From Limnochordia bacterium (GTDB taxonomy: Bacteria > Bacillota > Limnochordia > DUMW01), in contig JALNWK010000005.1 in assembly GCA_023230925.1 (NCBI GenBank), forward strand, positions 13,111 through 77,110: a stretch of DNA of 64,000 bases. The letters run 5' to 3'. This document shows, piece after piece, positions 1 to 64,000 of the stretch. How positions within the stretch are numbered: position 1 is the stretch's first letter; each line of letters opens with the position of its first letter. The position numbers were made by a program, and so were the translations under genes. The notes under the pieces were generated by a model. It was not told the DNA's origin. It saw nothing but the letters and a program-made list of their open reading frames with translations, and made no database searches.

Positions 1-684
1 CCGCCACCCTAGCATCTAATAGCGCGCCATATATTTGGGACTGAACATAATCGGGTATAACACGCTCCAAGATAAACTCAGCAGATGGTTCATAGAGCAC
101 TCCATCAGGATCTGATCCATCAATGGTCGGACTTATTGGAAGCAGAGGCCGCACCTTGATCTCTTGACTGAGTAAGGTTCGCGAGTGCATATAGACCACT
201 GTTAAGGAACCAATGATCCCTTCTTTGAAAAACTCGATAACTAACCTTCCCATATCCTTTGCTTGCTCGTAATCGGGAAAATCACCTATCTGCACATATT
301 GAGCAAGGATCTCCTTCCGACGGAACCGCAGAAAATCCCGGCCCTTCTGTCCTATTATAATAAAGCAAGCATCGGGCTTTGCTGTGTCAACAACATGCCG
401 TAGCAGATTTGCATTATATCCACCGGCCAGACCCAAATCAGAAGAGATAACAAGGTAGCATGGCTTACCTTGGCCCTGCTTAAATAGGTCAAGATCCAAG
501 TACCGACCATCTTGGATTACCAAATTAAGCAGTTCCTCCATTCCTTTATAGTAGGAAAGGTAGCCTTTGAACCGGGCATCAGCCTTTTGCAGCTTCGCCG
601 TTGCAACCAGTTTCATCGCCCTAGTGATCTGCTGAGTACTACTTACGGATTTGATATGCCGCCGTAAATCCCGTGTACTTTCCA
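1..684 (-). CDS. atpG: F0F1 ATP synthase gamma subunit; the 3' end runs off the window
   Basis: Minus-strand translation begins MESTRDLRRHIKSVSSTQQITRAMKLVATAKL with ATG at 684..682 behind a GAGGGAGA RBS. This is the characteristic gamma-subunit N-terminus. The gene sits directly downstream of atpA. Confidence 0.85.
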
Positions 685-717
685 TAGATTATCTCCCTCA
701 GTCAGTGAAAATTTAAC

Positions 718-2226
<1,509 letters not shown>

Positions 2227-2249
2227 CTACACCACCCATTTCGTTCCAG

Positions 2250-2786
2250 TTAACTGTGATAAGCCAGTTTCTTGCTTAGCGTTTGCAGGGCAGACCTAAT
2301 ACTGCCATCAATCACCCGGTCACCGATGGTGATAACCATTCCGCCGATCAGGGCAGGGTCAGTCACCTTCCGCAGGGATACCCGTTTTCCGGTAAGCTGC
2401 TCAAGACGCTGATGCAGTTGACTTTCCAACTCCACAGGCAAATCAATGGCACTGGCTACTTGCACTTCCACAAGATTCTCATAGTCTTTCATTAACCTTG
2501 CAAACTCTTCAGAAACCTGCATAAGCTCCTTGGCCCGCCCCCGCTCAAATAAGAGGACAAGTAGGTTAGCCACTTCCCTACTGAAATGGAGCTCACATAC
2601 TTTCTCCAGGATCTGTACTTTTTCAGCTGGCCTAATCCGCGGATACATCAAAACACGATGCAAAAAGGCGCTCTGTTCCAGTACCACCTTTATAGCGGAG
2701 AACTCAGCTGCATAATGTTCTAATTTAGATTGTTCTTGGCCGCATTCGAATATGGCCCGGGCGTACTTTTTCGCAACGATGGACAT
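2250..2786 (-). CDS. atpH: ATP synthase delta (OSCP) subunit
   Basis: 178 aa with N-terminal AKKYARAIFE, the OSCP/delta signature. It lies between atpF and atpA. Confidence 0.85.
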   Translation of the reverse strand: MSIVAKKYARAIFECGQEQSKLEHYAAEFSAIKVVLEQSAFLHRVLMYPRIRPAEKVQILEKVCELHFSREVANLLVLLFERGRAKELMQVSEEFARLMKDYENLVEVQVASAIDLPVELESQLHQRLEQLTGKRVSLRKVTDPALIGGMVITIGDRVIDGSIRSALQTLSKKLAYHS

Positions 2787-3307
2787 TAGTTTTCACCTGT
2801 CTGTTCGCTGTCAATATGCTGATCTAATTGGTCAATGAACTCCGTTAGCAAATCCTCATGGGTCTTGACATCCAGATTCTTGGAAATGATCTTTCCTGCA
2901 GCAGCCACAGATAAAGCTGCCACATGATCGGTCAATTCGCTAATTGCTTTCTGCTTTTCCTGTTCCAATTCACTTTGGGTACGGTTCTTCAGTCGCACAA
3001 TCTCTTCTTTCGCCTCTGCAACCATTTCCTTTTCCAACTGTTTCGAGCGTTCAACGGCCGCATCAATTATCTGTTGGGCTTCCTCGTGGGCCTGACTTAC
3101 CTTAGCCGCGTACTGACGATGCTCCTCCAACGCTGCCTCCCGCTCTTTCCTTGCTTCCTCTATATCTTTGGCAATACCCTGCTTCCGCTGCTCCATGAAT
3201 TGGCTTAGTGGCTTGTGCAACAGCCAGTACAGCAAAGCGGTTAGTACCAAGAAATTGACCAATTGTTGAAGAAAAACCCAAGGATCTAACAAGCTACTTC
3301 CCTCCAA
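2786..3307 (-). CDS. atpF: ATP synthase F0 subunit b
   Basis: 173 aa. An N-terminal TM helix is followed by a long charged helix, the typical b-subunit layout. Its position between atpE and atpH supports the call. Confidence 0.8.
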   Translation of the reverse strand: MEGSSLLDPWVFLQQLVNFLVLTALLYWLLHKPLSQFMEQRKQGIAKDIEEARKEREAALEEHRQYAAKVSQAHEEAQQIIDAAVERSKQLEKEMVAEAKEEIVRLKNRTQSELEQEKQKAISELTDHVAALSVAAAGKIISKNLDVKTHEDLLTEFIDQLDQHIDSEQTGEN

Positions 3308-3361
3308 TTACCCCCTACAAGGAACCCGCAGCGTCAAGCCGCTGCGGGTCACACATCCCCG

Positions 3362-4366
<1,005 letters not shown>

Positions 4367-4370
<4 letters not shown>

Positions 4371-4789
4371 CTACCATGTTGCGGGTCCTTCTTTAGAAAA
4401 GATGTGACCCACTCTTCAAAGTATAAGCTATAGATTGCGGGTTTAACCAAAAGAAGGCCCACAACTGTAGCCAGGAAACTGATTTCTGAACGTATCAGGG
4501 AAACTAGGATGGCGCCACACGCCAGCGCTGCTCTTTGCAGATAGCTAGTCCGGGCATAACGGACCGCACTCTTCTTAGATAATTTCAGTTGACGTGTTAC
4601 AGATAGTTCCAAGGCCCGAAATTGCAGAAGCGCAGTAATCCCGCCTAGCATGAAACCGTACACCGCTGTTCGTTGTCTGGCAATTAGTGAAAGGAGAACT
4701 AAGAGCGCGCCGAACACCAACATACGCTTTTGCACAGTTCTAATCGTGCATTGATCAGGTCTTTGCATCCGGTTCGTCTGAGTCATCAT
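4367..4789 (-). CDS. atpI: ATP synthase protein I (AtpI)
   Basis: 140-aa small hydrophobic protein immediately upstream of atpB. This is the Firmicutes atpI position. Confidence 0.6.
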
Positions 4790-5018
4790 CGAGATCCCTA
4801 ACCAACCTGAATATTACTGTAATCCCTCCAGCAACACCCAAGATCAAGAAGATACCTGTGAACAAGAACCTTGTTCCCAAGCGAGCATCTAGTAAGCGTC
4901 CCAACCAAACCCCAAATAGGGCGCTCAGTACCATGGTCAGGCCAATCTGGGTCATCAAGGACAGGTAGTATGCAAGCTGGAATCGCTTTCGGCCCATGAA
5001 TCCACCGCCCTGCTTCAT
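4755..5018 (-). CDS. atpZ: AtpZ/AtpI-family small membrane protein of the atp operon
   Basis: 87 aa with two TM helices and an acidic C-terminus. It is the first gene of the atp operon, as in Bacillus atpZ. Confidence 0.5.
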   Translation of the reverse strand: MKQGGGFMGRKRFQLAYYLSLMTQIGLTMVLSALFGVWLGRLLDARLGTRFLFTGIFLILGVAGGITVIFRLVRDLDDDSDEPDAKT

Positions 5019-5147
5019 CTAGAGCTCTCATTACATAATAATAGCGTTCTTTCCACTACGAGTCAATACTTCTAGACCATTTGGTCGATTCGTTGCTAAA
5101 CCTTGCCATCTTTAGACTCCACCTGGCAAGGTTGATTAATCACTAAG

Positions 5148-5186
5148 GATTAGAATAATAACCCCAGCCAAAGAAGCACTGGGGTT
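5148..5186 (-). terminator. Rho-independent terminator downstream of the 5233..6102 gene
   Basis: Inverted repeat AACCCCAG / CTGGGGTT at 5160..5186, followed on the minus strand by TTATTATTCT. A second short palindrome CTTACCG-TTTA-CGGTAAG lies at 5207..5224. Confidence 0.6.
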
Positions 5187-5232
5187 ACTAGTAAGACTAT
5201 AGGACACTTACCGTTTACGGTAAGATAACACA

Positions 5233-6102
5233 CTAACACTCCACGGATCCGTGATTTAGTGTGGTCTCCTCTACCTCGTTGACTATCGTCAGTTCTTCAA
5301 TGTCGACACGTTTGATCTGACCTTGACCCAAACAGATCTGGCGCATTTTCTCTCTGGTATACTTATTTGGTACAGAACCTGTTAGCGTAGCCGTGCAAGT
5401 CTCACAATCATACAGGATCTCTATCTTGGAGTTCTTCAATAGCCCTTCCTGGCGGAACACATCCCGTAAACCCCATTCCATTTCCCGATCCTTGCATTCC
5501 TCCCCTAATTTGCGTAACAGTCGATTATCAAAGTAGCGCCACAGCCAATAGAATAATAGGCCCGAGATAATCCAAAGGGGAATCAATATAATGCCAATAT
5601 CACCAATACCAATGAGAAAAACCGCAATCATGGTCACAATAGGAACTACTATGGCAGCGGTGATTGTATCATAGCCCATCTTAACTGGCCCACCCCGATA
5701 GTCAAAGGTAGGATAGAAGAAGGCATGTTTTAAACCGGACTGTCTGCGCAGAAAGGCTAGGGCCACACCAAATCCCCCAACCAATAGCGCTAGCCACCAG
5801 GTATTCTTAAGATACGCAAGGATGGAGTTAATTGTCTGGATTCGATACTCCCGAATTTGCCACTGAACTGTATCGCCAATCAGTTCTATGCCAATACGTA
5901 ACAACCCATATAAGGCGATAAAGATCACCGGTAAGATCATGATGATAATTCCGGCAAGAAAGCCAGAGATCACCAGAGTCTTTGTGGGTGAATAAGTGGC
6001 CAGAATATCATCAGCAAAGGCCTGGGTATTCACCTTTTTTACATCTTCAATAGAATCATAAAACACAGCCCGTTTTCTTGCTTTGGGATGATCCCTTTTC
6101 AT
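5233..6102 (-). CDS. Hypothetical polytopic membrane protein with a C-terminal Cys-containing soluble domain
   Basis: 289 aa with about 4 predicted TM helices. The C-terminal region carries CETCTATL and ends ...NHGSVEC. No family recognised. Confidence 0.5.
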   Translation of the reverse strand: MKRDHPKARKRAVFYDSIEDVKKVNTQAFADDILATYSPTKTLVISGFLAGIIIMILPVIFIALYGLLRIGIELIGDTVQWQIREYRIQTINSILAYLKNTWWLALLVGGFGVALAFLRRQSGLKHAFFYPTFDYRGGPVKMGYDTITAAIVVPIVTMIAVFLIGIGDIGIILIPLWIISGLLFYWLWRYFDNRLLRKLGEECKDREMEWGLRDVFRQEGLLKNSKIEILYDCETCTATLTGSVPNKYTREKMRQICLGQGQIKRVDIEELTIVNEVEETTLNHGSVEC

Positions 6103-6194
6103 CTATGCTTCACCTCAAAACAATAATCTAATGGATACACCATTTCTATTTTACACAGCCAACCGCAAAATCCTGCTGATTCTCTAACTCCCTA

Positions 6195-7412
6195 CTACTG
6201 GAAAGAAAGGGCAAAGTCCCTGAGTCCCTCTACTTCAACTAGGAGAGTCTGTACAGCCCATGGCACGCCAAAATCCGAGAACAATACCCTCTTCTCACTA
6301 GCCTGATCCATGATCTGTGTTATATCAGCGATTGTCGTTGCCACTGTATTGCCCTCCGGTGCTCTTATGACATATTCTGACGGCAAAGGGACAACCCTTC
6401 TTGCCGAGAGGTAGGCACCGTTTAGGCCACGTACAAAGGGCTCCGTATCCTCAATGGAGCAGTATATTGGAACATCAAAGGCAATTCCATCCAGGAAGTT
6501 CGTGAAGATGAGGTAGTTTTCATCTTCCGGGGGATACTCCCATTGTTCCACCTTACCATTGCGTTTTTCGATAGTAACCACTGGTGGATAGGACCTAAGA
6601 AAGGTTGCTGTCCCTTCGGTACAGTAGATTTTGATATGCGGTGTCTCATCGATAGGAGCACATACCGTTGAGTAGAAATACACCTCTACGTCATTGCCAG
6701 TCCGTGCAAAGACTGCGTTTGTGTCTTCACCCTCAATAGGATGAGCCCGATAAAACTCTGCCTTCACAGACTTAGGAGCAGCAAACCCTCCGACCTTTGA
6801 TGATGCTAAAAACAAACAATTGTTAAACACGTGGGAAAGTGGATTACTTAGGGGGCCATCCAAGACATAGGTACCATTGATCATCAACCTACCAGCCCAA
6901 TTGGCCCGCTCATAGTACGAGTCTGGCCTCTTCCACTTTCCGACACCCACAACCTGCTTTACCTGCCCTAGTTCACCGCTAACTAGATACTCCTGCAACT
7001 TACGCAAAGCAGTACTCGCTATTTGCTGAAAACCTACCGCGCAAATACGCTTTGTTTCCTTTGCTTTCTTCTTTAGTGCCAGAAGCTCCTGTATCAAGAC
7101 TGTTGGTGGTTTCTCCAGGAACACATGGATTCCCCGCTCTAAAGCCGCTATTGCCATCTCATAGTGAAAGGGGATCGGCGTAGCAATAGTAACGGCATCT
7201 AGTTTTTCACAATCCAACATACAGATATAATCCTGGTACACTTGTACTCCATTGGACCGAAGTGTTTCTACCTGTGAAACATTTGCCTGGGGATATTTCT
7301 CGGCAACAGCGACTAACTGAGCCCGTCCATCGTCCTCAGCCTTTTCCACCAACCGCAGGTGTTCCTTCCCGAATCCGCCAATACCGATAATCCCAATCCT
7401 CAATCGTTTCAA
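6195..7412 (-). CDS. Gfo/Idh/MocA-family NAD(P)-dependent oxidoreductase
   Basis: N-terminal Rossmann motif IGIIGIGGFGKEHL and a matching length of 405 aa. Confidence 0.75.
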   Translation of the reverse strand: MKRLRIGIIGIGGFGKEHLRLVEKAEDDGRAQLVAVAEKYPQANVSQVETLRSNGVQVYQDYICMLDCEKLDAVTIATPIPFHYEMAIAALERGIHVFLEKPPTVLIQELLALKKKAKETKRICAVGFQQIASTALRKLQEYLVSGELGQVKQVVGVGKWKRPDSYYERANWAGRLMINGTYVLDGPLSNPLSHVFNNCLFLASSKVGGFAAPKSVKAEFYRAHPIEGEDTNAVFARTGNDVEVYFYSTVCAPIDETPHIKIYCTEGTATFLRSYPPVVTIEKRNGKVEQWEYPPEDENYLIFTNFLDGIAFDVPIYCSIEDTEPFVRGLNGAYLSARRVVPLPSEYVIRAPEGNTVATTIADITQIMDQASEKRVLFSDFGVPWAVQTLLVEVEGLRDFALSFQ

Positions 7413-7429
7413 CTAGAAGTCTCCTCCTC

Positions 7430-8176
7430 CTACCTAGACACAGTCTTTCCTGGGGAGAGATACGTTTCATAGTTCCGCCGCATATGCAGTACTTCCTTAT
7501 ACATTTGCGCCCGGGACTTTACTCCCCGCCGGAAACCGTACTTGCGTTCCTTCATCCAATGGCTGATACCATACAAGTCCAGATAGCTGTAGGGAGCTTC
7601 ATACATCTGGGCTGCCTGGTTCATCAAAACCTCTACGCCGAATCGAACTGGTCTTAGGTCTGGAAGCATCTCAATGAATGCTCTAGTTAGCGCCCTTTGA
7701 CCATTTAGGACTGGAAAATAGCGTTGCGCAAGATCAACGAGGATAAACCCTTTGACAAAACGACCAATGGACATCTGGTTACTTTCCTCGAGCACCCCAT
7801 CAAGAAGCATATTAATGTGATTTTGATGTAAACCGATCAAATCTGCGTCTAAAAACAGGAATATGTCGGCATCCTTAGCATAATCTAGCCCGCTCTGCAA
7901 AGCCGCACCCTTACCTAAATTCTCCTCGTGACGAAGTACCGTCACTGGGTAGGAACCTGCCACTGTTGCTGTATCATCTGCGGATCCATCGTCTATGACA
8001 ACAACCTCATCAATTCGGTTATGCCCGGTTAGCACATCTAGTACCACACCTATGCGTGGTGCTTCATCATAGGCTGGTACTAGGGCGACTACTTTTTTAG
8101 CACACATTCTCAAATCTCCCATATTCTCATCCTGTACATTATACAAAACCACATGCAGCTTTGCAATACGCAGCAA
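7430..8176 (-). CDS. Family 2 glycosyltransferase (DPM/GtrB-like)
   Basis: VALVPAYDEAPRIG...VIDDGSADDT...FLDADL has the GT2 DXD architecture. The true start may be an internal Met at 8122 or 8107. Confidence 0.75.
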   Translation of the reverse strand: MLRIAKLHVVLYNVQDENMGDLRMCAKKVVALVPAYDEAPRIGVVLDVLTGHNRIDEVVVIDDGSADDTATVAGSYPVTVLRHEENLGKGAALQSGLDYAKDADIFLFLDADLIGLHQNHINMLLDGVLEESNQMSIGRFVKGFILVDLAQRYFPVLNGQRALTRAFIEMLPDLRPVRFGVEVLMNQAAQMYEAPYSYLDLYGISHWMKERKYGFRRGVKSRAQMYKEVLHMRRNYETYLSPGKTVSR

Positions 8177-8307
8177 TGCTACCCGACCATGCCGCGCCCC
8201 TAAAACGACAACAAGTTAGAACAAGACAACTTTCCGTAAACACCAAGGAGGAAATAGACCGATCCGTGGCTAATTGCTATTGTATTAAGCATAAGGAGGG
8301 TAAAACC

Positions 8308-8841
8308 GTGACCAAATCCTACGGCCTTGTAATTGGCAGTATCCTTATTTTCGCATTGTTTACGCTAGCCTTGTTTCCTAATCCCAAAGAGGAGAACTTA
8401 CCTGTGGAACGCCTACTAGACTTTTCTCTGGAGTCGGTCCATAGCCTTGAAATCTTTGATGCCCCAACTGGCGAAACCATCTCACTTACCAAAAGGGGCG
8501 GACTTTGGTATTTCGGGAATAAGAAGCTCCGTGACGAGTACATCACCGATCTACTTGCACTGCTTCAGGAAATAAGTGCAAAGGTTAGTACCGACGCATC
8601 GACCTCTGATCAGGACAATAACCCTATTTTCCGGATCACCCTCCAAACAGAAACGGGGGCAACCCTTTGGCTTACCGTGGGCGAAAGAGTATCCAAGTCG
8701 GTCTACTGCACCCGTACATCCCAATCATCGGAACTGTATCTACTGGACGAGTATTCCCTCTGGCAGCTTAGGGACCTACTAAATCAGGCCCTTATGGTGG
8801 AACCACTGTTTCACTCCCCATTACAGCAATTCGCGCCATAA
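8308..8841 (+). CDS. Hypothetical exported/anchored protein
   Basis: A GTG start follows an AAGGAGGG RBS at 8293. An N-terminal TM/signal segment GLVIGSILIFALFTLALF is present. No family confidently recognised. Confidence 0.4.
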   Translation: MTKSYGLVIGSILIFALFTLALFPNPKEENLPVERLLDFSLESVHSLEIFDAPTGETISLTKRGGLWYFGNKKLRDEYITDLLALLQEISAKVSTDASTSDQDNNPIFRITLQTETGATLWLTVGERVSKSVYCTRTSQSSELYLLDEYSLWQLRDLLNQALMVEPLFHSPLQQFAP

Positions 8842-8881
8842 AGGCCTCAAAAATACTATTTCCCCGTTAACTGAAGCAATC

Positions 8882-9148
8882 TTACAAACGCTTCTTTTCC
8901 TCTGCCAACTCACGCTTCAGCTCGACGATCTTTTGTCTTTGCTCAACCATGAGCTTCTTCTTGATACTCTCCCGTTCATACTCGGTATTCCTGATCTCTT
9001 CTAATTTGGCTTCGGCGTCCTCTAATTCACGTTCCAGCATTCGGACACGAGGTCTACGCAAGGTAGCCACCTCCTTTCCAACAGGCCTTCCCTGCAAGAA
9101 GACCCTCTTAGTTATTTTATTCGAGACAAAGAAACCAATCTCCTGCAA
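8882..9148 (-). CDS. Small charged coiled-coil protein; the start is uncertain
   Basis: The ORF is E/K/R-rich with heptad character: LERELEDAEAKLEEIRNTEYERESIKKKL. It may begin at the internal MLERELED. Confidence 0.3.
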   Translation of the reverse strand: MQEIGFFVSNKITKRVFLQGRPVGKEVATLRRPRVRMLERELEDAEAKLEEIRNTEYERESIKKKLMVEQRQKIVELKRELAEEKKRL

Positions 9149-9184
9149 AAGGCGCCACAGGCATTCAGCCAGATAGCTCTTCCG

Positions 9185-9229
9185 ATATAAAATATAAAGG
9201 ACCTATTGCTCTCGCACTAGGCCCTTTAT
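9185..9229 (-). terminator. Probable intrinsic terminator after the HK-RR operon
   Basis: Hairpin AAAGGACCTA...TAGGCCCTTT (9 bp with one mismatch), followed on the minus strand by ATATTTTATAT. Confidence 0.45.
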
Positions 9230-9430
9230 ACCAGATTTCCATTGTCCTCGAACGGCGGGGTTATCCACCCATGCCGTCCAGTCGTTGATCGCTCACCTCC
9301 CCACCTCCCGTTCTCACATCAAGGCCCCACCTATTTGCCTTCTCTAAACCCAAGATTCTTAATCTAACTGAACGGGATTTTTGATAGCATGTTCATTGTA
9401 GCATAGGGATGTTAACAAACTGTTAAGAGG

Positions 9431-11206
9431 CTATGAAATCATCCTTAACGGAAAGGAGAAACTGAACTTAGTACCTACATCAGGCTTGCTTTGTACTGAA
9501 ATGATCAGCCCATGAGCATCCAGAATAGACTTGACAATGGCAAGGCCTAGACCTGTACCATCTCGTCTGGTACGGGACCGATCTGCTTTGAAGAATCTTT
9601 CAAAAATAAGGGGTAGCTCGTCGGGTAAAATACCGCAGCCGGTATCTTCGACCTCAATCATTACCCCTTCGGCTCGATCACACACCCGCACATATATGTC
9701 GCCGTCCGCTGGGGTAAACTTGATCGCATTATCCACGAGGTTGAGTAGTACCTGTCTAATCCGCTTCTCGTCCCCAACCACCACACGCTTTGCACCGGGT
9801 AGACTCCGGTGTAGCCTCACCATTTTGCTATCAGCAAGAACCCCCAGTTGGTTACAGACATCATCCACCACTGCCACGATATCAAAGGGCTCCAATTCCA
9901 GATTGAGCTGTCCCGCCTCAAGACGTGAAAAATCAAGTAACTCATCGATTAGCTTCGATAGGCGAAGGGTTTCGTCCTGGATTATCCGCAAGTACCGACC
10001 CACGGACTCGGAATCGGTAACGGTACCATCAATAACAGGCTGCAAATAACCAGCTATTGCAGTTAAGGGGGTCCGAAGCTCGTGGGAGACATTGGCAAAG
10101 AAATCCCTCCGTAGTTGTTCTGTCTGATGCAGCTGGCTAATATCATGCAGTAGAATAACTACGCCACCGATGGCTCCGCTGGTATCGTGGATCGGTGATG
10201 CAATGATCATAAGAGCTTTTTGTGGTGTAAGATTTACCGTCTGCGTTACCACCGCATCTTCAGTCATCACCCGGTGATAAAGCTCTGGCATTTCGGCTAG
10301 AGAGACGGACTCACAGAGCTTTGTGCCGATGGGTAAATCAACATCCTCCTTAATCCAACGTCGGGCCGGAGCATTTACGAGAAGAATCCTCCCTTGGGGA
10401 TCAACCGCAATCACTCCCTCACTAATACTAAAGATCATGCTCTCAAATTTAGCCTTTTCCTGGTGAAGGGCATCGATAGTATTCTGAAGTCGGCTTGCCA
10501 AATAGTTAAAAGAGCGCCCTAGCTCACCAATCTCGTCTTCCTGCTCAACCGATACTCTTCGACTAAAGTCCCCTTCCGCCATGGCCAACGCCGCACCATG
10601 CATCTGTCGCAAGGGAGAAGAGAAAGTACGGGACAGGTAAAGGCCCAAACCAAAGGCTAGGGTAATCGACAATAAGGCCCCAAGCAATATGAAGTGTCTC
10701 ACCTGGCTGACCGTCTGGGAAACACCCACAACAGGAGAGTGGAGAAAAACTGCCCCGAGTACTGTATCGGATCCGGTACCAAGAATAGGAAGACCAACTG
10801 TGAGCATGGGCTCGGAGAAGTACTTTGATTGTCCCCGATTAGTAATGGTTCTACCCAGGAGCACCTCCTGTAGATCGCCACTACTTAACTGAAAACCTTC
10901 CCAATCGAAGCCCTCTTGGCTGGCGGCAATGATCAAGCCTTGTCGATTCACAATCCAAACCCGGGCATCTATGAAACTATCCATAGCCCGGAGCACACTG
11001 AAAATCGCTGGATCAAAGGAGGTACGTACCACTAGGTGACCCACCACCTTGACCAGCTCCTGCCCTTTATCTAATAGTTCTTGTTCCTTTGCGGTAAAAA
11101 AGTAATTTTCCAACAAATGTGATAAGCAGAAACCCAAAGTAGAGAGGGTCACTAGAATAATGGCCACATAGGTAGACATTAATTTCCCGAAGACAGTCTT
11201 AACCAC
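9431..11206 (-). CDS. Sensor histidine kinase (two TM helices, HAMP, PAS, HisKA, HATPase_c)
   Basis: H-box SHELRTPLTAI plus N, G1 and G2 boxes (DTGCGI, GTGLGLAIV) are present. It overlaps the upstream response-regulator gene by 8 nt. Confidence 0.9.
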   Translation of the reverse strand: MVKTVFGKLMSTYVAIILVTLSTLGFCLSHLLENYFFTAKEQELLDKGQELVKVVGHLVVRTSFDPAIFSVLRAMDSFIDARVWIVNRQGLIIAASQEGFDWEGFQLSSGDLQEVLLGRTITNRGQSKYFSEPMLTVGLPILGTGSDTVLGAVFLHSPVVGVSQTVSQVRHFILLGALLSITLAFGLGLYLSRTFSSPLRQMHGAALAMAEGDFSRRVSVEQEDEIGELGRSFNYLASRLQNTIDALHQEKAKFESMIFSISEGVIAVDPQGRILLVNAPARRWIKEDVDLPIGTKLCESVSLAEMPELYHRVMTEDAVVTQTVNLTPQKALMIIASPIHDTSGAIGGVVILLHDISQLHQTEQLRRDFFANVSHELRTPLTAIAGYLQPVIDGTVTDSESVGRYLRIIQDETLRLSKLIDELLDFSRLEAGQLNLELEPFDIVAVVDDVCNQLGVLADSKMVRLHRSLPGAKRVVVGDEKRIRQVLLNLVDNAIKFTPADGDIYVRVCDRAEGVMIEVEDTGCGILPDELPLIFERFFKADRSRTRRDGTGLGLAIVKSILDAHGLIISVQSKPDVGTKFSFSFPLRMIS

Positions 11207-11879
11207 CGTCGGTCACCTCGAACTTATAGCCAACACCCCAGACGGTTTTGATATACTGTTTGCAGCCTTCGTCCACCTGCCCGATTTTCTCCCGAATTCG
11301 TTTGATATGGACATCAATAGTCCGCCCGTCTCCGAAGTAGTCATAGCCCCACAGCTGCTCTAACAGTTCATCCCTAGTAAAGACCCGACTAGGATTAACC
11401 ATGAGATAATATAGTAATTGGGTCTCCCGGGGAGTCAACTCCACCCTTTGGCCCTTGACCGTAACCGAATACTCCTCGATATTCACTTCTATGTCTTGGG
11501 CCGCCGCTATACTCCTAGGTTTAATCCGTCGTAAGACAGCCTTAGTTCGTTCAAGAACCTCTACAGGATTAAATGGTTTAGTCACGTAATCGTCTGTTCC
11601 CAACTCAAAACCTAGGATCTTCTCATAATCATCGTTTTTGGCCGTTAACATGATAATGGGAATGTCTATACACTGATTACGCAGCTGTGTACAGACCTCC
11701 CAGCCATCTAGCTTAGGCATCATAATATCTAGAATAATCAGGTCGGGACCGGCTGAAACCAGGTCCAAGGTCTGCTGGCCATCGTAGGCGGAAAGGACCT
11801 CATAGCCTTCCTTGCGGAAATATAGGGAGAGAATCTCATGGACATGGGGATCATCATCAGCAATGAGGATACTTGTCAT
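11199..11879 (-). CDS. OmpR/PhoB-family response regulator
   Basis: A receiver domain with ILIADDD...D...K sits N-terminal to a winged-helix domain with C-terminal VWGVGYKF. Confidence 0.9.
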   Translation of the reverse strand: MTSILIADDDPHVHEILSLYFRKEGYEVLSAYDGQQTLDLVSAGPDLIILDIMMPKLDGWEVCTQLRNQCIDIPIIMLTAKNDDYEKILGFELGTDDYVTKPFNPVEVLERTKAVLRRIKPRSIAAAQDIEVNIEEYSVTVKGQRVELTPRETQLLYYLMVNPSRVFTRDELLEQLWGYDYFGDGRTIDVHIKRIREKIGQVDEGCKQYIKTVWGVGYKFEVTDGG

Positions 11880-12138
11880 ATTATCAGCAACCCGGACCCA
11901 CGGCTAAACCGTAGGAAGAGTTGTAGCCCTCCCTTCTTGGCATGCTCCTTATTGAGGCGTTCTGCGGGATGCTTCCAGTCCCGGCAATGTCCTGCCTTAC
12001 TTCTTAGTCCCTCTTGCCGATTGAGCCAAGGGACCTTAAGCCAACGGTAATACTATTCGCTGTCTGGGCACCAACTTCCTTGTGAAGCAAATATCCACAA
12101 CGTTAGCACTAGGTATATACGAGGACCGCATATCTCTC

Positions 12139-12167
12139 GCAGGCAGGAGAATGACTCTCCTGCCTGC
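12139..12167 (-). promoter_or_regulatory. Perfect 12-bp stem-loop immediately downstream of the aminotransferase gene, with no U-tract
   Basis: GCAGGCAGGAGA-ATGAC-TCTCCTGCCTGC. It is not followed by a T-run on either strand. Confidence 0.4.
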
Positions 12168-12173
12168 TACTGC

Positions 12174-13370
12174 TTACTCTAGTCTTGTCACAAAGTCAGC
12201 AATTCGATCTAGGCCTCGTCTTATTTCCTCGAGAGATAGGCAGTATGAAAGCCTTACATGGTCATTTGAGCCAAAGGCAACTCCTGGCACAACCGCAACC
12301 TGTGCTTCCTGAAGCAGACTCTTGGCAAAACCCTCGGAATCCTTGATCACAAACCCATTAATGGCCTTGCCATATAACTCGCTAATATTGGGAAACACGT
12401 AGAAAGCCCCCTCGGGCCTAAAACAACTAATCCCTCTGATTTCGTTCAGTCTATCTACGATATATTGCCTACGTCGGTCAAACTGCTCACGCATTTGATA
12501 CACAGTATCATCAGGACCGACTAAAGCGGCAACAGCTGCCTGCTGTGCAATAGAATTGGGATTAGACGTACTGTGACTTTGTAGATCACAAATAGCCTTA
12601 ATGATCTCCTTAGGCCCTGCCGCATAGCCTATTCGCCAACCGGTCATGGCATAGGTTTTGGACACACCGTTGATGAGAACCGTTCGCTCCTTGAATTCCT
12701 CCACCAAGGAGGGAAAGCTAATGTGTTCCGCATCCCCATAGACCAATTTGCCATAGATCTCATCGGAGATAACTAACAAGTCATTTTCTACAGCTAATTT
12801 CCCAAGAGCAAGCAAAAACTCTTTTTTCAGAACAACTCCGGTAGGATTAGAAGGACTATTGACAATGATTGCCTTCGTACGAGGAGTAATCGCCGCTCGA
12901 ATCGCGCCAAGCTCCGGCTGAAAAGTAATTGTGTCATTCGTCTTAGCAATCACCGGCACCCCATCGGCGAGCTTAATCTGCTCAACATAGCTGACCCAAT
13001 AAGGGGCCATAACGATCACTTCATCGCCGGGGTCACATATGACCTGAAAGAGATTATAGAGGCTGTGCTTGGCCCCACAGGAAATCACGACCTGATCAGG
13101 CTCATAGGCCAGCTGATAGTCCGCCACCATCTTGTTACAGATGGCCTCCCTAAGCTCAATAATCCCGCCCGCTGGAGTATACCGGGTATATCCGGCATCC
13201 AAGGCCGCAATGGCTGCTTCTTTGATATAAAGGGGAGTCTCGAAGTCGGGCTCCCCGGCCCCAAAACCAATCACATCATGACCGGCTTTTCGCATGGCTT
13301 TCGCCATAGCATCCACACTAAGTGTGGCAGATGGAGATATGTTGGCTGCTCTATTCGATATTCTCACCAT
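12174..13370 (-). CDS. PLP-dependent aminotransferase, class I (aspartate aminotransferase-like)
   Basis: 398 aa. The SKTYAMTGWRIGY motif contains the PLP-lysine context of fold-type I aminotransferases. Confidence 0.8.
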   Translation of the reverse strand: MVRISNRAANISPSATLSVDAMAKAMRKAGHDVIGFGAGEPDFETPLYIKEAAIAALDAGYTRYTPAGGIIELREAICNKMVADYQLAYEPDQVVISCGAKHSLYNLFQVICDPGDEVIVMAPYWVSYVEQIKLADGVPVIAKTNDTITFQPELGAIRAAITPRTKAIIVNSPSNPTGVVLKKEFLLALGKLAVENDLLVISDEIYGKLVYGDAEHISFPSLVEEFKERTVLINGVSKTYAMTGWRIGYAAGPKEIIKAICDLQSHSTSNPNSIAQQAAVAALVGPDDTVYQMREQFDRRRQYIVDRLNEIRGISCFRPEGAFYVFPNISELYGKAINGFVIKDSEGFAKSLLQEAQVAVVPGVAFGSNDHVRLSYCLSLEEIRRGLDRIADFVTRLE

Positions 13371-13390
13371 TAAACGCGCATCACAGTCAC

Positions 13391-14254
13391 CTAGAGGGTA
13401 ACTGTAACTCCTCCTCTCCCTTTCGACAGCAAATGCATGTTATCTATTAGTCTAGTTGTACCAACTTTCGCCGCAATAATCAAGAGGTCTTTTTCCGTTG
13501 CCTCGTTGACAAGGGAAAAATCATCCTCACATACAACCGCGGCATAGTCTAGGGAGATCAAGGGATGCTGCATAACTTCCTTCATTTTGCCAGTAATCAC
13601 TTCAGGATTCTTTTCTCCTCCCTGCCACAACTGTAACCCAGCCAGAAGTGCTTGGTAAAGAAGAACAGCTGCTTTGCGTTCTTCCTCGCCGAGATAGATG
13701 TTTCTACTGCTTGCTGCAAGGCCATCCTCTTCCCGAATGATCGGACATGGCACTATGGTCACATCCAGGTTCAGGTCCTTGACCATTCTTCTTAGCACCG
13801 CTGCCTGCTGAGCATCCTTTTGTCCGAAATAGGCATAGTCAGGTCGGATAATATTGAACAACTTGCTAACAACTGTTGCTACTCCTCGGAAATGTCTCGG
13901 CCGAATTGCCCCTTCAAAGGAGCTACTCAGCCCTTCTACCTCAACATAAGTGCTGAATCCCTCAACGTACATCTCTCCACTGTCCGGTGCAAAGACTGCA
14001 TCCACCTTCTCTGCTTCTAGTAGGGCTAAATCTCGCTGCATATCCCGGGGATACCTGGCAAAATCCTCATTGGGACCGAACTGCGTGGGATTGACGAAAA
14101 CACTCACGAACACAACGTCATTTTCCTCTCTTGCCCTGCGCACCAAGCTTAGGTGACCTTCATGCAGGTAACCCATCGTTGGCACCAAAGCGACTCTTCC
14201 TTGGACCTTGTCCCGGTAATCGCGTACTTCTTGAATCGTCCTACAGAGTCTCAA
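13391..14254 (-). CDS. panC: Pantoate--beta-alanine ligase
   Basis: PTMGYLHEGHLSLV (HIGH-like motif) at the N-terminus and a length of 287 aa. Confidence 0.9.
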   Translation of the reverse strand: MRLCRTIQEVRDYRDKVQGRVALVPTMGYLHEGHLSLVRRAREENDVVFVSVFVNPTQFGPNEDFARYPRDMQRDLALLEAEKVDAVFAPDSGEMYVEGFSTYVEVEGLSSSFEGAIRPRHFRGVATVVSKLFNIIRPDYAYFGQKDAQQAAVLRRMVKDLNLDVTIVPCPIIREEDGLAASSRNIYLGEEERKAAVLLYQALLAGLQLWQGGEKNPEVITGKMKEVMQHPLISLDYAAVVCEDDFSLVNEATEKDLLIIAAKVGTTRLIDNMHLLSKGRGGVTVTL

Positions 14255-14266
14255 CTGACACTCCCC

Positions 14267-15040
14267 CTAACGGCCGAACCGTCCTTCTTCAACGTCCGCC
14301 TTGTACTGCGTTAAGCTTTGCCGTATAACAGAAGCCAACTTCGCATACTGCTTGGCATGTTTGGGGACAAAATCCTCCTGCATTCCTAACAGATCGGTGA
14401 TAACCTGCACTTGACCATCGCAGTCTGGACCTGCCGCAATTCCAATCGTGGGAATTCCAACGGAACCAGTGATCCTTGCTGCTAGTTCGCCAGGAATCCC
14501 CTCAAGCACTACAGTAAAAGCCCCACTTTCTTCTAGAGCCTTGGCATCGTCTACTAGTTTCTGGGCCTGTTGCGCTGTCTTCCCCTGGATCCGATAGCCA
14601 CCCTGTTGATTAATCGATTGGGGAAGCAAGCCAATGTGACCCACCACCGGTATACCTGCCTCCACCAAGCGGCGCACTACCCCGGCAACCTCTTGCCCAC
14701 CTTCTAGTTTGACCGCATGGCACCCTCCTTCCTGTAAGAAACGACCAGCGTTCATCAATGCTACTTCCTCGGTAGCATAGCTCATGAAAGGAAGGTCCCC
14801 AACAACCAGAGAGTTACTCACGCCCTGCATGACCGCCCTGGTATGATGCAACATATGCTCCATAGTCACTGGTACGGTAGTGGGTAGACCCATATACGTC
14901 ATCCCAACACTGTCTCCCACTAAAATTAGGGGGATACCTACAGAGTCCACGATCTTCGCCATTAGCGCATCGTAGGCAGTGACCATGGTGATCTTTTTTT
15001 GTCCTTTCATACTGCGAATATCTGTAGTGGTTATACTCAT
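14267..15040 (-). CDS. panB: 3-methyl-2-oxobutanoate hydroxymethyltransferase
   Basis: KITMVTAYD...LVGDS near the N-terminus, 257 aa, adjacent to panC and panD. Confidence 0.9.
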   Translation of the reverse strand: MSITTTDIRSMKGQKKITMVTAYDALMAKIVDSVGIPLILVGDSVGMTYMGLPTTVPVTMEHMLHHTRAVMQGVSNSLVVGDLPFMSYATEEVALMNAGRFLQEGGCHAVKLEGGQEVAGVVRRLVEAGIPVVGHIGLLPQSINQQGGYRIQGKTAQQAQKLVDDAKALEESGAFTVVLEGIPGELAARITGSVGIPTIGIAAGPDCDGQVQVITDLLGMQEDFVPKHAKQYAKLASVIRQSLTQYKADVEEGRFGR

Positions 15041-15042
15041 AT

Positions 15043-15402
15043 CTATGCCTCCTTGGCCTTTTTCGGACGATTATGCTGATCCAGTAATATGATCCGAGGC
15101 TCATACTCACGAGCTGTAGCCTCATCAACCCAAGTGTAGGAAAAAATAATTACAAGATCATCCGGGAAAATAAGACGGGCCGCCGCTCCGTTTATCTGAA
15201 TGCAGCCACTATCCCTCTCACCTGGTATAACGTAGGTTTCAAGTCGTGCCCCGTTGGTCACATCCACAACTTGCACTTTTTCCCACGGCACTAGATCAGC
15301 TAGTTCCATTAATCCCTCGTCTATGGTGATACTACCTTCGTAGTTAACATTGGCATCGGTGACTCTAGCTCGATGCAGCTTGCTTTTAAGCATATTCCGC
15401 AT
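15043..15402 (-). CDS. panD: Aspartate 1-decarboxylase
   Basis: Start trimmed to [28 protein letters not shown]. The pyruvoyl-forming GS site is present. About 120 aa. Confidence 0.9.
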
Positions 15403-16303
15403 TGCCCATCCTCCCTTCTTGTTTAAAGACATCCATGAGGATCTCGTATTGCCTATCTGTTATTGTCCCCTTTTCCCAAGCTACATTCACTGTTAACCGT
15501 CCAAGGGTTACGTATAGGGCCTGCAAATCTGGATTCCCTAGCTCCTGTAGCGCCTTAAGATGCGTAAGGACTGTCCCCGTATCTCCCCGGGCAATGGGTC
15601 CACTCAACGCTTCCTTTGAGCCAACCCGCTGGATATTATCACAGGTAGCTAGGATCAAAGGCAAAAGGGCTTCTAATCCTTCCTCTTGGGTAAACCCAAC
15701 GGTACAGAACAGATCCAATGCCGCGTCAACCAAAGCAACCAGGTAATTAGATGCTATGACTCCACAAATATGGTACAAGACACGCTTCTCTCCGGCAACG
15801 GTCAAGGCCCCTTGACCAATAGCCTCCGCCAAGGAAATCAGAGCATCTTGGAGGGTATCATCATCACTTTCAACTCCAAAGAAAGTCCGTTGAAATCGTT
15901 CTTTACTCAAGCTACGACTAGGAAAGCTACTTAACGGGTGGAACGCTCCCCGCCGACCACCGGCGCTATGCACCGCGCCTAGCACGTCAAGACTATGGGC
16001 TCCGCTACAATGGATTACGATACTTTGCGCGTTCCAAGCTAACTCATCACAGACCTTCTTGATCTGATCATCGGAGACCGTAAGAAACACCGTCTGACAC
16101 AAAGCTACTAGCTCCTCTGGAGTGCAAACCTTTCCTTGTTTGAGCCCATCGGCCAACTCTAATGCCCTAGCCTCGGTGCGGCTGGCAATAGCCACAGGAC
16201 CTAGGCCCGCTTTTTGAAGAGCATAGCCTAGACCAAAACCAACAGCACCAGCACCAATAATGCCGATGTCTCCAAAATAAGTTGCCAATTGACCACTATG
16301 CAT
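15386..16303 (-). CDS. Rossmann-fold NAD(P)-binding protein (DUF2520-like); candidate ketopantoate reductase
   Basis: [17 protein letters not shown] dinucleotide-binding motif, start MHSGQ with RBS GGTGAGGA. It is embedded between coaBC and panD, and no panE is present in the window. The family assignment is from memory. Confidence 0.5.
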
Positions 16304-16310
16304 TTCCTCA

Positions 16311-16348
16311 CCCCCCAAAACAAAAAACCTGCAGTTTGACCGCAGGTT
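16311..16348 (-). terminator. Intrinsic terminator-like hairpin abutting the RBS of the DUF2520 gene
   Basis: AACCTGC-AGTTTGACC-GCAGGTT, followed on the minus strand by TTTTTTGTTTTGGGGGG, which runs directly into GGTGAGGAAATG. Confidence 0.55.
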
Positions 16349-16463
16349 GACTTTACTATCCAGTAAGAACCGTCTCGGTCATTTGGATCCAAGCGGCAAA
16401 CACTATTACTGATACCCAAAGCAATTAGCTTTGTATATTATCTTTTTAATGATACAGCATATG

Positions 16464-17657
16464 CTACTTTTCGGCAAGTAGATTTTGCAGTCGATCTAGA
16501 ATTTTCGTTGCCATCCTTTCTTTCTCCATCATAGGCCAATGCTCCGTGGTGCCTTCTCGATCCATGATCACCACTTGATTGGTCTCAGACTCAAATCCGC
16601 GGCCGGGCTGCCCTACCAAGTTGCCCACGATTAGATCAAGATTCTTCTTGAGTATTTTCTCCTTCATAGCAGGCAACAGATTCTCTGTTTCTGCGGCAAA
16701 ACCAATTTTAATAAAATCACCGTTGGTGCTGGCTAGAATATCCGGGTTCTGGACCAAGTCTATCGTCAGCCGCTCTTGCTTTTTCTGCTTGCTTAAAGCT
16801 GCATTTTCCACCCGATAGTCGGCAACAGCCGCAGACATAATCAACGCATCACAAGACTTAGTATGTTCTTGCACTGCTGCTAGCATTTCCAAGGCAGTCT
16901 CAACCCCAACAAACTCCACGCCAACCGGCGGGGTCAATTCCGTCGGACCTGAGATCAACACGACCTGGGCACCCCGATCCCGCGCCTCCCTGGCTATATA
17001 AACTCCGGTCTTGCCAGAGGAACGATTCCCGATAAAGCGTACCGGATCAATAGGCTCTCGATTGCCGCCCCCAGTGACCACTATTTTTTTCCCGGCCAAG
17101 TCTCCCGCATCCCCGAGGACCAGACGCACCGTATCCACGATCAGGTCCACAGAAGCAAGACGACCTTGTCCAATCATTCCACAGGCCAATCTACCGGAGG
17201 CCGGCTCAACAAAGCGCATCCCCCGGTCTTTGAGTCTTTGGATGTTCTCCTGGGTAATGGAGTTTAGATACATGTTTGTGTTCATTGCCGGAGCGATTAC
17301 CACAGGCGCCTTGGAGGCCAAGACTGTACAAGTTAGTAAATCATCTGCCAGACCTGAAGCCAGCTTTGCCAAACAGTTAGCAGTAGCCGGGGCAATTAGA
17401 ACCAAATCCGCGCTCTGTGCTAAGGATATATGTTCCACATCGTAATTATCTGGTAGAGCAAACATATCCGTGTGCACTTTACTGTTAGCGATGTTCTGCA
17501 ATGTTAGTGGCCCTATAAACTCCATGGCAGCCTTAGTCATGATCACGTCAACTATTGCTCCTGCTTTGACTAGATCACTGCAAATCTGAGCCCCTTTGTA
17601 AGCTGCGATACTTCCGGTGATGCCAAGTACTACTCTTTTACCCTGCATTTCTACCAC
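16464..17657 (-). CDS. coaBC: Bifunctional phosphopantothenoylcysteine decarboxylase / phosphopantothenate-cysteine ligase
   Basis: An N-terminal flavoprotein domain (VVLGITGSIAAYK) and a C-terminal DFP ligase domain, total about 397 aa. Confidence 0.9.
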   Translation of the reverse strand: MVEMQGKRVVLGITGSIAAYKGAQICSDLVKAGAIVDVIMTKAAMEFIGPLTLQNIANSKVHTDMFALPDNYDVEHISLAQSADLVLIAPATANCLAKLASGLADDLLTCTVLASKAPVVIAPAMNTNMYLNSITQENIQRLKDRGMRFVEPASGRLACGMIGQGRLASVDLIVDTVRLVLGDAGDLAGKKIVVTGGGNREPIDPVRFIGNRSSGKTGVYIAREARDRGAQVVLISGPTELTPPVGVEFVGVETALEMLAAVQEHTKSCDALIMSAAVADYRVENAALSKQKKQERLTIDLVQNPDILASTNGDFIKIGFAAETENLLPAMKEKILKKNLDLIVGNLVGQPGRGFESETNQVVIMDREGTTEHWPMMEKERMATKILDRLQNLLAEK

Positions 17658-18418
17658 CCATTCAACTTGGCAATAATTTGTAGTCCTTTCAGGGTCAGCT
17701 CGGGATCATGTGTATACCGATCCTTAAACTCATTGATCAAAACCCCGCCTTGTCCCCCGGTAAAAACAACATAGGGTTCCTCATTAAGTTCGTTGGCAAT
17801 CTTATCTAAGATGTACTCGATTAAACCAATATACCCAAACACAATACCAGACTGCATGCACTCTTCAGTATTGCGTCCGATTGCGCGTACTGGTCGGTTT
17901 AGCTCCACCCGTTTCAGTTTAGCTGTGCGAACAACAAGAGCATCGGATACCATGCCAACACCAGGTGCAATTGCCCCTCCGATATATTCCCCTTTGTCTG
18001 TAACCACATCGAAGCTAATAGCAGTTCCGCAATCGACAACGATCGCTGGCGTTGGATAGAACTGATAGGTGGCTACTGCATTTACAATGCGGTCGGCACC
18101 CACTTCCCGGGGGTTATCCCCGCGCACCTTGATCCCGCTTTTTACTCCTGGACCAACAACTAATGCGTCAACAGCCCAAAGATGCCGTACAGTTTCAGTG
18201 ATAAGGGGAGTAACATTTGGCACTACACTACTTATAACACAACCATGGACTAGACCATTTGAGGAATCTACTTCTTCAAGAAAGGCCCGAAACATTAACC
18301 GATATTCGTCGATTGTCCGGTCTGAGCGGGTGGCTATCCGCCAGGTTTTTAGCAGGCATTCGCCCTTGAACGCTCCGATTGTGATATTAGTATTTCCCAC
18401 ATCGATAGTCAGCAACAC
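17651..18418 (-). CDS. coaX: Type III pantothenate kinase
   Basis: MLLTIDVGNTNITIGAF N-terminus of the ASKHA fold, 255 aa. Confidence 0.9.
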   Translation of the reverse strand: MLLTIDVGNTNITIGAFKGECLLKTWRIATRSDRTIDEYRLMFRAFLEEVDSSNGLVHGCVISSVVPNVTPLITETVRHLWAVDALVVGPGVKSGIKVRGDNPREVGADRIVNAVATYQFYPTPAIVVDCGTAISFDVVTDKGEYIGGAIAPGVGMVSDALVVRTAKLKRVELNRPVRAIGRNTEECMQSGIVFGYIGLIEYILDKIANELNEEPYVVFTGGQGGVLINEFKDRYTHDPELTLKGLQIIAKLNGW

Positions 18419-18946
18419 CAGACAACTCCTCCTTTATAGAATTCATCATATCACACCCCGATAATGCTGCCAAGATATAGAAGGAAAAAGGGCCTGGAGT
18501 GTTGAAGTATTGTAGACTGTAAATCTTTGATGATGAGACGTAAGAGTATAGTACCCACTAATAGAATCAGGCTCACTGTTCAAAGTGGTGACCGGGGTAA
18601 CTTCGATGAGCAGTTACCTAAGGGTACGGTAAATTGGCTTCCGTAGAACTCACCGGGGTCATATCTGTTGGTGATGGGAAAGTCGAAGGCTGTGCAGTAC
18701 CTATCCTACTAGATCTTAGTTGGTGAGGGAAGCGCACAAATGCCAGTATGATTTTCCCATAGTCTAAGGGAATACACAAAGTGTAAATACTAAAGGAACA
18801 GGTCGGTCGTTTTGCCCTCAGCAGACAAGGTTTACCAGGGGTTTCTCAAAGGACACTTTCGAATATGAAGAAGATAGATATGAAGGAGGGAAACCGAGGG
18901 AATCCTGCGTTCCTCGAATCCAAAGACTTGAAATAACGCAACCTCG

Positions 18947-19570
18947 GTGTGTGGAGTGGTCTATACACTGTACAGACTGTTTTGGTCTGTCGTTTTTAAG
19001 ATTAGATATCGATGGGAAATTGTAGGGACAGAATACATTCCGAAGAAGGGTCCCTTTATTCTGGCACCAAACCACGTGACTTTTTATGATTCTATCTTTG
19101 TCTTCATTGCCTGTCCGCGGAAGGTCCACTTCATGGCTAAGCAAGAGTTATTTAACTCCTTCTTTTCCCGGGTCTTTCTCACCATGCTAGGAGGATTTCC
19201 TGTTAAACGAGGGAAAAGTGATCGGAGAGCAATCTGCAAAGCCATATCCCTGTTAAAGGAGGGTAAGGCAGTCGGAATCTTCTTTGAAGGTGAACGTTCG
19301 AACGACTTGTTAGTATACAAGCCTCTGCCCGGGGTTGCAATGCTAGCCACGAGCTTGGAAGTTCCCATCATTCCCTGCGCTATTGTCCCAGAAAAACACA
19401 ACATGCGCGTAGCCTTTGGGCCACCGATTTCGGAGAAAAAACCCCAAGACCCAGCAAAGAAGCATCTTGTCTATGAGCAAGTCAACAAGTTGTTCATAGA
19501 CGAGGTATTACGATTGGGAGATGGAAAACTAACCTATGTCAATCAATTCATCGACCCAATCATCGAATAA
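18947..19570 (+). CDS. plsC: 1-acyl-sn-glycerol-3-phosphate acyltransferase (LPLAT family)
   Basis: Acyltransferase motifs APNHVTFYD (HX4D) and FPVKRG are present. The start is uncertain. Confidence 0.8.
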   Translation: MCGVVYTLYRLFWSVVFKIRYRWEIVGTEYIPKKGPFILAPNHVTFYDSIFVFIACPRKVHFMAKQELFNSFFSRVFLTMLGGFPVKRGKSDRRAICKAISLLKEGKAVGIFFEGERSNDLLVYKPLPGVAMLATSLEVPIIPCAIVPEKHNMRVAFGPPISEKKPQDPAKKHLVYEQVNKLFIDEVLRLGDGKLTYVNQFIDPIIE

Positions 19571-19591
19571 ATCATATCCTTTAAAGCTATA

Positions 19592-20818
19592 TTAGTCGTC
19601 CTGCCTAAAACCCACCTTGCCACCGACCAAGGTCATCCGCGCAGAGTAATCCCGGTTTAGAACCGCGATATCTGCGTCCAACCCCGGCTCGATACGGCCC
19701 TTACTCTGCAGCCCTAGGCGCTTTGCAGGAGTGGTTGAAGCCATCTGCACCGCATTCTCCAGGGGAATACCCACATCACTGACCGCCACACCTAAGCACT
19801 GATTAAGACCCGCTACACTACCTGCAAGCACACCAGGACTATCGGCAAGATTAGCTCTGGAGCCCCGAATCTCAATGTGCTGATCCCAACACTCGTATAC
19901 CCCATCGGGTAGCCCCGCTAGGGGTACACTATCACTGATCAGGATCATCTTGTCCGGTCCTTTTAGCTTGTAGGCGATCTCAATTGCAGCTGGATGCAAA
20001 TGATTACCGTCGGCAATAATCTCGATATACATCTGTTCGGAGTTCAAGAACGCCCCCGCCAGCCCCGGATCCCGTTTCTTGAAATCCGGACAAGCGTTAA
20101 ATGCATGAACCGCATGGTCAGCACCAGAGGCCACTGCCTGCTTTGCGAGTTCATAGGTTGGTTTACAATGACCCAAGGCAGCTATGATCCCCCGCGAGGT
20201 ACACTCCTCAATGAGTTTTAGCGCCCCGGGCAATTCCGGCGCCACAAGCATTATTCGTAGCATGTCCTCACACTCATCTAGAAGTGGTAAGTACTCACCG
20301 GGCACCGGGTTTCGAACATGCTCCAAAGGCTGAGCTCCCCGGTACTCGGGATTCATGTACGGACCTTCGAAGTAAACTCCGAGGATGTTGGCACCACCAT
20401 GACTCTTCCCTTGGGCAATGCGTGCGGCCTTGGTGGTTTGGTACATGGTCTGTAGCCTAGTGGCTGTCAGTGTTGGCAAGAAAGAAGTCACTCCAAACCT
20501 AAGCATGTTCCTTGCTAACTTGGCCATGTCCTGCCAATCTGCAGTCAATACCTCCAACCCACCACTGCCATGGGTATGGATATCGATTAGGCCCGGTAGG
20601 ACAAGACAGCCCAACACATCAATGGTCTCAGAATCCGACGACGCACATAATGCGTCCATCGGTCCTACCTCGGCAATACAGCCATTACTAAGACCCACAT
20701 ATCCTGGGGAGATGATCCCAGTTGGGGTCACTACACTTCCATTGATAATATAAGTTATTCCCCGCAATTCATAGCACCCCTGACTTTTTGGCTCGCTTTT
20801 CAACCTTATACCCGGCAA
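19592..20818 (-). CDS. nagA: N-acetylglucosamine-6-phosphate deacetylase / amidohydrolase-family enzyme
   Basis: GLIDIHTHGSGG metal-binding motif, about 400 aa. The N-terminus probably starts downstream of the listed ATG. Confidence 0.75.
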   Translation of the reverse strand: MPGIRLKSEPKSQGCYELRGITYIINGSVVTPTGIISPGYVGLSNGCIAEVGPMDALCASSDSETIDVLGCLVLPGLIDIHTHGSGGLEVLTADWQDMAKLARNMLRFGVTSFLPTLTATRLQTMYQTTKAARIAQGKSHGGANILGVYFEGPYMNPEYRGAQPLEHVRNPVPGEYLPLLDECEDMLRIMLVAPELPGALKLIEECTSRGIIAALGHCKPTYELAKQAVASGADHAVHAFNACPDFKKRDPGLAGAFLNSEQMYIEIIADGNHLHPAAIEIAYKLKGPDKMILISDSVPLAGLPDGVYECWDQHIEIRGSRANLADSPGVLAGSVAGLNQCLGVAVSDVGIPLENAVQMASTTPAKRLGLQSKGRIEPGLDADIAVLNRDYSARMTLVGGKVGFRQDD

Positions 20819-21608
20819 CCATCAATAAAACCATGGACACAAGAACACTTCCCATACTAGTGAGGAAGGCACCATTGAAGCCAAGAAAATAAGTTCCGAC
20901 AGGGATCCAATGCCAAATCTGAAAGCCCAGGTAGATTACCCCAATCTCGATTAGTGTACTGGCAACACTAACCCAGGAAATCATCTTCTTCAGATCCTCA
21001 TGGCGCCGCTTCTGTATCACTAGATCCACTACATAGGTACCACCTTGGTACATAACCAACGGTGCAGCGATACACAAGAGCACAATCTGAACAATGAAAA
21101 AGACCAGACCTTTTCTCTCTACCGAGTAATCAATCCCTAGGGTAGGCCAAGCCTGCGACGTTGTTCCCGTGTATTTGTAGTGATTCAGGGTACCTTTGGT
21201 TTCCACCGTATGAGAGACAGTGTCTAGGTCACCAGCCAGTTCCCACCCTATGGCGGTATCCACGGTCACCGTACACTCAGTCTCAGCAAATCTTTCAAAC
21301 ACAGACACAATCTCACCTAAAGGCAATGAATAGCTAATACGTCCATCAATACGCGGTGGTCGGCCATATAGGGCACCGCTGTTTTTCTCCGACACCGCGA
21401 TTTTAGTCATGTCCTGGCCTAGAATGCTTTCGACTTTGTCTAGATCTTTAATTACTTCCTGCTGGTCAACGTCTTGAGGATAAATCACCTCAAATACTAG
21501 GTTCGGATATGTATCAATGGTTAATTTCAGCGGCTCAACGGCAAAAGCTAGGTTGGGTAGGAGTACTATACATATTGCCACCACTTGTATCCATTTTCTA
21601 AACATCAC
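20769..21608 (-). CDS. Hypothetical membrane protein (signal peptide, extracytoplasmic domain, 3-4 C-terminal TM helices)
   Basis: N-terminal VAICIVLLPNLAFA; the C-terminal half is hydrophobic. No family recognised. Confidence 0.45.
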   Translation of the reverse strand: MMFRKWIQVVAICIVLLPNLAFAVEPLKLTIDTYPNLVFEVIYPQDVDQQEVIKDLDKVESILGQDMTKIAVSEKNSGALYGRPPRIDGRISYSLPLGEIVSVFERFAETECTVTVDTAIGWELAGDLDTVSHTVETKGTLNHYKYTGTTSQAWPTLGIDYSVERKGLVFFIVQIVLLCIAAPLVMYQGGTYVVDLVIQKRRHEDLKKMISWVSVASTLIEIGVIYLGFQIWHWIPVGTYFLGFNGAFLTSMGSVLVSMVLLMVAGYKVEKRAKKSGVL

Positions 21609-21615
21609 AATCCCC

Positions 21616-22524
21616 CTAATCCCTTGTGGAGCTTAAGACAGCAGCCAAATCTAACGCCAGCTCCTCAATCTCTCTTAATTTCGTGGTTAGCACTTGGCGT
21701 TCCTGTTCTTTAAGAACGATTCTTGGACCCTGATCCAACTGGTGGAAGTACCGCCCAGCTTCATCTAAGGCCTCATTTATCTTCGAGATAACGCTTGCCT
21801 GTTCACTGGCAAGGCGTGGGTTTTGCTCCTGAAGTCGGGGCTGTCTAAACTTTTCAACGGGTCGCACCCGACGAATCGCCTCCATGGGCGTTAGCTTTCT
21901 GTTTTCAATGAGGAGTCTGGATGCCTTTTCTAGATCGCTGCGCGCTAGTTGCTGCTCTTCGGCAAGATCAAGCAGTTGATCCTGGAGTTGATCCTTTTTT
22001 AGACGTCTGGCTGTTCTTTTTGCCACGGCTAGATGCGACAAAGTCAGTACACTAGTTCCTCCCTGGAAGTTATTCACAATTGCCCGCTGATGCCGTTCAC
22101 TCGCCTCCAAGATAAGTAGCCAGTTTAGCATAGTGGTGCGGGGAATGCCTATCTTTTCCGCCAAGGCGTTCTTGGAAAGCCCAGTCTCATTGAGATACTG
22201 CATAATACAGACAGCTCGTTCCAAGGGATCCAGCTCACTTCGCTGCTCGTTTTCAACCAGTTGAAAACGGGTCGCATCAATAGTCTGATCCGCGATAATA
22301 CATTCAATGTACTCAAATCCTAGCAATTTACAGGCTTGAAATCGTCTTTCGCCGGCGATAAGACGATACATATCCCCCTTTAATGGCCTTACTGTGATCG
22401 GATGTAACAGACCCACCTCGGCGATAGAATCAGCTAGGGTCTTGATGCCCTCCTGACTTGCCCTTCTACGTATCTGTCTTGGGGGAATTTCGATCATCTT
22501 AATGGGTACACTCATCACTTTCAT
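21616..22524 (-). CDS. ParB/Srx-fold ParB-like protein (ParB N-terminal domain with GERRxxA box, plus HTH)
   Basis: LIAGERRFQACKLLG has the arginine-rich ParB/CTPase box. An HTH is predicted at LSKNALAEKIGIPRTTMLNWL. No parA gene is adjacent. Confidence 0.7.
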   Translation of the reverse strand: MKVMSVPIKMIEIPPRQIRRRASQEGIKTLADSIAEVGLLHPITVRPLKGDMYRLIAGERRFQACKLLGFEYIECIIADQTIDATRFQLVENEQRSELDPLERAVCIMQYLNETGLSKNALAEKIGIPRTTMLNWLLILEASERHQRAIVNNFQGGTSVLTLSHLAVAKRTARRLKKDQLQDQLLDLAEEQQLARSDLEKASRLLIENRKLTPMEAIRRVRPVEKFRQPRLQEQNPRLASEQASVISKINEALDEAGRYFHQLDQGPRIVLKEQERQVLTTKLREIEELALDLAAVLSSTRD

Positions 22525-22617
22525 CTAACTCGGCTACACAACCACAGATTCTACTCCTAGATGTAGCCCGTCAACACCGCCTTTCACAGCATAGAACAGT
22601 CCGCTATGCTCGTGACT

Positions 22618-23439
22618 TCAAATCTCGTTAGAGCCTTTTAGCCTTCCTAGGATTCTTTGCCACCAAGGGGGCTTTACACCAAACCTCGGCAGGGGAAGGG
22701 GATCTTCAACCTTGACTTCTCGCCCCGCAAGCACTGCCGAGGGATTATCCTCCAAGAGTGCCTTCAAATAATGCGGTTCAATTCGCCCTTGGAGCTCCTG
22801 CTTCACTTGTCCATAACATACTCCCCGATGTCCTGACTTACGATGCATGTCCGAGGCAATAACATGAACCATTTTGGCTTCAAGTAGGGACCAGGCCACT
22901 TCCCTCACCCGTGTCCCGAATACCCCAAGCAGGCTGCCTGCATTAACTTGAAGCAATGCCCCCTGCTCCACTAGCCAATGCAAGAACTCCGGTTGATGAT
23001 ACACCACCGCGTTCCGCTCGGGATGGGCAATGATAGGTATTACTCCTTTAACTAGGACTCGGAATAGGACCTCCTCGACACAGGGCGGAATCTGATTCAA
23101 CGGCAACTCTAATAGCAAATAAACCCCGGTACCTGCAAGGGTCAACGGAGTAACGTCATTGATATTGAGCAGACCGCTATCAAACTCCACTTCAAAGCCT
23201 AAATGAAGGGATATTCCCAGACCATTACCCGCCGCTTGCTTAGTTAGTTCTGCAAAGGACAACTGCGCAGCGTGAATATAGCTTTCCCACTCATCTTTCA
23301 TCAGGAAATGGGGAGTTGCAATCGCGCTAGCAATACCCGCTTCCTCTGCTGTGCGAAGCATTGCCACGGCTTCTTCCATACTATCCGCACCATCATCAAG
23401 GCCCGGAAGAACATGCGTATGAATATCAACTACAACCAT
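22618..23439 (-). CDS. PHP-family Mn-dependent protein-tyrosine phosphatase (CpsB/YwqE type)
   Basis: MVVVDIHTHVLPGLDDGA...ATPHF are the PHP motifs. ATGA overlap with the BY-kinase gene. Confidence 0.85.
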   Translation of the reverse strand: MVVVDIHTHVLPGLDDGADSMEEAVAMLRTAEEAGIASAIATPHFLMKDEWESYIHAAQLSFAELTKQAAGNGLGISLHLGFEVEFDSGLLNINDVTPLTLAGTGVYLLLELPLNQIPPCVEEVLFRVLVKGVIPIIAHPERNAVVYHQPEFLHWLVEQGALLQVNAGSLLGVFGTRVREVAWSLLEAKMVHVIASDMHRKSGHRGVCYGQVKQELQGRIEPHYLKALLEDNPSAVLAGREVKVEDPLPLPRFGVKPPWWQRILGRLKGSNEI

Positions 23440-24143
23440 CAGGCTTGTTCCTCAGTCTGATCATAGTAGTAATAGTAGTAGTAATAATTCCCCTTACTGA
23501 CCTGAACATTGTTTAAGACCGCACCGATGACGTTGGCTTTGGCGTTGTCCAAGGCTGCCTTGGCATCCTTTGCAGCTTGATACTGGGTATGCCCTGCGTT
23601 TACCACAAGAATGACTCCATCTACCTTTGCGGCGAGTATAACTGCATCGGCCACGGCGATTACCGGAGGACTGTCAACTAAAACGATATCCGCCCTCCCC
23701 TTTAGTTCATCAAGTAGGTGTTCCATCCCCGCTGAACCAACAAGCTCCGATGGATTAGGAGGAACTGGTCCTGAATTCAGTAGCGAAAGACCCGGGACAT
23801 CGGTCTTCTGGATAGCCTCATCCACAGACATCTCACCCAAGAGAACGGTGGTTATGCCCACCCGGTTATGCCCTCCACAGATACGATGCAAGGTTGGTTT
23901 GCGCATATCACACCCGACAATAATTGTCTTCTTGCCACTTTGGGCCATTACTACCCCAAGATTGTGAAGGGTCGTCGACTTTCCTTCCTCGGGACCTGCG
24001 CTGGTAATAAGGAGCGTCTTTAACTCCCGATCGATGCCCGCAAACTGAATGTTACTTCTCAGCATACGATAGGCTTCGGCTACCGGCGATTTTGGATCTA
24101 GGTTTGTGATAGCACCACTGGCTCGCTTGTCCAAGCTTCTCAC
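23439..24143 (-). CDS. Cytoplasmic BY-kinase (CapB/YwqD/CpsD type) with C-terminal poly-tyrosine tail
   Basis: Walker A GPEEGKST, Walker A' VGCDMRKP, Walker B VLVDSPP. The C-terminus is YYYYYYYYYDQTEEQA. Confidence 0.9.
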   Translation of the reverse strand: MRSLDKRASGAITNLDPKSPVAEAYRMLRSNIQFAGIDRELKTLLITSAGPEEGKSTTLHNLGVVMAQSGKKTIIVGCDMRKPTLHRICGGHNRVGITTVLLGEMSVDEAIQKTDVPGLSLLNSGPVPPNPSELVGSAGMEHLLDELKGRADIVLVDSPPVIAVADAVILAAKVDGVILVVNAGHTQYQAAKDAKAALDNAKANVIGAVLNNVQVSKGNYYYYYYYYDQTEEQA

Positions 24144-24155
24144 TTCCCGACTCTA

Positions 24156-25613
24156 TCAGATACTACGTTTTGCAGAGCCACTTTTGGGGCTCATTCGTTT
24201 CCTTTTGCGTTTTCGTGGTCTATTGGAATCATCAAAGTTAGGAATCATCCCCAGTACAGGCAATCCCAACAGTTCCTCTACCTCTTCAGCGGTCTTGATT
24301 GTGGTATCAATATACTCTAGGAAGAAGGCTAAACCACAACCAACAAACAGACCCAGAAACCCTGATATAGCCAGGTTCAGTTTCTTTCTTGGCTTGATCG
24401 CATGCTGAGGCACCACCGCTTTATCCACGATCTGCACGTTAGCTGATTTCATGGCTTCGGTGATCCGGATCTCCTCATACTTTGTCAGAAGGAGAGTGTA
24501 CAACTCCTCGGTTACGCTAAGGTTTCGCGTTAGCCTTTGTACTTCCATTTCTGTACTGGGTAGGCCTCCCATAGCCTGCTGCTTGTCCTCCACCAGATCT
24601 TGTAGAGTACTCAACCTAGCCTCAAGAGCAATGACCTCAATTTGCCAGGCAATCAGATCCTGTAGAATACTCTGGTACACTGGGTTTGTCGCCCGGCTTT
24701 CGCTATCAACGACATCTTGAAGGGCGACAGCCATCTGCCGTTTCACCTCATCGATTTGTGCCTCAACAGCTATCACCTGCGGATGAACACCTGTATATGT
24801 TTGTTTCAACGCTGCAAGCTGCACCTCTAAGCGTCCGAGCTCGGCCCGGTGTTCCATTAGGAGCGGATTATCAGTGACCGACCGGGAGGCAATCAGGGTC
24901 TGATCTTGCTGTGTTAACTGCTCCTCTAGTTTAGACATTCGAGTTTTTGCCTCACTAATCTGCACCATCGTCTCGGCCATCATTTTGTCTAGCGCGCTCA
25001 ACTCTGAAACCAATGACGCGCTCTCCTGTAGGGGCGCAATTACCTTATGCTCAGTCCGGTACCTATTTAGCGCCTCCTCCGCGGCCAGTAGATCCTGCTG
25101 TACGATGGTCAGCTGTTCTTCAATAAAGACCCTTGCGTTTCTTGCCTCCTCTTGATTGGCCAGTTGATTCAACTCAATGAAGGCCTCAACTACAGTATTT
25201 GCCACCTCAGCGGCGAACTTAGGATCCGTGGACTGAACACTAATCCGAATCGTATCTGTCCCTTGTACAGGTAGCACACTAATACCTTGCTTAAAACCCA
25301 GAAACTCAGAGGAATGGGGGTCATCTTCTAATCCGAGCTTCGATGCCGCAAACTGAGCCAAATGACGGCTTTTTAGAATCTCGACGTAGTTTTGCACAGG
25401 GTTCTTCCCTGATAACGCCCCCGTATCGAAAAAGGGAATCTCGAGGCTGCTAGTCGGATCACGGATCATAATCGTCGTAGAAGCTTCGTAGACCGGCTCT
25501 GTAAGTTCACTGGCAACATAACTGCTGATGAGCGCGGTCAGGAGCAAAACGATGATGATCTCCTTGCGCCTGACTATGATTCGCCAGTACTCCATGATTT
25601 CCATGCTTTCCAT
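24156..25613 (-). CDS. Wzz/PCP-family polysaccharide co-polymerase with extended coiled-coil periplasmic domain (BY-kinase transmembrane modulator)
   Basis: N-terminal TM IIIVLLLTALISSYVAS is followed by a Wzz-like motif region, a long coiled coil, a C-terminal TM and a polybasic tail RPRKRKRKR. Confidence 0.8.
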   Translation of the reverse strand: MESMEIMEYWRIIVRRKEIIIVLLLTALISSYVASELTEPVYEASTTIMIRDPTSSLEIPFFDTGALSGKNPVQNYVEILKSRHLAQFAASKLGLEDDPHSSEFLGFKQGISVLPVQGTDTIRISVQSTDPKFAAEVANTVVEAFIELNQLANQEEARNARVFIEEQLTIVQQDLLAAEEALNRYRTEHKVIAPLQESASLVSELSALDKMMAETMVQISEAKTRMSKLEEQLTQQDQTLIASRSVTDNPLLMEHRAELGRLEVQLAALKQTYTGVHPQVIAVEAQIDEVKRQMAVALQDVVDSESRATNPVYQSILQDLIAWQIEVIALEARLSTLQDLVEDKQQAMGGLPSTEMEVQRLTRNLSVTEELYTLLLTKYEEIRITEAMKSANVQIVDKAVVPQHAIKPRKKLNLAISGFLGLFVGCGLAFFLEYIDTTIKTAEEVEELLGLPVLGMIPNFDDSNRPRKRKRKRMSPKSGSAKRSI

Positions 25614-25627
25614 GTTTTACTACCCCC

Positions 25628-28600
25628 CTACCACCCAGTAACCAGATCCTTAAACAACTTAACCCCTGTGAGGAACTGAAAGATGGTATTCCAATCTGGG
25701 GATGTCGTTTCGGGTACATAGATAATGTCGCCACCAACCACAATTGGATTTGCTTTCTTTACATCCCCTTCGAATAACAGCTTATCCCCCAAGGACGCCT
25801 CTCCAACCTGGGAAACATCCGCCCCCCGGTAAATCCCCACCGATTGCAGGGCTGCCCGCTCTGTTGGACCGCCAGCCATAGCAATTACATCCATAACACG
25901 GGTATCGGGGCCGATTGAGTACATTCCCGGTTGCTTAACCTGTCCCAATACAACCACTTCCAGTTTTGCTTCGGGGACAAAAATCACATCTCCCTCTTGG
26001 ATCGGATAATTCGTGTTAAGCGCCAGCTGATGGGTCAGAGCATGAAAATCTGCCTGCAAGATAACATCCTGGTCGTCTTCAGTTCTGGTAATGGTGATTT
26101 GGTCTAGACTTGCCCCGGGCAACACTCCTCCAGCCAAACTGATTGCATCCAAGAGCCGAGACCCTTGCGGAAGAAGATAGGCACCTGGACTACGTACTTG
26201 TCCAAGAACCATCACATTACGAGCCCTTGGTACATAGACAATGTCACCGGGGGATATCCGGACATCATCACCCTGCAGCTTGTATAGCGAAAACAAGTCA
26301 AAGACATGGGTTACTGCTCCATCTGCCCTGCTTAGGGTAATGCTTTGGGTATTAGCCCGATCGGTAACCCCTCCCGCTAGGGCAATAATGTCAACTAACC
26401 GATTGTTAGTTCCTAAGGGATAGGCCCCAGGATTGCGTACTTCCCCGAAGACTAAGACCTGTTGTGTTAGCATCGGCACATACACAGCACAGCCTGGACT
26501 AAGTAGGGGACTATCCATTAATCCTGAGGCGATACGGGTTAGACTGTAGATTTCCTCTCCCGATTCGTCCCCGACTATGATGCTGTCTCCGTCAGCATCA
26601 TCCCGCAATCCCCCCGCCTTTGCTACCATATCCAATAGTGAGTCCCCGGTTAAAAGCGTATACTGACCCGGGCGATTCACAGCACCCAATACCGATACCT
26701 GTCTGCGCACGAGGGGGATATAAACCAGATCGCCAGGAAAGACCTCTACGTTGTCGCTGCTATCTGGCTCGTGCAACACTGTTTGCAGATCAACCACAAT
26801 TCTACGAGGTTCCATGGCTGCTTTGCGGACTACAATTGCCTCCCCAAGCTCATCTTGGGCCAGTCCACCAGCCTTGGTAATCAGATTAAACAACCGTTCC
26901 CCTTCTTTGACAGGATACGTTCCCGGGTGACTTACCTCACCGAGAATAAGTGCATCATGTTCCCCTTCGGGCACAATAAGCACATCTCCGCCCTGCACCT
27001 CAATGTTGGAAGTCAAGTCATATTGCTGGCGTACCGCATTCAAATCCATCGTATATATGCGTATCTCGTCTTCGTCTCGGACTAAGGTGACCTTGGAAGG
27101 ATCTGCCTTGGGCGTAATGTCCTTGGCCATGGCTAACACATCTAGGACTCTGGCGCCGGCATCTACTATATAGTAGCCCGGGTTGTTCACTTGACCAAGA
27201 ACTAATACCTGACGATTAGCACGGGGAATGAATACAATATCACCACCGACCAGTAACGGATTGTCCTGATTGACATCACCCATCATCGCCTTAGCATCCA
27301 AGACTTCAGTCCGATCGTCGCGGCTTAAGGACACTCTCTCGAGATCAGCTTGAACAGTGGGCCCTTGGGCCTTTCCAATAAGGTCAAGGAGTGTATCTCC
27401 CGGCTCAGTAAGGTACGTACCTGGACGATTGACTTCACCTAAAATCAATACCCGCCTATTGGCCCTCGGTAGATATAGTACATCGCCGGCCAAAATGTGG
27501 ACAAACCCATCGACGTCTTGGCTAGTTAGCTTGCCAAGATCAGCCGGTATTCTGCAATAACTGCCATCGGCACTCTTACGCAGGATGTAGGCCCCAGAAA
27601 GATCGGCATCTTCCGTTGCCCCGCCTGCCTTACTTAAGAGTTCCAGCGGACCTAGACCCTTCTGATAGCCAAAGTGTCCCGGTCGAGTGACCTCACCTAA
27701 CACGAGGACTTCCCGTTCGTCCCGGGGTACGTAGATCATATCCTGGGGCTTAAGCCCTAGATTGAAGTCGCTATTTGTGAGGGCCTCCACAAAATCTATT
27801 TCCTCTTGCTTACCGTCCGCTCGAATGATTCGCACTGCGTCTTGACGGGCGTTAGCATTCAATCCACCCGCCAATCCAATGATATCCAACAGTCGATCAT
27901 GTCCTGCCGCAATCGTATACCGACCAGGAATTCGTACTTCCCCCAAAACAACAACTTCCCTGTTTTCCTTCGGTATAAAGAGGACATCTCCGCCATGAAT
28001 AACAAGGTTCTCCTTTGGATCACCTTGATAAACCAAGGCCGCTAAGTCAATCGGCAATGGATCTGATTCATTTCCAAACCGACTCAACCGCCCCTGCATA
28101 CTGGCGGTTTGCTCATTTAGACCACCGGCCATGGCAATCAGATCAAGAACACGACTGCCCGGCTCGGGAACGTAATATCCCGGATTTCTTACCTCCCCAA
28201 CAACCAACACACCCTGCCTAGTAGCAGGTACATACACTACCTCACCGCCCACGAGCCTGTTCTGCGGTTGATTCTCCCCGTCTAGACCCACCACTAGGCT
28301 CCGCTCATCTACGTGCACATTGATCTTTGTCGCATCAGCTTTACTGGTTAGTCCTCCCGCGAGGGCAAGAAGCTGCATGATACTCAAACCCTTTTCATCA
28401 ACCTGGAAGACACCAGGATTACGTACCTCACCAAGCACCCATATATGACGTTCCACCCTAGGCACATAAATAACATCCCCACCTCGAACTACATCGGGTG
28501 TGACAAGATCAAATTGGGTCTGAATCGGGGAATACCCTTCGTCAGTTAGCCGACTTATGGTCACCTCTTCGGTATCCGCAAAAAGCGTGAATCCCCCAGC

Positions 28601-31600
28601 CCTTGCCACCACCTCTAACGCAGAAGTAGCACCTTTGATCGCATAGGCACCGGGACTCCTCACTTCACCGAAAATCAACACTTCAGTGGCCATCTGGGGC
28701 ACAACTATGGTCTCCCCGCCACTTAGCATAATGTTCTGAGCAATATTGGGTTGCTGTTCTACTGCTTCGAGATCTATTTTCTCTAACTCAGCACCCTCAG
28801 GACGTGAGAGCATAAGACCACTGGCGTTCGCCTCTTTGGCAAGCCCACCAGCCAGACCTAACACATCAAGAATTGATGCTGATGACTCAAGAGTATAGCG
28901 TCCTGGTCTTGCTACAGCACCAAGGACTGTAACCTGGCGCACCCGCTTGGGAACAAATATGACATCCCCGCCCACTAAGGGTATATTACTACTACCGTCA
29001 TCTTGTAGTAGCGTTTGGCAATTAATCTCTTTGCTTACAAAACTCCCGTTTTCGATTCTCCGTAGGGCAACAGCTTCCACATCAGCAAAGGACGAAAATC
29101 CCTTTGCCTGACCGATAATTTCTAGCAGACCCTGACCCGGCTCTAGGTTATATACACCCGGGGCATTAACCTCGCCAAAGACTACCACCTGGCGTTCTTC
29201 TGCTTTCTCTATGTAGATTACGTCCCCACCGGAAAGAATTGGGTTTAATGGTCCCTTGGGATCTGCCTTTGCCTCAAGGAGGCTGTATCTTTGAGGCTGA
29301 TCCCTATCTTCGCTTGTTAACCAGATTAGGTCAATATCCGCCTCCGGTGTAGTCCCTTCGGCCATAGCAAGTGCGTCAAGGAGTCGAGTAGGTCCAATCA
29401 CCGTATACGTTCCCGGTCGTGTCACTTCCCCAAGCACCGTAATATCCCGTCTAGCCCGAGGAACATAGACCACACCGCCCGGCTCTATAATTGGGCTCAA
29501 CAGTCCATCTGGAGCATCGGACATGGTCTTTTGGACATTGAAGACTCTACGTGTTCCGTCCTTAAGGAGAACATGCACATTTTCCGCATCACCATGTTCA
29601 GCCACGCCGCCGGACATGGCTAGGGCATCGAGTAACCGAATGTCTTCTTGGATATCGAACACACCGGGGCTTTGAACTTCCCCTAACACGACCACTTGCT
29701 TTTGTGCCTTTGGCACATAGATGACGTCCCTAGGTTCTATCGGAAGGTTATCCTCTGGCTTAGTATTGCTCAGAATCGCTGAAACATCTATCGTACACAG
29801 CACTGGCCCTGTGGCTGTCTGCCGAGTCAGACTGACTTCCCCAAGATTTGCCCTTTCCGTAGGCCCTCCCGCTAAGGCGATCATATCCAATAATGTTGCC
29901 TCGGGTAGAATCTCGTATCCCCCTGGCACCCGTATTTCGCCTAAAATGACCACTTGTCGTTCCACCTTGGGAACAATAAGTACCTCACCGCCCTCTAACA
30001 GGCGGTTCGTCTCTGAAAATGGCCGCGCTAACACTTGCTCAAGGTCTATCTCAATCAGGCGAACATCATCGCCGACTCTTAAGCTTAGGCTTGCCGCCGA
30101 CAGGTCCGCTTGAGGAGTAGGACCGCCACCTAGAGCCAAAACGTCTAGTACCGTTAATTCCTTCGCAATCTTGAAGTACCCTGGATTACGCACTTCTCCA
30201 AGGAGCAACACACCCCGGTTGTCTTCGGGGACATACACAACATCCCCTGGCCTAACTAGTACCTCATCACTAACTACCTGACGTAGGGCGTCTCCTAGAT
30301 CCAACTCCTTAATCAGCACTGCATCACTCGTCTGCCGGGTGATGCTGATCTTCGCCTTGTCAGCAGTAACATCCAAACCACCCGCCAACGCCAGGAGTTC
30401 ATAAATGGTGACCCCTTCTTCAACTACATATGTACCAGGATTCCTTACCTCACCTAAGACGATGGCGTGACGTTTTGTCTCAGGAACATAAATGATATCC
30501 CCACCCGACAAATGTGGATTATCCGCTTTCGGCCGTGCAGATATGGCATCTTTCACGTCAACGACCACCGGCTCCGCCTGATCCTTAGAACTAATACTGA
30601 CTTTGGTGGCGTCACCCAACTCGGTAATACCACCAGCGATAGCAATTGCATCCGTAAGCCGACTTCCGGGTCTGAGATCATAGGAGCCTGGACGCTGAAC
30701 CTGACCAAAGACAATAACCTCCCGCTCAGCTTTAGGAACAAAGACAACATCGCCACCGAAAATAGGGATATCCGGCTTGTTCTGATCCTTTTGCAAAATC
30801 GCATCCAGATCGACAACAATGCGCTCTTGTTGCCCTCCTACTTTACGAGTAATACTTATCTGATCTATCAAAGCACCCTCTGTAGTATTTCCTGCCATCG
30901 CAATCAGCTCGAGCAGACTTAAATCACCCATTACCTGGAAGGCTCCGGGATTATTTACCTGACCCAAAATGACTACTTGCTCTGCCTTAGGAACATACAT
31001 AATGTCCCCTGCACATATCTCGATATTGTTGGCCCCACCACCGCTTCTGCGTATTACTTCTAGATCAACTATATGCTGGTCGTCTCCTCTTTGTAACACC
31101 ACCTGACGAAGATCAGCTTCCTTGGAATATCCGCCAGCAAGGCTGAGTAAATCAAGAATCCTGGTACCTTCTCGCACTGTGTAAGCGCCAGGTACATTAA
31201 CCTCACCAAGGACCAGGGCTTTCCTCTCCTTTGGCACAAATACAATATCGCCTGACTCCAGACTAAACTGATCCCGTCTGCCCTCACTGACGATCTGGGC
31301 AAAATCAACGATCTCCAATTGGCCGTCGCGAGTGATCTTAATTTCGCTGATCGACGCCTCCGGGGTCAGTCCTCCGGCCCGAGCAAGCAGCTCTGAGATG
31401 GTTGACTCGGGCTTCAGATCATATAGACCGGGAACCTGTACCTCACCAAATAGCCTTACCTGAATCGTTCTAAACTCCTTAACTACAACGGTTACCCGGG
31501 GACTAACAATTAACTCCTTCATTCGCTCCATCAGTTCATTGGCCAACTGAGAGCTAGACTTTCCCGATGCAACAATATCCCCGGTCAGGGGTGGTACACC

Positions 31601-31771
31601 AATCTTACCATCCGGTCTTATTTGCACAATAGTTAGTAAATCCGGATGACCCCAAACCGAAATCTGCAACACATCGCCGGGCGCTAACAAGTACTCATCG
31701 GCAGCACCATGGGCAGTTGCTGCTAACACACAAACAACGATAATAAGCAAACAATTTACCCTTTTTCTCAT
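25628..31771 (-). CDS. Giant (2047 aa) Wza/KpsD-like polysaccharide export protein with N-terminal Poly_export domain and about 22-23 tandem SLBB domains
   Basis: Signal peptide present. The Poly_export-like N-terminus reads LLAPGDVLQISVWGHPDL...IGVPPLTGDIVASGKSSSQLANEL. The unit V.VLGEV..PG.Y......LLD.IA.AGG then repeats about 23 times at roughly 80-90 aa spacing. Confidence 0.85.
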   Translation of the reverse strand: MRKRVNCLLIIVVCVLAATAHGAADEYLLAPGDVLQISVWGHPDLLTIVQIRPDGKIGVPPLTGDIVASGKSSSQLANELMERMKELIVSPRVTVVVKEFRTIQVRLFGEVQVPGLYDLKPESTISELLARAGGLTPEASISEIKITRDGQLEIVDFAQIVSEGRRDQFSLESGDIVFVPKERKALVLGEVNVPGAYTVREGTRILDLLSLAGGYSKEADLRQVVLQRGDDQHIVDLEVIRRSGGGANNIEICAGDIMYVPKAEQVVILGQVNNPGAFQVMGDLSLLELIAMAGNTTEGALIDQISITRKVGGQQERIVVDLDAILQKDQNKPDIPIFGGDVVFVPKAEREVIVFGQVQRPGSYDLRPGSRLTDAIAIAGGITELGDATKVSISSKDQAEPVVVDVKDAISARPKADNPHLSGGDIIYVPETKRHAIVLGEVRNPGTYVVEEGVTIYELLALAGGLDVTADKAKISITRQTSDAVLIKELDLGDALRQVVSDEVLVRPGDVVYVPEDNRGVLLLGEVRNPGYFKIAKELTVLDVLALGGGPTPQADLSAASLSLRVGDDVRLIEIDLEQVLARPFSETNRLLEGGEVLIVPKVERQVVILGEIRVPGGYEILPEATLLDMIALAGGPTERANLGEVSLTRQTATGPVLCTIDVSAILSNTKPEDNLPIEPRDVIYVPKAQKQVVVLGEVQSPGVFDIQEDIRLLDALAMSGGVAEHGDAENVHVLLKDGTRRVFNVQKTMSDAPDGLLSPIIEPGGVVYVPRARRDITVLGEVTRPGTYTVIGPTRLLDALAMAEGTTPEADIDLIWLTSEDRDQPQRYSLLEAKADPKGPLNPILSGGDVIYIEKAEERQVVVFGEVNAPGVYNLEPGQGLLEIIGQAKGFSSFADVEAVALRRIENGSFVSKEINCQTLLQDDGSSNIPLVGGDVIFVPKRVRQVTVLGAVARPGRYTLESSASILDVLGLAGGLAKEANASGLMLSRPEGAELEKIDLEAVEQQPNIAQNIMLSGGETIVVPQMATEVLIFGEVRSPGAYAIKGATSALEVVARAGGFTLFADTEEVTISRLTDEGYSPIQTQFDLVTPDVVRGGDVIYVPRVERHIWVLGEVRNPGVFQVDEKGLSIMQLLALAGGLTSKADATKINVHVDERSLVVGLDGENQPQNRLVGGEVVYVPATRQGVLVVGEVRNPGYYVPEPGSRVLDLIAMAGGLNEQTASMQGRLSRFGNESDPLPIDLAALVYQGDPKENLVIHGGDVLFIPKENREVVVLGEVRIPGRYTIAAGHDRLLDIIGLAGGLNANARQDAVRIIRADGKQEEIDFVEALTNSDFNLGLKPQDMIYVPRDEREVLVLGEVTRPGHFGYQKGLGPLELLSKAGGATEDADLSGAYILRKSADGSYCRIPADLGKLTSQDVDGFVHILAGDVLYLPRANRRVLILGEVNRPGTYLTEPGDTLLDLIGKAQGPTVQADLERVSLSRDDRTEVLDAKAMMGDVNQDNPLLVGGDIVFIPRANRQVLVLGQVNNPGYYIVDAGARVLDVLAMAKDITPKADPSKVTLVRDEDEIRIYTMDLNAVRQQYDLTSNIEVQGGDVLIVPEGEHDALILGEVSHPGTYPVKEGERLFNLITKAGGLAQDELGEAIVVRKAAMEPRRIVVDLQTVLHEPDSSDNVEVFPGDLVYIPLVRRQVSVLGAVNRPGQYTLLTGDSLLDMVAKAGGLRDDADGDSIIVGDESGEEIYSLTRIASGLMDSPLLSPGCAVYVPMLTQQVLVFGEVRNPGAYPLGTNNRLVDIIALAGGVTDRANTQSITLSRADGAVTHVFDLFSLYKLQGDDVRISPGDIVYVPRARNVMVLGQVRSPGAYLLPQGSRLLDAISLAGGVLPGASLDQITITRTEDDQDVILQADFHALTHQLALNTNYPIQEGDVIFVPEAKLEVVVLGQVKQPGMYSIGPDTRVMDVIAMAGGPTERAALQSVGIYRGADVSQVGEASLGDKLLFEGDVKKANPIVVGGDIIYVPETTSPDWNTIFQFLTGVKLFKDLVTGW
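25700..31500 (-). repeat. Protein-level tandem array of SLBB-like domains; the array period is about 250-270 nt, nucleotide sequences are divergent, and coordinates are approximate
   Basis: The [VI].[VIL][LF]G.V..PG.[YF] motif recurs 23 times in the translated ORF. Confidence 0.7.
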
Positions 31772-31924
31772 CTATCCACACCCCAGATGCTCAATAAAGG
31801 ATTCTTATCCAGATAAACTAGAAATCTCGAGTTAACAATAAGATACTTCTTCTCTGCCAAGAAAGTAACTGGATACAGCATACATCGTCAGGCATGTAGC
31901 AGCGTTCCCCGACAGAACCGTACA

Positions 31925-31966
31925 ACCAGACCAAAAGCTGGGAGCCGCTAGGAAACACGGCTCCCC
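31925..31966 (-). terminator. Intrinsic terminator after the 31993..32919 gene
   Basis: GGGAGCCG-CTAGGAAACA-CGGCTCCC, followed on the minus strand by AGCTTTTGG. Confidence 0.5.
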
Positions 31967-31992
31967 TTAAGAACATCTAAACCTGCATCCAA

Positions 31993-32919
31993 TTAATGGA
32001 ACACAATGCCATTGATATGTAGTTCCGCTACGGTTTCTCCGAGAATAACCGTCCCTACAGGCATGACCACCTCTGCACCCTTGACCACAAACGCCAGACC
32101 AGCGCCTATGGGGGAACCAAGTACAACTAATCCTGCTGTACCTAGTAGCGCAGCCAAACCCACAGCATCCTGACCCTTTTCCACCTTCGCCGATGGGATA
32201 AGATCTACTAGACTACGGTCGATGGCCTTAACGCTTCCTAGTTCCAAGACAACCTGGGCATCCCTTCCTAGCTGCTTGGCCTGGGTCACTTGCTTAACGA
32301 CTCCTGTTCCTAGCAGTCCCTTAGGTATTACTAGGACATCATCGACAAAAACGTTTTCGTTGATCCGGAACTTAATTTCATCGCCGTCTCGATTCTTGGT
32401 AGAATCTATCCCGTCCATCAATTCTAGTTGCACCACCGTTCCAGCGGGGACAACAACGGACTGCATCTGTATATCCGGGAACAGGGCCAACATGCCTTTG
32501 ATGCGGCCATCAAAGGGCCCGGTGAGTACCTTCCCGTAATAGGCGTTTTCCATAAACTCTAGCTGTGTTACCAAGGAACTATGCTCCCGGACCTCGTTGA
32601 AGGTTAACCATTCCACAGCATTCAATGTCATGCTCAAATTACCAGCGACTTCGTCACTAGGCGCAAGCATGTTCCAGATCTTGTCAACTCTTGGTACTAG
32701 ACTTGCTGTTGAACCACCACTTACACCAAAAAGATCACTTTCTAGCTTACTTACCCTCTGAAACGGTGTAAGATCCTTGGCACTGTAATCCTTCCCATAC
32801 ACCATAGTCTCAATCAATGCAATCCTGTCCAACACCCCTTGGCCATAGACGGGAACGCTGGCACATACTAGAACAATACAGAGAACAGAAATAGCGAACC
32901 CTCTCAATTTAACGGTCAT
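31993..32919 (-). CDS. Secreted hypothetical protein
   Basis: Start MTVKLRGFAISVLCIVLVCASVPVYG with RBS GGGGGG. The mature region is a mixed beta-rich sequence. No family recognised. Confidence 0.45.
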   Translation of the reverse strand: MTVKLRGFAISVLCIVLVCASVPVYGQGVLDRIALIETMVYGKDYSAKDLTPFQRVSKLESDLFGVSGGSTASLVPRVDKIWNMLAPSDEVAGNLSMTLNAVEWLTFNEVREHSSLVTQLEFMENAYYGKVLTGPFDGRIKGMLALFPDIQMQSVVVPAGTVVQLELMDGIDSTKNRDGDEIKFRINENVFVDDVLVIPKGLLGTGVVKQVTQAKQLGRDAQVVLELGSVKAIDRSLVDLIPSAKVEKGQDAVGLAALLGTAGLVVLGSPIGAGLAFVVKGAEVVMPVGTVILGETVAELHINGIVFH

Positions 32920-32955
32920 GCTTGTCCCCCCCACAGGAAATATTAAAACATTTAC

Positions 32956-34515
32956 TTAAAACCTAATAGTAAACTCCGCACTCGCCCGATTGGACTTCGA
33001 GGCCACATCCCCAGAAAAGTCAACCATCTCATATCCTAGGTGGAGCAAAGCATTGCCTCCCACCTCGAACCCAAGGCCGAATGACGTTGTCAAAGTGTTT
33101 ACATTTCCCGACTGCAGACTAATATCTGCTAGCAACTTACGGTCGTTACCCAGCAAATACTCTAGGCCGGCCGTTGTTGTCTGCATGGTACTTAGGACCT
33201 CCAGATCATTATCGCGTTCCCCTTCAAACAACAGACCCGCTTTTACCTTGCCTTGAGGAATCAGAACGTCAAGACCCACTGAGGTTTTCGAACGAGAAGG
33301 TCCCAGTTTCTTATTAAGAAGACTATCAAGATCAACGTACTCATAACCGGCATGTAAAACGCCTACATTATCCACCGTGTAGTTTACGCCTACCGATGTG
33401 GTCTTACTAATTGCCGTTTCTCCATCATAGGCGTTTTCGTTATGCCCAAGCTCAGTTATGAAACGTAGATCACCCATTTTCAACTCCATCTGGTACAAGG
33501 CCAAGTCACCTTCCTGGGTAATCTCACTACTCAAATGACTGTATCCATCGAGAACTCGATTGTACCAGCCAGCAAGCTCCATTATCTCATTGGTGAAAAG
33601 TGCGCCAATGCGAAATGAGCTTCCGCTATCATCGGATGCCGCCGATTGAGAAAACTCTCCAATCAACTCAAGGCCACCGCCTAGTACCCAGCTACCCCCA
33701 AGACTAGTTAGAAACTTCGCTTTTTCCTGATCCCAGACTCCTGAAGGTGCTTTCAAGGCGTAACTGGCGTCAAGCATAATCTGATCAGTCAATCGAAAGG
33801 AGCCATCTAACGCGGCCATATAGTCGTTTTGATCTCTTTGTTTTGACTGGGCAACTAACAACTGCGAATTCCAGAAATTCGTCTGCACACTACCGGGCAA
33901 CCACTTATTGACTTCTGACCAAGGACCGTCCCCTAAGGGAATCATACTCAATACGAGGGGACTGGCTGGACCATTCAGGACATCATTCAGAGGAAACACC
34001 ACTCCTTTGTGCCCTTCTTCCCCAGCCAATAGCTGCGAAATCCTATACAAAACACGACCGTCTTGCCCATTACCTCCGAAAACGTAAAACGTATTCGCGG
34101 TTTCGCCTATGTCAACGGCGCGCCAGTTCTGCAACGAATAGACTGCCAACTCCGTATCCAGACCAAGCAACTTTAGTTCAGGCCGAAACTCCTTCTCTAA
34201 CCGTAGCAATAAACCAGCACTAGCCCGATTCAGCGCCTGGATCTGAAATCCTTGCTCCTCCCAGGAATCAATGTTTAGACTACTGAAAATCCTAGAAACA
34301 AGCAACGCCATCTCGTATCGGCTTACGGTCTGACCATCTTGAAACCCGCTGGAATAGACCTCATCGATTAGGCCATAGCCGGCCAGTTCTCTAAACGCGG
34401 TATATGACCAATGCTCCTTCGGCACATCGCTCAAGGAATCTAGGGCGGACACGGGCCCGGCAATTAATAGGATACAAATGAGAATAACCAATGGATACAC
34501 ATTACGTCCTCGCAT
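32956..34515 (-). CDS. OmpM-like outer-membrane protein: N-terminal SLH domain plus C-terminal beta-barrel
   Basis: Signal peptide, then SLH motif DVPKEHWSYTAFRELAGYGLIDE...GFQDGQTVSRYEMALLVSRI. The C-terminus ends ...AEFTIRF, a terminal aromatic typical of OMP barrels. RBS AAGGAGGG. Confidence 0.75.
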   Translation of the reverse strand: MRGRNVYPLVILICILLIAGPVSALDSLSDVPKEHWSYTAFRELAGYGLIDEVYSSGFQDGQTVSRYEMALLVSRIFSSLNIDSWEEQGFQIQALNRASAGLLLRLEKEFRPELKLLGLDTELAVYSLQNWRAVDIGETANTFYVFGGNGQDGRVLYRISQLLAGEEGHKGVVFPLNDVLNGPASPLVLSMIPLGDGPWSEVNKWLPGSVQTNFWNSQLLVAQSKQRDQNDYMAALDGSFRLTDQIMLDASYALKAPSGVWDQEKAKFLTSLGGSWVLGGGLELIGEFSQSAASDDSGSSFRIGALFTNEIMELAGWYNRVLDGYSHLSSEITQEGDLALYQMELKMGDLRFITELGHNENAYDGETAISKTTSVGVNYTVDNVGVLHAGYEYVDLDSLLNKKLGPSRSKTSVGLDVLIPQGKVKAGLLFEGERDNDLEVLSTMQTTTAGLEYLLGNDRKLLADISLQSGNVNTLTTSFGLGFEVGGNALLHLGYEMVDFSGDVASKSNRASAEFTIRF

Positions 34516-34607
34516 CTTCCGCCCTCCTTTAGCAGTACTCACTAGGTTGTGATATTCGCCATGCTTATCTTGTTTTCCTTGTTCGATACTATGATCACAG
34601 ACTGGAT

Positions 34608-34997
34608 TTAAAACTTGCAGTGAAGAAAAAAACGTTCGGCTAAAATTTCGGCCACTATATCGTCATAGGGCTCTGGCGGGACCTGCAGGGAGGTTGGTAA
34701 TAACCGACGCCATCCAGTGGGTTTGTTGTACCTCCAATACCGTCTTCGCGCTTCCTCGCTGGAACGATGCTCATCCACAAACTCAATAGGCAAACCATTA
34801 CCAACCAACTGGGCTATTTCTCTAGCACCAGTGCGATTTCCGATAACAATCACCTCTGGACCATATCTCGCCATCAATCCTCTAGCAAACTCGCCAATCG
34901 CATCGACACCTACAACCCCTCGCAAGATTGTACCATGTTGGTCGGCTACGGCAATGCCGCATTTAGACGTACCTGGGTCTATTGCCAAAATCCGCAA
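34608..34997 (-). CDS. RuvX/YqgF-like RNase H-fold putative Holliday-junction resolvase / pre-16S rRNA nuclease
   Basis: MRILAIDPGTSKCGIAVAD N-terminus, 129 aa. Confidence 0.6.
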   Translation of the reverse strand: MRILAIDPGTSKCGIAVADQHGTILRGVVGVDAIGEFARGLMARYGPEVIVIGNRTGAREIAQLVGNGLPIEFVDEHRSSEEARRRYWRYNKPTGWRRLLPTSLQVPPEPYDDIVAEILAERFFLHCKF

Positions 34998-35170
34998 TTA
35001 TTCTTCCCCTCTAAGTTATGTCATACTTCAAACGGCTAGAAATAAATGATAAACAATGCAGGAAAGCCAATAAGTCCCTTGTACGAAGTATACTCCATAG
35101 CATCCTAACCGTCAACCGCTTTCGACTGGCCTTTTAAGACCGTTATTCCCTCTCTATACACTGGGTTAGA

Positions 35171-35204
35171 CCAAAAAAAGCCCCCGGATAAATCACCCGG
35201 GGGC
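35171..35204 (-). terminator. Strong intrinsic terminator after the giant SLH protein gene
   Basis: GCCCCCGG-ATAAATCA-CCGGGGGC, followed on the minus strand by TTTTTTT. Confidence 0.8.
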
Positions 35205-35222
35205 CTACGTTCTCGATTACCT

Positions 35223-38200
35223 TTAGAAGCTGAACCCAACTGTCGCAAGGGCTTCCCATACCTGATAATCTTCATCAACGTTGGTATCCCAGCACAGCTC
35301 AGCATAGTTACTGCTCAGCGAAATGTTAAAACCGTTACCGATTGGGTAAACATACTTCATGTCAGCAGTTCGAGCGCTAAAGCGATCTGATTTCTTGGTA
35401 TCAAGCCCAGCACTCTGCTTTGCAGCTAGACTTAAGCTACCACCGTAAAGCTGACGATCAGCCGTAAGTGAAAGCTTACTCTCTGGAGCAAGACTAGCAT
35501 TGGTAAGCAAATCAGTACTCTGACCGTACTCAACACCAACACCCACCTTGGCATTGAGCAATTCTCCAGTATAATCAAGTCCGATACTGGCAGTCCCTAC
35601 CTTATCCGTTACAGTAGAGCTAAGCAAGTCCTCCGTTGTGGTAACACGATACCCAGCAGCAAACATCAAGCCATCACCGGCATCAATGACCGACCTCAAT
35701 CCACCTACGGTCTTGCGGTTCTCCTGCCACTTATCCAGTTCGGTCCACTTGTTATCTACGATTTCCCTCGTAGTCCACTGATACGTTGCATCAAGACTGA
35801 CTCCGGGACCTACTGGCATCTTATCGATATTCAGTGCCACTTGATAGTGCTGCCTATCATCGACACCAAGCTCCTTCAAATTAGCCACATCTAAATCAAG
35901 TACTACAGGCAAATCGAAGGGCGCTATCTTTCTGGAAACAGATAGTTTGCCGATAGAGTGATCCAGCTCGTCAGTGGTGGAGAAATCTCTGGTGAAGTAT
36001 GCACCATACAGGTCAAAGTCGAGTATATTCCGCTTAGCATCCAAAAGATTCTCTATCTTGGAGCTTTCACCACCGTCATCCTTGGTCGTGATATCCCTGC
36101 GCTCATAGCCAAGCTCGGCTCCAAAAACGTCGACGTTCTTCAAAGTGGTAATATTAGATAGTTCGTAATGGCCTTTCGTCACACTAGTATCTAGTCTACC
36201 AACTTGTTGAGTAAGCTTTGCACCAAACACAGGAGCCGAGGCCGTTAAGACATACTTCCTTTGATCCGGTAAAAGATCCCCGTCTTTGCTCTTGAAGTCC
36301 TTCGCATATTTCGGAGCAAATCCCTCAGCAACGTTTCCATAGTCGAAACCAATATCTATAATCCCAACGTTGGTCCCAAGTTTGACGTCGGTTGCGGTAA
36401 CGCTATCTGCCTTGTACGAATCTACCGTATACTTTAGGTCATAGTCAATATTACCAATCGAGCCTACAGTACCAATCTGGCCCACCCGGTCACGAGCATA
36501 TGCTGGTGCCCCGGCGCCAACATGGGGGTCTGTGAACCAACTTACCAGTCGAGTATACAGTTTCCCAGTTGCAACATCAAATTCACCGTAAACAGCAGCT
36601 AGATACTCACCCACATTAAGCCGTGAGAAGTACACATCAGCCCTTACAGTATCGCTAAAGGCGAGTTTGGAACTAACACCAAACATCTTCAGTGGCTCGA
36701 TCTTCTTCTTGTTAATGGTGTATTTGTCAAAGGAACCAGCGATCTCGTCATGGCTCAGTGAGCCAAAGTAAGCTAGTCTAAGCACATCGGGAGTTTCCAC
36801 CCTGACACTCATATCCGACAGACGCACGTTAAAGTCCGGATCGCTGCCGAAGAAGTTGGTCACCGTTGCCAAGCTTCCCTTAACCAGTACGTTATCACTA
36901 GGATAAGCCTCAAAACCAAAGGTTAACTTGTGTGCGAATCTGCTCACAGCAGGATCGTACAGCTTCGGATTGGAGGTCTTTGTATCCCTTACATGAGGAT
37001 CTTTGTATAGCTTTGCAGCATCCCCTGCCACGACAGCCCTGTTAACTAACTCTAGGCTAGTATCACCAAAGAACCTGACCTTCCCAAACTTAGCCGCGAA
37101 CTCCTCAAAGGAACCAGATAGAGCATCGTGGTCCTTGCGCAGATCTTGCTGCTGTGCTGCCAACTTTCCGGTGGCATCCTCAAGATCTCCCACGGCCACT
37201 CGCAGTTCCTGTTGTCCTTGCTCGACCTTTGCCAACCGGCTACTCAGGAGTTCCTGGGTGCTCTCAATGTTCTTAACCTCAGTATCCAGCGCCACCACGA
37301 AGGAGCGTAGATCATCTAATCCTGTAGCACCGGTCTGCAACTCGGCCTTGAGTTCACTGATCGTGGCCTCGATTCGATCGGCACGTTTGTTGGTGCGTTC
37401 TATCCTAAATAGGAGATCACCCATCTTTGAGTCTAGCACTGCATTACGAGACTCAAATAACGAAAGCATACCCTTTATGCCATCAAATTCTTCCTGCAAT
37501 TCTGCCTCAGTCAGATCCAGTTTCGCTTCGATTCGCTCAACCTGTTTGTTTGCTCGTCCAATTCTAAACAAAAGATCGCTTAACTTCGAATCGATCACGG
37601 CATTCTTCGAGTCCAAAACAGAAATTGCACTCTTTACAGCAACGATCTCGTCTTCTAGTTCCGCATTGGTGGCATCAAGCTGCTTCATGATGGAAGCTGT
37701 TTTCAGATCGATTAGTGCCTTTAGACCGTCCACATCCTTAGACATGGCCGCCAGTTGCACGTCAAAAAGACCCATTTGGTCATTGAGTAGGTCTGTGACC
37801 TGCTGTAGCTTGGTGGCTACTTCGGATGCTTCAAGTGCGGTCTGCTCGGCGGTCTTACTGATCTCCAGTCCTTCCTTTGCCACAGTTAGTGCTTCAGCGG
37901 CGGAAACCTGTGCCTCTTGCCCCAACTTGACTGCCTTCTCGCCAAGGGCCTTGGCCTCCTCGGAATATGCAACAGCCTCAGCAGATCTGGTTAGGGCCGC
38001 ATCACTATTCTTAACAGCGGTCTGCGCCATTTCTGCAACTTCAGGGCCGGTAGTATCGGTGCTTTGTTGAACCTTCAATGCGATTGCTTCGGCCCGACTA
38101 GCGGTTTCTGCTGTTGCATCGCTTAGTGCCTTAAGTTCCTCCAGCACTTTGGCAATTTCAGCACTCTGGTCCTTAGCCTCAGCAGCTGTGGAGTAGGCCC

Positions 38201-39095
38201 CGTTTCCAATTCGCATGGCTTCTTCAGCTGTATTTCTGCTGGCAGCCGCTACCTCGCTGCTAGCCTTAGCAATCTCCAATGCCCGTTCAACCGAAGCCTG
38301 AGCCTCTGCCAATGCGTTACCATAGTCAGCCAGTTCCTTCTCAAGCAGATCAGTTTTGTTGCTAGCAAGCTCTGCAATAACCTTGACTTGGTCCAGCTGA
38401 TTGGTCAGCCCAGCGATCTCATCACTGTTAAGCTTTAACATCTCCAAGGCGTCCTCTTTGGATAGCCCGGGGGTTAGTTCACTCAATCTTTCAGCAACGA
38501 GATCTGTTACCAACGCCCGAACATATGCCTCGGTTTCCTTTTCGAAGGCATCCTGATCGGCTGTAAGTTGATCCACAAGCACCGCCTGTGCGGAATCAAA
38601 ATCCGCTTTCAAACCAAGCTTTGCCTTTTCCAGACATTCTCTGATCTCTTCTTTTTGGTCGATAGAAGCCTTATCTAGGACTGCCATGGCTTCGGCAAAT
38701 TTCGCAGAAAGAGTATCAAGTTCTGCTGCGATAGCTTCGTCAAGCTTGTCCCCAAGCTCTCCGGCGACTCTCTTAGTAATTCGCTCCTCAAAGGAATCTA
38801 GGCTTTGACCCAGTTGCCACTCGATCTCTGATGAAGCGTATTCCTCAATATCCGAAATGAGTCTCGACATTACCATAGCCATTTCGTATCTAGTGAATGA
38901 ATTGCTTCCCTTGTATTCCCCATCAGGGTAGCCAATAACAATACCCGTTGCAGCCAGCTCAGCAATGGCATCATATGCCCAGTGGTTCTCTGCTACATCC
39001 GGAAATGGCATTTTTGATGCATAGGTAGTAAAAACTAAGCCTACCACAAGAGAACATATCGCAACAACAATTACAGGTGTTGTACGTTTGAACAT
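35223..39095 (-). CDS. Giant (about 1291 aa) envelope protein: signal/TM, SLH domain, roughly 700-aa Ala/Glu/Leu-rich coiled coil, C-terminal beta-barrel-like domain
   Basis: Start trimmed to MFKRTTPVIVVAICSLVVG. SLH motif FPDVAENHWAYDAIAELAATGIVIGYPDGEYKGSNSFTRYEMAMVMSRL. Long heptad-repeat region, then a beta-rich region with alternating hydrophobics ending ...EALATVGFSF. Confidence 0.8.
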   Translation of the reverse strand: MFKRTTPVIVVAICSLVVGLVFTTYASKMPFPDVAENHWAYDAIAELAATGIVIGYPDGEYKGSNSFTRYEMAMVMSRLISDIEEYASSEIEWQLGQSLDSFEERITKRVAGELGDKLDEAIAAELDTLSAKFAEAMAVLDKASIDQKEEIRECLEKAKLGLKADFDSAQAVLVDQLTADQDAFEKETEAYVRALVTDLVAERLSELTPGLSKEDALEMLKLNSDEIAGLTNQLDQVKVIAELASNKTDLLEKELADYGNALAEAQASVERALEIAKASSEVAAASRNTAEEAMRIGNGAYSTAAEAKDQSAEIAKVLEELKALSDATAETASRAEAIALKVQQSTDTTGPEVAEMAQTAVKNSDAALTRSAEAVAYSEEAKALGEKAVKLGQEAQVSAAEALTVAKEGLEISKTAEQTALEASEVATKLQQVTDLLNDQMGLFDVQLAAMSKDVDGLKALIDLKTASIMKQLDATNAELEDEIVAVKSAISVLDSKNAVIDSKLSDLLFRIGRANKQVERIEAKLDLTEAELQEEFDGIKGMLSLFESRNAVLDSKMGDLLFRIERTNKRADRIEATISELKAELQTGATGLDDLRSFVVALDTEVKNIESTQELLSSRLAKVEQGQQELRVAVGDLEDATGKLAAQQQDLRKDHDALSGSFEEFAAKFGKVRFFGDTSLELVNRAVVAGDAAKLYKDPHVRDTKTSNPKLYDPAVSRFAHKLTFGFEAYPSDNVLVKGSLATVTNFFGSDPDFNVRLSDMSVRVETPDVLRLAYFGSLSHDEIAGSFDKYTINKKKIEPLKMFGVSSKLAFSDTVRADVYFSRLNVGEYLAAVYGEFDVATGKLYTRLVSWFTDPHVGAGAPAYARDRVGQIGTVGSIGNIDYDLKYTVDSYKADSVTATDVKLGTNVGIIDIGFDYGNVAEGFAPKYAKDFKSKDGDLLPDQRKYVLTASAPVFGAKLTQQVGRLDTSVTKGHYELSNITTLKNVDVFGAELGYERRDITTKDDGGESSKIENLLDAKRNILDFDLYGAYFTRDFSTTDELDHSIGKLSVSRKIAPFDLPVVLDLDVANLKELGVDDRQHYQVALNIDKMPVGPGVSLDATYQWTTREIVDNKWTELDKWQENRKTVGGLRSVIDAGDGLMFAAGYRVTTTEDLLSSTVTDKVGTASIGLDYTGELLNAKVGVGVEYGQSTDLLTNASLAPESKLSLTADRQLYGGSLSLAAKQSAGLDTKKSDRFSARTADMKYVYPIGNGFNISLSSNYAELCWDTNVDEDYQVWEALATVGFSF

Positions 39096-39432
39096 GTGAT
39101 AGTACCCTCCCTCATAAGCATGTACGACTTGATTACGTAGAAATCTCCCTATGTATGTCAATGCAGCCATAGGGTGCAGGTTAATTCTGATCTATACTTG
39201 ACAGCCCGGCCGGTAGTTGCCCGGCGACTAACAAGAGCACCCCCCCTTTCGGCAATATACCTGCCGGACGCTAGAATAGAGGTAGCATGGATACAACATC
39301 CGACACTTCAATATCACATTCGCTAGTAACCTGCAAAATCCTTCTTGAAAATCAACATATCTTCCAGATAGTTGTGTCCATCGCCGTTGTGTTGGATAAT
39401 GTAGCAAATCTTATCAAAACCATGGAGACCCA

Positions 39433-40092
39433 CTAATCTACTTGCAATCGATCGAGTTGATTACGGGGCCCAATCACAATTAGCACATCCCCTTCCATTA
39501 ACATATCTGTTGCTCCAGGCGAAATGTTTAGGCCCTCACCTCTTTTTACAACTAACACGTTGATACCATAGTTCTTCCTTAGATCTATCTCCCCAAGGGT
39601 CTTATTAGCAAATCTTTGGGGCACAATTGTTTCCGCAATGCTATAGTCTGGAGCCACCTCAATGTAGTCGAGCAGATTTACGGAAACCAAGCTATGGGCA
39701 ACTCGGACCCCCATGTCACGTTCAGGGTAGACAACCCGATCGGCTCCCACCTTTTCAAGTACCCTACCGTGTAGTTCATTCTGTGCTTTCGCCCAGACTT
39801 TTTTCACACCCATACTCTTGAGCTGAAGGGTTGTCAGAATACTGGCTTGAACGTCTTGACCAATACTTACAATGGCCACGTCTACGTTCTTTATCCCCAT
39901 TTTCTCCAGGGCCCGTTCATCGGTGGTATCCGCCTGAACCGCTTGAACAACAACATCCGCCACATCTTGAACTCTCTCTGAATCCTTATCTACAGCAACA
40001 ACTTCATACCCTATTTCACTCAGTTCCCGGGCCACACTGCTTCCAAATCGGCCAAGACCGAGTACGGCAAAGATTCTCCATCTCACCCTCAA
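39433..40092 (-). CDS. ktrA: K+ uptake system NAD-binding regulatory subunit (TrkA/KtrA)
   Basis: VLGLGRFGSSVA Rossmann motif of the TrkA-N domain, followed by a TrkA-C domain. Confidence 0.85.
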   Translation of the reverse strand: MRVRWRIFAVLGLGRFGSSVARELSEIGYEVVAVDKDSERVQDVADVVVQAVQADTTDERALEKMGIKNVDVAIVSIGQDVQASILTTLQLKSMGVKKVWAKAQNELHGRVLEKVGADRVVYPERDMGVRVAHSLVSVNLLDYIEVAPDYSIAETIVPQRFANKTLGEIDLRKNYGINVLVVKRGEGLNISPGATDMLMEGDVLIVIGPRNQLDRLQVD

Positions 40093-40108
40093 ATACCCCC
40101 ATCCAAAA

Positions 40109-41467
40109 CTAGCCTACAACAACAGGTCCCTCGGGATACCGAACCCCATCCCCTTCAGGAGCCACAAGTCTTCGTCCAAGAGCAAGAGCCAAGGTAACTG
40201 GCCCAATTCTTCCTGCAAACATGACCATCATGATCAGGAGCTTGCCTAGACCAGACAATACTGGTGTAATACCAGTAGATAAACCAACCGTACCGAAGGC
40301 AGAAACGACTTCAAACAAGACGGGCAGGATGGGCAGGTCTTCAATAGCTAAGAGCACCATAGTTACAGTGACTATTAGGGCTAAGGCCAATACCATGATG
40401 CTTAGAGACCTCCGGACGGTCCTCTCTGAGATTCGACGATAGAACAACACATTATCATTCTGTCCTTTAATGGAGTTCCCAACGGCAACCATAATACAAG
40501 CGAAGGTTGTCGTCTTGATACCACCACCGGTGGACCCAGGTGATGCCCCGATAAACATCAGTAGTAATATAAAAAACAAGGTGACTGGACGCATTTGCCC
40601 TACGGGTACCGTATTGAACCCGGCAGTACGTGGGGTCACGGCCTGAAAAAATGCGGCTGTAACCTTTGCCCCAGGATCCAATGGCCCTAGTGTCATCGGA
40701 TTATGGTACTCGGCGACCAGAACAAAAATAAAGGCCCCGGCAATAAGAACTAGCGTACTAACTAGAACTATCTTTGAATGCAAGGATAGCATGCGAAACC
40801 TACGCTTAACAGTGGCCTCTCTTAGCACAAAAAAACCTAGTCCCCCGGCAATAATCAAAAATGAGATCACGAGATTGACAACAACGTCACCCACAAATCC
40901 TTCAAGGCTTGTTCCGAAAAGATCAAACCCTGCATTGTTAAAGGCAGATATTGCGTGGAACACCGCGAAGAAAAAGGCACGACCTGCTGGCATGTCCCCG
41001 ACCCAATGAAGAAAGAGAATCACAGCACCAATGCCTTCAAATATCAGCGCGATCTCGATGATCAGTCGCGCCATTCTGACTACGCCTGAAACAGATATGT
41101 TATTCAGATCCTCTTGAATCAGCTGTCTTTGACGAATACCAATTCTTTTGCCAAGGAGCAAGGCAAACAACGTGGACATGGTCATAATCCCAAGTCCCCC
41201 GATTTGAACTAGAATCATTATGATCGTTTGACCAAACCGGGAAAATCCAGTGGCAGTATTTAGTACACTCAAGCCCGTAACACAGGTGGCCGAAGTGGCC
41301 GTAAAAGCTGCATCAAGAACGGATAACTCGACACCCGGGCGAGTTGCTATAGGCAGTTTCAGTAGTAGTGTGCCTACTACAATTACGGAGAAATATCCAA
41401 GACCTAATACCTGAGCTGGTGTTAGTCTTTCAATGGAAAAAACCCAATGTCTTTTTCTATGCATCAT
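40109..41467 (-). CDS. ktrB: K+ transporter membrane subunit (TrkH/KtrB family)
   Basis: 452-aa polytopic protein with repeated pore-loop GLG/GGG motifs. Confidence 0.8.
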   Translation of the reverse strand: MMHRKRHWVFSIERLTPAQVLGLGYFSVIVVGTLLLKLPIATRPGVELSVLDAAFTATSATCVTGLSVLNTATGFSRFGQTIIMILVQIGGLGIMTMSTLFALLLGKRIGIRQRQLIQEDLNNISVSGVVRMARLIIEIALIFEGIGAVILFLHWVGDMPAGRAFFFAVFHAISAFNNAGFDLFGTSLEGFVGDVVVNLVISFLIIAGGLGFFVLREATVKRRFRMLSLHSKIVLVSTLVLIAGAFIFVLVAEYHNPMTLGPLDPGAKVTAAFFQAVTPRTAGFNTVPVGQMRPVTLFFILLLMFIGASPGSTGGGIKTTTFACIMVAVGNSIKGQNDNVLFYRRISERTVRRSLSIMVLALALIVTVTMVLLAIEDLPILPVLFEVVSAFGTVGLSTGITPVLSGLGKLLIMMVMFAGRIGPVTLALALGRRLVAPEGDGVRYPEGPVVVG

Positions 41468-42777
41468 TCGTTTCCTTTAGTCTCGGCTACCACAAGCTCG
41501 ATTTGGAGCTTACCTGTATTCCACGTATCATGTTGGGCAACAGCATTTACGATAAGGGTTCCTTCACTATCCCGCACCGCAGCTATTGCTTTGAAAAACT
41601 CCTCACCGCTTGTTTGCCCAACTCGTCCTTCGGTATCGGTGACCATACCCTTTGCAATGGCCAACTCATTAACTTGCCGTAGCAAGGACAAAATAACGTC
41701 CTCTATATTTTGGGTATCACCGCCGAGAACCTCCACACTGGCCAGCACTTCCCCTTTTTGGAACACCTTCTGCCTGGGTTTGATATCAAACCAAACAACT
41801 ACCCCTTCTCCTAATACAGTGTTTCCGTGGGCCACCGCCCGGACAACGTATTGGCCGCTTTCCTCTCCGAGAACACGCACCACTTGATCAAAGTGTTCTT
41901 CTGAATATAGCATAATCGCGTAGTTATCCTTGCCTTCAATTCGTGCCCCTCGACCGAGGGCTACTTGGTTGGCACGTAACAAAAACTGCACTAGATCCAA
42001 TTGTGCGGCGTCTTGTCCTTTTCCGCCCTCCATCACTTGAGCAAAGACTATCTCGTTTGCTTTGAATGCAAGATGTCCGTACCTCATCTGTTCGTTAAAT
42101 CGTTGATATGCCTCATCAAGCTTTTGATATTGTTCCAAAAGATTGACAATCTTAGTCTCAAGCAAGGTCTCCCGTTCCTGAAGCTCCCTAACCTTTGCTT
42201 GGATCATCTCACTTGCATCCTTAAGGTTCTCCACTCTTTCCTTCTCAAACTCCAGATCCTTCTCTGTAGTGGCAAGATCCTGTTTTGCCTGTAAATAAGC
42301 GCCTTGGATATCCTGAAGCTGCTGAATCACTATAGCCCTCTCTTGACGCGCTTCTTCTAGTTCCCGCATAGCTTCATTGCGCTGTTCCTCCATGAATGAT
42401 AATTCTTGTGCCTTCACTGTCACCTCAGACCGCAACGATTCCACCCTTAGTTGCTGTTCAGCGAGAAGGTCTTCGGCGTCTTCCAATAGTCTCTGGCTTT
42501 CCTCATAGCGACTCTCGCTTGTAGCTAGGGCCTGTTTTACTTCTTTCATGTGGAAAAGAGCTGTTCTGACATCCTCGGAGACTATCGACATTACCGTTAC
42601 ACTTGCCGCTGCAATGACCACACCGGTAAGAACAGTAATTATCATAGAGGTATATCTGGGTCGCATACCTAGAAGGGTTAGTCGTTTTTTACCAATCTTC
42701 ATCCCAATCCGATCCCCAATAAAGGCAATAACTCCACCGGTAATGATCAGTAATACAACTAACACAAAACCGCCCAC
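41464..42777 (-). CDS. Membrane-anchored coiled-coil protein (DUF3084-like)
   Basis: N-terminal TM helices followed by about 200 aa of coiled coil and a C-terminal globular domain. The family assignment is from memory. Confidence 0.5.
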   Translation of the reverse strand: MGGFVLVVLLIITGGVIAFIGDRIGMKIGKKRLTLLGMRPRYTSMIITVLTGVVIAAASVTVMSIVSEDVRTALFHMKEVKQALATSESRYEESQRLLEDAEDLLAEQQLRVESLRSEVTVKAQELSFMEEQRNEAMRELEEARQERAIVIQQLQDIQGAYLQAKQDLATTEKDLEFEKERVENLKDASEMIQAKVRELQERETLLETKIVNLLEQYQKLDEAYQRFNEQMRYGHLAFKANEIVFAQVMEGGKGQDAAQLDLVQFLLRANQVALGRGARIEGKDNYAIMLYSEEHFDQVVRVLGEESGQYVVRAVAHGNTVLGEGVVVWFDIKPRQKVFQKGEVLASVEVLGGDTQNIEDVILSLLRQVNELAIAKGMVTDTEGRVGQTSGEEFFKAIAAVRDSEGTLIVNAVAQHDTWNTGKLQIELVVAETKGNE

Positions 42778-42807
42778 GGTCCGACCCTCCGTATCTATCC
42801 GATCACA

Positions 42808-43896
42808 TTACTTTTTTGCCCTAATTAGCAGTATAACAGCTGCAATTCCCACAAATAAGTTGGGTAGCCACGCACCGAGAAACGGCGCCAAGGCCCCACT
42901 CTCTCCTAGAGCCAGTCCAAAGGTCATCACAATATAGTAGACTAAAATAATTGCCATACTCATGCCAAAACCCACTGATGACGCTGAACGATGAGACTGA
43001 ATACCAAGTGGTGCTCCGACAAGAGAAAACATTAATGTGGCGGCTGGAGTTGCAAATCGGGCATGCAATTGGGTGAGTAATTTGGGATCAACATAACCTT
43101 GCCCACGTAAAATATCGATATGATCCTTTAGTTCCTTAGCGGTCATTTCATCGGGATGTTTCTGGTTCCTGGCAATATCCGTCGGTCGAAACGCGATATC
43201 CGCTGGCTGCCGTCCCTGACCAAACTGCATGGAAGCAAGTCCATCATCGGCATCATGATAGTACACTACAGCATCACTCATATACCATTGTTCAGAGTCC
43301 CATATCACCGATGTAGCATAAGTGGTACGCTGGGGCTTACCATTAGATAAATCCATCATGGTCACATCTCGCATGACCTTCTCTTGCCCATCGAATTCCG
43401 CCGCATAAAGAAACCAAGTCATTCGTTGCCTATCGTACCTCTTCAGAATAACATTTCTTTGGACCATTGACAAGTTTGTCCCTTTGACCTCCTCAGCTAT
43501 GATCCTGGAGGACTCAAGGTTGGCTGCGGGTAGAACATATGCATTAACTCCCAGGGCAAGGATGGTACCAACAATCCCTGCCACAATGGCAGGTCGGGTA
43601 ATCTGATAAAAGCTAATTCCCGCGGCACGCATCGCCACGACTTCACTAGCGGCGGACAGCTGGCTTAAGGATAGCAAAACACCTAGTAATACAGCCATGG
43701 GTAAGACCCAAACAATGATCTGGGGTAATCCCAGCAACAACAGACGTCCAGCAGTATTCCACGAAGCCCCATATTCCGTAACATAGCGGATCACCTTCAT
43801 GATGTCACTGCCAATAAAGATACTGCTAAAAACACCAATCCCAAACAGAATAGGAGGGACCAACAGTCTTATTAAATACCGATCCAATAGTTTCAT
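42808..43896 (-). CDS. lptG: LPS export ABC permease, LptF/LptG (YjgP/YjgQ) family
   Basis: [10 protein letters not shown]...[18 protein letters not shown]-terminal signature of LptF/G, 362 aa. Confidence 0.8.
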
Positions 43897-44609
43897 AGAC
43901 TAAACCGATCCCCCAAGTAGAACTTTCTGGCCACGGGATCCAATGCAATCTCCGAAGACGGTCCTTCAACCAGAACCTTTCCCTGATGCATAATATAGGC
44001 GCGATCAGTTATACTGAGGGTCTCACGCACATTATGATCTGTAATCAAAAGGCCCAGTCCCTTATCCTTGAGCATAGCAATAATGCCTTGAATATCCGCA
44101 ACGGCAATGGGATCCACCCCTGAAAACGGCTCATCCAGTAACATGTATCGAGGCCGTGCCGCTAGAGCTCTAGCAATCTCGACCCTTCGCCTTTCCCCTC
44201 CGGAAAGAACATATCCTCTTTGCTTGCGTATAGCAGCAATATCAAACTCATCGAGTAGCTCCTCAAGTCGATCAGTTCGCTGCTTTGGTGTCAGATCCAG
44301 CAGCTCCAGAACAGCCACAATGTTGTCCTCGACACTGAGCTTGCGAAATATGGAAGCTTCTTGGGCTAGATATCCGATGCCAAACCGTGCCCGTTTATAC
44401 ATTGGCCAGCTGGTCACATCGGTTCCATCAACGGATATTCTCCCGGCAGAAGGTCTTTCTAAACCAACAATCATGTAAAAGGTCGTGGTTTTACCGGCAC
44501 CGTTAGGTCCTAACAACCCGACAATTTCACCGGGTTCCACTTGAAGACTGACTTCATTGACAACTTTTCGCCTACCATAGCACTTGATCACCTGTTCTAC
44601 AACAATCGC
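43893..44609 (-). CDS. lptB: LPS export ABC transporter ATP-binding protein
   Basis: Start trimmed to MAIVVEQ. Walker [10 protein letters not shown] and signature [19 protein letters not shown] overlap with the lptFG-family gene. Confidence 0.85.
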
Positions 44610-44740
44610 CATATTGCCATGCTCCCCGCAGCATTCCTGTCCATGATGATATGCTTTTATTATAGCATCACTCCCGTTAACGGCAAAGGGCCCCGCCGAA
44701 TCAGGAGGGGCCCTTCTTCTCAAGTCTATGAAGCAACTCA

Positions 44741-47700
44741 CTACTTGCTGCTAATCGGAGTACCTGTTACCAAACTCATGAACGCCGTCATCAAGGCTTC
44801 GCTAGCCCTATTCCAATCAGGGATCTCATAATCTGCAACTTGCCCGATTGCACTAGGAAGTATTTCCGTACTTAGGCTTTCCCACAATTGCCGTGCTTCA
44901 GCCGCAACCTGATTAACATCATGGCGCTCCTCTAAGGACCGTTGAATAGTGAGTAATGTCCCCAAGGGATCCTGCAGCAGTGTCTCGAGGAAAACCTGCT
45001 CATTCTCATCAAGCGCATTCCAACTCCAGTCCCGACGGTCCACATCGAATCTCCAGTCTAACCCCGCTAGGGTTTCATCGAAGGCTGCCGCTACGGTGGT
45101 CATGTTTAGTGCCTCGGCTCTGGCACGGAAATCAACCATGGCGATATCTACAACTTCGGGCATCCGCTTGATTTCCTCCTTTACCCCAATCAGATGCCTT
45201 GCAGCTCCGATTAGCAAAGCGGCTTGCTCTACATCCAACGTTCTGACCTGGTTAGATGCCTCAATCAAGATACTATTTGCTGTGGCATAGCCAACATTCT
45301 GACCTCGATCGGATATGGTCTTTAGGGCAGCTGAGGTGGTGTTCATGATCGTCTGCAACCGACCACCAAGTGAAGTCTCACCTACCCAAAGCGTCTCAAA
45401 TACAAACGTATTGATTGCCTCGGCCGTTTCAGGAAAACCATCGGATGTGGCAACTGCTGCTAGTTCCTCATATAGTATGAACTGTGTTTCCCTTAATAGA
45501 GGAATCACATTGGCCGCATTAAGCTGTTGGCTACACAGTTGCTCTATACAACGATTAAAGACACCTCGAGCGTCCTCTTCCGTAATGCCCACTTCACTCA
45601 ACCGCGCAAACAGGTTCGGCTCCAACTCGCTATAGGTCGTCTTTACCTCGCTAATTGTACTGTTCAATCCGGTATTCAGTGCTGTGTAAACTTCATCAAC
45701 CAGTTGCTCAGTTAGATTCAGGTCAGGATAGGCGATGAGCGCATCAGATAAAGTCATGAAGCAGTCCGCCATATAGCTTTGGATTTGTGCTTCAGTGTAG
45801 CCAGACCCAAAAGCACAGCTTAGCCCATCACCCAATACAAGTATAGCCGCTTCTACATCACCAACCAAAACCTTCGTGGTTGCCAATACTCTGTAGTTAT
45901 CCACCGTCGGGAACTCAGTCACCAACTGTTCAGCATATTCCAAAGCAGAATTGAAGTCTTGAGTCTCCTCCAAGCAGATCCTAATGATCAAGTGCAAATC
46001 AGCTTCTTCTAATACGGCACCGGGCCAGTGAATCGCCTTATCCAAGGAGGCAATCGCCTCTTCAAACTTGTCGAGGTTATACTTAGCTACACCCATCATT
46101 GAGTGCATACGAGCAGTCTGATCGCTGTCGCTAAGTAGCCCTAGGGCTTGCTCCAAATCTGCCTCCGCTAAAGCCCACTCTGTCGAACTCACTTCCATTT
46201 CCGCACGACGTACATACGCCCACCCAAGGTCCACAGCATAACTAGCATCTAACCCATGGGCACTGGTTAGATAAGAGATAACATTATCAATCTCCTCGGC
46301 TCCTTGGGCAAGCATGTAGTAACACAGGGCTTGCTTTTCATTGTACAGAGCGGAGCCTGCGGGATAATCAAGGGCTGCCAGTTGGTACTTCTCGATAGCC
46401 CCTTGGTAATCCTCACTTGTAAATAGAGCCTCTGCCCATGCGGCATAGGCTTGCCCCCGGGCGGTTTTGTTCTCTTCACTATCTACAAGGGTAATGGCAT
46501 CGGTATATGCACCAATCGCTTGCTCATAGAAAGCTCCGTCCAAATACAGAGCACCAAGGGCTAGATATACATCCGCCTTACTTGCGATGTACTCAATCTC
46601 CCCGGTGGGATTTACGTATATGGCCAAGTCAAGCTTTGTTAGGGCTTGCTGCAAGGACTCCAAAGTCCCAAGTTCAACAAGCTCCAAAGCCCACTGGTAA
46701 TAGGCTAATCCATGGGCCTGGTTGTATTCTGTCTTTTGATCTGACTGCACTGCCATGGCAAAGTAGTTAACTGCATCAGCCCAATTCTCTGCTGCCATTT
46801 CCAGATTACCCAGGGCGAAATAGACCGCCGCCTTATTGGCAACATAGCCTGCTTCGCCATCAGGATGAATGGCAATAGCTAAGTTAAGTTTCTCTAAGGC
46901 CAGTTGCAGACTAGCTTCATCCCCTGCTACCGCCAATTGCAGTGCCCAATCACGATAGGTCTCGCCAAACGCTTGACGATTCTCCTCCAGCAATGCGGGC
47001 CAGAGCGCAAAGGCTTGGTTGTAGTAGTCTATAGCTGTTTCGTACTGACCGGCTGACTTGGCTGCAATCGCTTGATTGACTAGATTGCGGGCCTTTTGTT
47101 CATCGCTTGGCCAAAGATCCTCAATGGGTGTGCGAGTTACTAGACTCATAAAGGCTTCCATTAAGGCCGTTGCAGCAGTATTCCACTCTTCTACGGTGAA
47201 GTCCGGAATTTGGCCAATGGCCTCGGGAAGAATCTCGGTACCTACACTGTGCCAAAGGGCCATGGCCGCTGCGGCTGAATCATTTACATCATCATGTTCT
47301 TCCATTGCTCTTTGGATTACTAGTAGGATGCCCACTGGATCCTTCAGAAATGTCTCCAGAAATGCCTGTTCGTTTTCCTCTAGGCTATTCCAGTCCCAAT
47401 CCCGACGGTCTACATCAAACTTCCAATCATTGGCTGCTAAGACTTCATCAAAGGCTGTGGCAATTCCACCAAGCTGTAGCGCCTCAGCCCGCTCTTTGAA
47501 TTCTGCCAAAGCTATTTCAATAGCCCGGGGCATCTTCCGGATCTCATCACGGACGCTAATAATATGCCGTGTCGCTCCAATGAGTAACACTGCTTGCTCC
47601 ATATCCAAGTCGTAACCAACATAATCTGCACAATCCCAAAGGAGGTTCACAGCTACAGCTGAACCCAGAACCTCATTTCGATCAGATATGCCCCGCAAGG

Positions 47701-49483
47701 TTGTTACTGCGGTATCCATAATCGTTTGTAGCCGACCCCCGAGGGAGGCCTCACCAACCCAAAGGGTCTCAAATATGGCTTGGTTCACTGCTTCCGCTGT
47801 TGCTGCGAAATCACCGGTTGCCAAGGCAAGTAGCTCATCATACAGCTGGAATTGGGTCTCCCTTAAAAGAGGAATGATATTTGCCGCATTGAGATCTTGG
47901 CCTAACAAATGATCAATGCAGGTATCAAAAACTGTCCTTACCTGCTCTTCGGTAATCCCAACTACAGCTAGTTCGCTAAGGAAGTCCCCTTCTACCACAT
48001 CATAGGTGCTGACCACTTCCTCAATGCTAGCAGACACTGCATCGTAAAATACACTACCGATTTGCGCCAATAGCTCTTCCTCTAATCCCAAATCTGGATG
48101 AATGAGAAATGCATAGGCAGCAATATCGAAGTAATTACTAATGTAGTACTGAATGTCCTCATCGGTATAGTCTTCGCTAGCCAAGACCAACTTTAGTCCG
48201 TCAAGATAAGTAAATAGCCCTTCCTCAATGTTGCCATTAACCAAGTTTGCACAGGCCAGAATCTGATAACTGAATCCACCCGGGAATAACAGGACTGCTT
48301 GTTCTGCCACCATCAAGGCCGTATCTAGATCCTGTGCAACCTCAACACAGTACAGGAACACACTATAGTAATAATAAACATCAACTTGAACATCAGGGGC
48401 ATTAAGCCAACGCAGCCAGTATTCTACCGCTGTTGAGTAATCCTCTACCCCATTAGCTGTGGCAGCCATCAAGTACCATAGTTCTGAATTCTGTTCCTGT
48501 TCCGGAATCAAGCCAAGGGCAATGTTCATATCATCGTAAGCTGCCTCATATTCTGAAAGGCCGAGGTGTTCTGCCGCCCGCTCTGCATAGGCAAAACCTA
48601 AGTCGGCAGCGTAGCTAGGATCCAATTCATGGGCACTAGTGAGGTAAGAGATGACATCATCAGTCTCCTCGGCTCCTTGGGCAAGCATGTAGTAACACAG
48701 GGCTTGCTTTTCATCGTATAGAGCGGAGCCTGCGGGATAATCAAGAGTCGCAAGTTTGTATTTATCAATGGCACCTAAGTAATCTTCAGTTAGGAAAAGA
48801 GCCTCTGCCCAAGCAGCATAGGCTTGGCCCCGGGCGGTTTTGTTTTCCTCACTATCCACAAGGGTAATGGCATCGGTATATGCACCAATCGCTTGCTCAT
48901 AGAAAGCTCCGTCCAAATACAGAGCACCAAGGGCTAGATATACATCCGCCTTACTTGCTATATACTCAATCTCCCCAGTGGGATTAGCCGATATGGCCAG
49001 ATCAAGCTTCGTCAGGGCTTGCTGCAGGGACTCCAAAGTCCCAAGGTCCACAAGCTCCAAAGCCCACTGGTAGTAAGCTGATCCATGGGCCGCATCATAT
49101 TCCGTCCTTTGGTCCAGCTCAACTGCCAAGGCAAAGTAGTCAACCGCATCAGCCCAATTCTCTGCTGCCATTTTCAGATTACCCAGGGCGAGATACACCG
49201 CCGCCTTATTGACCACATATCCGGATTCGCCAGCGGGATGAATGTCTATGGCTAAGTCAAGCTTTTCTAAGGCCAGTTGCAGATTAACGTCTTCGCCAGT
49301 TGCAGCTAATTGAATCGCCCATTCAAAATAGACTTCGCCTACTGCGGCCCGATTCACCTCTAACAGGCTCTGTTCTAGATCAAAAGCCTGTTGGTACAGA
49401 CTCAGAGCTTCAGCATACTGTCCTTTACCCTTGGCCAACCGTGCCGCGGCTAGGAGCTTCTCAGCTTCTGTCGGAGCTGTATC
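44741..49483 (-). repeat. Intragenic tandem duplication, two units of about 2.37 kb each, boundaries approximate
   Basis: Nucleotide blocks at about 46255..46720 and about 48630..49090 are roughly 90% identical, including a stretch of about 100 nt with perfect identity (gggtaatggcatcggtatatgcaccaatcgcttgctcatagaaagctccgtccaaatacagagcaccaagggctagatatacatccgccttacttgc). The offset is about 2370 nt. Confidence 0.85.
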
Positions 49484-50545
49484 CTTTTCCGGCGGTTCAG
49501 GTACCGGTAGCACTAAATCAGCAACTGCATCAATATCTCCACCGGCACCAATGACATCACTTAGCGTATCAAGTGCGGCATTGATCTGGGAGAGAGATTC
49601 ACCATTTCGTACAATGTTGGAAAGAACTGAAGTAGTCCTTGTCATTTCCTGTCCCGACATACCCATATCCGCGGCATCCTGAAAAAGGGCCTGTAAGCGA
49701 CTAAGTAAACCTTCCACTTCTGCTGCACTCACCGATTGTCCGATTGCAGAGGAAAGGGCGGATAGAAGGTTCTCAAGTCCGGTGTCGGATATCCCAAGCT
49801 CCGCTCCATCTACAACAAGACCCGTGATCTGGGCAATCAACCGATGGACTTCATCTGCCGTGTTACACCGGAGGGATGCCTCATACAAAGCCTGGATGGT
49901 ACCTCTTACTACACTTGAACCGCCCATCTGTCCTAGGAAATCCTGTAGATACTCGATAACCTGCAACATATTAGTAGCATCACCTAGGGAAGCCACTATT
50001 TCCATAACGCTTAGCGTATCTTCGAGCGTCTGCTGACTATAATCAAGATCACCCATTTGCGTAAGAAAACCACTCAAGCTGGTGACGACATCACTAAGCT
50101 GATCAGGATCCTGGGTTGTCTTGCCGGTATTACCAAGCACCGCGGATACCTGGATAACGATCGTTGCACTTTGCTTCTGCTTGATCAAGTGAGTCACGAA
50201 TAACTCCACGTCATCGTCCCTGCCGTACTGGCTGGCGATGATCAAGTTCGATGCAACCTGCCCTGCTGTAGTAACAGAATAGCCTTCTTCCAGGACTGCT
50301 GGCACCGTATCCCCAATAATACCTTGGGGTATGACGGGATTTGACACATCAGCCAATGCCGCAGCTAGTGTGTTTGATACACTTTGCCAGAGAGCTAATT
50401 CTCTAAAGTAGTCGAGGTTAAGTGCTTCTACCTCCGACTGCACTTGGACCCATTGGGAATCAGAGAGCCCCTGTGCATTCACAATAGAACATAATAGGGT
50501 AAATAGTAACATAACGATAACGGGAATAGAGCTACGTCTTCTCAA
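44741..50545 (-). CDS. Giant (1934 aa) secreted TPR-like repeat protein composed of a unique N-terminus plus two copies of a roughly 790-aa unit
   Basis: Signal peptide [29 protein letters not shown]-like helical repeats of the form [13 protein letters not shown]. The second half repeats the first with long identical stretches. Confidence 0.85.
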
Positions 50546-50611
50546 TATAAATTCCCTCCTTAGTACTTACACCGTACCTTCCGCTTTACTATAACCTTGA
50601 AAACTCTCCCG

Positions 50612-51793
50612 CTAAAAACGGTAATCTACGCTCAAACCACCGCCCCATGATTTCTTAAAAAAGTCGGAACTAGATAAACAAAAGTCAATCTCAACTGGTC
50701 CCACTTTTTTACCAGCTCCAAGCCCAATAACCATACCCTCAAGACTGGTCATTCCCACTTTCATCCTGCCCGTTGTCCCAGAGGGTAAAATTCGCTCAAG
50801 GCCAAGTCGTATATCAACGTTAGCGTTCTTCTCTATTCGACGAACAAACTCCGTGTAGACGGCACCACTTTGACCAGCTCTGGCTACATAGGCCACTCGA
50901 AGTGTAGGCGTGCGAACCTCAATAGATTCATAGTCCTGTATCACTTCCTCCTCTTGTTGCCGGACTCCCTTCCATTCAACCCGTGTATACAAATCATCAA
51001 TAGCAATGCCAAAATCCGATTCCCCTGTTCCGTGGTAAAACGCAGCAACATCGATACCAACACCGCGACCAGACACATTCTCACTGGCATACTTGGACAA
51101 CTCGTATAACCCCATCAGATACCTTTCACCGGCAACTCCTTTCACTCTCCCACCGATGGTAATACGCTGGGTCTGTAACTCGTGAGAGAAGGCGGCAGCA
51201 AAGGTATCCAGATCCGTATACCCGATCTGAATATCAAGACCTGTCATGGAAATCACCGATTCCTGTTGCTTAATATGGGTTAGATTTCGTTGTTCTGAAC
51301 CGGAATAAGCAGTTACCCAGTTCAAATGATAGCGAAAGGGCATCGATACCAAAAGCTTTGCTAGGGTCATCTCATATTCCTCTAGAAAACCGTCTAGGTC
51401 AAAGGTATCCGCCGTCTGCAGATCACCAAGCATAACTAACAGTTCCGAAGCTACTTCCACATTAGTTACTCTTGCAGACAATCCAGTAACCACGACGGGC
51501 CGTATCTCTATGTTTTCTTTATGTAATCTTTGGCGAGGTGGAGGTGGAACGACGTTTAGCTCCCGCACTTCGCCTGTGCGGGGGTCCTTAAATCTTTGAG
51601 ATATTCTGATGATGGGCCTGGGTGTTTCGTTTAAAGTACGTGATGCCGCAGACCACAAGGGTCCACCTGCACTGCCAAGAAATCCCCAAGAGTCTCCTTC
51701 GAGACTCCAGGCACCGGGCCCGAAATCCGCATAGGTGATTTCCGTAATTAGACCGAAAAGAACAAGACAAATTAATGTCCACGTCTTGCGCAT
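50612..51793 (-). CDS. Hypothetical outer-membrane beta-barrel protein
   Basis: Signal peptide MRKTWTLICLVLFGLITEITYA. Alternating hydrophobic beta-strand pattern. The C-terminus ...GGGLSVDYRF has the terminal Phe typical of BAM substrates. Confidence 0.55.
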   Translation of the reverse strand: MRKTWTLICLVLFGLITEITYADFGPGAWSLEGDSWGFLGSAGGPLWSAASRTLNETPRPIIRISQRFKDPRTGEVRELNVVPPPPRQRLHKENIEIRPVVVTGLSARVTNVEVASELLVMLGDLQTADTFDLDGFLEEYEMTLAKLLVSMPFRYHLNWVTAYSGSEQRNLTHIKQQESVISMTGLDIQIGYTDLDTFAAAFSHELQTQRITIGGRVKGVAGERYLMGLYELSKYASENVSGRGVGIDVAAFYHGTGESDFGIAIDDLYTRVEWKGVRQQEEEVIQDYESIEVRTPTLRVAYVARAGQSGAVYTEFVRRIEKNANVDIRLGLERILPSGTTGRMKVGMTSLEGMVIGLGAGKKVGPVEIDFCLSSSDFFKKSWGGGLSVDYRF

Positions 51794-51890
51794 ATAGTGC
51801 CACTCCGTTATGCGTAAAGTGCCGAACCCTGCATTACTTGATTGATCTATTCGTCGTCTATCCTGGTTTTACCTTCTTTAACCGCGTTCT

Positions 51891-53129
51891 TTATGGTGAA
51901 ATAGTATTATAATTAGACGAAACCTCCCGGATATACTGTCCAATCCTTTGTGCTCCACCAGGGCTGCCCATCCTTTTCTTGCCGCACGTAGCCATGCGTC
52001 GATATGTATCAGGATCATCTAGAATGGCCTCTACTTGCTTAGCTACACTAATAGGTGAAGGATCCACTAAGCTCACCGCATCACCTAGTAACTTCTTCTG
52101 GGCCAGGGCAAACTTTCTGGTAAACTGAACACCTTTTCCGGGAAAGGTAATAACAGGCTTGCCCAAACCTGCGGCTTGCTCGTTTGCTGTGCCCGCAAGT
52201 CCAATCACAAGATCACAAGCTCGGAGCAGGCCTCCAAAACATCCCTTCAGGAAAATAACCTCTGACTGATCACCAAGAATGATCTTACCTACCATCCCTG
52301 CGGACTGCTCATCGAATCCAGTCTCCTTGTAATACCAGCGACCATTGTCATATCCTTCTAAGCTAATCAGACTCGTAATCTGTTCAAAGGAGAGGCTCGA
52401 AGCCAAGGGGACAGCAAACTCGTATTGCGTGTCTCTTTGTGCAATTGCATCAACACACGCAAGCAAGTCCCCAAGATTGAGATAGGCATCACCCCTGCTA
52501 CCAGGTAGTAGACAGATCAATGGGGTGGTTGGGGTTTGGGGATAGACGGATCCATCCTGCATGAGCATATCCATCATTAGATTGCCGGCAAAATCAGCTT
52601 CTACACCGTGCCGAACCATGGCATCAGCGGTATATTGATCCCGGGCGTAGACCCTCTGACAATATCGACGCATTAGCTTATACTCCAACTCATAATGCCC
52701 ACTGATGAACTCTGTCTTAGCAGTAGCCACAAAGATCATGGGACGTTGGAGAAACCAACCCCCTAGAAGTACCGGATAGATATCTCCCACACAAACAACA
52801 AAATCTATAAACTCACGTGCCTTCCTTAAGGCGGATATCTGTGCTACAGTAAGCCCTACTAGACCAGCCTTGACGTCTTTCCAAAACTGCTTCAAGCCCA
52901 ATCTTGTAAAGCCGCCAGAGGGCATTTCCGCCCTAGGTCCAATGACCTCAATACCCTGCTTCCGGTAGGCTTCACCTAATCCCACCAAGGGAAGTGCGCA
53001 GATCTGGCTTTGCAGCGACAAGAGTTCCTCGAGAAGGACCGCGGCAATGGCATCCTCCCCGTGACCGTTACTCAAAAACAGAATTCTCTTATGCTGTACC
53101 CTCTCCATGATACTCTCTCTCCCACTCAC
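51891..53129 (-). CDS. LpxB-related GT-B glycosyltransferase (lipid-A-disaccharide synthase-related family)
   Basis: N-terminal ILFLSNGHGEDAIA Gly-rich loop analogous to LpxB AGEPSGD, 412 aa, immediately downstream of msbA. Confidence 0.5.
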   Translation of the reverse strand: MSGRESIMERVQHKRILFLSNGHGEDAIAAVLLEELLSLQSQICALPLVGLGEAYRKQGIEVIGPRAEMPSGGFTRLGLKQFWKDVKAGLVGLTVAQISALRKAREFIDFVVCVGDIYPVLLGGWFLQRPMIFVATAKTEFISGHYELEYKLMRRYCQRVYARDQYTADAMVRHGVEADFAGNLMMDMLMQDGSVYPQTPTTPLICLLPGSRGDAYLNLGDLLACVDAIAQRDTQYEFAVPLASSLSFEQITSLISLEGYDNGRWYYKETGFDEQSAGMVGKIILGDQSEVIFLKGCFGGLLRACDLVIGLAGTANEQAAGLGKPVITFPGKGVQFTRKFALAQKKLLGDAVSLVDPSPISVAKQVEAILDDPDTYRRMATCGKKRMGSPGGAQRIGQYIREVSSNYNTISP

Positions 53130-54851
53130 CTACCCGGCAAACTGAGTGCTATAAAGCCTTCTATAAAGCCCCATGCTGCGCATCAGTTCTTCATGGGAGC
53201 CACTTTCGATAATTCTTCCATCCTCTAAAACAAGGATCCTAGTGGCATTAATAATCGTCGAAAGTCTGTGTGCAATCACAAAGGTCGTCCGTCCTTCCAT
53301 GAGTCGACCCAAGGCTTCCTGTACTAAGCATTCCGACTCGGAATCCAAGGCTGATGTAGCCTCGTCTAGAATTAGGATTTGAGGTTGTTTAAGCAAGGCC
53401 CTCGCAATGGCAATACGTTGTCTTTGTCCCCCAGATAAGCAAAGACCCCGCTCTCCCACGTGGGTCTCATATCCTTCTGGAAAGCTTGTGATAAACCCGT
53501 GGGCGTTGGCCGCCTTAGCGGCGTCCTGGATCTCCTGCAATGAGGCGTCTGGCTTACCGTAGGCAATATTCTCCAAAACGGTACCCGAAAACAGAACCGT
53601 ATCCTGAGGGACTATCCCTACTTGACGACGAAGCCACTTTAGACCTAGGGTTCGCAGGTCTTGCCCATCCAAGAGAATGACACCTGCACAAGGATCATAA
53701 AACCGCGGTATAAGATTTACTAAGGTGGTCTTTCCTGCTCCACTAGGTCCCACCAAGGCAGTCACATCCCCAGGCGCAACACAGAAGTCAACATCCTTCA
53801 AGACCAGCTCCTGTTCATTGTAGCTGAAGCTAACACGTTCAAACTGTACATGACCTTCAACCTTTGGTAGCGTGACTGGGTTCTTAACCTCAAGGATACT
53901 TGAGGAAGTATCCAACACTTCAAAAATCCTCGCTGCAGCTCCAAGGCTCTGTTGAAACAAATTGTTTGTTCGGACCAATGTATTGATCGGCCCCGACGCC
54001 ATGGCAATATACGTCAGAAACGCTACTAATTCACCAGGGGTCAGATTACCTTGGAGTACCTCTCTGCCGCCGTACCAGATTAAGACAAGCATTCCGCTGA
54101 CTAACATCAGCTCAACAATGGGAACTACGCTGGCCATCAGCCGCACAGCCTTCATACTAGCTTGGAAGCTCTGCTCGTTGCCCTTCCTAAAGCGCTTTTT
54201 CTCTTCTTCCTCCATGGCAAATCCCTTCACAACCTTAATTCCAGTCAAGGTCTCCTGGGCCATGCCTCCGATATCCGCCACCTTATCTTGCACCGTCCGG
54301 GAATACTGGCGGATCCGTTTGCCGTAGGCACCAACTGCTGCTGCAATCAGGGGAAAGAGAGCCAGCGTAAATAGCGACAACTGCCAATGCAAGTAAAAAG
54401 CAAGGGCTAACACGCCCACAAGCATGGCGGCATTGTGCAATAGATCACTTAGCCCGACGCTAAGAACGTTCTGAAGCAGAGTAACATCATTGGTTACCCG
54501 GGCAATGAGTTCACCACTGCGGTGTTTCTCATGGTATGCTAAGGGTAAATCCTGTAGCTTATTGTATACCTGCTGCCTAATATCCATCGTTGCCCTATGA
54601 CCGCAATAGGAGAACATCCAGTACTGCAGATAGTAAAACACACCCATAACTGCATAGATGCCGATCCCCATGAGCATCACTCGACTAAGCAAACCCAGAT
54701 CCTGGTGCATAATCAGCACCTGATCCACCAGTTGTGTACCAACTTGTAAAGGCAAAACTGATTTAGCCCCCACCGAAATCAAGCTACTGATGCTTCCTAA
54801 AAGTAGGTACGGCCAGTATGGGGTAAGATAAGTAAGAAGTCGACGGCCCAA
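53130..54851 (-). CDS. msbA: Lipid A/LPS flippase-type ABC exporter (MsbA-like; fused TMD and NBD)
   Basis: A 6-TM exporter domain is followed by an NBD with Walker A GPSGAGKTT and signature LSGGQRQRIAIARAL, 573 aa. Confidence 0.8.
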   Translation of the reverse strand: MGRRLLTYLTPYWPYLLLGSISSLISVGAKSVLPLQVGTQLVDQVLIMHQDLGLLSRVMLMGIGIYAVMGVFYYLQYWMFSYCGHRATMDIRQQVYNKLQDLPLAYHEKHRSGELIARVTNDVTLLQNVLSVGLSDLLHNAAMLVGVLALAFYLHWQLSLFTLALFPLIAAAVGAYGKRIRQYSRTVQDKVADIGGMAQETLTGIKVVKGFAMEEEEKKRFRKGNEQSFQASMKAVRLMASVVPIVELMLVSGMLVLIWYGGREVLQGNLTPGELVAFLTYIAMASGPINTLVRTNNLFQQSLGAAARIFEVLDTSSSILEVKNPVTLPKVEGHVQFERVSFSYNEQELVLKDVDFCVAPGDVTALVGPSGAGKTTLVNLIPRFYDPCAGVILLDGQDLRTLGLKWLRRQVGIVPQDTVLFSGTVLENIAYGKPDASLQEIQDAAKAANAHGFITSFPEGYETHVGERGLCLSGGQRQRIAIARALLKQPQILILDEATSALDSESECLVQEALGRLMEGRTTFVIAHRLSTIINATRILVLEDGRIIESGSHEELMRSMGLYRRLYSTQFAG

Positions 54852-56099
54852 TCAACTCATCCCCTTCAATCCATATTGCTCAATTAGTAAATCCACAATA
54901 ACAGAAGCAGTATCCCTGGTCGGGGCAATCGCTGCAAGCTGCTCCCGCATCTTCTCGAGTTGTGCTGAATTTTCTAGTATATTCTGCACACAACATACCA
55001 CATCTTCAGCCCTTAAGCTACCCTTGCACTCAGGCATAATCTCGCAATCCACCCATCTATTGGGTAAGGCCAGATAGGGATTTCTCTGTAAGTAAGCTCT
55101 TATAGCCAGCTCTTTAATTAATGGCCCCATCAAAGGCACCTTCCCAATCCACTGAATCAGCCCGGGCATGGGAATAATCTCCGGCCGATTTAAGGGCACA
55201 ACAACAACCGTAGGCACATGAAGATAGCCCAGTTCCGCTGTATTCGTGCCGGGAATTGTAAGAGCAAGGTTGGTCCTTCTCATCATACCATATCTTTGTC
55301 CCCAGACCGCTTTAACTAGCCGTCCTTGCTCCGTAGTCAGAGACCAAATTCTTTGGCTGTCCCCGGATTCTTTTTTCTCCAGACATGTAGCCGTACTTCC
55401 GCCAAGAATCGACGATCTGTTTGAGGTAGCCTCTGCAAATAGCTCTTCGTCAATGAAGGGTGACATAACCATGACAAACTGCGCGTTTATACCCTTAAGC
55501 AACTCCACCACTTCGAAGAAAAAGGGGACTAAGTGGCGCACCTGCCAGGGACGACTCCCTGGAAAAAGACTGATCACAATATCCTCTTCACCAAGATCAA
55601 GTCGCTCAGACAATTCCCTATCGTCTTGGTAGTGATTCACCGCAGAAGCCATCAAGTTACCAACCATATTCACGTTACGATGTCCCCGGGATGTAAGCTT
55701 TTCTGCAACTTCGTCATCCGATGCAAAATAGGCATCAAAACTCAAGCGTCCTGCCATCCGCTCAATGTACATCGCAGCCGGATACCCCAGCCGTCGCGCC
55801 AGTTTCACAGCATAGGCCGGATCACCACCGAGGAATAAGACCACGCCACGGGCCGTAAAACTAGCTGGCCGTTTTCTTACCAAAAGCCCTAGAGCTTGAT
55901 CAGGACCTATAACCTGAGCCACGTGGGGCAAGTTCTTCACGATCTCCACTTCGGCACCACTAGCAAAAGGACATGGAGGAATAACCACACAGACTGGAGC
56001 CTCAGGAAGCCTAGACTCCAATCGGAGCAGCACCGGGAATAACCAAGCGGAGACTTCACCGGGACTGTTAACCGTAATCACAATTGTGGGTTGGCTCAT
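54852..56099 (-). CDS. Second LpxB-like (GT19-like) paralog of unknown specificity
   Basis: N-terminal VITVNSPGEVSA loop. The C-terminal half aligns with the authentic LpxB C-terminus: GTNTAELGYLHVPTVVVVPL / LALPNRWVDCEIMPE against GTATLEAALFQVPMVTMYRL / VALPNIIAGKCIVPE. Confidence 0.5.
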   Translation of the reverse strand: MSQPTIVITVNSPGEVSAWLFPVLLRLESRLPEAPVCVVIPPCPFASGAEVEIVKNLPHVAQVIGPDQALGLLVRKRPASFTARGVVLFLGGDPAYAVKLARRLGYPAAMYIERMAGRLSFDAYFASDDEVAEKLTSRGHRNVNMVGNLMASAVNHYQDDRELSERLDLGEEDIVISLFPGSRPWQVRHLVPFFFEVVELLKGINAQFVMVMSPFIDEELFAEATSNRSSILGGSTATCLEKKESGDSQRIWSLTTEQGRLVKAVWGQRYGMMRRTNLALTIPGTNTAELGYLHVPTVVVVPLNRPEIIPMPGLIQWIGKVPLMGPLIKELAIRAYLQRNPYLALPNRWVDCEIMPECKGSLRAEDVVCCVQNILENSAQLEKMREQLAAIAPTRDTASVIVDLLIEQYGLKGMS

Positions 56100-57250
56100 C
56101 AGGTACTACACCTCGCCCCAGCTGCCAGGTTCAGCACCACATCCGCACAACGCTCTACAGCTCCAGGGGGACCTAGTAATTCCCGGACTCGGCGTAGTTC
56201 ATGGATTTGACGCTCTCGTTTTGCTCCCTGTAACAATTGGACCGCCTCATGGGCAATATTTGGAGCCGTTACATCATGCTGAATCAATTCTGGGACGATG
56301 CATTTACCAGCAATAATGTTCGGCAGGGCTACATGGGGAATTTGTACGAGTATCTTGGCGATATGGTATGTGATCCTAGACAAACGATACATGGTAACCA
56401 TGGGCACCTGAAACAAAGCAGCCTCTAAAGTGGCAGTCCCACAGCTAATTAATGCTAAGTCCGCTACCGATAACAGATCATATTGGTACCCATGCACCAA
56501 CCGCAGGTTCAGACCACACCCCTTATTGGCAACAAACCCTCGGATTAGCGCATCATCAATACTAGCTGCCACCGGAACTAGGTATTGTACTGGTCTTAAG
56601 GAATTTGCCTGGATTAACCGCGCGGCTTCGAGCATGATTCCAAAGAGGGACTCAACTTCTTGCTGCCTACTGCCGGGCATTAGAGCAATCTGTAAAGCAT
56701 CTGGGTCAATGTTCAAGAAGCGGTAGACTTCCTCCCTGCCCATGGAAGGGTGTGCAGCATCTAATAGGGGATGTCCCACGTATTCCACATTGGCTCCAGC
56801 TTCTTGATAAACCGAAGCCTCAAAGGGGAACACCGAAGCAACCAGATCGATCAGTCCTGCTACTTTCTTGGCGCGTCCCCGACGCCAAGCCCAGGCCGAA
56901 GGACTAAAATAGTATACACTAGGTACTCCCATATCCTTGGCTGTCTTGGCCAACCTCATATTAAACCCTGGAAAGTCTATAAACACAATTGCGTCGGGGC
57001 GTTCTTCTTTGAGCTTTCCGGCCGTTCTATGGAGCAGCTTCAGAAGAAACCTAAAATGGCTAACTACCTCAGCGAAGCCAATGAAACTCATCGATGTAGG
57101 ATCCTCGAACAACTCCACTCCTGAGCTAGCCATTAACGGACCACCCAGACCAAAAAGGTAAACATGTGGGTTTTTCTTTCTAATTGCTACAGCCAGCTTC
57201 GAACCGTGGAGATCACCCGACGGCTCACCGGCGGCTAACATAATCTTCAT
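56099..57250 (-). CDS. lpxB: Lipid-A-disaccharide synthase
   Basis: MKIMLAAGEPSGDLHGSKLA, the canonical LpxB N-terminus, 383 aa. Confidence 0.9.
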   Translation of the reverse strand: MKIMLAAGEPSGDLHGSKLAVAIRKKNPHVYLFGLGGPLMASSGVELFEDPTSMSFIGFAEVVSHFRFLLKLLHRTAGKLKEERPDAIVFIDFPGFNMRLAKTAKDMGVPSVYYFSPSAWAWRRGRAKKVAGLIDLVASVFPFEASVYQEAGANVEYVGHPLLDAAHPSMGREEVYRFLNIDPDALQIALMPGSRQQEVESLFGIMLEAARLIQANSLRPVQYLVPVAASIDDALIRGFVANKGCGLNLRLVHGYQYDLLSVADLALISCGTATLEAALFQVPMVTMYRLSRITYHIAKILVQIPHVALPNIIAGKCIVPELIQHDVTAPNIAHEAVQLLQGAKRERQIHELRRVRELLGPPGAVERCADVVLNLAAGARCST

Positions 57251-57282
57251 TATCTATAGATACAGTGCCACCTCTCCGTCCA

Positions 57283-58098
57283 TCATGGAATACATACAAT
57301 GGCGATGTTTGCTTTTTCGGCAGTCCCTAGAATCTTTTCGCGCTCTAGCAGCAATGTCCCCGACGCGAACACCAAAGCAGTTAACTTAGCTGCGGCCATG
57401 GTAGCAAGTGTCTGGGGCCCAATACACGGGATATCAAAACGCTGGTCTTGGTTTTTGCGCTTCATCTTTACCAAAACCCCACCCCCACCGGTAAGGGCTG
57501 CAGCCCGATTAATCGTCGCATCGGTTTGCTCCATCGCCTCCACTGCCACCACTGCAGTATCCTTAGCGATTACGGTCTGACCAATATCTAGGTCGGTTAG
57601 CACACCTGCTGCCCTTAGCGCTATCTCAATATCTCTTTCCTCCCGAACGGTCGGCTCCCTGACCCACTGTCCAGGCTCACATACTAACGCACCTACTAGT
57701 TCAGTCTGCGCTCCCACGGTAAACCCTTCTTGTTCTAGGTCTGCCGTCAATCCGTATAGAATTTGGGAATCGCTTAAAGTGGGCAAAGAGGCAAGCAAAG
57801 AAGCAAGGCGTTCATCTGGAATTCCACCACTAATGAAAAGAACTTCCTTCTTTACCTCTCCTAAGAAATATATGTTTGACACACGGTGTGTGTGTAAAAC
57901 CTCAATAACCTTACCCCACTGCATCGGGCTTAGCTCATAAATCTGATTGGTGTAATCCCTAAACCGCTGCCCCTGTTGGGTGAGATCTATTACCGTCAAG
58001 TCATATCCGGATTCGGTAGCAAATCTCGCTCCCACTTCAGGCAGTAGCCCTGAACCTGCAATCAAACCAATACGCAATTTAGTTCCTTCTTCCATCAT
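57283..58098 (-). CDS. lpxI: UDP-2,3-diacylglucosamine diphosphatase, LpxI type (DUF1009)
   Basis: LRIGLIAGSGLLP N-terminus, about 270 aa, located between lpxA and lpxB. Confidence 0.75.
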   Translation of the reverse strand: MMEEGTKLRIGLIAGSGLLPEVGARFATESGYDLTVIDLTQQGQRFRDYTNQIYELSPMQWGKVIEVLHTHRVSNIYFLGEVKKEVLFISGGIPDERLASLLASLPTLSDSQILYGLTADLEQEGFTVGAQTELVGALVCEPGQWVREPTVREERDIEIALRAAGVLTDLDIGQTVIAKDTAVVAVEAMEQTDATINRAAALTGGGGVLVKMKRKNQDQRFDIPCIGPQTLATMAAAKLTALVFASGTLLLEREKILGTAEKANIAIVCIP

Positions 58099-58135
58099 CT
58101 AGCATTTCTTGGCGACGTCTAGCCATCCTTTTCCT

Positions 58136-58960
58136 CTAACCGCAGATACCCCGCTGGCTGCCCCGCAAGAACCGAAGCAAGTGATCGATCTCTGGAACGC
58201 CAGTCAGCTCCTGCTCCATCTGTTCAATCGCTTGGGTTACATTCAGATTAGAACGATACAATATCTTAAAGGCATGCTTAATCTGAGCGCGCACTTCAGG
58301 AATAATACCATTCCTGCGCAGTCCCACAATGTTTATTCCATAGACCTTCGCCGGATTCCCATCCACCATGAAAAAAGGAGGAACATCCATGGTAACCATA
58401 CTATGGGCTCCAAGCATAGCCATTTTTCCAATCTTCGTAAACTGATGTACTCCCGAAAGCCCACCAATTACAGCGGAGTCCTCTATTATAACATGACCAC
58501 CAATACCCGTTCCGTGGGAAATGATCACGTTATTGCCAATTTGACAGTCATGGGCCACATGGACATAGGACATAATCAAATTATGGTTACCTAGGCGGGT
58601 CTCACCACCGCCATCTTGAGTACCCACACTAATAGTCGCATATTCCCGTATGATATTTCCGTCACCGATGAACAGATAGCTTTTCTCCCCTTTGTATTTT
58701 AGATCCTGGGGCTCATTTCCGACCACTGCACCGGCATAAATGCGGTTGTTGGCTCCGATTCTTGTCCACCCTTCAATCACACAATGGGGACCAATGATCG
58801 TATTATCGCCAATCTCAACATTATCGCCTACGATAGCATAGGGTCCGATCTCTACATTCTTGCCTAGTACAGCTCTGGGGGACACAATCGCAGTTTGATG
58901 TATCTTCCGATGAATGTGTACCACATTACCACTTTTTACTTGCCTAGCTTGTTCTTCCAC
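58136..58960 (-). CDS. lpxA: UDP-N-acetylglucosamine O-acyltransferase
   Basis: Left-handed beta-helix hexapeptide repeats and near-colinear similarity to E. coli LpxA, including the C-terminal KHAFKILYRS helix. The start is probably downstream of the listed ATG. Confidence 0.9.
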   Translation of the reverse strand: MEEQARQVKSGNVVHIHRKIHQTAIVSPRAVLGKNVEIGPYAIVGDNVEIGDNTIIGPHCVIEGWTRIGANNRIYAGAVVGNEPQDLKYKGEKSYLFIGDGNIIREYATISVGTQDGGGETRLGNHNLIMSYVHVAHDCQIGNNVIISHGTGIGGHVIIEDSAVIGGLSGVHQFTKIGKMAMLGAHSMVTMDVPPFFMVDGNPAKVYGINIVGLRRNGIIPEVRAQIKHAFKILYRSNLNVTQAIEQMEQELTGVPEIDHLLRFLRGSQRGICG

Positions 58961-58973
58961 AGTCTCGCCACCC

Positions 58974-59399
58974 TTATTCTTCAGAAGCCATCATGAAAAG
59001 CAGCTCTGCCTCCGCGGCCAAGTCGCCATCCACATAAGCTTTCCCTTGGATCTTGGCCACTTTTCTACGGGCCTGCAGTACTTCGACTTCCAAGATTAAC
59101 TGATCACCAGGCCCCACCACTCTACGGAACTTAGCTTTGTCCACACCGGCGAAAAGCGGTACAACATTGGCGTCTTCAGGCAATACCACTACGCCTGCGG
59201 CTTGAGCCATAGCCTCTAAGATCAATACCCCAGGCATGATTGGATTACCAGGATAATGGCCTTGAAAATGGGCCTCATTCATGGTCACATTCTTCAGTGC
59301 CTTCGCTCTTCGGCCCGGCTCTAGTTCCACAATGCGATCTACCAACAAAAAAGGGTAACGATGGGGTATCTTGTCCATTATTTGACGTATATCAAGCAA
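58974..59399 (-). CDS. fabZ: 3-hydroxyacyl-ACP dehydratase
   Basis: [17 protein letters not shown]...[16 protein letters not shown] hot-dog fold signature. Confidence 0.9.
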
Positions 59400-59447
59400 C
59401 CATATTCCTCCTAGTCCTGGATACTACAAGGCAAACAACGGCCTTGC

Positions 59448-60284
59448 CTATGCTAAACACAAGTTGCTGCGCATTTGCTTAGCAAGAGAGATATTCAACC
59501 GATGTCCGGATTTGATCGCAATAATATGGGCGGAGACCTGACCTAACAGACTCATATCGCCAATAATATCCAAAACCTTATGCCGCACGATCTCATTAGA
59601 AAACCGTAATTCATTCACATAACGGTCTTCGCCCACAACCACTGCCACATTCAAACTACCACCCATGGCCAACCCCGCCTCTTGCATTTTCGCAATTTCG
59701 TGAGCGAATCCAACGGTTCGTGCCGGAGCTATCTCACTACGAAAACTGCCTTTCCCCAAGGTGTACTCCATGAATTGGTTACCCACTACCGGGTGGTCGG
59801 AAACAAAGGAGTAACTGATTCGCAATTCCGGATAGGGCAGGGCAACCATATGGGAATCTCCGCTGGATACCCAACAAGGTTTTTCCAGCGTAAAACGTCG
59901 ACCCGGTTCATTATAGACGATTGTCCCAGCAGATTCAATCAATTCACAAAAAAGGGCAGCAGAACCATCTGCGATGGGTACTTCTTCCCCATCTATATCA
60001 ATCTGGGCATTATCGATCCCAGAGGCTTGCAAAGCCGCAAGCAAGTGTTCTACGGTCTTTACATAAACCCCCTCCCCACCGAGGGTGGTGCATCTGTTGG
60101 TTTCCATCACATTGTCAACAACCGCCTGGATCAGGGGCTGACCCGGTAAATCAACTCGACATAATATATATCCGGTATTTGGTCCTGCTGGTTTAATCGT
60201 AATAGTTGTCGATTGGCCTGTATGTATACCTGTTCCGGTATACGATATTTCCCTACCAATCGTTGTTTGCAGGGAGGACATCAA
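59448..60284 (-). CDS. lpxC: UDP-3-O-acyl-N-acetylglucosamine deacetylase
   Basis: QTTIGREISYTGTGIHTG N-terminus, 278 aa, first gene of the lpxC-fabZ-lpxA block. Confidence 0.9.
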   Translation of the reverse strand: MMSSLQTTIGREISYTGTGIHTGQSTTITIKPAGPNTGYILCRVDLPGQPLIQAVVDNVMETNRCTTLGGEGVYVKTVEHLLAALQASGIDNAQIDIDGEEVPIADGSAALFCELIESAGTIVYNEPGRRFTLEKPCWVSSGDSHMVALPYPELRISYSFVSDHPVVGNQFMEYTLGKGSFRSEIAPARTVGFAHEIAKMQEAGLAMGGSLNVAVVVGEDRYVNELRFSNEIVRHKVLDIIGDMSLLGQVSAHIIAIKSGHRLNISLAKQMRSNLCLA

Positions 60285-60399
60285 CGGTCGCCTCTCTATC
60301 TATTGCTTATCTCCATTAGTACCTTTACAAAAGGCAGCAAAACAACCAATGAATCTTATTAGCAATTTCGCCATTACCCAAGTAATTCCTGCTTAGTTC

Positions 60400-61119
60400 T
60401 TATGAAACCAGCAAACGCTTGTACTTCCTGCCGATATCCGACTGGGGTTCTTCAAAGATCCGATCGGGGGTACCAGTCTCCACAACCCTCCCCTTGTCCA
60501 TGAGGACGATCCGATCTGCTACCCGGCGTGCAAAGGACACTTCATGGGTGACAATGATCATAGTAGTGTTACTTGTCGCGATTAGCTCCTCCATTACGTC
60601 AAGAACCTCGCGCACCAATATGGGATCCAAGGATGCGGTTGGTTCGTCCCACAACATAAGTTGTGGTTCCATGGCTAGGGCTCTAGCAATCCCAACCCTC
60701 TGCTGTTGACCACCGCTGAGCTCTGCTGGCTTCTGCTGCCAGGACTCATCCATGCCCACTCTACTCAGGGCAAGCATGGCCCGGTCCCTAGCTAATTTTT
60801 CATCTTTTCCGTCCATAACAAGGCCAAACATGACGTTTTCCAAAACGTTAAAGCGACCGATCAAATTGAAACCTTGGAAGACGTAACCTATTTTCTTCCG
60901 CAAAGCCAAAAGATCCCTGCGGTTCATATCTAGTACTGACTGTTCCTGCAGTAATATGCGCCCGTGATCCGGCTCCACAAGACGGTTTATGCACCGAACA
61001 GAGGTGGATTTCCCGCAACCACTGGGCCCCATAATAACGACGGTTTCCCCCTCTTCAACATCTAGCATAAATCCATCCAGGGCCGTGATTTTCCCATAGT
61101 GTTTGATCAAATCAATCAT
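60400..61119 (-). CDS. ABC transporter ATP-binding protein of the polar-amino-acid (GlnQ/HisP) family
   Basis: Start trimmed to MIDLIKHYGK. GPSGCGKST...RCINRL...LSGGQQQRVGIARALA...VTHEVSFARRVADR is near-colinear with GlnQ. Confidence 0.8.
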   Translation of the reverse strand: MIDLIKHYGKITALDGFMLDVEEGETVVIMGPSGCGKSTSVRCINRLVEPDHGRILLQEQSVLDMNRRDLLALRKKIGYVFQGFNLIGRFNVLENVMFGLVMDGKDEKLARDRAMLALSRVGMDESWQQKPAELSGGQQQRVGIARALAMEPQLMLWDEPTASLDPILVREVLDVMEELIATSNTTMIIVTHEVSFARRVADRIVLMDKGRVVETGTPDRIFEEPQSDIGRKYKRLLVS

Positions 61120-61148
61120 TCGCAAAAACACAGAACAACCCCCTACGC

Positions 61149-63242
61149 TCAGCACTTTTTTCGCCGTTGATTTATGGTCTGCACAATACCAGGTCTGCCA
61201 GCGGGAATTACAATCTCTCGCAGGATCTGCGCGTAGGATAGCCCCAAAGCCTCTGCAGCTAGTATCTCTTCTCCGTTAACAGGGCTAATCCGCTCGGCAA
61301 GCAAAGCCATAACAGTACCAATCAAAGCACCTAGGACAAACACCAAGAAGGTATTTAGGTGAGGAATGTTTCCCCCACTTAACCAGTAGATGGCGCTCAG
61401 CAATAAGGATCCTGAAGCTGCACCGAATAGCACCGTTGGAACTAACGTTCTTAGCCTACGTCGATTACCTCTACAGCTGTTAAGCAACAGTCGTCTAGCT
61501 GCATTAAGAATAGTGGCCTGATCCAAAAGAAACACCAAAACGACAAAGACAATACTGAGCAGGCCCGCGATGATACCACGGACTTCACTAAGCACATTGA
61601 ATAAGACTGAGATGGCACTTGGCATGATCACTCCAACGGGTAAGGTAAACACATCAATGTGCTCAAATCCGTCAAGTCCTTGTAGGGAATGCTCTAGTTC
61701 CTGGTAAGGTATATTCCCGTCAAGCAAGAACTCGATTTTGCTCCCTGGGATTACATCGCCGCCAAGATATTGATCAATCAAGGCCACAGACTGACCGATT
61801 TCCTCATCGGCCAGCTGGGGCAGGCTATCTTTCACAAAGCGAATCTGCTCAATTATCTGCTCTAGGTCAATGGTTGAGATAGCACCGATTCTAGTGGAGA
61901 TGCTTTCCAATGTATCTTGCATCGCCGCCACATCTAGATCCTTGAAAGAACCCACAGGATCATCACCAGCACCCATGGCTTCCTTAAACAAGTTGTTCAG
62001 TAGTAACGTCAATAGTAGTTCAGTGCCTTGCGGAGTACCGTTAGGGCTTTGACTTAATTGGGTAAGCTGCTGCTGCAGTTGACCTAACTGAACCAAGGCG
62101 CGCTGGAAGGTCTTTAGTGTCTGTTCAGCATTGGAAACCGCAGTGTCGGCATCCTCAGCAAGTCCCTCCAGTTCTTGAAGCAGTTCGACACTATCATCAA
62201 TGGCCTGGGCTAACCGGTATCTTTCATTACTGATCGTAACGGTACCGACTTGTTCGCCTACCTGATCCTGGGGCAGTAATCTGTAGATTGGCATGCATTC
62301 TAAAGACGCCGTCATGTTTGAGGCATCACCGACAATAACCAACGCCGAAGCCAGTCTTTCATTCACCTGGAGTACTTCTACCACCAGATCCCCGGTATCA
62401 CCGTTTGTAACCATCAAACGTTCCCCTGGATGCACATCGTTAGCTTCGGTAAGGGTGATTTCCACCCGGGAAGCATAAGTCAACAGAAAGCTCTTCATTT
62501 CATGAAGTACTTTACGAAATGACTGCACACTCTGGTCATCTTCTCCGGATGAGATGTCCTTGAGAACACGAGGCTGAAACTTTGCGGTAATCTGCTCCTG
62601 CAAAGTAGCCGACAATCCTTGTATATCCTGGGGATCAGTATCTAGGGGCAAACGAAACTCAATCAGTTGATAGGACTCAAGCAACCCAGTGATCCTTTCC
62701 CGCACACGACTGCTTTCATCTACTGTTTCCAATAGGACATAGACATCGGAACCTTTAGTGAAAGCACAGCGCACATTGTCGAACAGCTCTATCTCACTGA
62801 CTAATTCCTGACGGACCCCTTGATTGACACCACTAATAACAATGGAAGGCTCGGCAACAATGGTTACACCGGAAAAACCGGAGACCCCGGCAAAATATGA
62901 CGCTAAATTCTGAAAAATGTCTGCGGAATAATACTCATCTGGCAGCCCTAAAAACAAGTTGGTCTTTCCCGCGATGGTTATTCCTTCTTTCCACTTGGCT
63001 CCCGGCAGACTCTCCTCAATGATTCTTTTGAACTCAGGAATCGCCGCTTCTTTGGCCTCCTTCCTGATATGTATCACCGCATCATACTGTCCCAATTCCC
63101 CTACTAATCCTGCCGCGGTATCACCAAAGTACGTATCCACTGCCCAAGCTCCACCGGCCGCAAGCAAAGACCCTACGAGAATTGTAACAATAAAGATACT
63201 TAACAGATCTTTTGCAAAACCATCTGAAAATACGGTGAGCAT
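61149..63242 (-). CDS. Atypical ABC membrane component: N-terminal TM, roughly 500-aa extracytoplasmic domain with coiled coil, three C-terminal TM helices, and a terminal EAA coupling loop
   Basis: Start trimmed to MLTVFSDGF. The C-terminus EEILAAEALGLSYAQILREIVIPAGRPGIV matches the EAA-x3-G...I.LP motif of amino-acid ABC permeases. The protein ends 28 aa later and overlaps the ATPase gene. Confidence 0.6.
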   Translation of the reverse strand: MLTVFSDGFAKDLLSIFIVTILVGSLLAAGGAWAVDTYFGDTAAGLVGELGQYDAVIHIRKEAKEAAIPEFKRIIEESLPGAKWKEGITIAGKTNLFLGLPDEYYSADIFQNLASYFAGVSGFSGVTIVAEPSIVISGVNQGVRQELVSEIELFDNVRCAFTKGSDVYVLLETVDESSRVRERITGLLESYQLIEFRLPLDTDPQDIQGLSATLQEQITAKFQPRVLKDISSGEDDQSVQSFRKVLHEMKSFLLTYASRVEITLTEANDVHPGERLMVTNGDTGDLVVEVLQVNERLASALVIVGDASNMTASLECMPIYRLLPQDQVGEQVGTVTISNERYRLAQAIDDSVELLQELEGLAEDADTAVSNAEQTLKTFQRALVQLGQLQQQLTQLSQSPNGTPQGTELLLTLLLNNLFKEAMGAGDDPVGSFKDLDVAAMQDTLESISTRIGAISTIDLEQIIEQIRFVKDSLPQLADEEIGQSVALIDQYLGGDVIPGSKIEFLLDGNIPYQELEHSLQGLDGFEHIDVFTLPVGVIMPSAISVLFNVLSEVRGIIAGLLSIVFVVLVFLLDQATILNAARRLLLNSCRGNRRRLRTLVPTVLFGAASGSLLLSAIYWLSGGNIPHLNTFLVFVLGALIGTVMALLAERISPVNGEEILAAEALGLSYAQILREIVIPAGRPGIVQTINQRRKKC

Positions 63243-63344
63243 CGGGCTCCCTCCCCAAGATATGGATAATGCGTTTGACTTTTGCATTAGCATTATACCA
63301 TAGGTGGAAAGGGAGCAGAACAAGCAAATTGGGCTACTTATGTC

Positions 63345-63983
63345 TTAAAGTGTAAAGTCCAAACGCCCCGGCCCAGTTCCAATAATACTCTCATTGTCAA
63401 GATCAATGGTGAAACTTGCACCTCGCCATGTTCCTTGTTCGGTGATCAGGCTTGCGTTACCTGTTAGGAAAACAACTTCCTCAGCATCTAGGTAGGTCAC
63501 TACATCTGCACGGCCCTCTCGATCCTTATTGAAGAAGACCACATCTTCCTGGGCAATCATCTTGTTCTCGGTGTCAAAATACTCAAGGTATCCTGACCTA
63601 AGCTCAACTTTTGTCCCTTCCCCAGCAGACTCTCGTTGCACCAGATGAACATTCCCACTGATTATGTATCGTTCTTCATCAAACAGGGCCTCGACCTTAT
63701 CTGCCGTGATGACGCTGTCTTCTTTCACCACGCGAACCTGGCCAGTAATCAGTGCCCGCTGCTCTTTTCCAAAGTATTCCACCCGGGTTGCAGTTATTTC
63801 CATACGTTCAAAGGTAATCCGCACATAGCCGGCCTTTGGAGCAATAACCCAGATGTCTTCCTTTAAGTCTCCGGTCACCGACGTGTCATCGATTGGCGCA
63901 TCGATTACCTCAATGGTGACTTGTTTGCTTTCCTGCGCGTATACCCCAATACTAAGCAATCCAACTAGCAAAACCACCCACAC
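63345..63983 (-). CDS. Periplasmic OstA-like (LptA/LptC family) protein
   Basis: Signal peptide, then repeated beta-jellyroll motifs (ITADKVEALFDEERYIISGNVHLVQ; VVTYLDAEEVVFLTGNASLITEQG) typical of LptA/LptC OstA_N domains. GTG start at the window edge. Confidence 0.6.
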   Translation of the reverse strand: MWVVLLVGLLSIGVYAQESKQVTIEVIDAPIDDTSVTGDLKEDIWVIAPKAGYVRITFERMEITATRVEYFGKEQRALITGQVRVVKEDSVITADKVEALFDEERYIISGNVHLVQRESAGEGTKVELRSGYLEYFDTENKMIAQEDVVFFNKDREGRADVVTYLDAEEVVFLTGNASLITEQGTWRGASFTIDLDNESIIGTGPGRLDFTL

Positions 63984-64000
63984 TGATATTCTTAAAGTTT

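Follow-up and report, generated by a model that had tools for sequence, protein, structure and literature searches.

A conserved polysaccharide export and tyrosine-phosphoregulation cassette of Limnochordia with a 23-SLBB Wza-like protein and no adjacent biosynthetic genes

What is a polysaccharide export and regulation machinery for when no gene for building a polysaccharide lies beside it? The question is raised by a locus of a Limnochordia bacterium, which we analyzed within a 64-kb stretch (the window) of a 114-kb contig. According to the ORF calls in the window, the eight genes of the locus are all intact. They all lie on the minus strand (Table 1), as described in the initial annotation, except that the membrane protein listed there lies just beyond position 21616, from which the region had been delimited. 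The locus splits into 2 separable units, namely unit A (RuvX-like protein, OmpM paralogue, 313-aa secreted protein, and ParB-like protein) and unit B (OPX, PCP, BY-kinase, and PHP phosphatase). Unit B is a genuine cassette of the Wza/Wzc/phosphatase type for polysaccharide export and its regulation, with every gene intact. The initial annotation was right to recognize a set for Wza/Wzc-type export and tyrosine phosphoregulation in which the kinase is split, the PCP has a long periplasmic part, and an outer membrane (OM) component is present.

Table 1. Features of the locus and its immediate surroundings (window coordinates).
Feature	Coordinates	Strand	Basis
RuvX/YqgF-like small protein	34608..34997	minus	Pfam RuvX, E 4e-8
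OmpM paralogue: signal peptide, SLH domain, stalk, F-terminated beta-barrel	32956..34515 (or 34542)	minus	Profile vs OmpM1
313-aa secreted protein	31993..32934	minus	AF2 + Foldseek
GC-rich hairpin followed by T-run	31940..31965	minus	Consensus match only
Unit B cassette (OPX-PCP-BY-kinase-PHP phosphatase)	22618-31771	minus	
Giant OPX (Wza-like): signal peptide, Poly_export, 23 contiguous SLBB, 23-aa conserved C-terminal helix	25628..31771	minus	Pfam, own HMM, AF2
Polysaccharide co-polymerase (PCP-2 periplasmic/TM half of a split Wzc)	24156..25613	minus	Pfam Wzz + GNVR
Cytoplasmic BY-kinase (CapB/EpsG-like), C-terminal cluster of 8 tyrosines	23439..24143	minus	TIGR01007
PHP-type (CpsB/CapC) phosphotyrosine phosphatase	22618..23439	minus	PF19567, E 3e-48, full length
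ParB/Noc-family DNA-binding protein (unit A neighbour)	21616..22524	minus	ParB_N + HTH, TIGR00180
279-aa membrane protein, signal peptide + 3 TM	20769..21608	minus	

The PCP possesses a periplasmic domain of ~380 aa, TM segments at residues 12–30 and 414–432, and a basic cytoplasmic tail. Its best full-length family matches are TIGR03007 (XrtA/PEP-CTERM chain-length determinant; residues 5–474 of 485 aa, 212 bits) and EpsF, and the kinase further matches TIGR03018 and EpsG, with the scores of both proteins against TIGR03007, TIGR03018, and EpsF/EpsG falling below the equivalog cut-offs of those families. Given that TIGR03007 and EpsF represent the split PCP/kinase pairs of ordinary Gram-negatives, the designation of the locus as a hybrid type was overstated. 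Against TIGR01007 (cut-off 108), the BY-kinase reaches 203 bits, and it retains the Walker A (GPEEGKST), CDMRKP, and VLVDSPP motifs along with the run of 8 tyrosines. It is not a pseudogene; a pseudogene had been named at the outset as counting against the initial reading. The tyrosine cluster and the DxR motif are kept in 6 orthologues. The phosphatase carries an N-terminal DIHTHVLPGLDDG motif, and the start of its gene overlaps the kinase stop by 1 nt.

What stands out about the locus is the number of SLBB domains in the OPX. The 6.1-kb gene contains an ORF of 2047 aa (2040 aa from 31750, probably the start set by the gene caller), in which Pfam detects Poly_export (E 7e-19) and 23 SLBB stretches, and a purpose-built HMM delineates 23 contiguous SLBB units of ~85 aa each, mapped across residues 98–2017. 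The repeats are ancient and 23% to 51% identical to one another, and their number in relatives ranges from 7 to 28, including 24, 27, and 28. The 23 domains surpass the maximum of 14 in a published survey of class-1 OPX proteins, in which n = 1–14 (Saidi et al. 2022, PMC9603273). The E. coli Wza-Wzc channel has a periplasmic span of ~250 Å and measures 360 Å overall (PMC12881504); stacked as in E. coli Wza, 23 SLBB rings would extend several times ~250 Å, far too many for a normal periplasm, so the E. coli geometry is not simply transferable. Neither the excess over 14 nor the resulting geometric problem was mentioned in the initial annotation. When its last 276 aa were modeled with AF2, the structure contained 3 SLBB domains and a helix at 256–274, and the best Foldseek matches of the model are full-length E. 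coli Wza (E 4e-13). The terminal helix is Wza_C-like, and the tail is kept in 15 relatives. Pfam Wza_C did not match the OPX tail, the helical amphipathicity of which was not above shuffles, and reading of the OPX sequence revealed no lipobox.

Glycosyltransferase, Wzx, and Wzy genes had been reported as missing in or next to the locus, and none of the cps type is found in ~13 kb of downstream or ~29 kb of upstream sequence. The closest downstream glycosyltransferase is a small GT2 (7430–8176) behind pantothenate/CoA genes and a two-component system, whereas the only upstream glycan-related genes in the window are lipid-A LpxB-family genes (51891–57250); no priming transferase, Wzx, or Wzy of the source organism was located in the 64 kb of the 114-kb contig. 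The absence is lineage-wide rather than peculiar to one genome, and the group 4 capsule operon of E. coli provides a direct precedent (PMC8592465). The order DUF3084, SLH protein, RuvX-like, OmpM-like, 313-aa, OPX, PCP, BY-kinase, PHP is conserved in 6 metagenomic loci and in ~20 of the 27 Limnochordia-like species genomes with enough flank; recurrence across the 6 loci and ~27 species-representative genomes is far beyond chance. The position of unit B is constant in the ~27 species-level genomes, never with adjacent glycan genes. Downstream flanks carry VanZ, DUF4438, ThiI, IscS-like, and similar genes, and no glycosyltransferase, Wzx, or Wzy family is among the 25 families listed for 89 downstream-flank ORFs from 15 Limnochordia-like genomes. 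Missing biosynthetic genes are therefore a conserved state across the lineage. In Halanaerobiales, a close OPX-PCP-BY-kinase-PHP cassette with just 2 SLBB domains lies amid LPS-core/O-antigen genes in Halothermothrix (L035) and Halonatronum (L049), flanked by GT9, GT2, GT4, WaaP-like kinases, Wzy_C, Wzz, WecB, and CapD-like genes; outside the Limnochordia-like set, the PCPs of these 2 cassettes are the closest to that of the window. The cassette has a fixed place in the OM/LPS supercluster of diderm Firmicutes.

We consider it probable (roughly 0.65) that unit B is a self-contained cassette for terminal export, chain-length control, and phosphoregulation in a Wzx/Wzy-type polysaccharide pathway, supplied with repeat units from elsewhere. 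Homology with the E. coli Wza-Wzc-Wzb system suggests how it would work: the PCP would oligomerize in the inner membrane and activate the separate kinase through its cytoplasmic tail, the assembly would be cycled as the tyrosine run is autophosphorylated and then dephosphorylated by the PHP phosphatase, and the polymer would be handed to the OPX, the C-terminal helix of which would anchor or open the OM. Since the Limnochordia cassette lacks sugar-building genes, the repeat units would have to come from genes elsewhere, and the substrate would most plausibly be an LPS/O-antigen-related glycan, by analogy with the E. coli group 4 (“O-antigen”) capsule.

In unit A, the OmpM paralogue (519–528 aa, ending in AEFTIRF) yields no Pfam hit with its sequence alone and a weak Porin_4 match (E 0.011); a six-orthologue profile matches the SLH domain and stalk of Veillonella (V. 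parvula) OmpM1 (8bz2/8bym/8bys; E 3e-14 to 1e-12), identifying it as an OmpM paralogue. The 313-aa protein has no Pfam family; its AF2 model (pLDDT 78.5, pTM 0.70) combines an N-terminal region of helical repeats with a VirB10/TrbI-C-terminal-like beta domain into which a hydrophobic, glycine-rich hairpin is inserted, and C-terminal domains of the VirB10 family make up the whole of the top 16 Foldseek matches in the PDB (E 2e-5 to 8e-3). The family includes 222 representatives (E ≤ 1e-30), with members in Fuchsiella, Cloacibacillus, and Thermodesulfobium. In Limnochordia, the adjacency of these 2 genes to the cassette is very consistent, so a functional link may exist. The RuvX-like gene occupies the same position in Limnochordia and Halanaerobiales and has orthologues in all loci. 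The ParB-like protein (103 bits against TIGR00180, above cut-off; 111 bits against Noc) carries GERR and ENxQR motifs and belongs to a subfamily, common to Halanaerobium, from which the ParB C-terminal domain (PF23552) is absent. The 279-aa membrane protein has no family hits and an orthologue in the closest relative only.

Units A and B might form one machine, as the treatment of the region as a single locus implied, with the OmpM paralogue and the VirB10-like protein serving as an OM portal or collar for the OPX, in the manner of GfcD for GfcE or of the Wzp beta-barrels that accompany class-3 OPX, and the ParB-like protein regulating the operon. The adjacency is invariant in ~20 Limnochordia-like genomes, OM proteins are encoded beside the OPX in the gfc and Myxococcus systems (PMC8592465, PMC9603273), OPX and VirB10 are both known alpha-helical OM-spanning families (PMC11845990), and the hydrophobic hairpin of the modeled 313-aa protein would sit at the VirB10 antenna position. 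We nevertheless regard this arrangement as unlikely, because the 2 units occur independently. A Limnochordia-like contig (L090) encodes RuvX-like, OmpM-like, 313-aa (287 bits), and ParB-like (304 bits) proteins without the cassette, the 313-aa family adjoins Lpt genes with no OPX within 10 kb in Fuchsiella and Cloacibacillus, and, conversely, L002, L016, and L025 carry multi-SLBB OPX genes without unit A. The ParB-like gene switches sides of the cassette, is missing from about half of the loci, and, in loci lacking the cassette, adjoins the 313-aa gene. Moreover, the OPX has a Wza_C-like helix of its own, and the hairpin, 28 nt past the 313-aa stop and ~170 nt before the OPX start, is probably a terminator or attenuator dividing the units, although terminator-like sites across the region do not in total exceed shuffles. 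Unit A genes belong to the conserved backbone of the OM/LPS cluster rather than being obligate exporter parts.

Less probable still is a tyrosine-phosphorylation signaling module without a dedicated polymer, in which the multi-SLBB protein would be repurposed as a scaffold in the periplasm or envelope instead of acting as a channel; TkmA-PtkA-PtpZ of B. subtilis is a comparable module. No Limnochordia locus has biosynthetic genes nearby, and a repeat number of 7 to 28, unmatched by PCP and OmpM lengths, is hard to square with a fixed-length conduit, but conservation within the OPX is highest in the Poly_export N-terminus and the Wza-like C-terminus, the PCP retains a full Wzc-like periplasmic domain, and glycan genes surround the Halanaerobiales cassettes. 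That the cassette, flanked by glycan genes in Halanaerobiales but not in Limnochordia, is a decaying, non-functional remnant of a cps/LPS locus that lost its biosynthetic genes is very improbable, given that every ORF is intact, the 6.1-kb gene included, catalytic motifs and the tyrosine cluster are conserved at 45% to 80% identity despite only ~35% OPX identity between the same genomes, and all 23 repeats are recognizable and contiguous.

The preferred reading, a terminal-export cassette supplied from elsewhere, can be set against several known systems. In the group 4 gfc operon of E. coli, every encoded function is for export, and the polymer is the O-antigen of the strain, built elsewhere (PMC8592465). 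Like the cassette, gfcABCDE-etp-etk includes an OPX (GfcE), a BY-kinase, and a phosphatase without glycosyltransferase, Wzx, or Wzy (PMC8592465); in both cases, OM or periplasmic proteins of unclear role precede the export genes and the neighborhood is tied to LPS. However, Etk is a fused PCP-kinase and Etp an LMW-PTP, in contrast to the split kinase and PHP-type phosphatase of the cassette; GfcE has 2 SLBB domains rather than 23, no GfcA-D homologues were seen at the locus, and the upstream OmpM paralogue and VirB10-like protein also occur cassette-free. E. coli Wza-Wzc-Wzb (group 1 capsule/colanic acid) has the same parts list, comprising a Poly_export-SLBB-terminal helix OPX, a long-periplasmic PCP-2, a Walker A/A'/B kinase with a tyrosine cluster, and a cognate phosphatase, but Wza, a lipoprotein, contains 2 SLBB domains and is matched by Wza_C, unlike the OPX described here. 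Methylobacillus EpsF/EpsG and the XrtA/PEP-CTERM systems (TIGR03007 and TIGR03018) likewise combine a long periplasmic PCP with a separate kinase, although no exosortase/PEP-CTERM context was seen in the window. Firmicute CapA/CapB/CpsB (CpsC/CpsD/CpsB) systems share the separate modulator and kinase and the PHP-type CpsB phosphatase, but the extracellular loop of their modulators is short, an OPX partner is lacking, and biosynthetic genes and an LCP protein are normally part of the locus. Finally, multi-SLBB class-1 OPX proteins display the same Poly_export-SLBB(n)-C-terminal helix architecture, with n = 1–14 compared to 23 in the OPX of the window (PMC9603273).

An alignment of the C-terminal part of the window's giant Wza-like protein (OPX) retrieved six metagenomic loci and approximately 27 species-representative genomes, whose named members are Limnochordales, Limnochordaceae, Limnochordia metagenome-assembled genomes, and Candidatus Darwinibacter. 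These relatives place the window in an uncultured Limnochordia-like diderm Firmicute, in agreement with its lpx/lpt/OmpM context. The retrieved OPX proteins are only approximately 35% identical to that of the window, and the gene order is conserved: DUF3084, a large SLH protein, a RuvX-like protein, an OmpM paralogue, a 313-aa protein, OPX, the Wzz-type PCP, a BY-kinase, and a PHP phosphatase. The initial annotation had grouped eight genes of the window, a ParB-like gene among them, into a single locus. That grouping splits into 2 units: unit A (RuvX-like, OmpM paralogue, 313-aa protein, and ParB-like), which belongs to the backbone of the outer membrane (OM) cluster, and unit B (OPX, PCP, BY-kinase, and PHP phosphatase), which is an export cassette. 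Several observations argue for this division. The ParB-like gene follows the phosphatase gene in some lineages, precedes OPX in others, and is not beside the cassette in approximately half of the loci. In the Limnochordia-like locus L090, genes for the RuvX-like protein, the OmpM paralogue, the 313-aa protein (287 bits), and the ParB-like protein (304 bits) stand in a row on a contig with no OPX, PCP, kinase, or phosphatase. In Fuchsiella, the gene for the 313-aa family member lies 3′ of LptC-LptA-LptB-LptFG-DUF3084-RuvX-SLH protein genes and 5′ of KdtA, GT9, WaaP, and Wzy_C genes, and in Cloacibacillus it lies 5′ of an LptC-like gene, with OPX absent within 10 kb in both cases. The same division is indicated by the cassette-independent placement of the ParB-like gene in Halanaerobium (see below) and, in the window itself, by a strong hairpin with a T-run, a terminator-like consensus match, between the 313-aa and OPX genes.

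Every gene of the initial annotation was found intact and on the minus strand, and annotation of the whole 64 kb bore out its statement that glycosyltransferase, Wzx, and Wzy genes are missing: genes for a cps-type glycosyltransferase, flippase, or polymerase are absent from the vicinity of the locus. The glycosyltransferase nearest to the cassette is a small GT2, beyond CoA/pantothenate genes and a two-component system, and upstream of the cassette lie the lipid A genes LpxC, LpxA, LpxI, and LpxB with 2 LpxB relatives, MsbA, LptB, and LptF/G. Among the 15 genomes with enough flank, the 89 downstream ORFs encode VanZ, DUF4438, ThiI, a class V aminotransferase, and other housekeeping proteins, and no glycosyltransferase, Wzx, or Wzy is among the families listed for them. 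The lineage as a whole therefore lacks neighboring biosynthetic genes, and their absence is not peculiar to this genome. Two proteins were considered as a hidden Wzy or flippase and rejected: a 279-aa protein has just 3 transmembrane segments after its signal peptide, and a 507- to 565-aa protein encoded 3′ of the phosphatase in Limnochordales is a secreted protein without a polytopic topology. Scanning the window against Rfam returned no match, and base composition gave no sign of a foreign island.

The 507- to 565-aa protein, which follows the phosphatase in Limnochordales-type loci, is conserved, aromatic-rich, and without a family match; it may serve as an OM or capsule-assembly protein in this sublineage alone. 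Beside the ATP synthase operon of the window lies a group comprising the GT2, a GFO/IDH/MocA oxidoreductase, and a 289-aa membrane protein. The GT2 weakly matches PpgS-like polyprenyl-phosphate glycosyltransferases and the membrane protein has a faint VTT/DedA-like match, and the group looks like a set for lipid-linked sugar modification and not a cps locus.

The P-loop protein of the cassette, which Pfam places in the ParA/MinD superfamily, was recognized by NCBIfam as a polysaccharide tyrosine autokinase (TIGR01007; 203 bits, cut-off 108). It contains Walker A (GPEEGKST), A′ (CDMRKP, DxR), and Walker B (VLVDSPP) motifs and a run of eight tyrosines. Because these motifs are present in the sequence and kept in the orthologues, although the first Asp of A′ varies (G/N/D), the BY-kinase is intact and not a pseudogene. 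The PCP matches Pfam Wzz (E = 1e-9) and GNVR (E = 1e-20), with transmembrane segments at residues 12–30 and 414–432. The phosphatase gave a full-length CpsB/CapC PHP match (PF19567, E = 3.2e-48 over residues 3–237), carries the N-terminal metal-binding HxH motif as DIHTH, and is a Firmicute-type enzyme. A PCP with a long periplasmic domain and a separate kinase is already known from Gram-negatives; the best matches are of the TIGR03007/XrtA type and EpsF/EpsG. The term “hybrid” used in the initial annotation thus holds as a description but does not denote a new kind of system.

The 2047-aa OPX carries an N-terminal Poly_export domain (PF02563; residues 23–97, E = 6.6e-19, 68 bits, cut-off 28), after which Pfam detected 23 stretches of SLBB (PF10531/PF22461) and a purpose-built HMM delineated 23 contiguous SLBB units of approximately 85 aa each, spanning residues 98–2017 of the called protein. 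Mutual identity of the units is 23% to 51% without any neighbor effect, which argues that the repeats are ancient; a recent amplification was rejected, adjacent units being no closer than others. Relatives from species genomes have 7 to 16 SLBB units and those from metagenomes reach 24, 27, and 28, and repeat number, as judged from lengths across loci, does not correlate with the length of the PCP or the OmpM paralogue. With 23 units, the OPX of the window is beyond the range of a published survey, which reported 1 to 14 SLBB domains in class 1 and 1 to 7 in class 3 (PMC9603273).

The best conserved part of OPX is the last unit with its 22- to 23-aa tail (PDWNTIFQFLTGVKLFKDLVTGW; 65% column identity). 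Pfam gave no Wza_C (PF18412) match on the tail even at E ≤ 10, and we do not call the tail amphipathic because its hydrophobic moment is not above that of shuffled sequences. Modeled with AF2 (pLDDT 84), the last 276 residues form three SLBB domains and, at 256–274, a terminal helix; in structural searches this model was closest to full-length E. coli Wza chains (E = 4e-13), with the alignment covering nearly the whole Wza chain. Given the missing Wza_C match and the lack of significant amphipathicity, OPX can be called class-1-like by inference only. An OPX from another lineage (locus L002), with 24 SLBB units and 31% identity to that of the window, lies in a classical cps-like context, where a divergently transcribed CpsB gene is followed by genes for the BY-kinase, OPX, PCP, and a CapD-like Polysacc_synt_2 protein; this locus lacks the OmpM and 313-aa genes.

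In Wza, the D2 and D3 rings each account for roughly 3 nm. If the repeats of OPX were stacked as rings in the same way, the tube would measure approximately 60 to 70 nm. The E. coli Wza–Wzc channel has a total length of 360 Å and a periplasmic span of approximately 250 Å (PMC12881504), with two SLBB rings only; the tube would be 2 to 3 times as long as this periplasmic span. Twenty-three stacked rings would not fit in a periplasm comparable to that of E. coli, and stacking would imply a conduit running along or coiled in the periplasm, an unusually thick envelope, or a geometry different from that of Wza. We consider it improbable that the 7- to 28-fold SLBB expansion gives rise to a structural class of OPX assembly not described before. 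If it did, it would be a trans-envelope apparatus of diderm Firmicutes new to the literature, perhaps including the VirB10-like and OmpM-like neighbors; the residual chance of something more unusual lies mainly in OPX geometry and in a possible link to these neighbors. The series of OPX proteins with 2, 7 to 16, and 23 to 28 SLBB units on a constant PCP/kinase/phosphatase background provides a test of OPX length against envelope architecture.

Among the proteins of unit A, the OmpM paralogue as a single sequence had no Pfam match, SLH included. A profile of six orthologues matched the SLH domain and stalk of Veillonella OmpM1 (8bz2, E = 2.8e-14), and the C-terminus combines a weak Porin_4 match (E = 0.011) with a typical terminal ...IRF signal. 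The AF2 model of the 313-aa protein (22 homologues; pLDDT 78.5, pTM 0.70) consists of a region of helical repeats at the N-terminus and a beta domain broken by a glycine-rich hydrophobic hairpin of low pLDDT. Its top sixteen Foldseek matches in the PDB were all C-terminal domains of the VirB10 family (CagY, TraF, TrwE, and ComB10; E = 1.7e-5 to 8e-3, best probability 1.0), with a TM-score on the target of only approximately 0.4 and an rmsd of 13 to 17 Å, and Pfam TrbI was matched at E = 0.11. The protein has a signal peptide and the helical repeat region in place of the VirB10 N-terminal anchor with its proline-rich linker, and no type IV secretion genes, such as those for VirB7, VirB9, or the ATPase, are present in the window; on both counts it is not classed as a type IV secretion component. 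The model suggests a VirB10-like fold, not membership of the VirB10 family. An exhaustive profile search found 222 representatives of the 313-aa family at E ≤ 1e-30 and approximately 10,400 at E ≤ 1e-10, with members in Fuchsiella (Halanaerobiales), Cloacibacillus (Synergistota), and Thermodesulfobium. A widespread VirB10-like family that travels with OmpM and Lpt genes, its hairpin resembling a glycine zipper, is thereby separated out, and it is a candidate for an unrecognized OM biogenesis or tethering factor of OmpM-type diderms.

The ParB-like protein combines ParB_N and HTH domains (TIGR00180, 103 bits, cut-off 58) with the motifs GERRFQA and ENEQR. Its score against the Noc equivalog (111) is far below the cut-off of 315, and the closest subfamily lacks the C-terminal PF23552 present in canonical ParBs of the same list. 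This ParB/Noc-like subfamily, with GERR and ENxQR motifs and without the canonical C-terminal domain, occurs in both Limnochordia and Halanaerobium, with a conserved location close to OmpM/313-aa or MurB/ThiI genes. No ParA is encoded beside it, the adjoining P-loop protein being the BY-kinase. That the ParB-like protein is a dedicated partner of this ParA-related kinase was rejected: its gene changes sides, is missing from approximately half of the loci, adjoins the 313-aa gene in the absence of the cassette, and accompanies MurB/ThiI without a kinase in Halanaerobium.

Coordinates of the features in the window and in related loci
Feature	Sequence	Position	Strand
Group of GT2, oxidoreductase, and 289-aa membrane protein	Window	5233-8176	-
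Small GT2	Window	7430-8176	-
ParB/Noc-like subfamily	Window	21616-22524	-
ParB/Noc-like subfamily	L088	7733-8683	
ParB/Noc-like subfamily	L090	10001-10918	
Hairpin with T-run	Window	31940-31965	-
313-aa family	Window	31993-32934	-
313-aa family	L091	10001-10975	
313-aa family	L092	10001-11155	
Hairpin after 1315-aa gene	Window	35178-35206	
1315-aa SLH protein	Window	35223-39170	-
TrkA/TrkH genes	Window	39433-41467	-
1934-aa protein	Window	44741-50545	-
393-aa ORF	Window	50612-51793	-
Three LpxB-family genes with MsbA	Window	51891-57250	-
TIGR03492 “lipid-A-disaccharide synthase-related” protein	Window	51891-53129	-
Weak LpxB-like gene	Window	54852-56099	-
Canonical LpxB	Window	56099-57250	-
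724-aa ORF	Window	61149-63323	-
507- to 565-aa secreted protein	L003	18013-19605	
507- to 565-aa secreted protein	L005	17815-19338	
507- to 565-aa secreted protein	L006	18023-19720	
507- to 565-aa secreted protein	L008	5033-6580	
cps-like locus with 24-SLBB OPX	L002	8057-19466	

The OM cluster of the window has further features. The 1315-aa protein contains a single N-terminal SLH domain, relatives in the same position measuring 650 to 890 aa, and may be an S-layer or OM-tether protein; after its gene comes a terminator-like hairpin with a 13-bp stem, the strongest in the region. Potassium-uptake genes TrkA/TrkH lie between DUF3084 and this SLH protein, a position in which they are absent from the other Limnochordia loci examined (L003 and L005–L007), and look like a lineage-specific insertion. 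Three LpxB-family genes stand close together, with MsbA among them. The gene for a 1934-aa protein, which has TPR/MIT-type matches only and these in its C-terminal third, is located inside the lpx/lpt cluster between LptB and two ORFs of no known family. Within the same cluster, a 724-aa and a 393-aa ORF have no Pfam or NCBIfam family; the former comes immediately after an LptA/LptD_N-like gene and may represent a highly diverged LptD-like component.

In two Halanaerobiales genomes, Halothermothrix and Halonatronum, the PCP, BY-kinase, and PHP phosphatase come after an OPX that has just two SLBB domains, and the cassette sits among genes for heptosyltransferases, GT2/GT4, WaaP-like kinases, Wzy_C, Wzz, WecB, and CapD-like proteins; DUF3084-RuvX-SLH protein genes are found upstream of it in Halothermothrix. 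Outside the Limnochordia-like set, the Halanaerobiales PCPs are the closest to that of the window (261 to 283 bits versus ≤172 for other phyla, in a sample biased by the search pattern). The cassette is thereby placed inside the conserved OM/LPS supercluster of 2 deep diderm Firmicute lineages, Limnochordia and Halanaerobiales. This distribution suggests that it is an old resident of the supercluster, that the Limnochordia cassette lost, or never had, adjoining glycan genes while its OPX grew, and that the ancestral Firmicute OM toolkit included the export of surface glycans. The eLife 2016 paper on the OM cluster makes no mention of Wza, polysaccharide export, or tyrosine kinase, and none of the papers listed by a literature search paired Wza with Limnochordia or Halanaerobiales.

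In the most likely mechanism, drawn by homology, the PCP oligomer and the separate kinase would alternate between a phosphorylated and a dephosphorylated state, controlled by the PHP phosphatase, and this cycle would couple polymerization of Und-PP-linked repeat units to their hand-over into OPX, which would arrive at the OM via its terminal helix. The enzymes building, flipping, and polymerizing the sugars would be encoded elsewhere. Our best guess for the substrate, prompted by the location in the LPS cluster and by the Halanaerobiales neighbors, is an LPS- or O-antigen-related glycan. The closest precedent is the group 4 capsule of E. coli, in which the gfc operon carries export functions only, including the OPX GfcE, the kinase Etk, the phosphatase Etp, and OM proteins, and the capsule polymer is the O-antigen of the strain (PMC8592465). 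The genes upstream of OPX gave no GfcC/Caps_synth_GfcC or related match that would indicate gfcABCD homologues, and the likeness is one of function, as an export-only locus, and not of membership. Export-only loci and split PCP/kinase pairs with a long periplasmic domain are already known; the novelty lies in the fixed place that the cassette holds within the OM supercluster of diderm Firmicutes and in the extreme SLBB expansion of its OPX.

What the first reader, a model, noticed from the sequence alone, without database searches (positions are those of the whole stretch)
25628..31771. 2047-aa Wza/KpsD-like polysaccharide export protein with about 23 tandem SLBB domains
Canonical outer-membrane polysaccharide export proteins (Wza, KpsD) have one Poly_export domain followed by one or two SLBB domains. 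This ORF has a clear Poly_export N-terminus followed by the unit V.VLGEV..PG.Y...G..LLD.IA.AGG repeated about 23 times with little nucleotide-level identity, so it is ancient divergent repeats rather than a recent expansion. The C-terminus (SPDWNTIFQFLTGVKLFKDLVTGW) is a short amphipathic segment that may or may not be equivalent to the Wza C-terminal membrane helix. If each SLBB ring stacks as in Wza, this would form a very long periplasmic conduit, far longer than a normal periplasm. It may be a secreted fibre-like scaffold or an unusually long export channel spanning a thick envelope layer.
Basis: partly seen in the sequence, partly recalled or inferred. Interest (0 to 1): 0.85.

Follow-up and report, generated by a model that had tools for sequence, protein, structure and literature searches.

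The report
Giant 23-ring polysaccharide export channel
This is an intact Wza-type polysaccharide export gene from a two-membraned Limnochordia bacterium with 23 stacked-domain repeats instead of the usual one or two, and its length appears matched to an equally stretched outer-membrane tether encoded next door, pointing to a very wide gap between cell wall and outer membrane.

Summary
Window 25628-31771 (-) is one intact 2047-aa ORF with a signal peptide, one Poly_export domain, 23 contiguous SLBB units (period 83.4 +/- 2.5 aa, 21-44% identical) and a conserved 25-aa C-terminal tail predicted as a helix.

It is a Wza-family outer-membrane polysaccharide export (OPX) protein. It heads an operon with a Wzz/GNVR co-polymerase, a BY-kinase and a CpsB phosphatase, inside the LPS/outer-membrane gene cluster of a Limnochordia MAG. 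The same 2047-aa protein occurs in three independent assemblies, so it is not a misassembly.

It is an extreme member of a family with 4-28 SLBB units. Only four 50%-identity clusters in 1.84 billion proteins reach 20 or more units. The literature lists up to 14.

New here: across 19 syntenic loci, SLBB number tracks the coiled-coil rod length of a neighbouring SlpA/OmpM-like tether (about 23 aa of rod, or 3.5 nm, per SLBB). The co-polymerase and the tether barrel do not scale. The window pairs 23 SLBB with a 615-aa rod (about 90 nm).

Best reading: a roughly 70-nm stacked-ring conduit spanning an unusually wide periplasm. Stacking, true length and the outer-membrane crossing step are inferred, not shown, and the correlation leans heavily on this one lineage.

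The parts
25628..31771 (-). OPX gene: 2047-aa Wza-family polysaccharide export protein (whole ORF including the stop codon)
31706..31771 (-). Sec-type signal peptide (aa 1-22, MRKRVNCLLIIVVCVLAATAHG|AADEY). There is no Cys at the cleavage site, so unlike Wza it is not an obvious lipoprotein
   Evidence: read from the sequence; no signal-peptide predictor was run
31481..31705 (-). Poly_export (D1) domain, aa 23-97. It lacks the roughly 11-aa Wza loop QYRSSSDTGNW that carries the gating tyrosine
   Evidence: loop function from PMC12819527
25706..31465 (-). Array of 23 contiguous SLBB (beta-grasp) units, aa 103-2022, period 83.4 aa
25631..25705 (-). Conserved C-terminal tail, aa 2023-2047 (motif PET..PDWN.IF.FL.GVK.F). 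Predicted as a 20-residue helix and a candidate membrane-inserting or docking element
24156..25613 (-). Polysaccharide co-polymerase (Wzz + GNVR, 485 aa), starting 14 nt after the OPX stop
23439..24143 (-). Separate BY-kinase ATPase subunit (234 aa, CpsD-like)
22618..23439 (-). CpsB/CapC PHP-type tyrosine phosphatase (273 aa)
21616..22524 (-). ParB_N + HTH protein that always flanks the operon; role unknown
31940..31965 (-). Terminator-like hairpin between the 313-aa gene and the OPX start. It suggests that the OPX begins its own transcription unit
31993..32934 (-). Conserved 313-aa secreted protein with a glycine-rich hydrophobic C-terminus and no known family. It is always immediately upstream of the OPX
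32956..34542 (-). Short SLH-domain + beta-barrel outer-membrane protein (528 aa, ends FTIRF). It is syntenic with the OPX and is a possible porin partner
35223..39170 (-). SlpA/OmpM-like OM-to-peptidoglycan tether (1315 aa): an SLH domain, a helical rod of about 615 aa and a beta-barrel of about 590 aa (ends VGFSF)

Best explanation
The ORF encodes the outer-membrane polysaccharide export (OPX, Wza-family) component of a Wzx/Wzy-type pathway in an LPS-containing, two-membraned Limnochordia bacterium. It is exported by a Sec signal peptide. Its single Poly_export domain docks onto the periplasmic domain of the co-transcribed co-polymerase (Wzz/GNVR + BY-kinase, reset by the CpsB phosphatase). 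By analogy with the Wza octamer, each of the 24 domains (D1 + 23 SLBB) forms one ring of a stacked tube. At about 3.1 nm per ring this gives a sealed conduit of about 70-75 nm that carries the nascent polymer from the cell wall and inner-membrane region to the outer membrane. The conduit is this long because the lineage holds its outer membrane far from the peptidoglycan. The adjacent SlpA/OmpM-like tether has a helical rod of about 615 aa (about 90 nm if it is a continuous coiled coil), against about 50 aa in Veillonella OmpM1 and 28 nm in Deinococcus SlpA. SLBB units act as modular spacers, and copy number changes by tandem duplication of single units. At the outer membrane the polymer leaves either through a pore made of the conserved 20-25-aa C-terminal helices or through the syntenic SLH-barrel protein. 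Shown here: the domain architecture, the fold, the operon, the envelope context, the copy-number spectrum, the duplication mechanism and the co-variation with tether length. Inferred: ring stacking, physical length, periplasm width, the identity of the exported polymer and the outer-membrane crossing step.
For: Architecture and fold. The N-terminal model has pLDDT 88. It aligns with Wza 2J58 across D1-D3 over 266 columns (TM 0.50) and with the two-domain Wza 7XFD at 2.9 A rmsd.

Operon: PCP, BY-kinase and CpsB are spaced by 14, 12 and -1 nt.

Diderm LPS context: LpxC/A/I/B, MsbA, LptA-like, LptB and LptFG are in the window. Limnochordia are experimentally diderm (PMC11456536).

Tether: its SLH domain matches OmpM1 8BYS (E 7e-15) and SlpA 7ZGX (E 7e-10). 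Its helical rod matches SMC and helix-rich models.

Synteny: the order tether - RuvX - short barrel - ~310-aa gene - OPX - PCP - kinase - CpsB is conserved in more than 20 loci.

Co-variation over 19 loci: SLBB count against rod length gives Spearman 0.83, a slope of 23 aa (3.5 nm) per SLBB and an intercept near zero. Phylogenetically independent contrasts give r = 0.82. The PCP (471-505 aa) and the tether barrel (rho 0.18) do not scale.

Calibration: the SlpA coiled coil of 28-29 nm equals the OM-PG distance of 30 +/- 3 nm measured by cryo-ET (PMC9388160). WzaB D1+D2 project about 62 A (PMC12819527).

Duplication mechanism: units 17-21 of orthologue P0002 are a five-fold amplification of window unit 17, and all other units are one-to-one.

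Tail: it is conserved in length and motif across the family.
Against: No multimer model or coordinates were available, so ring stacking and the rise per unit are borrowed from Wza and WzaB. pTM of the monomer models is only 0.45-0.51, and rmsd to Wza over three domains is 6.6 A, so inter-domain geometry is uncertain.

The correlation leans on the window lineage. Without it the contrasts give r = 0.50, p = 0.04 and a slope of only about 10 aa per SLBB. Within the 12-17 range rod length is nearly flat.

Rod length was called with a crude composition rule. The rod contains Gly/Pro breaks and could fold back.

A second SLH-barrel protein with almost no stalk (528 aa) is encoded alongside. If its SLH domain binds peptidoglycan, it would argue for a narrow gap, at least locally.

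Loci with 4-8 SLBB could not be paired with tethers.

Pfam Wza_C does not hit the tail, and the alignment to Wza D4 is not significant on its own.

No glycosyltransferase, Wzx or Wzy gene lies next to the operon in this window.
Confidence: 0.6

Rival explanations
1. The protein is an OPX, but the SLBB array is not a straight tube of stacked rings. It may fold back, coil, or form a multi-layer vestibule. Unit number would then relate to something other than distance, such as polymer binding capacity, chain-length control or storage of nascent polymer. The match with tether length would be a lineage coincidence.
For: Monomer models give low pTM (0.45-0.51) and imperfect superposition on Wza D1-D3 (rmsd 6.6 A). 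Rod length is almost flat between 12 and 17 SLBB, and the correlation is weak without the window lineage. A short-stalk SLH-barrel is also present. Other lineages with 19-28 units (L005, L007, L089) show no tether nearby.
Against: Units follow one another without linkers at a constant 83-aa period. D1-SLBB1 superposes on a solved two-domain Wza at 2.9 A. The slope of 3.5 nm per unit and the near-zero intercept are what stacking predicts. Unit order is conserved one-to-one between orthologues.
Confidence: 0.2
2. The protein is a non-channel, beads-on-a-string periplasmic or surface scaffold. Its SLBB (soluble-ligand-binding beta-grasp) domains would bind polysaccharide or cell-wall polymer along a monomeric rail or fibre rather than enclosing it. 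This includes the first reader's secreted-fibre idea.
For: The soluble Class-3 OPX WzaB is a monomer unless lipid-anchored (PMC12819527), and this protein has no lipobox. SLBB domains occur in non-channel proteins such as ComEA, which appears among the hits.
Against: A canonical Poly_export D1 scores above the curated cut-off, and the gene is in an operon with PCP, BY-kinase and phosphatase. The C-terminal hydrophobic or amphipathic tail is conserved across the family. There is no secretion-system, sortase or adhesin signature. The gene sits inside the outer-membrane biogenesis cluster.
Confidence: 0.12
3. The ORF is an artefact: a misassembled repeat, fused genes or a decaying pseudogene.
For: None found. 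Long repeat arrays are in general prone to assembly error.
Against: There are no nucleotide-level repeats to confuse an assembler. An identical 2047-aa protein occurs in three independent MAGs. The orthologue keeps one-to-one unit order at 49-90% identity per unit. Every unit keeps the SLBB signature.
Confidence: 0.01

Closest known systems
E. coli K30 Wza (PDB 2J58), Class-1 OPX
   Same: It shares the Poly_export D1 followed by SLBB beta-grasp domains. Sequence hits reach E 1e-16 to 1e-24, and Wza is the top Foldseek hit. It partners with a PCP/BY-kinase. After the last SLBB strand there is a 'W-N....(S/T)GV' segment in the position where the Wza D4 helix starts.
   Different: It has 23 SLBB domains instead of 2. 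It has no lipobox. It lacks the D1 loop carrying the gating Tyr. Its tail is 25 aa against the 35-aa Wza_C and does not hit Pfam PF18412. The kinase is a separate polypeptide and the phosphatase is CpsB-type, which is the Gram-positive style.
Myxococcus xanthus WzaB/WzaX (PDB 9N9A), Class-3 OPX with a Wzp beta-barrel porin
   Same: It has no Pfam Wza_C or GfcC domain and a short D1 beta1-beta2 loop without the tyrosine ring. A beta-barrel outer-membrane protein gene is conserved next to the OPX gene (PMC12819527, PMC9603273).
   Different: WzaB has one SLBB, projects only about 6 nm and is lipid-anchored. Here there are 23 SLBB, a Sec-I signal peptide and a conserved C-terminal helix. The neighbouring barrel is an SLH-domain OmpM-like protein, not a PgaA-like 18-stranded Wzp.
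Multi-SLBB OPX architectures catalogued by Saidi et al. 2022 (PMC9603273)
   Same: Poly_export-SLBB(n) architecture. The catalogue lists n = 1-14 with Wza_C and n = 1-7 without.
   Different: n = 23 here, and up to 27-28 in relatives, which exceeds the published range. No functional or structural rationale for high n was given in that work. The link to tether length is new.
Deinococcus radiodurans SlpA (PDB 7ZGX) and Veillonella parvula OmpM1 (PDB 8BYS), the OM-peptidoglycan connectors
   Same: The neighbouring 1315-aa protein has the same SLH - coiled coil - beta-barrel plan and matches both SLH domains. In Deinococcus the coil length equals the measured OM-PG distance (PMC9388160).
   Different: The rod here is about 615 aa (about 90 nm), against 28 nm in SlpA and about 50 aa in OmpM1 (PMC10628300). 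That is the longest seen in this comparison.
Length-matching of envelope-spanning machines to periplasm width (Lpp length against the flagellar rod and stress sensing in enterobacteria)
   Same: The concept is the same: a tether sets the inter-membrane distance and trans-envelope machines must fit it. This comparison is recalled from my own knowledge and was not checked here.
   Different: Those cases are engineered changes of a few nanometres in one species. Here it would be natural, modular scaling over tens of nanometres by domain duplication.

Membership tests
OPX (outer-membrane polysaccharide export; Wza/KpsD) superfamily | N-terminal Poly_export (PES) domain, Pfam PF02563 | tested here: met
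   68.3 bits against a cut-off of 28, aa 23-97. NCBIfam EpsE, PEP-CTERM export and PRK15078 models match the N-terminus.
OPX superfamily | At least one SLBB domain (PF10531) after Poly_export | tested here: met
   23 stretches, E 2e-232. The beta-grasp secondary structure is seen in the AlphaFold models.
OPX superfamily | Genomic and functional pairing with a polysaccharide co-polymerase | tested here: met
   A Wzz+GNVR gene starts 14 nt downstream, followed by the BY-kinase and CpsB. The pairing is conserved in all related loci.
OPX superfamily | Octameric ring or channel assembly | not testable with these tools
   Only monomer prediction was available, and no coordinates were returned.
Class-1 OPX (Wza-like) | C-terminal Wza_C domain (PF18412), an OM-spanning amphipathic helix | tested here: not met
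   No Pfam hit, even for the isolated tail at E <= 10. The profile-to-Wza alignment places the tail at the start of D4, but with i-E about 5e2. The tail is predicted as a helix of about 20 residues with low confidence.
Class-1 OPX (Wza-like) | N-terminal lipoprotein signal (lipobox Cys) | tested here: not met
   The signal peptide ends ..LAATAHG|AADEY, with no Cys at the cleavage site. This is by inspection only.
Class-1 OPX (Wza-like) | D1 loop with the gating tyrosine ring | tested here: not met
   An 11-residue gap lies opposite Wza QYRSSSDTGNW in the HMMER alignment.
Class-2 OPX (KpsD-like) | Caps_synth_GfcC domain (PF06251) | tested here: not met
   It is not among the Pfam hits at E <= 0.01.
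Class-3 OPX (WzaB-like) | Only Poly_export + SLBB by Pfam, with a short D1 loop | tested here: met
   However, n = 23 is far outside the published 1-7, and a conserved C-terminal helix is present.
Class-3 OPX (WzaB-like) | Dedicated PgaA-like (Wzp) beta-barrel porin encoded nearby | tested here: inconclusive
   A conserved barrel gene lies two genes upstream. It carries an SLH domain and gives only faint Porin_4 hits. No similarity to PgaA or Wzp was found.
SlpA/OmpM OM-peptidoglycan tether (for the 1315-aa neighbour) | N-terminal SLH domain, coiled-coil stalk and C-terminal OM beta-barrel | tested here: met
   SLH: Pfam E 3e-10 and PDB matches to OmpM1 (7e-15) and SlpA (7e-10). Rod: helix-rich composition and SMC or helix-rich model hits at aa 441-696. 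Barrel: inferred from composition, the C-terminal ..VGFSF and homology to the barrels of 20 syntenic tethers. The barrel was not structurally modelled.

The most novel reading that the evidence does not exclude
In Limnochordia the number of SLBB rings in the polysaccharide export channel is an evolvable modular ruler. Single-unit tandem duplications lengthen the conduit by about 3-3.5 nm per step, in register with the coiled-coil rod of the SlpA/OmpM tether that sets the distance from outer membrane to cell wall. This lineage would then have an OM-peptidoglycan gap of about 70-90 nm, the widest predicted for any bacterium, crossed by a 1.8-MDa proteinaceous tube.
Probability: 0.4. Interest if true: 0.8.

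Novelty: new variant of a known kind. Interest (0 to 1): 0.62.

Why it matters
How long polymers cross the periplasm, and how envelope-spanning machines are fitted to the distance between membranes, are open questions. The only well-understood OPX proteins reach 6-10 nm.

A natural series of orthologous channels with 9, 10, 12, 13, 14, 15, 17, 23 and 27 rings would be a ready-made test. Each is encoded beside a tether whose rod length can be read from sequence. The series would test the stacked-ring conduit model and the idea that tether length sets periplasm width in deep-branching diderms.

It also predicts an unusual cell-envelope ultrastructure for an abundant but almost uncultured group of anaerobic-digester bacteria. 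Cryo-ET could check that directly.

If the prediction fails, the finding is still the extreme end of a catalogued architecture and a useful boundary case for OPX classification. The protein is Class-3 by Pfam, yet it carries a conserved C-terminal helix.

Tried and rejected
1. The conserved ~310-aa neighbour gene was tried as the anchor for the GTDB locus search. The Poly_export domain was used instead.

2. Pfam Wza_C was scanned on the isolated tail at E <= 10 and gave no hit.

3. Hydrophobic-moment analysis of the tails gave only moderate amphipathicity (muH 0.1-0.3, mean hydrophobicity about 0.3), which is not decisive.

4. Foldseek of the C-terminal model hits full-length Wza, but at rmsd of about 19-20 A, so it says nothing about the tail.

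5. An attempt to extend the correlation to 4-8 SLBB failed. Those loci are either not syntenic (L016, L023, L055) or are cut upstream (L009, L026, L032).

6. High-copy loci outside the syntenic clade (L005, L007, L089) and L091 have no tether within reach, and the tether in L001 (27 units) is cut by the contig end.

7. The 724-aa gene between the LptA-like gene and LptB was checked as a possible stretched Lpt bridge. It is an FtsX/MacB-type permease instead.

8. DUF3084 length (382-437 aa) does not scale clearly with SLBB number.

9. One chain forming 3 x 8-membered rings (24 domains) was considered and rejected, because relatives have 13, 14, 16, 18 and 28 domains.

10. The literature on the Limnochordia envelope confirms a diderm wall but gives no periplasm width.

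11. Model coordinates are not exposed, so the rise per unit could not be measured.

Full report
**1. Observation**

Window 25628-31771 on the minus strand is a single ATG-initiated ORF of 2047 codons with no internal stop. Pfam gives one Poly_export domain (aa 23-97, 68 bits against a cut-off of 28) and 23 stretches each of SLBB (PF10531, E 2e-232) and SLBB_2 (PF22461). NCBIfam models for EpsE, the PEP-CTERM exporter and PRK15078 (Wza) match the N-terminus. The motif G[EQA][VI]..[PG]G occurs exactly 23 times at a spacing of 83.4 +/- 2.5 aa, and the units abut without linkers.

Unit-to-unit identity is 21-44% at the protein level and at most 60% at the nucleotide level. Tandem Repeats Finder sees no array of that period.

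**2. Reality of the gene**

The identical 2047-aa protein is deposited from three independent Limnochordia MAGs, auto-annotated 'SLBB domain-containing protein'. A 54%-identical orthologue (P0002, 2362 aa) keeps the units in one-to-one order at 49-90% identity per unit. Misassembly, gene fusion and pseudogenisation are excluded.

**3. Family and fold**

PDB sequence searches hit Wza chains at E 1e-16 to 1e-24, and the Class-3 OPX WzaB at 1e-19. An AlphaFold model of aa 23-349 (pLDDT 88) has Wza 2W8H/2J58 as top Foldseek hits (E 1e-19, 266 aligned columns covering D1-D3, TM 0.50, rmsd 6.6 A). It superposes on the two-domain Wza 7XFD at 2.9 A. The last three units plus tail (pLDDT 78) again hit Wza first.

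Three Wza hallmarks are absent:
- There is no lipobox Cys.
- The D1 loop QYRSSSDTGNW, which carries the gating tyrosine, is missing (its function is from PMC12819527).
- Pfam Wza_C does not hit.

There is no GfcC domain either. By the Pfam-based scheme of Saidi et al. (PMC9603273) the protein is therefore Class 3.

Every family member nevertheless ends 22-34 aa after the last SLBB with a conserved motif, PET.KPDW..IF.F.G(V/L)K.F. This tail is predicted as a 20-residue helix at low confidence. HMMER places it opposite Wza '..VSRWNRLINQLLPTISGVRYMTD', the start of the D4 helix, but not significantly. I treat homology of the tail to Wza_C as plausible but unproven.

**4. Context**

All genes in the window are on the minus strand. 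Downstream of the OPX, at spacings of 14, 12 and -1 nt, come three genes: a Wzz+GNVR co-polymerase, a separate BY-kinase ATPase and a CpsB PHP phosphatase. A ParB-like gene follows. A terminator-like hairpin precedes the OPX start.

Upstream lie, in order:
- a 313-aa secreted protein of no known family;
- a 528-aa protein with an SLH domain and a beta-barrel;
- a RuvX-like gene;
- a 1315-aa protein with an SLH domain, a helical rod of about 615 aa and a large barrel.

Both SLH domains match Veillonella OmpM1 and Deinococcus SlpA, the two solved connectors between outer membrane and cell wall. Further upstream are DUF3084, LptFG, LptB, MsbA, LpxB/I/A/C and an LptA-like gene. This is the outer-membrane cluster typical of diderm Firmicutes. 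Limnochordia are diderm by electron microscopy (PMC11456536).

**5. Family survey**

A word-indexed search found 69 long relatives of 1130-2362 aa. An HMM built from the 23 units counts 12-28 units in them. A scan of GTDB species representatives, anchored on the Poly_export domain, returned 80 loci. The window's own species is absent, with a best identity of 54%. Members carrying the characteristic tail have 4, 6, 7, 8, 9, 10, 12, 13, 14, 15, 17, 23 or 27 units.

A profile search of 1.84 billion representative proteins found 48,879 SLBB proteins. Only four 50%-identity clusters have 20 or more matched stretches (23, 28, 21 and 21), and one cluster member reaches 2563 aa. The published maximum is 14 (PMC9603273). 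The window protein is thus an extreme, but not unique, member of a continuous series.

Copy number changes by tandem duplication of whole units. P0002 units 17-21 are five copies, 65-79% identical to one another, of the single window unit 17.

**6. The new result: co-variation with the tether**

The gene order tether - RuvX - short barrel - ~310-aa gene - OPX - PCP - kinase - CpsB is conserved in more than 20 loci. I measured the tether rod as the distance from the end of the SLH domain to the last helix-like segment. The rule requires no Pro, at most one Gly or aromatic residue, and at least 55% AELKQRMD in 21-residue windows. It is crude.

Over 19 loci with complete genes, the mean rod lengths are:

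| SLBB units | Rod length (aa) |
|---|---|
| 9 | about 218 |
| 10 | 236 |
| 12 | 317 |
| 13 | 258 |
| 14 | 317 |
| 15 | 303 |
| 17 | 292 |
| 23 | 615 |

The statistics are Spearman 0.83, Pearson 0.88, a slope of 23.2 aa per SLBB and an intercept of 7 aa. With 0.1485 nm per residue of coiled coil, the slope is 3.5 nm per SLBB. That is close to the value of about 3.1 nm per OPX domain implied by the 62 A projection of the two-domain WzaB (PMC12819527).

Two controls do not scale. The barrel part of the tether gives rho 0.18, and the PCP stays at 471-505 aa. Phylogenetically independent contrasts on a PCP tree give r = 0.82 (17 contrasts, p 4e-5).

There are caveats. Without the window lineage the contrasts give r = 0.50, p = 0.04 and a slope of about 10. 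The 12-17 range is nearly flat. There are perhaps only two or three independent shifts. The result is suggestive, not proven.

**7. Physical reading**

In Deinococcus, the 28-29-nm SlpA coil equals the 30 +/- 3-nm OM-PG distance seen by cryo-ET (PMC9388160). Veillonella OmpM1 has a coil of only about 50 aa (PMC10628300). By the same logic the window tether predicts an OM-PG gap of up to about 90 nm. Twenty-four stacked OPX rings predict about 72-75 nm, and the PCP periplasmic domain would supply the remainder.

The count against this reading is fourfold. The neighbouring 528-aa SLH-barrel has almost no stalk. The rod could kink. The monomer models have low pTM. No multimer model could be made.

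**8. Mechanism proposed**

The protein is exported by Sec. D1 docks on the PCP, which is cycled by the BY-kinase and CpsB. The 24 rings enclose the nascent polymer across the wide gap. The polymer exits either through a bundle of the conserved C-terminal helices or through the syntenic barrel, in the manner of the Class-3 OPX-porin paradigm. The operon in this window lacks glycosyltransferase, Wzx and Wzy genes, so the polymer is unknown. In the unrelated high-copy lineage (L005, L089), biosynthesis genes including Wzy_C follow the PCP, which supports a genuine Wzx/Wzy-type role for such giant OPX proteins.

**9. Rivals**

- A non-linear or compact SLBB assembly, with unit number unrelated to distance (0.2).
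- A non-channel binding scaffold or secreted fibre (0.12).
- An artefact (0.01).

**10. Verdict**

The architecture class is known, so this is a new variant of a known kind. The extreme unit number and the apparent length-matching to an SlpA/OmpM tether are new and directly testable by cryo-ET and multimer modelling. Interest 0.62.

Noticed in passing
window 35223-39170 (-): A 1315-aa SlpA/OmpM-like protein with a helical rod of about 615 aa between its SLH domain and its barrel. The rod is roughly three times the length of the Deinococcus SlpA coil and twelve times the Veillonella OmpM1 stalk. On its own it predicts an exceptionally wide OM-peptidoglycan gap.
   Followed up: yes
window 44741-50545 (-): A 1934-aa TPR-containing protein sits immediately upstream of, and overlaps, LptB (43893-44741) and LptFG. 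It is absent from this position in related loci L003, L008 and L090. Its function is unknown.
   Followed up: partly
window 31993-32934 (-) and 32956-34542 (-): A 313-aa secreted protein with a glycine-zipper-like hydrophobic C-terminus has no Pfam, NCBIfam or PDB match. A 528-aa SLH + beta-barrel protein ends in F.I[KR]F. In every syntenic locus both lie immediately upstream of the OPX, so they may be parts of the translocon.
   Followed up: partly
window 21616-22524 (-): A ParB_N + HTH gene always flanks the OPX/PCP/kinase/CpsB operon. It lies downstream in most loci and upstream in L002 and L006. It may be a regulator; this was not explored.
   Followed up: no
window 61149-63323 (-) with 60400-61155 (-) and 63345-63983 (-): A 724-aa FtsX/MacB-type permease with a large coiled-coil extracytoplasmic domain is paired with an ABC ATPase. 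It lies directly after an LptA/LptD_N-like gene in the lipid A cluster. It has no family assignment.
   Followed up: partly
window 41464-42777 (-): A DUF3084 coiled-coil protein (437 aa, with SMC-like helical hits) is always encoded just upstream of the long tether in related loci. In the window, TrkH/TrkA genes are inserted between the two.
   Followed up: no
L001:5761-12849 (P0002): The sister-lineage orthologue has a five-fold tandem amplification of one SLBB unit, with 65-79% identity among the copies. It is a snapshot of how the array grows. Its tether gene is cut by the contig end, so the matching prediction could not be tested.
   Followed up: partly
P0140 and P0156; L005 and L089 (P0004, P0019); P0214: Other, unrelated lineages have independently built OPX-like proteins with 19-28 or more SLBB units. 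A high-GC lineage does so by block duplications and reaches 2563 aa. A two-unit-module type ends in a transmembrane-like tail. None of their contigs showed a nearby SLH tether.
   Followed up: partly
window 1-64000: All of the roughly 50 ORFs of at least 150 aa that look like genes are on the minus strand, and GC skew is uniformly negative. This fits a single replichore with the strong strand bias typical of Firmicutes. The species is not among the GTDB r232 representatives.
   Followed up: no

Follow-up and report, generated by a model that had tools for sequence, protein, structure and literature searches.

A Long-Stalked SLH Protein from Limnochordia as a Candidate Outer Membrane-Wall Connector

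Introduction

Tethers of the OmpM/SlpA type are thought to be the ancestral means of holding the outer membrane on Terrabacteria, and losing them is one way in which two-membraned cells are proposed to have become one-membraned. The Firmicutes include only three diderm lineages, one of them Limnochordia, whose envelope is almost unstudied. A Limnochordia MAG encodes a secreted protein of 1290 amino acids that contains a signal peptide, an SLH domain, a long helical stalk, and an all-beta C-terminal domain ending in VGFSF. This raises the question of what such a protein does in the envelope, and how far its stalk might keep the outer membrane from the wall. Given this architecture and the conserved place of the gene in an outer-membrane cluster, we lean slightly towards a connector between outer membrane and wall. 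It would belong to the SlpA/OmpM superfamily and represent a large-barrel, very-long-stalk type of Limnochordia-like diderm Bacillota, acting by the mechanism proposed in the last section.

Gene and Genomic Context

The gene is found on the minus strand at 35223..39095 of the window, i.e., the whole 64,000-nucleotide stretch analysed. The ATG is at 39095, with a GGAGGG around 9 nt upstream, and the stop codon occupies 35223..35225. The initial annotation was right about the gene, while its length of 1291 residues had taken in the stop codon. A longer start at 39170 is without a ribosome-binding site and was rejected. The proposed monocistronic unit agrees with an intrinsic terminator just past the stop codon (Table 1). 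On the minus strand, 39096..39432 yielded no sigma-70-like site, nor was a terminator seen behind trkA, and the gene may plausibly have its own transcript. The conserved upstream block displays 80% identity to the locus of the closest relative (P0002), while most of the coding sequence is at 51-73%. Nothing in the window, this block included, matched Rfam, and the folding energy of the conserved upstream region is not in excess (z 0.24).

The gene sits in an LPS/outer-membrane cluster, and LptA, LptB, LptFG, LpxA/B/C/I, and MsbA are all encoded in the window. All eight related loci that were read repeat, entirely or for the most part, the order LptB, LptFG, DUF3084, the long-stalk gene, a RuvX-like gene, a short paralog, and a 310-aa protein. 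In the adjacent 528-aa paralog (32956..34542) the stalk spans about 45 aa.

Table 1. Features of the long-stalk gene and its flanking regions (window coordinates).
Feature	Residues	Position	Strand	Evidence or remarks
Conserved non-coding block upstream, a probable promoter or 5' leader		39201..39350	-	Identity to P0002 locus
Sec signal peptide	1-26	39018..39095	-	Read from sequence; MFKR, hydrophobic run, TYA/S
Single SLH domain	30-73	38877..39008	-	Pfam PF00395, E 3.4e-10
Proximal stalk	86-213	38457..38840	-	Helical, 3.64-3.70 period, many register breaks
Heptad coiled-coil stalk	214-680	37056..38456	-	Register fit, AlphaFold2 helix; few discontinuities (272, 339, 361, 376, 435, 470, 528/532)
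Repeat copy 1	496-545	37461..37610	-	SKNAVIDSKLSDLLFRIGRANKQVERIEAKL...
Repeat copy 2	549-598	37302..37451	-	SRNAVLDSKMGDLLFRIERTNKRADRIEATI...
Stalk-barrel junction	681-720	36936..37055	-	Low model confidence, acidic DP..RD motif
C-terminal beta-barrel domain (predicted)	721-1290	35226..36935	-	About 30 antiparallel strands
C-terminal beta-signal		35226..35255	-	Read from sequence; ...WEALATVGFSF
Intrinsic terminator		35178..35206	-	13-bp stem, 8 G-C pairs, T run

SLH Domain and C-Terminal Barrel

The N-terminal SLH domain noted earlier is confirmed by Pfam. In the family alignment A26 of the signal peptide is an invariant column, and so are the SLH motif residues W39, GYPDG, and T68-R69-Y70-E71 (TRYE 68-71). 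A signal peptide followed by one SLH domain with W, G..G, and TRYE-type ligand motifs is the arrangement of the SlpA/OmpM superfamily. Using phmmer, the domain matches the SLH regions of Veillonella parvula OmpM (8bys, 8bym, and 8bz2; E 7e-15 to 2e-13) and of Deinococcus radiodurans SlpA (7zgx; E 8e-10). In the solved structures of OmpM and SlpA the functional SLH module is built from three chains (PMC10628300; PMC9388160). The SLH domain presumably binds a wall-linked secondary polymer; csaB was not seen among the scanned ORFs of the window.

The C-terminal domain of about 570 aa was modelled by AlphaFold2 as an all-beta meander with 31 strand elements, suggesting around 30 strands at a moderate pTM of 0.54, to be compared with the 28-30 strands of SlpA_C. 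In a Foldseek search the best PDB match of the model is SlpA of D. radiodurans and Thermus thermophilus (7zgx, 8ae1; TM 0.42), and the remaining matches are all outer-membrane barrels. A transmembrane-type beta-barrel is thus predicted, and not a soluble non-barrel fold. The initial description of a beta-rich domain ending in VGFSF stands, except that 500 residues was too few. At the level of prediction, a C-terminal barrel closed by a beta-signal is a further trait of the superfamily; the terminal F is found in all 38 complete family members. The junction to the stalk has a pLDDT below 50 over local residues 1-36 of the barrel model, while its DP..RD motif is conserved in the family alignment (D692, D699, and D704).

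When it comes to the primary structure, Pfam SlpA_C (PF21620) gave no match in the target at E <= 0.01, a local SlpA_C HMM scored 4.5 bits with high bias, and the family profile, aligned by hhalign to a true SlpA_C protein, reached a probability of 0.4%. The gathering score of PF21620 is 35 bits, and the relative P0005 reaches only 21 bits. By sequence the target would accordingly be placed outside PF21620, its match being below the gathering score. This lack of significant SlpA_C similarity, together with the moderate model, speaks against a connector.

A barrel of about 30 strands could enclose a wide pore, and both OmpM and SlpA conduct nutrients (PMC10628300). The protein might therefore be mainly a very large outer-membrane channel, or an array-forming 'S-layer-like' protein as Thermus SlpA was formerly described, with tethering as a secondary role. 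S-layer-like lattices have been reported for Geochorda and Carboxydochorda; for one strain the sole candidate named is an SLH-domain protein, and for the other none was found (PMC11456536). The 'S-layer' of cultured Limnochordia could be regular arrays of barrels of the target type. However, such a role leaves the 600-aa stalk and its variation in length unexplained, and channel and tether roles can coexist in the SlpA/OmpM superfamily. We find it improbable as the main function.

Even less probable, and indeed hardly credible, is an extracellular fibre or adhesin with its coiled coil pointing outward as in trimeric autotransporters. The coiled coil is long and of the trimer type, and the first homology search gave many SLH-containing YadA-type adhesins, but these share the SLH domain only (4-7% of the query), and the predicted barrel comprises about 30 strands in each chain and not 4. 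The SLH domain is located at the N-terminal tip of the stalk, its ligand would be wall polymer in the periplasm, and the N-terminus of the barrel also faces the periplasm; the surface fibre suggested as an alternative in the initial annotation misfits this topology. No YadA anchor (PF03895), head, or stalk domains were found in the target, and a trimeric autotransporter with an SLH domain was rejected.

Stalk Structure and Stalk Length

AlphaFold2 predicts helix for residues 69-207, 213-344, 350-519, and 523-670, and the interruptions at 208-212, 345-349, and 520-522 leave four similar segments of 132-170 aa each. The fit to a heptad register over residues 86-690 is 0.41 per residue, compared with 0.26 +/- 0.017 in shuffled sequences (z ~9), with 17 register breaks against 27 +/- 4. 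The longest unbroken heptad run comprises 143 residues (67 +/- 18 in shuffles). In this fit 82% of the a/d positions are hydrophobic against 28% elsewhere, and 26 of about 86 d positions hold beta-branched residues. A hydrophobic periodicity of 3.5 is strong at residues 231-335 and 371-475 (z 5-8) and moderate at 476-685, while residues 91-230 have a period of 3.64-3.70. NCBIfam also reports SMC/Rad50-type coiled-coil matches in the stalk. Taken together, the helix and periodicity data indicate that the stalk is helical over about 600 aa and a regular coiled coil over about 470 of these; it is placed between SLH domain and barrel as in the SlpA/OmpM superfamily. A long coiled coil had been noted before, though at about 700 aa, and heptad periodicity does cover most of the central region. 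The proximal stalk ends at a break (ELTPGLS) where L207 and P209 are invariant in the alignment. That the first ~130 stalk residues are without heptad regularity is one observation against an extended stalk.

The stalk contains an internal duplication with a period of 53 aa, where residues 496-545 align with 549-598 (nt 37302..37610) with a score of 123, compared with 30 +/- 5.5 in shuffles. The duplication had already been spotted, with shifted coordinates and a period of 47 aa. The module aligns with a family-wide 'EFxxELxxLGVRVxxLE' region, and it is found in two copies here and in four in P0002.

In a set of 1.84 billion proteins, a search with the barrel profile identified 81 representatives, each from an uncultured member of the Bacillota. 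This exhaustive search of representatives was needed to reveal the family; a word-indexed database searched with the barrel alone or with its alignment gave only two proteins, and a search of GTDB genomes with the single protein gave only an SLH-level relative and tied no named species to the family. The target is not a one-off, but belongs to a family with long stalks throughout. The stalks range from about 134 to about 720 aa (median ~310), and that of the target is the fifth longest among the 38 complete members. Tandem repeats that are unrelated to one another make up the long stalks, their periods being 53, 37, ~45-47, 14, and 51 aa, and tandem duplication of stalk modules would adjust stalk length over evolution.

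If straight, the stalk would reach up to about 90 nm. The AlphaFold2 monomer of residues 1-720 (pLDDT 57) has helices that fold back, resembling the hairpins of chemoreceptors and Smc, and from this model an artefact cannot be told from a true fold-back. The folding back and the four similar helix segments, which give the look of a folded bundle, were noted as observations against an extended stalk. Accepting the same family and the same anchoring role, one could imagine that the stalk is no straight 90-nm rod and that the periplasm is of ordinary width. The stalk could then form a compact bundle of about 20 nm folded at the three conserved breaks, or a mesh oblique or parallel to the wall, and the extra helix would give elasticity, lateral scaffolding, or partner binding and not spacing. 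The breaks, the invariant L207 and P209, and the antiparallel hairpins of the model point this way, V. parvula OmpM has a compact alternative stalk conformation (PMC10628300), and the short stalk of the neighbouring paralog is hard to square with a uniform gap of 70-90 nm. On the other hand, monomer models of parallel homo-oligomeric coiled coils often fold back artefactually, four antiparallel passes would put the SLH domain beside the barrel and defeat the spacer role, and an unbroken heptad run of ~145 residues directly precedes the barrel. The five-fold variation in length by unrelated repeats is also more easily explained by selection on end-to-end length, and the two known long stalks, those of SlpA and Ompalpha, are extended in situ (PMC9388160; PMC10160955). 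A non-straight stalk is possible, but in our view rather unlikely.

Comparison with Known Connectors

SlpA both connects and spaces outer membrane and wall, and in D. radiodurans its 28-nm stalk agrees with a gap of 30 nm between the two (PMC9388160). The SlpA barrel has no significant sequence similarity to that of the target and comprises 914 aa compared with about 570, the target probably being without long lumen insertions. The SlpA stalk is only ~160-190 aa, and the host of the target is a Firmicute, while large barrels have been reported from Deinococcus-Thermus only (PMC10628300).

OmpM of the Negativicutes (V. parvula OmpM1, 8bym/8bys; Selenomonas Mep45) gives the strongest SLH match, and it shares with the target the three-part layout and the place in the outer-membrane cluster of diderm Firmicutes. 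It is both tether and porin (PMC10628300), and its SLH domain binds polyaminated peptidoglycan. However, in OmpM the barrel is 16-stranded and the stalk measures about 40 aa, and a porin of the Negativicutes type, with 16-18 strands and such a stalk, was rejected for the target; the 528-aa neighbour is the closer counterpart of OmpM. Limnochorda pilosa encodes an OmpM-like protein, WP_068139859, of the same class and superfamily as the target; it was described as a small 14-stranded barrel on a short stalk (von Kugelgen et al., 2022). That survey makes no mention of the large-barrel, long-stalk paralog family.

Ompalpha of Thermotoga maritima resembles the target in its N-terminal SLH domain and its very long coiled coil (45-50 nm) spanning the periplasm, and in situ it is seen as ~50-nm fibres between the toga and a thin layer of peptidoglycan (PMC10160955). 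Its length is about 400 aa, its stalk is about half that of the target, and it ends in a transmembrane helix, the barrel partner being encoded separately. Since the target has its barrel in the same chain and no C-terminal hydrophobic helix, the Ompalpha type was rejected. The OmpM-type tether of the initial annotation is supported by the domains and by the LPS/outer-membrane cluster, while the closest analogue is the large-barrel SlpA and not OmpM or Ompalpha.

Proposed Mechanism and the Width of the Periplasm

For the connector favoured here, the precursor would be exported by Sec, and BAM would insert the C-terminal ~570 aa, as a barrel with around 30 strands, in the outer membrane. Parallel association of three chains would unite their ~600-aa helical regions in one trimeric coiled-coil stalk; a trimer is suggested by the single SLH domain per chain and by the share of beta-branched residues at d positions. 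At the distal end of the stalk the three SLH domains would meet in a three-lobed module binding wall-linked secondary polymer through the TRYE motif. The stalk, long and mostly extended, would then serve as a spacer or elastic tether that keeps outer membrane and wall no more than about 70-90 nm apart, and in this way it may influence the width of the periplasm.

The stalk is two to three times longer than any studied example, and such a length is undescribed. Large barrels were earlier ascribed to Deinococcus-Thermus only, and among known stalks the longest measured 28-50 nm; barrels of about 30 strands and stalks of up to 700 aa would widen the known range of the OmpM/SlpA system. The long stalk together with the unusually large barrel points to an outer envelope that is very wide or loosely held. 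To our knowledge, a protein setting the width of the periplasm has been shown only by engineered Lpp in Escherichia coli, and the family provides a natural series, with a five-fold range in stalk length, for asking whether such proteins do so. Limnochorda, Geochorda, and Carboxydochorda are cultured relatives in which this can be checked.

A bolder and more speculative version, to which we give limited credence, is a toga-like envelope with a gap of 70-100 nm, where the stalk is a ruler tuned in each lineage by tandem duplication of modules, and other machines that span the periplasm, such as the SLBB exporter, scale with it. If so, no longer envelope spacer would be known than this stalk, and the protein would be the first large-barrel connector of the SlpA type from outside Deinococcus-Thermus. 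The DUF3084 neighbour, at 404-470 aa, does not vary in length with the stalk, and no giant SLBB proteins were found within 10 kb of the long-stalk genes in six other loci; at the P0095 locus the contig stops directly behind the gene. A nearby Poly_export (Wza-like) protein has 23 SLBB repeats, which fits a very wide periplasm, and in a comparison of two genomes its syntenic counterpart has at least 26 in the one where the stalk is longer and carries four copies of the module.

Domain organization and fold

The long-stalk gene is one long ORF on the minus strand with a product of 1290 aa. The ATG at 39095 is likely its start, with GAGGGAGGG about 9 nt upstream; an alternative ATG at 39170 lacks an upstream site of this kind. 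Residues 1-26 resemble a Sec signal peptide, and a single SLH domain is found at residues 30-73 (Pfam). A sequence search of the PDB gave matches solely through the SLH region, to the corresponding parts of OmpM from Veillonella parvula (8bys, 8bz2, 8bym; E 7e-15 to 2e-13) and SlpA from Deinococcus radiodurans (7zgx; E 8e-10). The residues of the SLH ligand motifs (W39, GYPDG, and TRYE) are invariant among the relatives.

The stalk, residues ~86-680, is rich in Ala, Glu, Leu, and Lys and nearly devoid of Pro and Gly. An AlphaFold2 monomer model based on a 6-sequence alignment is of low confidence (pLDDT 57) and predicts helix at 69-207, 213-344, 350-519, and 523-670. Hydrophobic residues recur with a 3.5-residue period, strongly at 231-335 and 371-475 (z 5-8) and moderately at 476-685, while for residues 91-230 the period peaks at 3.64-3.70 and not at 3.5. 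When the heptad register was fitted by dynamic programming, 82% of the a/d positions were hydrophobic vs. 28% elsewhere, and unbroken runs were obtained at 214-271, 272-338, 376-434, 470-527, and 532-679. Compared with 100 shuffles, the fit scores higher per residue (0.41 vs. 0.26 ± 0.017), has fewer register breaks (17 vs. 27 ± 4), and contains a longer maximal run (143 residues vs. 67 ± 18). Predicted helix, periodicity, and heptad fit thus together indicate a helical stretch of about 600 aa, about 470 aa of it regular coiled coil. The initial annotation had proposed a coiled coil of about 700 aa; a long coiled coil it is, but a shorter one. The internal duplication it described is likewise real, residues 496-545 aligning with 549-598 (score 123 vs. 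30 ± 5.5 for shuffles), although the period is 53 aa rather than about 47.

Residues 685-1290 were folded with a 7-sequence family alignment (mean pLDDT 73.6, pTM 0.54). In the model, a disordered junction is followed by 31 β-elements that run up and down in an unbroken meander. This points to a barrel of about 30 strands, strand count and closure both being estimates. Its best PDB match by Foldseek is D. radiodurans SlpA (8ae1_A, E 8e-8; 7zgx_A, E 4e-7; TM 0.42), followed by LptD, BtuB, and MtrB. The C-terminus, ...VGFSF, is a typical β-signal. The stalk-barrel junction, residues 681-720, is modeled with low confidence and carries an acidic motif (YKDPHVRD...) with D692, D699, and D704 invariant across relatives, conceivably a metal site or an element of the neck.

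Pfam, the heptad fit, and AlphaFold2 with Foldseek thus bear out the domain order first described: SLH domain, long coiled coil, and β-rich C-terminus. A confidently soluble C-terminal fold and a weak coiled-coil signal in the central region had been named as arguments against it. What was found is instead a predicted all-β meander matching SlpA best and a heptad signal well above shuffles, so that neither argument applies.

Family and stalk length

When 1.84 billion representative proteins were searched with a barrel-domain profile, only 81 matched at E ≤ 1e-3, 27 of them at E ≤ 1e-30. All the named matches are MAG proteins from Limnochordia, 'Firmicutes/Bacillota' or 'Clostridia'. The 38 complete sequences all end in F, and their stalks, measured between SLH domain and barrel start, range from 134 to about 720 aa (median about 310); the protein studied here ranks fifth with its ~600 aa. 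Long stalks are built from tandem repeats whose period differs by lineage: 53 aa in this protein and its closest relative P0002, and in other relatives 37 aa (P0104, P0109), ~45-47 and 90 aa (P0093, P0095), 14 aa (P0062, P0077), or 51 aa (P0056). The 53-aa module, which can be aligned to a stalk motif conserved throughout the family, is present in two copies here and in four in P0002, which is 54-67% identical and syntenic. Judged from these sequences, it seems to be the length of the stalk rather than its sequence that changes in evolution.

Relationship to SlpA and OmpM

By architecture and context the protein is a SlpA/OmpM-type connector, with the domain layout by which this superfamily is defined. 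In sequence terms it is not a member of Pfam SlpA_C: it has no match to this family, one relative scores 21 bits where the cut-off is 35, and hhalign of the family profile against an SlpA_C protein gives a probability of 0.4%. Solved members are made of three chains that each place a barrel in the outer membrane and share one parallel coiled-coil stalk and one three-lobed, wall-binding SLH module (PMC9388160; PMC10628300). As each chain here has a single SLH domain, the same three-chain stoichiometry would follow. The protein would then work like SlpA or OmpM, three chains being arranged as a trimer and the SLH end binding the wall.

With 0.148 nm per residue, a straight stalk would measure about 70-90 nm. 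The SlpA stalk of 28 nm matches the 30-nm gap between outer membrane and wall in D. radiodurans (PMC9388160), and Ompα forms ~50-nm fibers beneath the Thermotoga toga (PMC10160955). Supported by these precedents, the protein is somewhat more probably than otherwise a tether or spacer that is long and mostly extended. The main rival, which we consider less probable, is that the stalk folds back or runs obliquely in an ordinary periplasm. In its favor, the helix is interrupted three times, including once at the invariant L207/P209, which gives four similar segments; the monomer model looks like antiparallel hairpins; and a neighboring paralog with a short stalk has to span the distance to this wall as well. 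Against it, fold-back is a common artefact of monomer models, the SLH domain would end up next to the barrel after four passes, and selection on reach accounts better for a five-fold length range achieved with unrelated repeats.

The protein also differs from its known counterparts. OmpM of Negativicutes has 16 strands and a ~40-aa stalk, compared with about 30 predicted strands and ~600 aa here, and Ompα lacks the fused barrel. OmpM proteins other than SlpA have been described as having stalks much shorter than that of SlpA (PMC9388160), and barrels of 28-30 strands as apparently confined to Deinococcus-Thermus (PMC10628300); the family, with its predicted strand count, departs from both statements. 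Published surveys represent L. pilosa by a 14-stranded protein. The protein type is already known, while the large predicted barrel in a Firmicute, the extreme modular stalk length, and a testable ruler idea are new.

Genomic context

The DNA comes from an uncultured bacterium of the Limnochordia, which is one of three diderm lineages in the Firmicutes (PMC11456536; bioRxiv 10.1101/2021.05.31.446380). As expected in such an organism, the window holds an LPS/outer-membrane cluster: LptA, a 724-aa ORF, LptB, LpxC, LpxA, LpxI, LpxB, an MsbA-like protein, LptB, and LptFG.

Features of the window discussed in the text
Feature	Position	Strand
Poly_export domain, then 23 tandem SLBB repeats; secreted, 2047 aa	25628..31771	-
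Secreted protein, 313 aa, no Pfam match	31993..32934	-
Short-stalk paralog, 528 aa	32956..34542	-
RuvX/YqgF-like protein, 129 aa	34608..34997	-
Strong hairpin terminator	35206..35178	
Long-stalk gene	35223..39095	-
Stalk-barrel junction	36936..37055	-
Internal duplication	37302..37610	
Conserved non-coding block	39201..39350	-
DUF3084 protein, 437 aa; N-terminal membrane segment, ~160 aa coiled coil	41464..42777	-
1934-aa protein; only Pfam matches TPR repeats near residues 1240-1505	44741..50545	-
LptB	60400..61155	
724-aa ORF between LptA and LptB, no Pfam match	61149..63323	-
LptA	63345..63983	

In two related loci (L006 and L008) a 738-777-aa protein without match takes the position of the 724-aa ORF, which may be a divergent LptD-like component. 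The gene for the TPR protein lies directly upstream of LptB/LptFG. The order LptB-LptFG-DUF3084-long-stalk gene, with TrkH/A included in two, recurs fully or largely in eight related loci. The DUF3084 gene is upstream in seven of these and in the window; it mostly adjoins the long-stalk gene directly, with TrkH/A between them in the window and in the P0002 locus (L001). The length of its product does not track stalk length.

Downstream in the related loci are a RuvX-like protein of ~130-148 aa, a protein of ~460-600 aa, and a secreted protein of ~306-314 aa without Pfam match. This four-gene module (long-stalk gene, RuvX-like, short paralog, ~310-aa protein) was seen wherever downstream sequence existed. 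The short-paralog equivalent is accordingly found in 7/8 loci, the eighth contig stopping just past the long-stalk gene. The N-terminus of the short paralog is below the Pfam SLH threshold but matches the OmpM SLH in a PDB search (E 1e-4). The paralog has the family stalk motif EFxxELxxLG but only about 45 stalk residues, and a β-domain that scores 38 bits against the big-barrel profile; its C-terminus is ...EFTIRF.

The long-stalk gene was initially taken as monocistronic. A strong terminator does lie beyond its stop codon. The 337-nt gap from trkA yielded no sigma-70-type match on the coding strand, and no terminator was found after trkA; a separate transcript is plausible. The non-coding block upstream of the gene shares 80% identity with the P0002 locus, a level that hardly any of the coding sequence attains. 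Neither an Rfam match nor a sigma-70 consensus on the minus strand was found for it, and its folding energy shows no excess; it may be an unusual promoter or the 5′ leader of an abundant outer-membrane-protein mRNA.

The Poly_export/SLBB gene is followed by Wzz, tyrosine-kinase-like, and CpsB genes, and its SLBB repeats have a period of 78-86 aa. Ordinary Wza has two SLBB domains, and judging by repeat number the protein may therefore be a very long periplasmic export conduit. The syntenic protein in the P0002 genome is 2444 aa with at least 26 repeats, so that the genome with two more stalk modules also has the larger SLBB repeat count; in these two genomes, the repeat number is suggestive of a very wide periplasm.

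Follow-up and report, generated by a model that had tools for sequence, protein, structure and literature searches.

In an uncultured diderm Firmicute, a species of Limnochordia, a very long reading frame lies within the lipid A and LPS export genes, and its product seems to be built from two copies of the same unit. This raises the question of what the protein is, how its two halves have come to resemble each other so unevenly, and whether it belongs to the conserved envelope machinery that surrounds it. We addressed these points in the window, by which we mean the whole 64,000-nt stretch of contig DNA that was analysed, and in related loci. The explanation that we regard as likely overall is that of an exported, internally duplicated TPR protein in which the core of the repeat undergoes gene conversion, and which would serve as an accessory, lineage-specific scaffold.

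A giant gene with a predicted export signal

The open reading frame at 44741-50545 on the minus strand is a genuine gene. Its 1934-aa product has the same sequence as the hypothetical protein MCK9221350.1 (MAG Limnochordia bacterium); its pI is 4.06 and its net charge about -208. The features at its 5′ end are as follows.

50555..50561, minus strand: ribosome-binding site AAGGAGG, 9 nt 5′ of the TTG, read from the sequence
50543-50545, minus strand: start codon TTG
50474..50545, minus strand: predicted Sec signal peptide, aa 1-24, followed by QG
49487..50473, minus strand: unique N-terminal domain, aa 25-353 (about 330 aa)

The original prediction had described the product as secreted, and the predicted signal peptide agrees with this; its cleavage site, between VNA and QG, is placed by the VNA-Q motif. 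This peptide is the sole clearly hydrophobic segment in the protein. No canonical lipobox was found in the sequence, Cys19 having no lipobox context, nor was a membrane anchor, as there is no further hydrophobic segment. The N-terminal domain, an acidic stretch with abundant Ser, Val, Leu and Gln, returned no family, PDB or internal-repeat match.

Tandem duplication within the gene

Direct repeats inside the reading frame are offset by a constant 2373 nt (3 × 791), and residues 354-1141 align to residues 1142-1934 with a local alignment score of 2262 that covers the whole unit with three small indels. The two units, each of about 790 aa, are 57–58% identical in protein from end to end, and the proposed intragenic tandem duplication of about 2.37 kb is thus confirmed by both the repeat spacing and the full-length alignment. 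The flanks of the conserved core had been described as 60–70% identical; they have indeed diverged, but not uniformly to that level, as amino acid identity ranges from 8 to 76% per 25-codon block outside the core, and DNA identity, in a per-block comparison of the same regions, from about 40% to 73%.

As anticipated, a direct repeat of this kind is an assembly hazard: three of the five assemblies of the species break off within the gene, as do both contigs from the relative. That the two-unit structure is itself an artefact, a single unit expanded or mis-joined, can nevertheless be practically dismissed. With mismatches at 42% of residues and, along most of the units, at over 50% of nucleotides, the two cannot be copies of the same reads; the junction from unit 1 to unit 2 is spanned in the window, P0102 (whose protein is 100% identical to that of the window and which may come from the same sample), L001 and L003; and in the ACOYEN and PHH90 MAGs each of the two units was obtained on its own. 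On these sequences, we take the duplication to be no assembly artefact.

The duplication also appears to be ancient, because synonymous sites are saturated outside the core and because unit 2 has a nearer relative in the last unit of a related species, L007, than in unit 1. L007, the only related species found, is represented by a 570-aa C-terminal fragment that is 52% identical to unit 2 and 40% to unit 1. Outside the core, the site patterns among unit 1, unit 2 and L007 comprise 99 sites at which unit 2 matches L007, 65 at which the two units match and 31 at which unit 1 matches L007; these patterns are unrooted, and a younger duplication with a faster-evolving unit 1 would be expected to give the same result.

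Architecture of the units

Each unit can be divided into two parts.

48101..49486, minus strand: unit 1 TPR-like solenoid, aa 354-815, by homology to the modelled unit 2
47123..48100, minus strand: unit 1 orphan all-alpha C-domain, aa 816-1141
45725..47122, minus strand: unit 2 TPR-like solenoid, aa 1142-1607, from the AF2 model and Foldseek
44744..45724, minus strand: unit 2 orphan all-alpha C-domain, aa 1608-1934

The TPR content proposed earlier was recovered by HMM search, in which both TPR_12 (46.4 bits, cut-off 30.1) and TPR_2 (37.6, cut-off 27) scored above their Pfam cut-offs. In the AF2 model of unit 2, residues 1-465 form 23 helices arranged in about 11 hairpins, with pLDDT mostly 70–93, and the best Foldseek matches for this solenoid were OGT, SPINDLY and consensus-TPR (CTPR) superhelices (E 3e-08 to 1e-06). 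The giant protein shares tandem antiparallel helical hairpins (about 465 residues per unit) with OGT, SPINDLY, Ctr9, Ski3 and designed consensus TPR proteins, but TM-scores to these are 0.14–0.23 and identity is 12–23%; moreover, they are cytoplasmic or nuclear, mostly eukaryotic or designed, and have neither the orphan C-domain nor the two-unit layout.

TPRs account for only about 60% of each unit (about 465 aa), the remainder being an all-alpha domain of about 325 aa that is helical in the AF2 model at low confidence. In unit 1 this domain carries the motifs IPLLRETQF and ENEQxFLET as well as two others of 19 and 11 residues. A profile search with a C-terminal query against 1.84 billion representative proteins matched the C-domain only to itself and to a 62-aa fragment from a relative, while the 94 other matches all lay within profile positions 2-158, which is the TPR part, and were generic TPR proteins; the C-domain also had no match in the PDB at E ≤ 10. 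Homologues of the protein among the 1.84 billion representatives are confined to one species and one relative. Each unit, on this evidence, comprises a TPR solenoid (about 11 hairpins) and, after it, a helical domain of about 325 aa for which no relatives were detected.

A homogenised core that varies between strains

Within the solenoids, a segment of each unit is far more similar to its counterpart than the surrounding sequence.

48596..49261, minus strand: homogenised core, unit 1 copy, aa 429-650, containing an identical run at 48858-48958
46223..46888, minus strand: homogenised core, unit 2 copy, aa 1220-1441, containing the same run at 46485-46585
48812..49076, minus strand: strain-variable tract in unit 1 (A6 columns 424-688)

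The identical core of about 85 aa reported at the outset is present as 17 and 65 identical residues separated by SA in one unit and YV in the other, and the roughly 100 nt of identical DNA correspond to a longest run of 101 nt. Protein identity between units is 86–100% in the core. The NG86 estimate of dS between units is 0.49 in the core and 0.40 in the tight core; elsewhere it is 2.6, 3.0 or incalculable, including in stretches of the C-domain that are 70% identical in protein. Third-position identity is 0.72–0.96 over most of the core and 0.48–0.56 in two core blocks, compared with 0.16–0.52 in the flanks. Homogenisation of this kind is limited to about 28% of each unit, and the rest has diverged to saturation.

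Comparison of strains indicates that the core is also where they differ most. Between the unit 1 copies of the window and ACOYEN, 26 of 360 core sites differ, as against 8 of 1799 elsewhere (7.2% vs 0.44%), and between the unit 2 copies the counts are 10/360 and 2/1849; the core has about 16 times the density of between-strain SNPs seen elsewhere. Across columns 424-688, the two units of the window differ at 21 sites, and at 16 of these unit 1 of ACOYEN and PHH90 has the unit 2 allele; at columns 355 and 451 ACOYEN-specific third alleles are common to both units. One simple conversion from unit 2 to unit 1 leaves unexplained six further changes within the tract that are private to unit 1 of ACOYEN. 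Every strain sequence was assembled from short-read metagenomes, and assemblers can create mosaics in near-identical repeats; this is countered by the finding that identical runs in ACOYEN do not exceed 54 nt and that each unit 1 core haplotype recurs in two assemblies (that of the window in PHV61, that of ACOYEN in PHH90).

The proposal that the core undergoes gene conversion is upheld by its low dS together with mosaic tracts that differ between strains. Two other accounts of the near-identical core dispense with continuing conversion: strong purifying selection or constraint on codons, and a partial re-duplication of more recent date. Selection would fit the fact that the core is also the most conserved stretch at the protein level and that a two-codon difference (SA vs YV/FV) persists inside it in both strain groups; however, dS is saturated in other segments that are 65–70% identical in protein, where constraint on the protein has therefore not kept dS low. 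Also against these accounts are the dense between-strain SNPs of the core, which are mostly changes to the paralogue's allele, and the two strain-specific alleles common to both units. A single old partial re-duplication, in turn, cannot give different tracts in strains that are 99% identical. We therefore consider these alternatives highly improbable.

Under the conversion scenario, a segment of about 0.3–0.7 kb encoding the central TPR hairpins would be repeatedly homogenised between the units. This would amount to concerted evolution confined to part of an intragenic repeat with two copies, because tract boundaries and direction differ between co-existing strains. Concerted evolution by gene conversion is familiar from tufA/tufB and from tandem repeats in surface proteins, and the giant gene resembles these cases in its depressed dS, mosaic tracts and strain-specific alleles common to both copies; it differs in that both copies belong to a single reading frame, each forming one half of it, and in that only about 28% of each unit is homogenised.

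A variable slot beside the LPS export genes

The neighbouring features that bear on function are listed below.

42808..43896, minus strand: single lptF/lptG-type permease gene, the anchor by which related loci were located
43893..44612, minus strand: lptB, with a likely start near 44612 that fits the 239 aa called for orthologues (the mechanical ORF extends to 44741)
44659-44686, minus strand: promoter-like site in the gap after the giant gene
50612..51793, minus strand: gene for a 393-aa protein with a signal peptide and the C-terminal residues ...LSVDYRF, a putative outer-membrane beta-barrel

The gene had been placed between lptB and a block comprising an outer-membrane protein, lpxB and msbA, and the neighbours are as described, the outer-membrane identity being putative: downstream on the same strand are lptB and lptF/G, and upstream are the 393-aa gene, an LpxB-related gene, msbA and lpxB. 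The 393-aa protein had no family match, and its AF2 model (pLDDT 33) is unusable, with strands predicted in the C-terminal half. None of the window ORFs scanned matched the LptA, LptC or LptD families. Elsewhere in the window there is a large polysaccharide-export cluster.

The closer relative L007 keeps the synteny X-lptB-lptFG-DUF3084-TrkH-TrkA-SLH. In three more distant relatives (L008/L009, L010 and L011) the backbone lpxA-lpxI-lpxB-msbA-lpxB-related ... lptB-lptFG-DUF3084 is conserved; neither a large TPR gene nor the 393-aa gene was found at these loci, and the same slot holds GT2, epimerase, ATP-grasp and other genes. Gene order thus suggests that the giant gene and the 393-aa gene fill a variable slot between the lipid A/msbA genes and lptB, and that the giant gene is a lineage-specific add-on outside the conserved LPS export machinery. 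It would not be a core envelope-biogenesis component, given that relatives with the same LPS backbone do without it.

Possible functions

The most likely role, in our view, is that of a lineage-specific periplasmic scaffold. The product is predicted to be Sec-exported, soluble, very acidic and all-alpha, and we infer that it remains periplasmic, where its two TPR binding grooves, nearly identical to each other, would make it a bivalent scaffold or adaptor. It would probably partner the co-inserted putative outer-membrane protein in an envelope function particular to this lineage. The outer-membrane partner idea is weak, because the 393-aa protein could not be usefully modelled and matched no family.

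An unlikely alternative, though one with several points in its favour, is that the protein forms the periplasmic TPR half of an exopolysaccharide or polymer export pair, with the 393-aa neighbour as the porin. In AlgK-AlgE, BcsC, PgaA and PelB, periplasmic TPR regions are partners of outer-membrane porins in polymer export. The giant protein is like these in layout only, combining predicted export and a long TPR array with a putative outer-membrane neighbour close to sugar and lipid envelope genes; the adjacent co-inserted protein has a signal peptide, ends in ...DYRF and has its predicted strands in the C-terminal half, the slot in relatives holds glycosyltransferase and sugar-modifying genes, and the polysaccharide-export cluster lies in the same window. 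No BcsC, PgaA, PelB, AlgK or AlgE family match was found, however, and unlike BcsC, PgaA and PelB the giant protein has no fused barrel and no adjacent synthase, its neighbours being LPS genes only. The neighbour is, moreover, a barrel only putatively, and the orphan C-domains and the N-terminal domain have no counterpart in those systems.

A more elaborate version of the scaffold reading, which we regard as quite unlikely, posits a two-gene envelope module of one diderm Firmicute lineage in which a periplasm-spanning bivalent TPR scaffold with a new helical domain docks on an outer-membrane barrel and feeds or modifies LPS or surface-polymer export beside LptB2FG, conversion keeping both ligand grooves identical for the same partner. 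Such a module, if true, would be previously undescribed.

The original prediction had itself suggested an envelope-biogenesis factor, either a substitute for the Lpt bridge or a greatly expanded BamD- or LapB-like TPR protein. BamD (YfiO) is a small outer-membrane lipoprotein of about 250 aa with a lipobox cysteine and five TPRs; LapB (YciM) has an inner-membrane anchor, cytoplasmic TPRs and a C-terminal rubredoxin-type domain with a zinc site; and the Lpt bridge (LptA, LptC and the LptD N-terminus) is built of OstA-type beta-jellyroll domains. A core role would suit several observations: the gene shares its strand with lptB-lptFG, which follow it directly, and with msbA and the lpxB-type genes, which precede it; export is predicted; TPR arrays and a link to envelope genes are shared with BamD and LapB; and the window ORFs scanned gave no LptA, LptC or LptD match. 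Yet the protein has 1934 aa and no lipobox, unlike BamD, and a cleavable signal peptide and no anchor, unlike LapB; no BamD/YfiO match in Pfam or NCBIfam, LapB family match, rubredoxin or other metal-binding domain, or Cys-rich C-terminus was found in it. Searches for OstA, LptC and LptD families in the protein likewise gave no match, its predicted secondary structure is all-alpha and not beta-jellyroll, and PorW and Ycf3 matched only below threshold, driven by the TPRs. With the gene not conserved alongside lptB-lptFG in the three relatives that keep the LPS backbone, and homologues restricted to one species and one relative, this proposal is not sustained, and we judge a core role very unlikely.

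With respect to habitat, relatives of the host have been recovered from biogas-fermenter metagenomes.

An intragenic duplication in a giant exported TPR protein

The giant gene comprises 1934 codons and is read from a TTG start that lies 9 nt after an AAGGAGG sequence. A repeat search recovered several families of direct repeats, all spaced by 2373 nt (3 x 791), and a local protein alignment of the two units spanned both of them entirely, with three small indels (score 2262; 57-58% identity). The original observation of an intragenic duplication is borne out. The gene, its parts and its upstream neighbour are as follows.

44741-50545, minus strand: giant gene, encoding a 1934-aa exported TPR protein
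aa 1-24: signal peptide of typical Sec type (MRRRSS-hydrophobic-VNA/QG)
aa 25-353: N-domain, unique and acidic
aa 354-1141: unit 1
aa 1142-1934: unit 2
aa 429-650 (unit 1) and aa 1220-1441 (unit 2): homogenised core
50612-51793, minus strand: gene for a 393-aa putative outer-membrane protein

The longest run of identical DNA between the units is 101 nt (48858-48958 and 46485-46585), and the identical core, which had been quoted correctly, consists of 17 and 65 identical residues interrupted by SA in one unit vs YV in the other. The flanks had been described as uniformly 60-70% identical, which is inaccurate: per 25-codon block, amino acid identity drops to 8-32% in the distal TPR region and is 24-76% in the C-terminal part.

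The exact protein sequence is present as MCK9221350.1, a hypothetical protein of a Limnochordia metagenome-assembled genome (MAG), whose 90% cluster has seven members. The source metagenomes are those of GCA_028686625.1, GCA_050945255.1, GCA_028705855.1, JGI 3300062814 and the window MAG. Four assemblies contain an intact junction from unit 1 to unit 2, and the units are more than 40% divergent, which for practical purposes rules out an assembly artefact. The expectation that the repeat would be an assembly hazard was nevertheless sound, since three of the five assemblies end within the gene. With a spacing divisible by three, the repeats would yield in-frame variants of one unit (1143 aa) or three units (2725 aa) upon unequal crossing-over within the identical run; neither was seen among the five assemblies.

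Copies of the giant protein in other assemblies of the same species
JGI product (P0102): 1923 aa, 100% identical, on an 80.6-kb contig
PHV61: one partial, aa 1-1162
ACOYEN: two partials, aa 1-1073 and aa 1074-1934
PHH90: two partials, aa 1-1029 and aa 1506-1934

Gene conversion between the two units

Between the units, NG86 dS was 0.49 over aa 429-650, falling to 0.40 over aa 504-628, vs values of at least 2.6 (2.6, 3.0 or not calculable) outside the core. One may postulate that protein-level constraint alone lowered dS in the core; this is ruled out by segments of the C-domain whose protein identity is 65-70% and whose dS is still high. The gene conversion originally proposed is thus confirmed, and comparison of strains strengthens it further.

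We aligned both units from four strains; a caveat is that all the sequences are short-read assemblies. Between the window and ACOYEN, unit 1 differs at 26/360 core positions vs 8/1799 others, and unit 2 at 10/360 vs 2/1849. In alignment columns 424-688, which correspond to 48812-49076 in unit 1 and 46439-46703 in unit 2, unit 1 of ACOYEN and PHH90 has the unit 2 allele at 16 of the 21 sites that distinguish the two units of the window, with the caveat that the ACOYEN unit also carries six private changes within this tract. To the left of it, unit 2 of ACOYEN bears the unit 1 allele at four sites, and the two ACOYEN units share, at columns 355 and 451, an allele that occurs in neither unit of the window. 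Core haplotypes of unit 1 recur, that of the window in PHV61 and that of ACOYEN in PHH90. Such a pattern is expected if conversion continues in patches and runs in both directions.

A two-codon difference persists within the otherwise identical 84-aa core (48986-48991 and 46613-46618; alignment columns 510-514), encoding Ser-Ala in unit 1 and Tyr-Val or Phe-Val in unit 2; it is kept in both strain groups despite the surrounding conversion. A second cluster of polymorphisms was found at 47230-47330 (unit 1, aa ~1060-1090; loci L001 and L004), with 10 in about 90 nt in PHV61, where the unit 2 allele is present at only 6 of the 10 sites, a further caveat to the conversion reading. The cluster sits where two ACOYEN contigs abut (aa 1073/1074), and may represent either another patchy conversion or a strain bubble at which assemblies break.

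The giant gene is a clean natural case of partial concerted evolution within one reading frame: an old duplication has one segment that continues to be homogenised, and differing tracts are visible among co-existing strains. It can be used to study the lengths of conversion tracts, and it bears on the reading of MAG assemblies, which are prone to break there.

Age of the duplication and taxonomic range

The sole related species found is one from biogas-fermenter metagenomes (ERZ925056 and ERZ2647954; loci L002 and L007), with LptFG 75% identical and synteny unchanged (X-lptB-lptFG-DUF3084-TrkH-TrkA-SLH protein). A 570-aa C-terminal fragment of its protein shows 52% identity with unit 2 and 40% with unit 1. 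Outside the core, sites shared by unit 2 and L007 are the most numerous (99), followed by those shared by the two units (65) and by unit 1 and L007 (31). In the tail of the core, the units are 84% identical to each other and each is 45-49% identical to L007. Under roughly clock-like change, this three-sequence comparison, which cannot be rooted, would make the duplication older than the divergence of the two species. The contig of L007, from a k127 assembly, begins precisely where the identical core ends; a core repeated in that species would have this effect, although this is only a hint.

The taxonomic range of the giant protein is very narrow. A word-indexed search with the full protein matched only its own 90% cluster, and one with the C-terminal alignment recovered no homologue because TPR-like words swamped it. 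Searches of GTDB representative genomes and JGI metagenomes with conserved peptide patterns or the degenerate AAN[IV]IPLLRETQ also yielded no relatives.

A probable TPR scaffold with an orphan, predicted helical domain

The signal peptide is the sole clearly hydrophobic stretch of the giant protein and is without a lipobox. No other protein in the window is as acidic (pI 4.06; net charge about -208). Its N-domain had no family, PDB or internal-repeat match. One stretch (49640-49882; aa 222-302, including a 34-residue string) is faintly like a C-domain segment with EVGITEE and, further along, a 12-residue string; the likeness was not significant (E = 0.2 in hhalign, 0.71 in blastp), and the N-domain as a degenerate copy of the C-domain was rejected.

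The first ~465 residues of each unit form TPR-like hairpins. The TPR content originally claimed is upheld by Pfam TPR_12 and TPR_2, which both exceed their cut-offs, and by the hairpins of an AF2 model, which places 23 helices in this part of unit 2, mostly at pLDDT 70-93. The top Foldseek matches were generic long TPR superhelices (OGT, SPINDLY, Ctr9, Ski3 and designed CTPR proteins).

The last ~325 residues of each unit, the C-domain, are predicted to be helical at low confidence (pLDDT 30-60, AF2), which renders fold matches for this region meaningless. It contains strongly conserved motifs (IPLLRETQF, ENEQxFLET and two others of 19 and 11 residues). In a profile search of 1.84 billion representative proteins, the C-domain was matched only by the protein itself and a 62-aa fragment of a relative; the other 94 matches were all generic TPR, at profile positions 2-158. 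A PDB sequence search found nothing at E <= 10. Judged by these searches, the C-domain appears to be a new orphan helical domain, and the giant protein is of a known kind in a new arrangement, namely a TPR scaffold with an intragenic duplication under concerted evolution plus this domain.

A lineage-specific insertion in a conserved LPS cluster

The giant gene lies on the same strand as lpxC, lpxA, lpxI, lpxB, an LpxB-like gene, msbA, an LpxB-related gene (TIGR03492) and the 393-aa gene, and is followed by lptB, a single permease gene of the LptF/G type, a DUF3084 gene, trkH and trkA. This backbone is kept in three more distant relatives (LptFG 47-50% identical), and neither the 393-aa gene nor a large TPR gene is found in them. 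We compared 50612-53129 (minus strand) with L008 7023-9124, L010 6104-9225 and L011 4387-9288; between the LpxB-related gene and lptB, each lineage has different accessory genes in an otherwise conserved LPS cluster.

Genes between the LpxB-related gene and lptB in more distant relatives
L008/L009: GT2 glycosyltransferase
L010: GT2 and epimerase
L011: GT2 and ATP-grasp, acetyltransferase and TMP-TENI genes

As the backbone is kept and both genes are absent, the comparison of these loci argues that the giant gene and its 393-aa neighbour are a lineage-specific insertion. The insertion marks a variable slot in the otherwise conserved outer-membrane/LPS cluster of Limnochordia, a group relevant to ideas on outer-membrane loss or retention in Firmicutes.

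A signal peptide is present in the 393-aa protein, whose C-terminus (...LSVDYRF) is like that of many outer-membrane barrels. The protein had no family match, and its AF2 model, made without an alignment, was unusable (pLDDT 33). From the features of both proteins we infer that the giant protein would be a soluble scaffold in the periplasm that has two nearly identical TPR grooves and probably acts together with this co-inserted putative outer-membrane protein. A porin-scaffold pair like AlgK-AlgE is a more specific version of this reading, and a weaker one. The originally suggested link to LPS transport or to BamD/LapB is unsupported: a conserved Lpt, Bam or LapB-type component is rejected given that the protein has no lipobox, anchor, rubredoxin, OstA or BamD signature and that the three relatives with the same backbone lack the gene, which does not appear to be a missing general component of LPS transport. 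An NCBIfam scan gave only sub-threshold, TPR-driven matches to PorW/SprE and Ycf3, and a PADLOC scan for defence systems gave no match. The preferred reading remains that of a periplasmic scaffold.

Other features of the window

In the DUF3084 protein (41464-42777, minus strand), the N-terminal DUF3084 domain precedes a region with weak SMC-type matches; its gene lies immediately after lptB and the sole lptF/G gene in the window and in every related locus compared (L003, L007 and L008-L011), a conserved linkage. A 1315-aa protein (35223-39170, minus strand) has one SLH domain and then a long coiled-coil-like region with weak SMC/Rad50-type matches; its relative position is kept in L007 (7365-11498; 1377 aa) and L008 (14045-17083; 1012 aa). 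A 2047-aa Wza/Poly_export-type protein with 23 SLBB domains (25628-31771, minus strand) adjoins a Wzz/GNVR chain-length protein (22618-25613 region, minus strand). Two adjacent ORFs at 22618-24143 may be tyrosine-kinase and PHP-phosphatase genes; if so, together with these two proteins they would make an unusually large polysaccharide-export module. Across the window (1-64000), the minus strand carries nearly all ORFs of at least 150 aa, and every 2-kb bin has a negative GC skew, a pattern consistent with one replichore with strong gene-strand bias.
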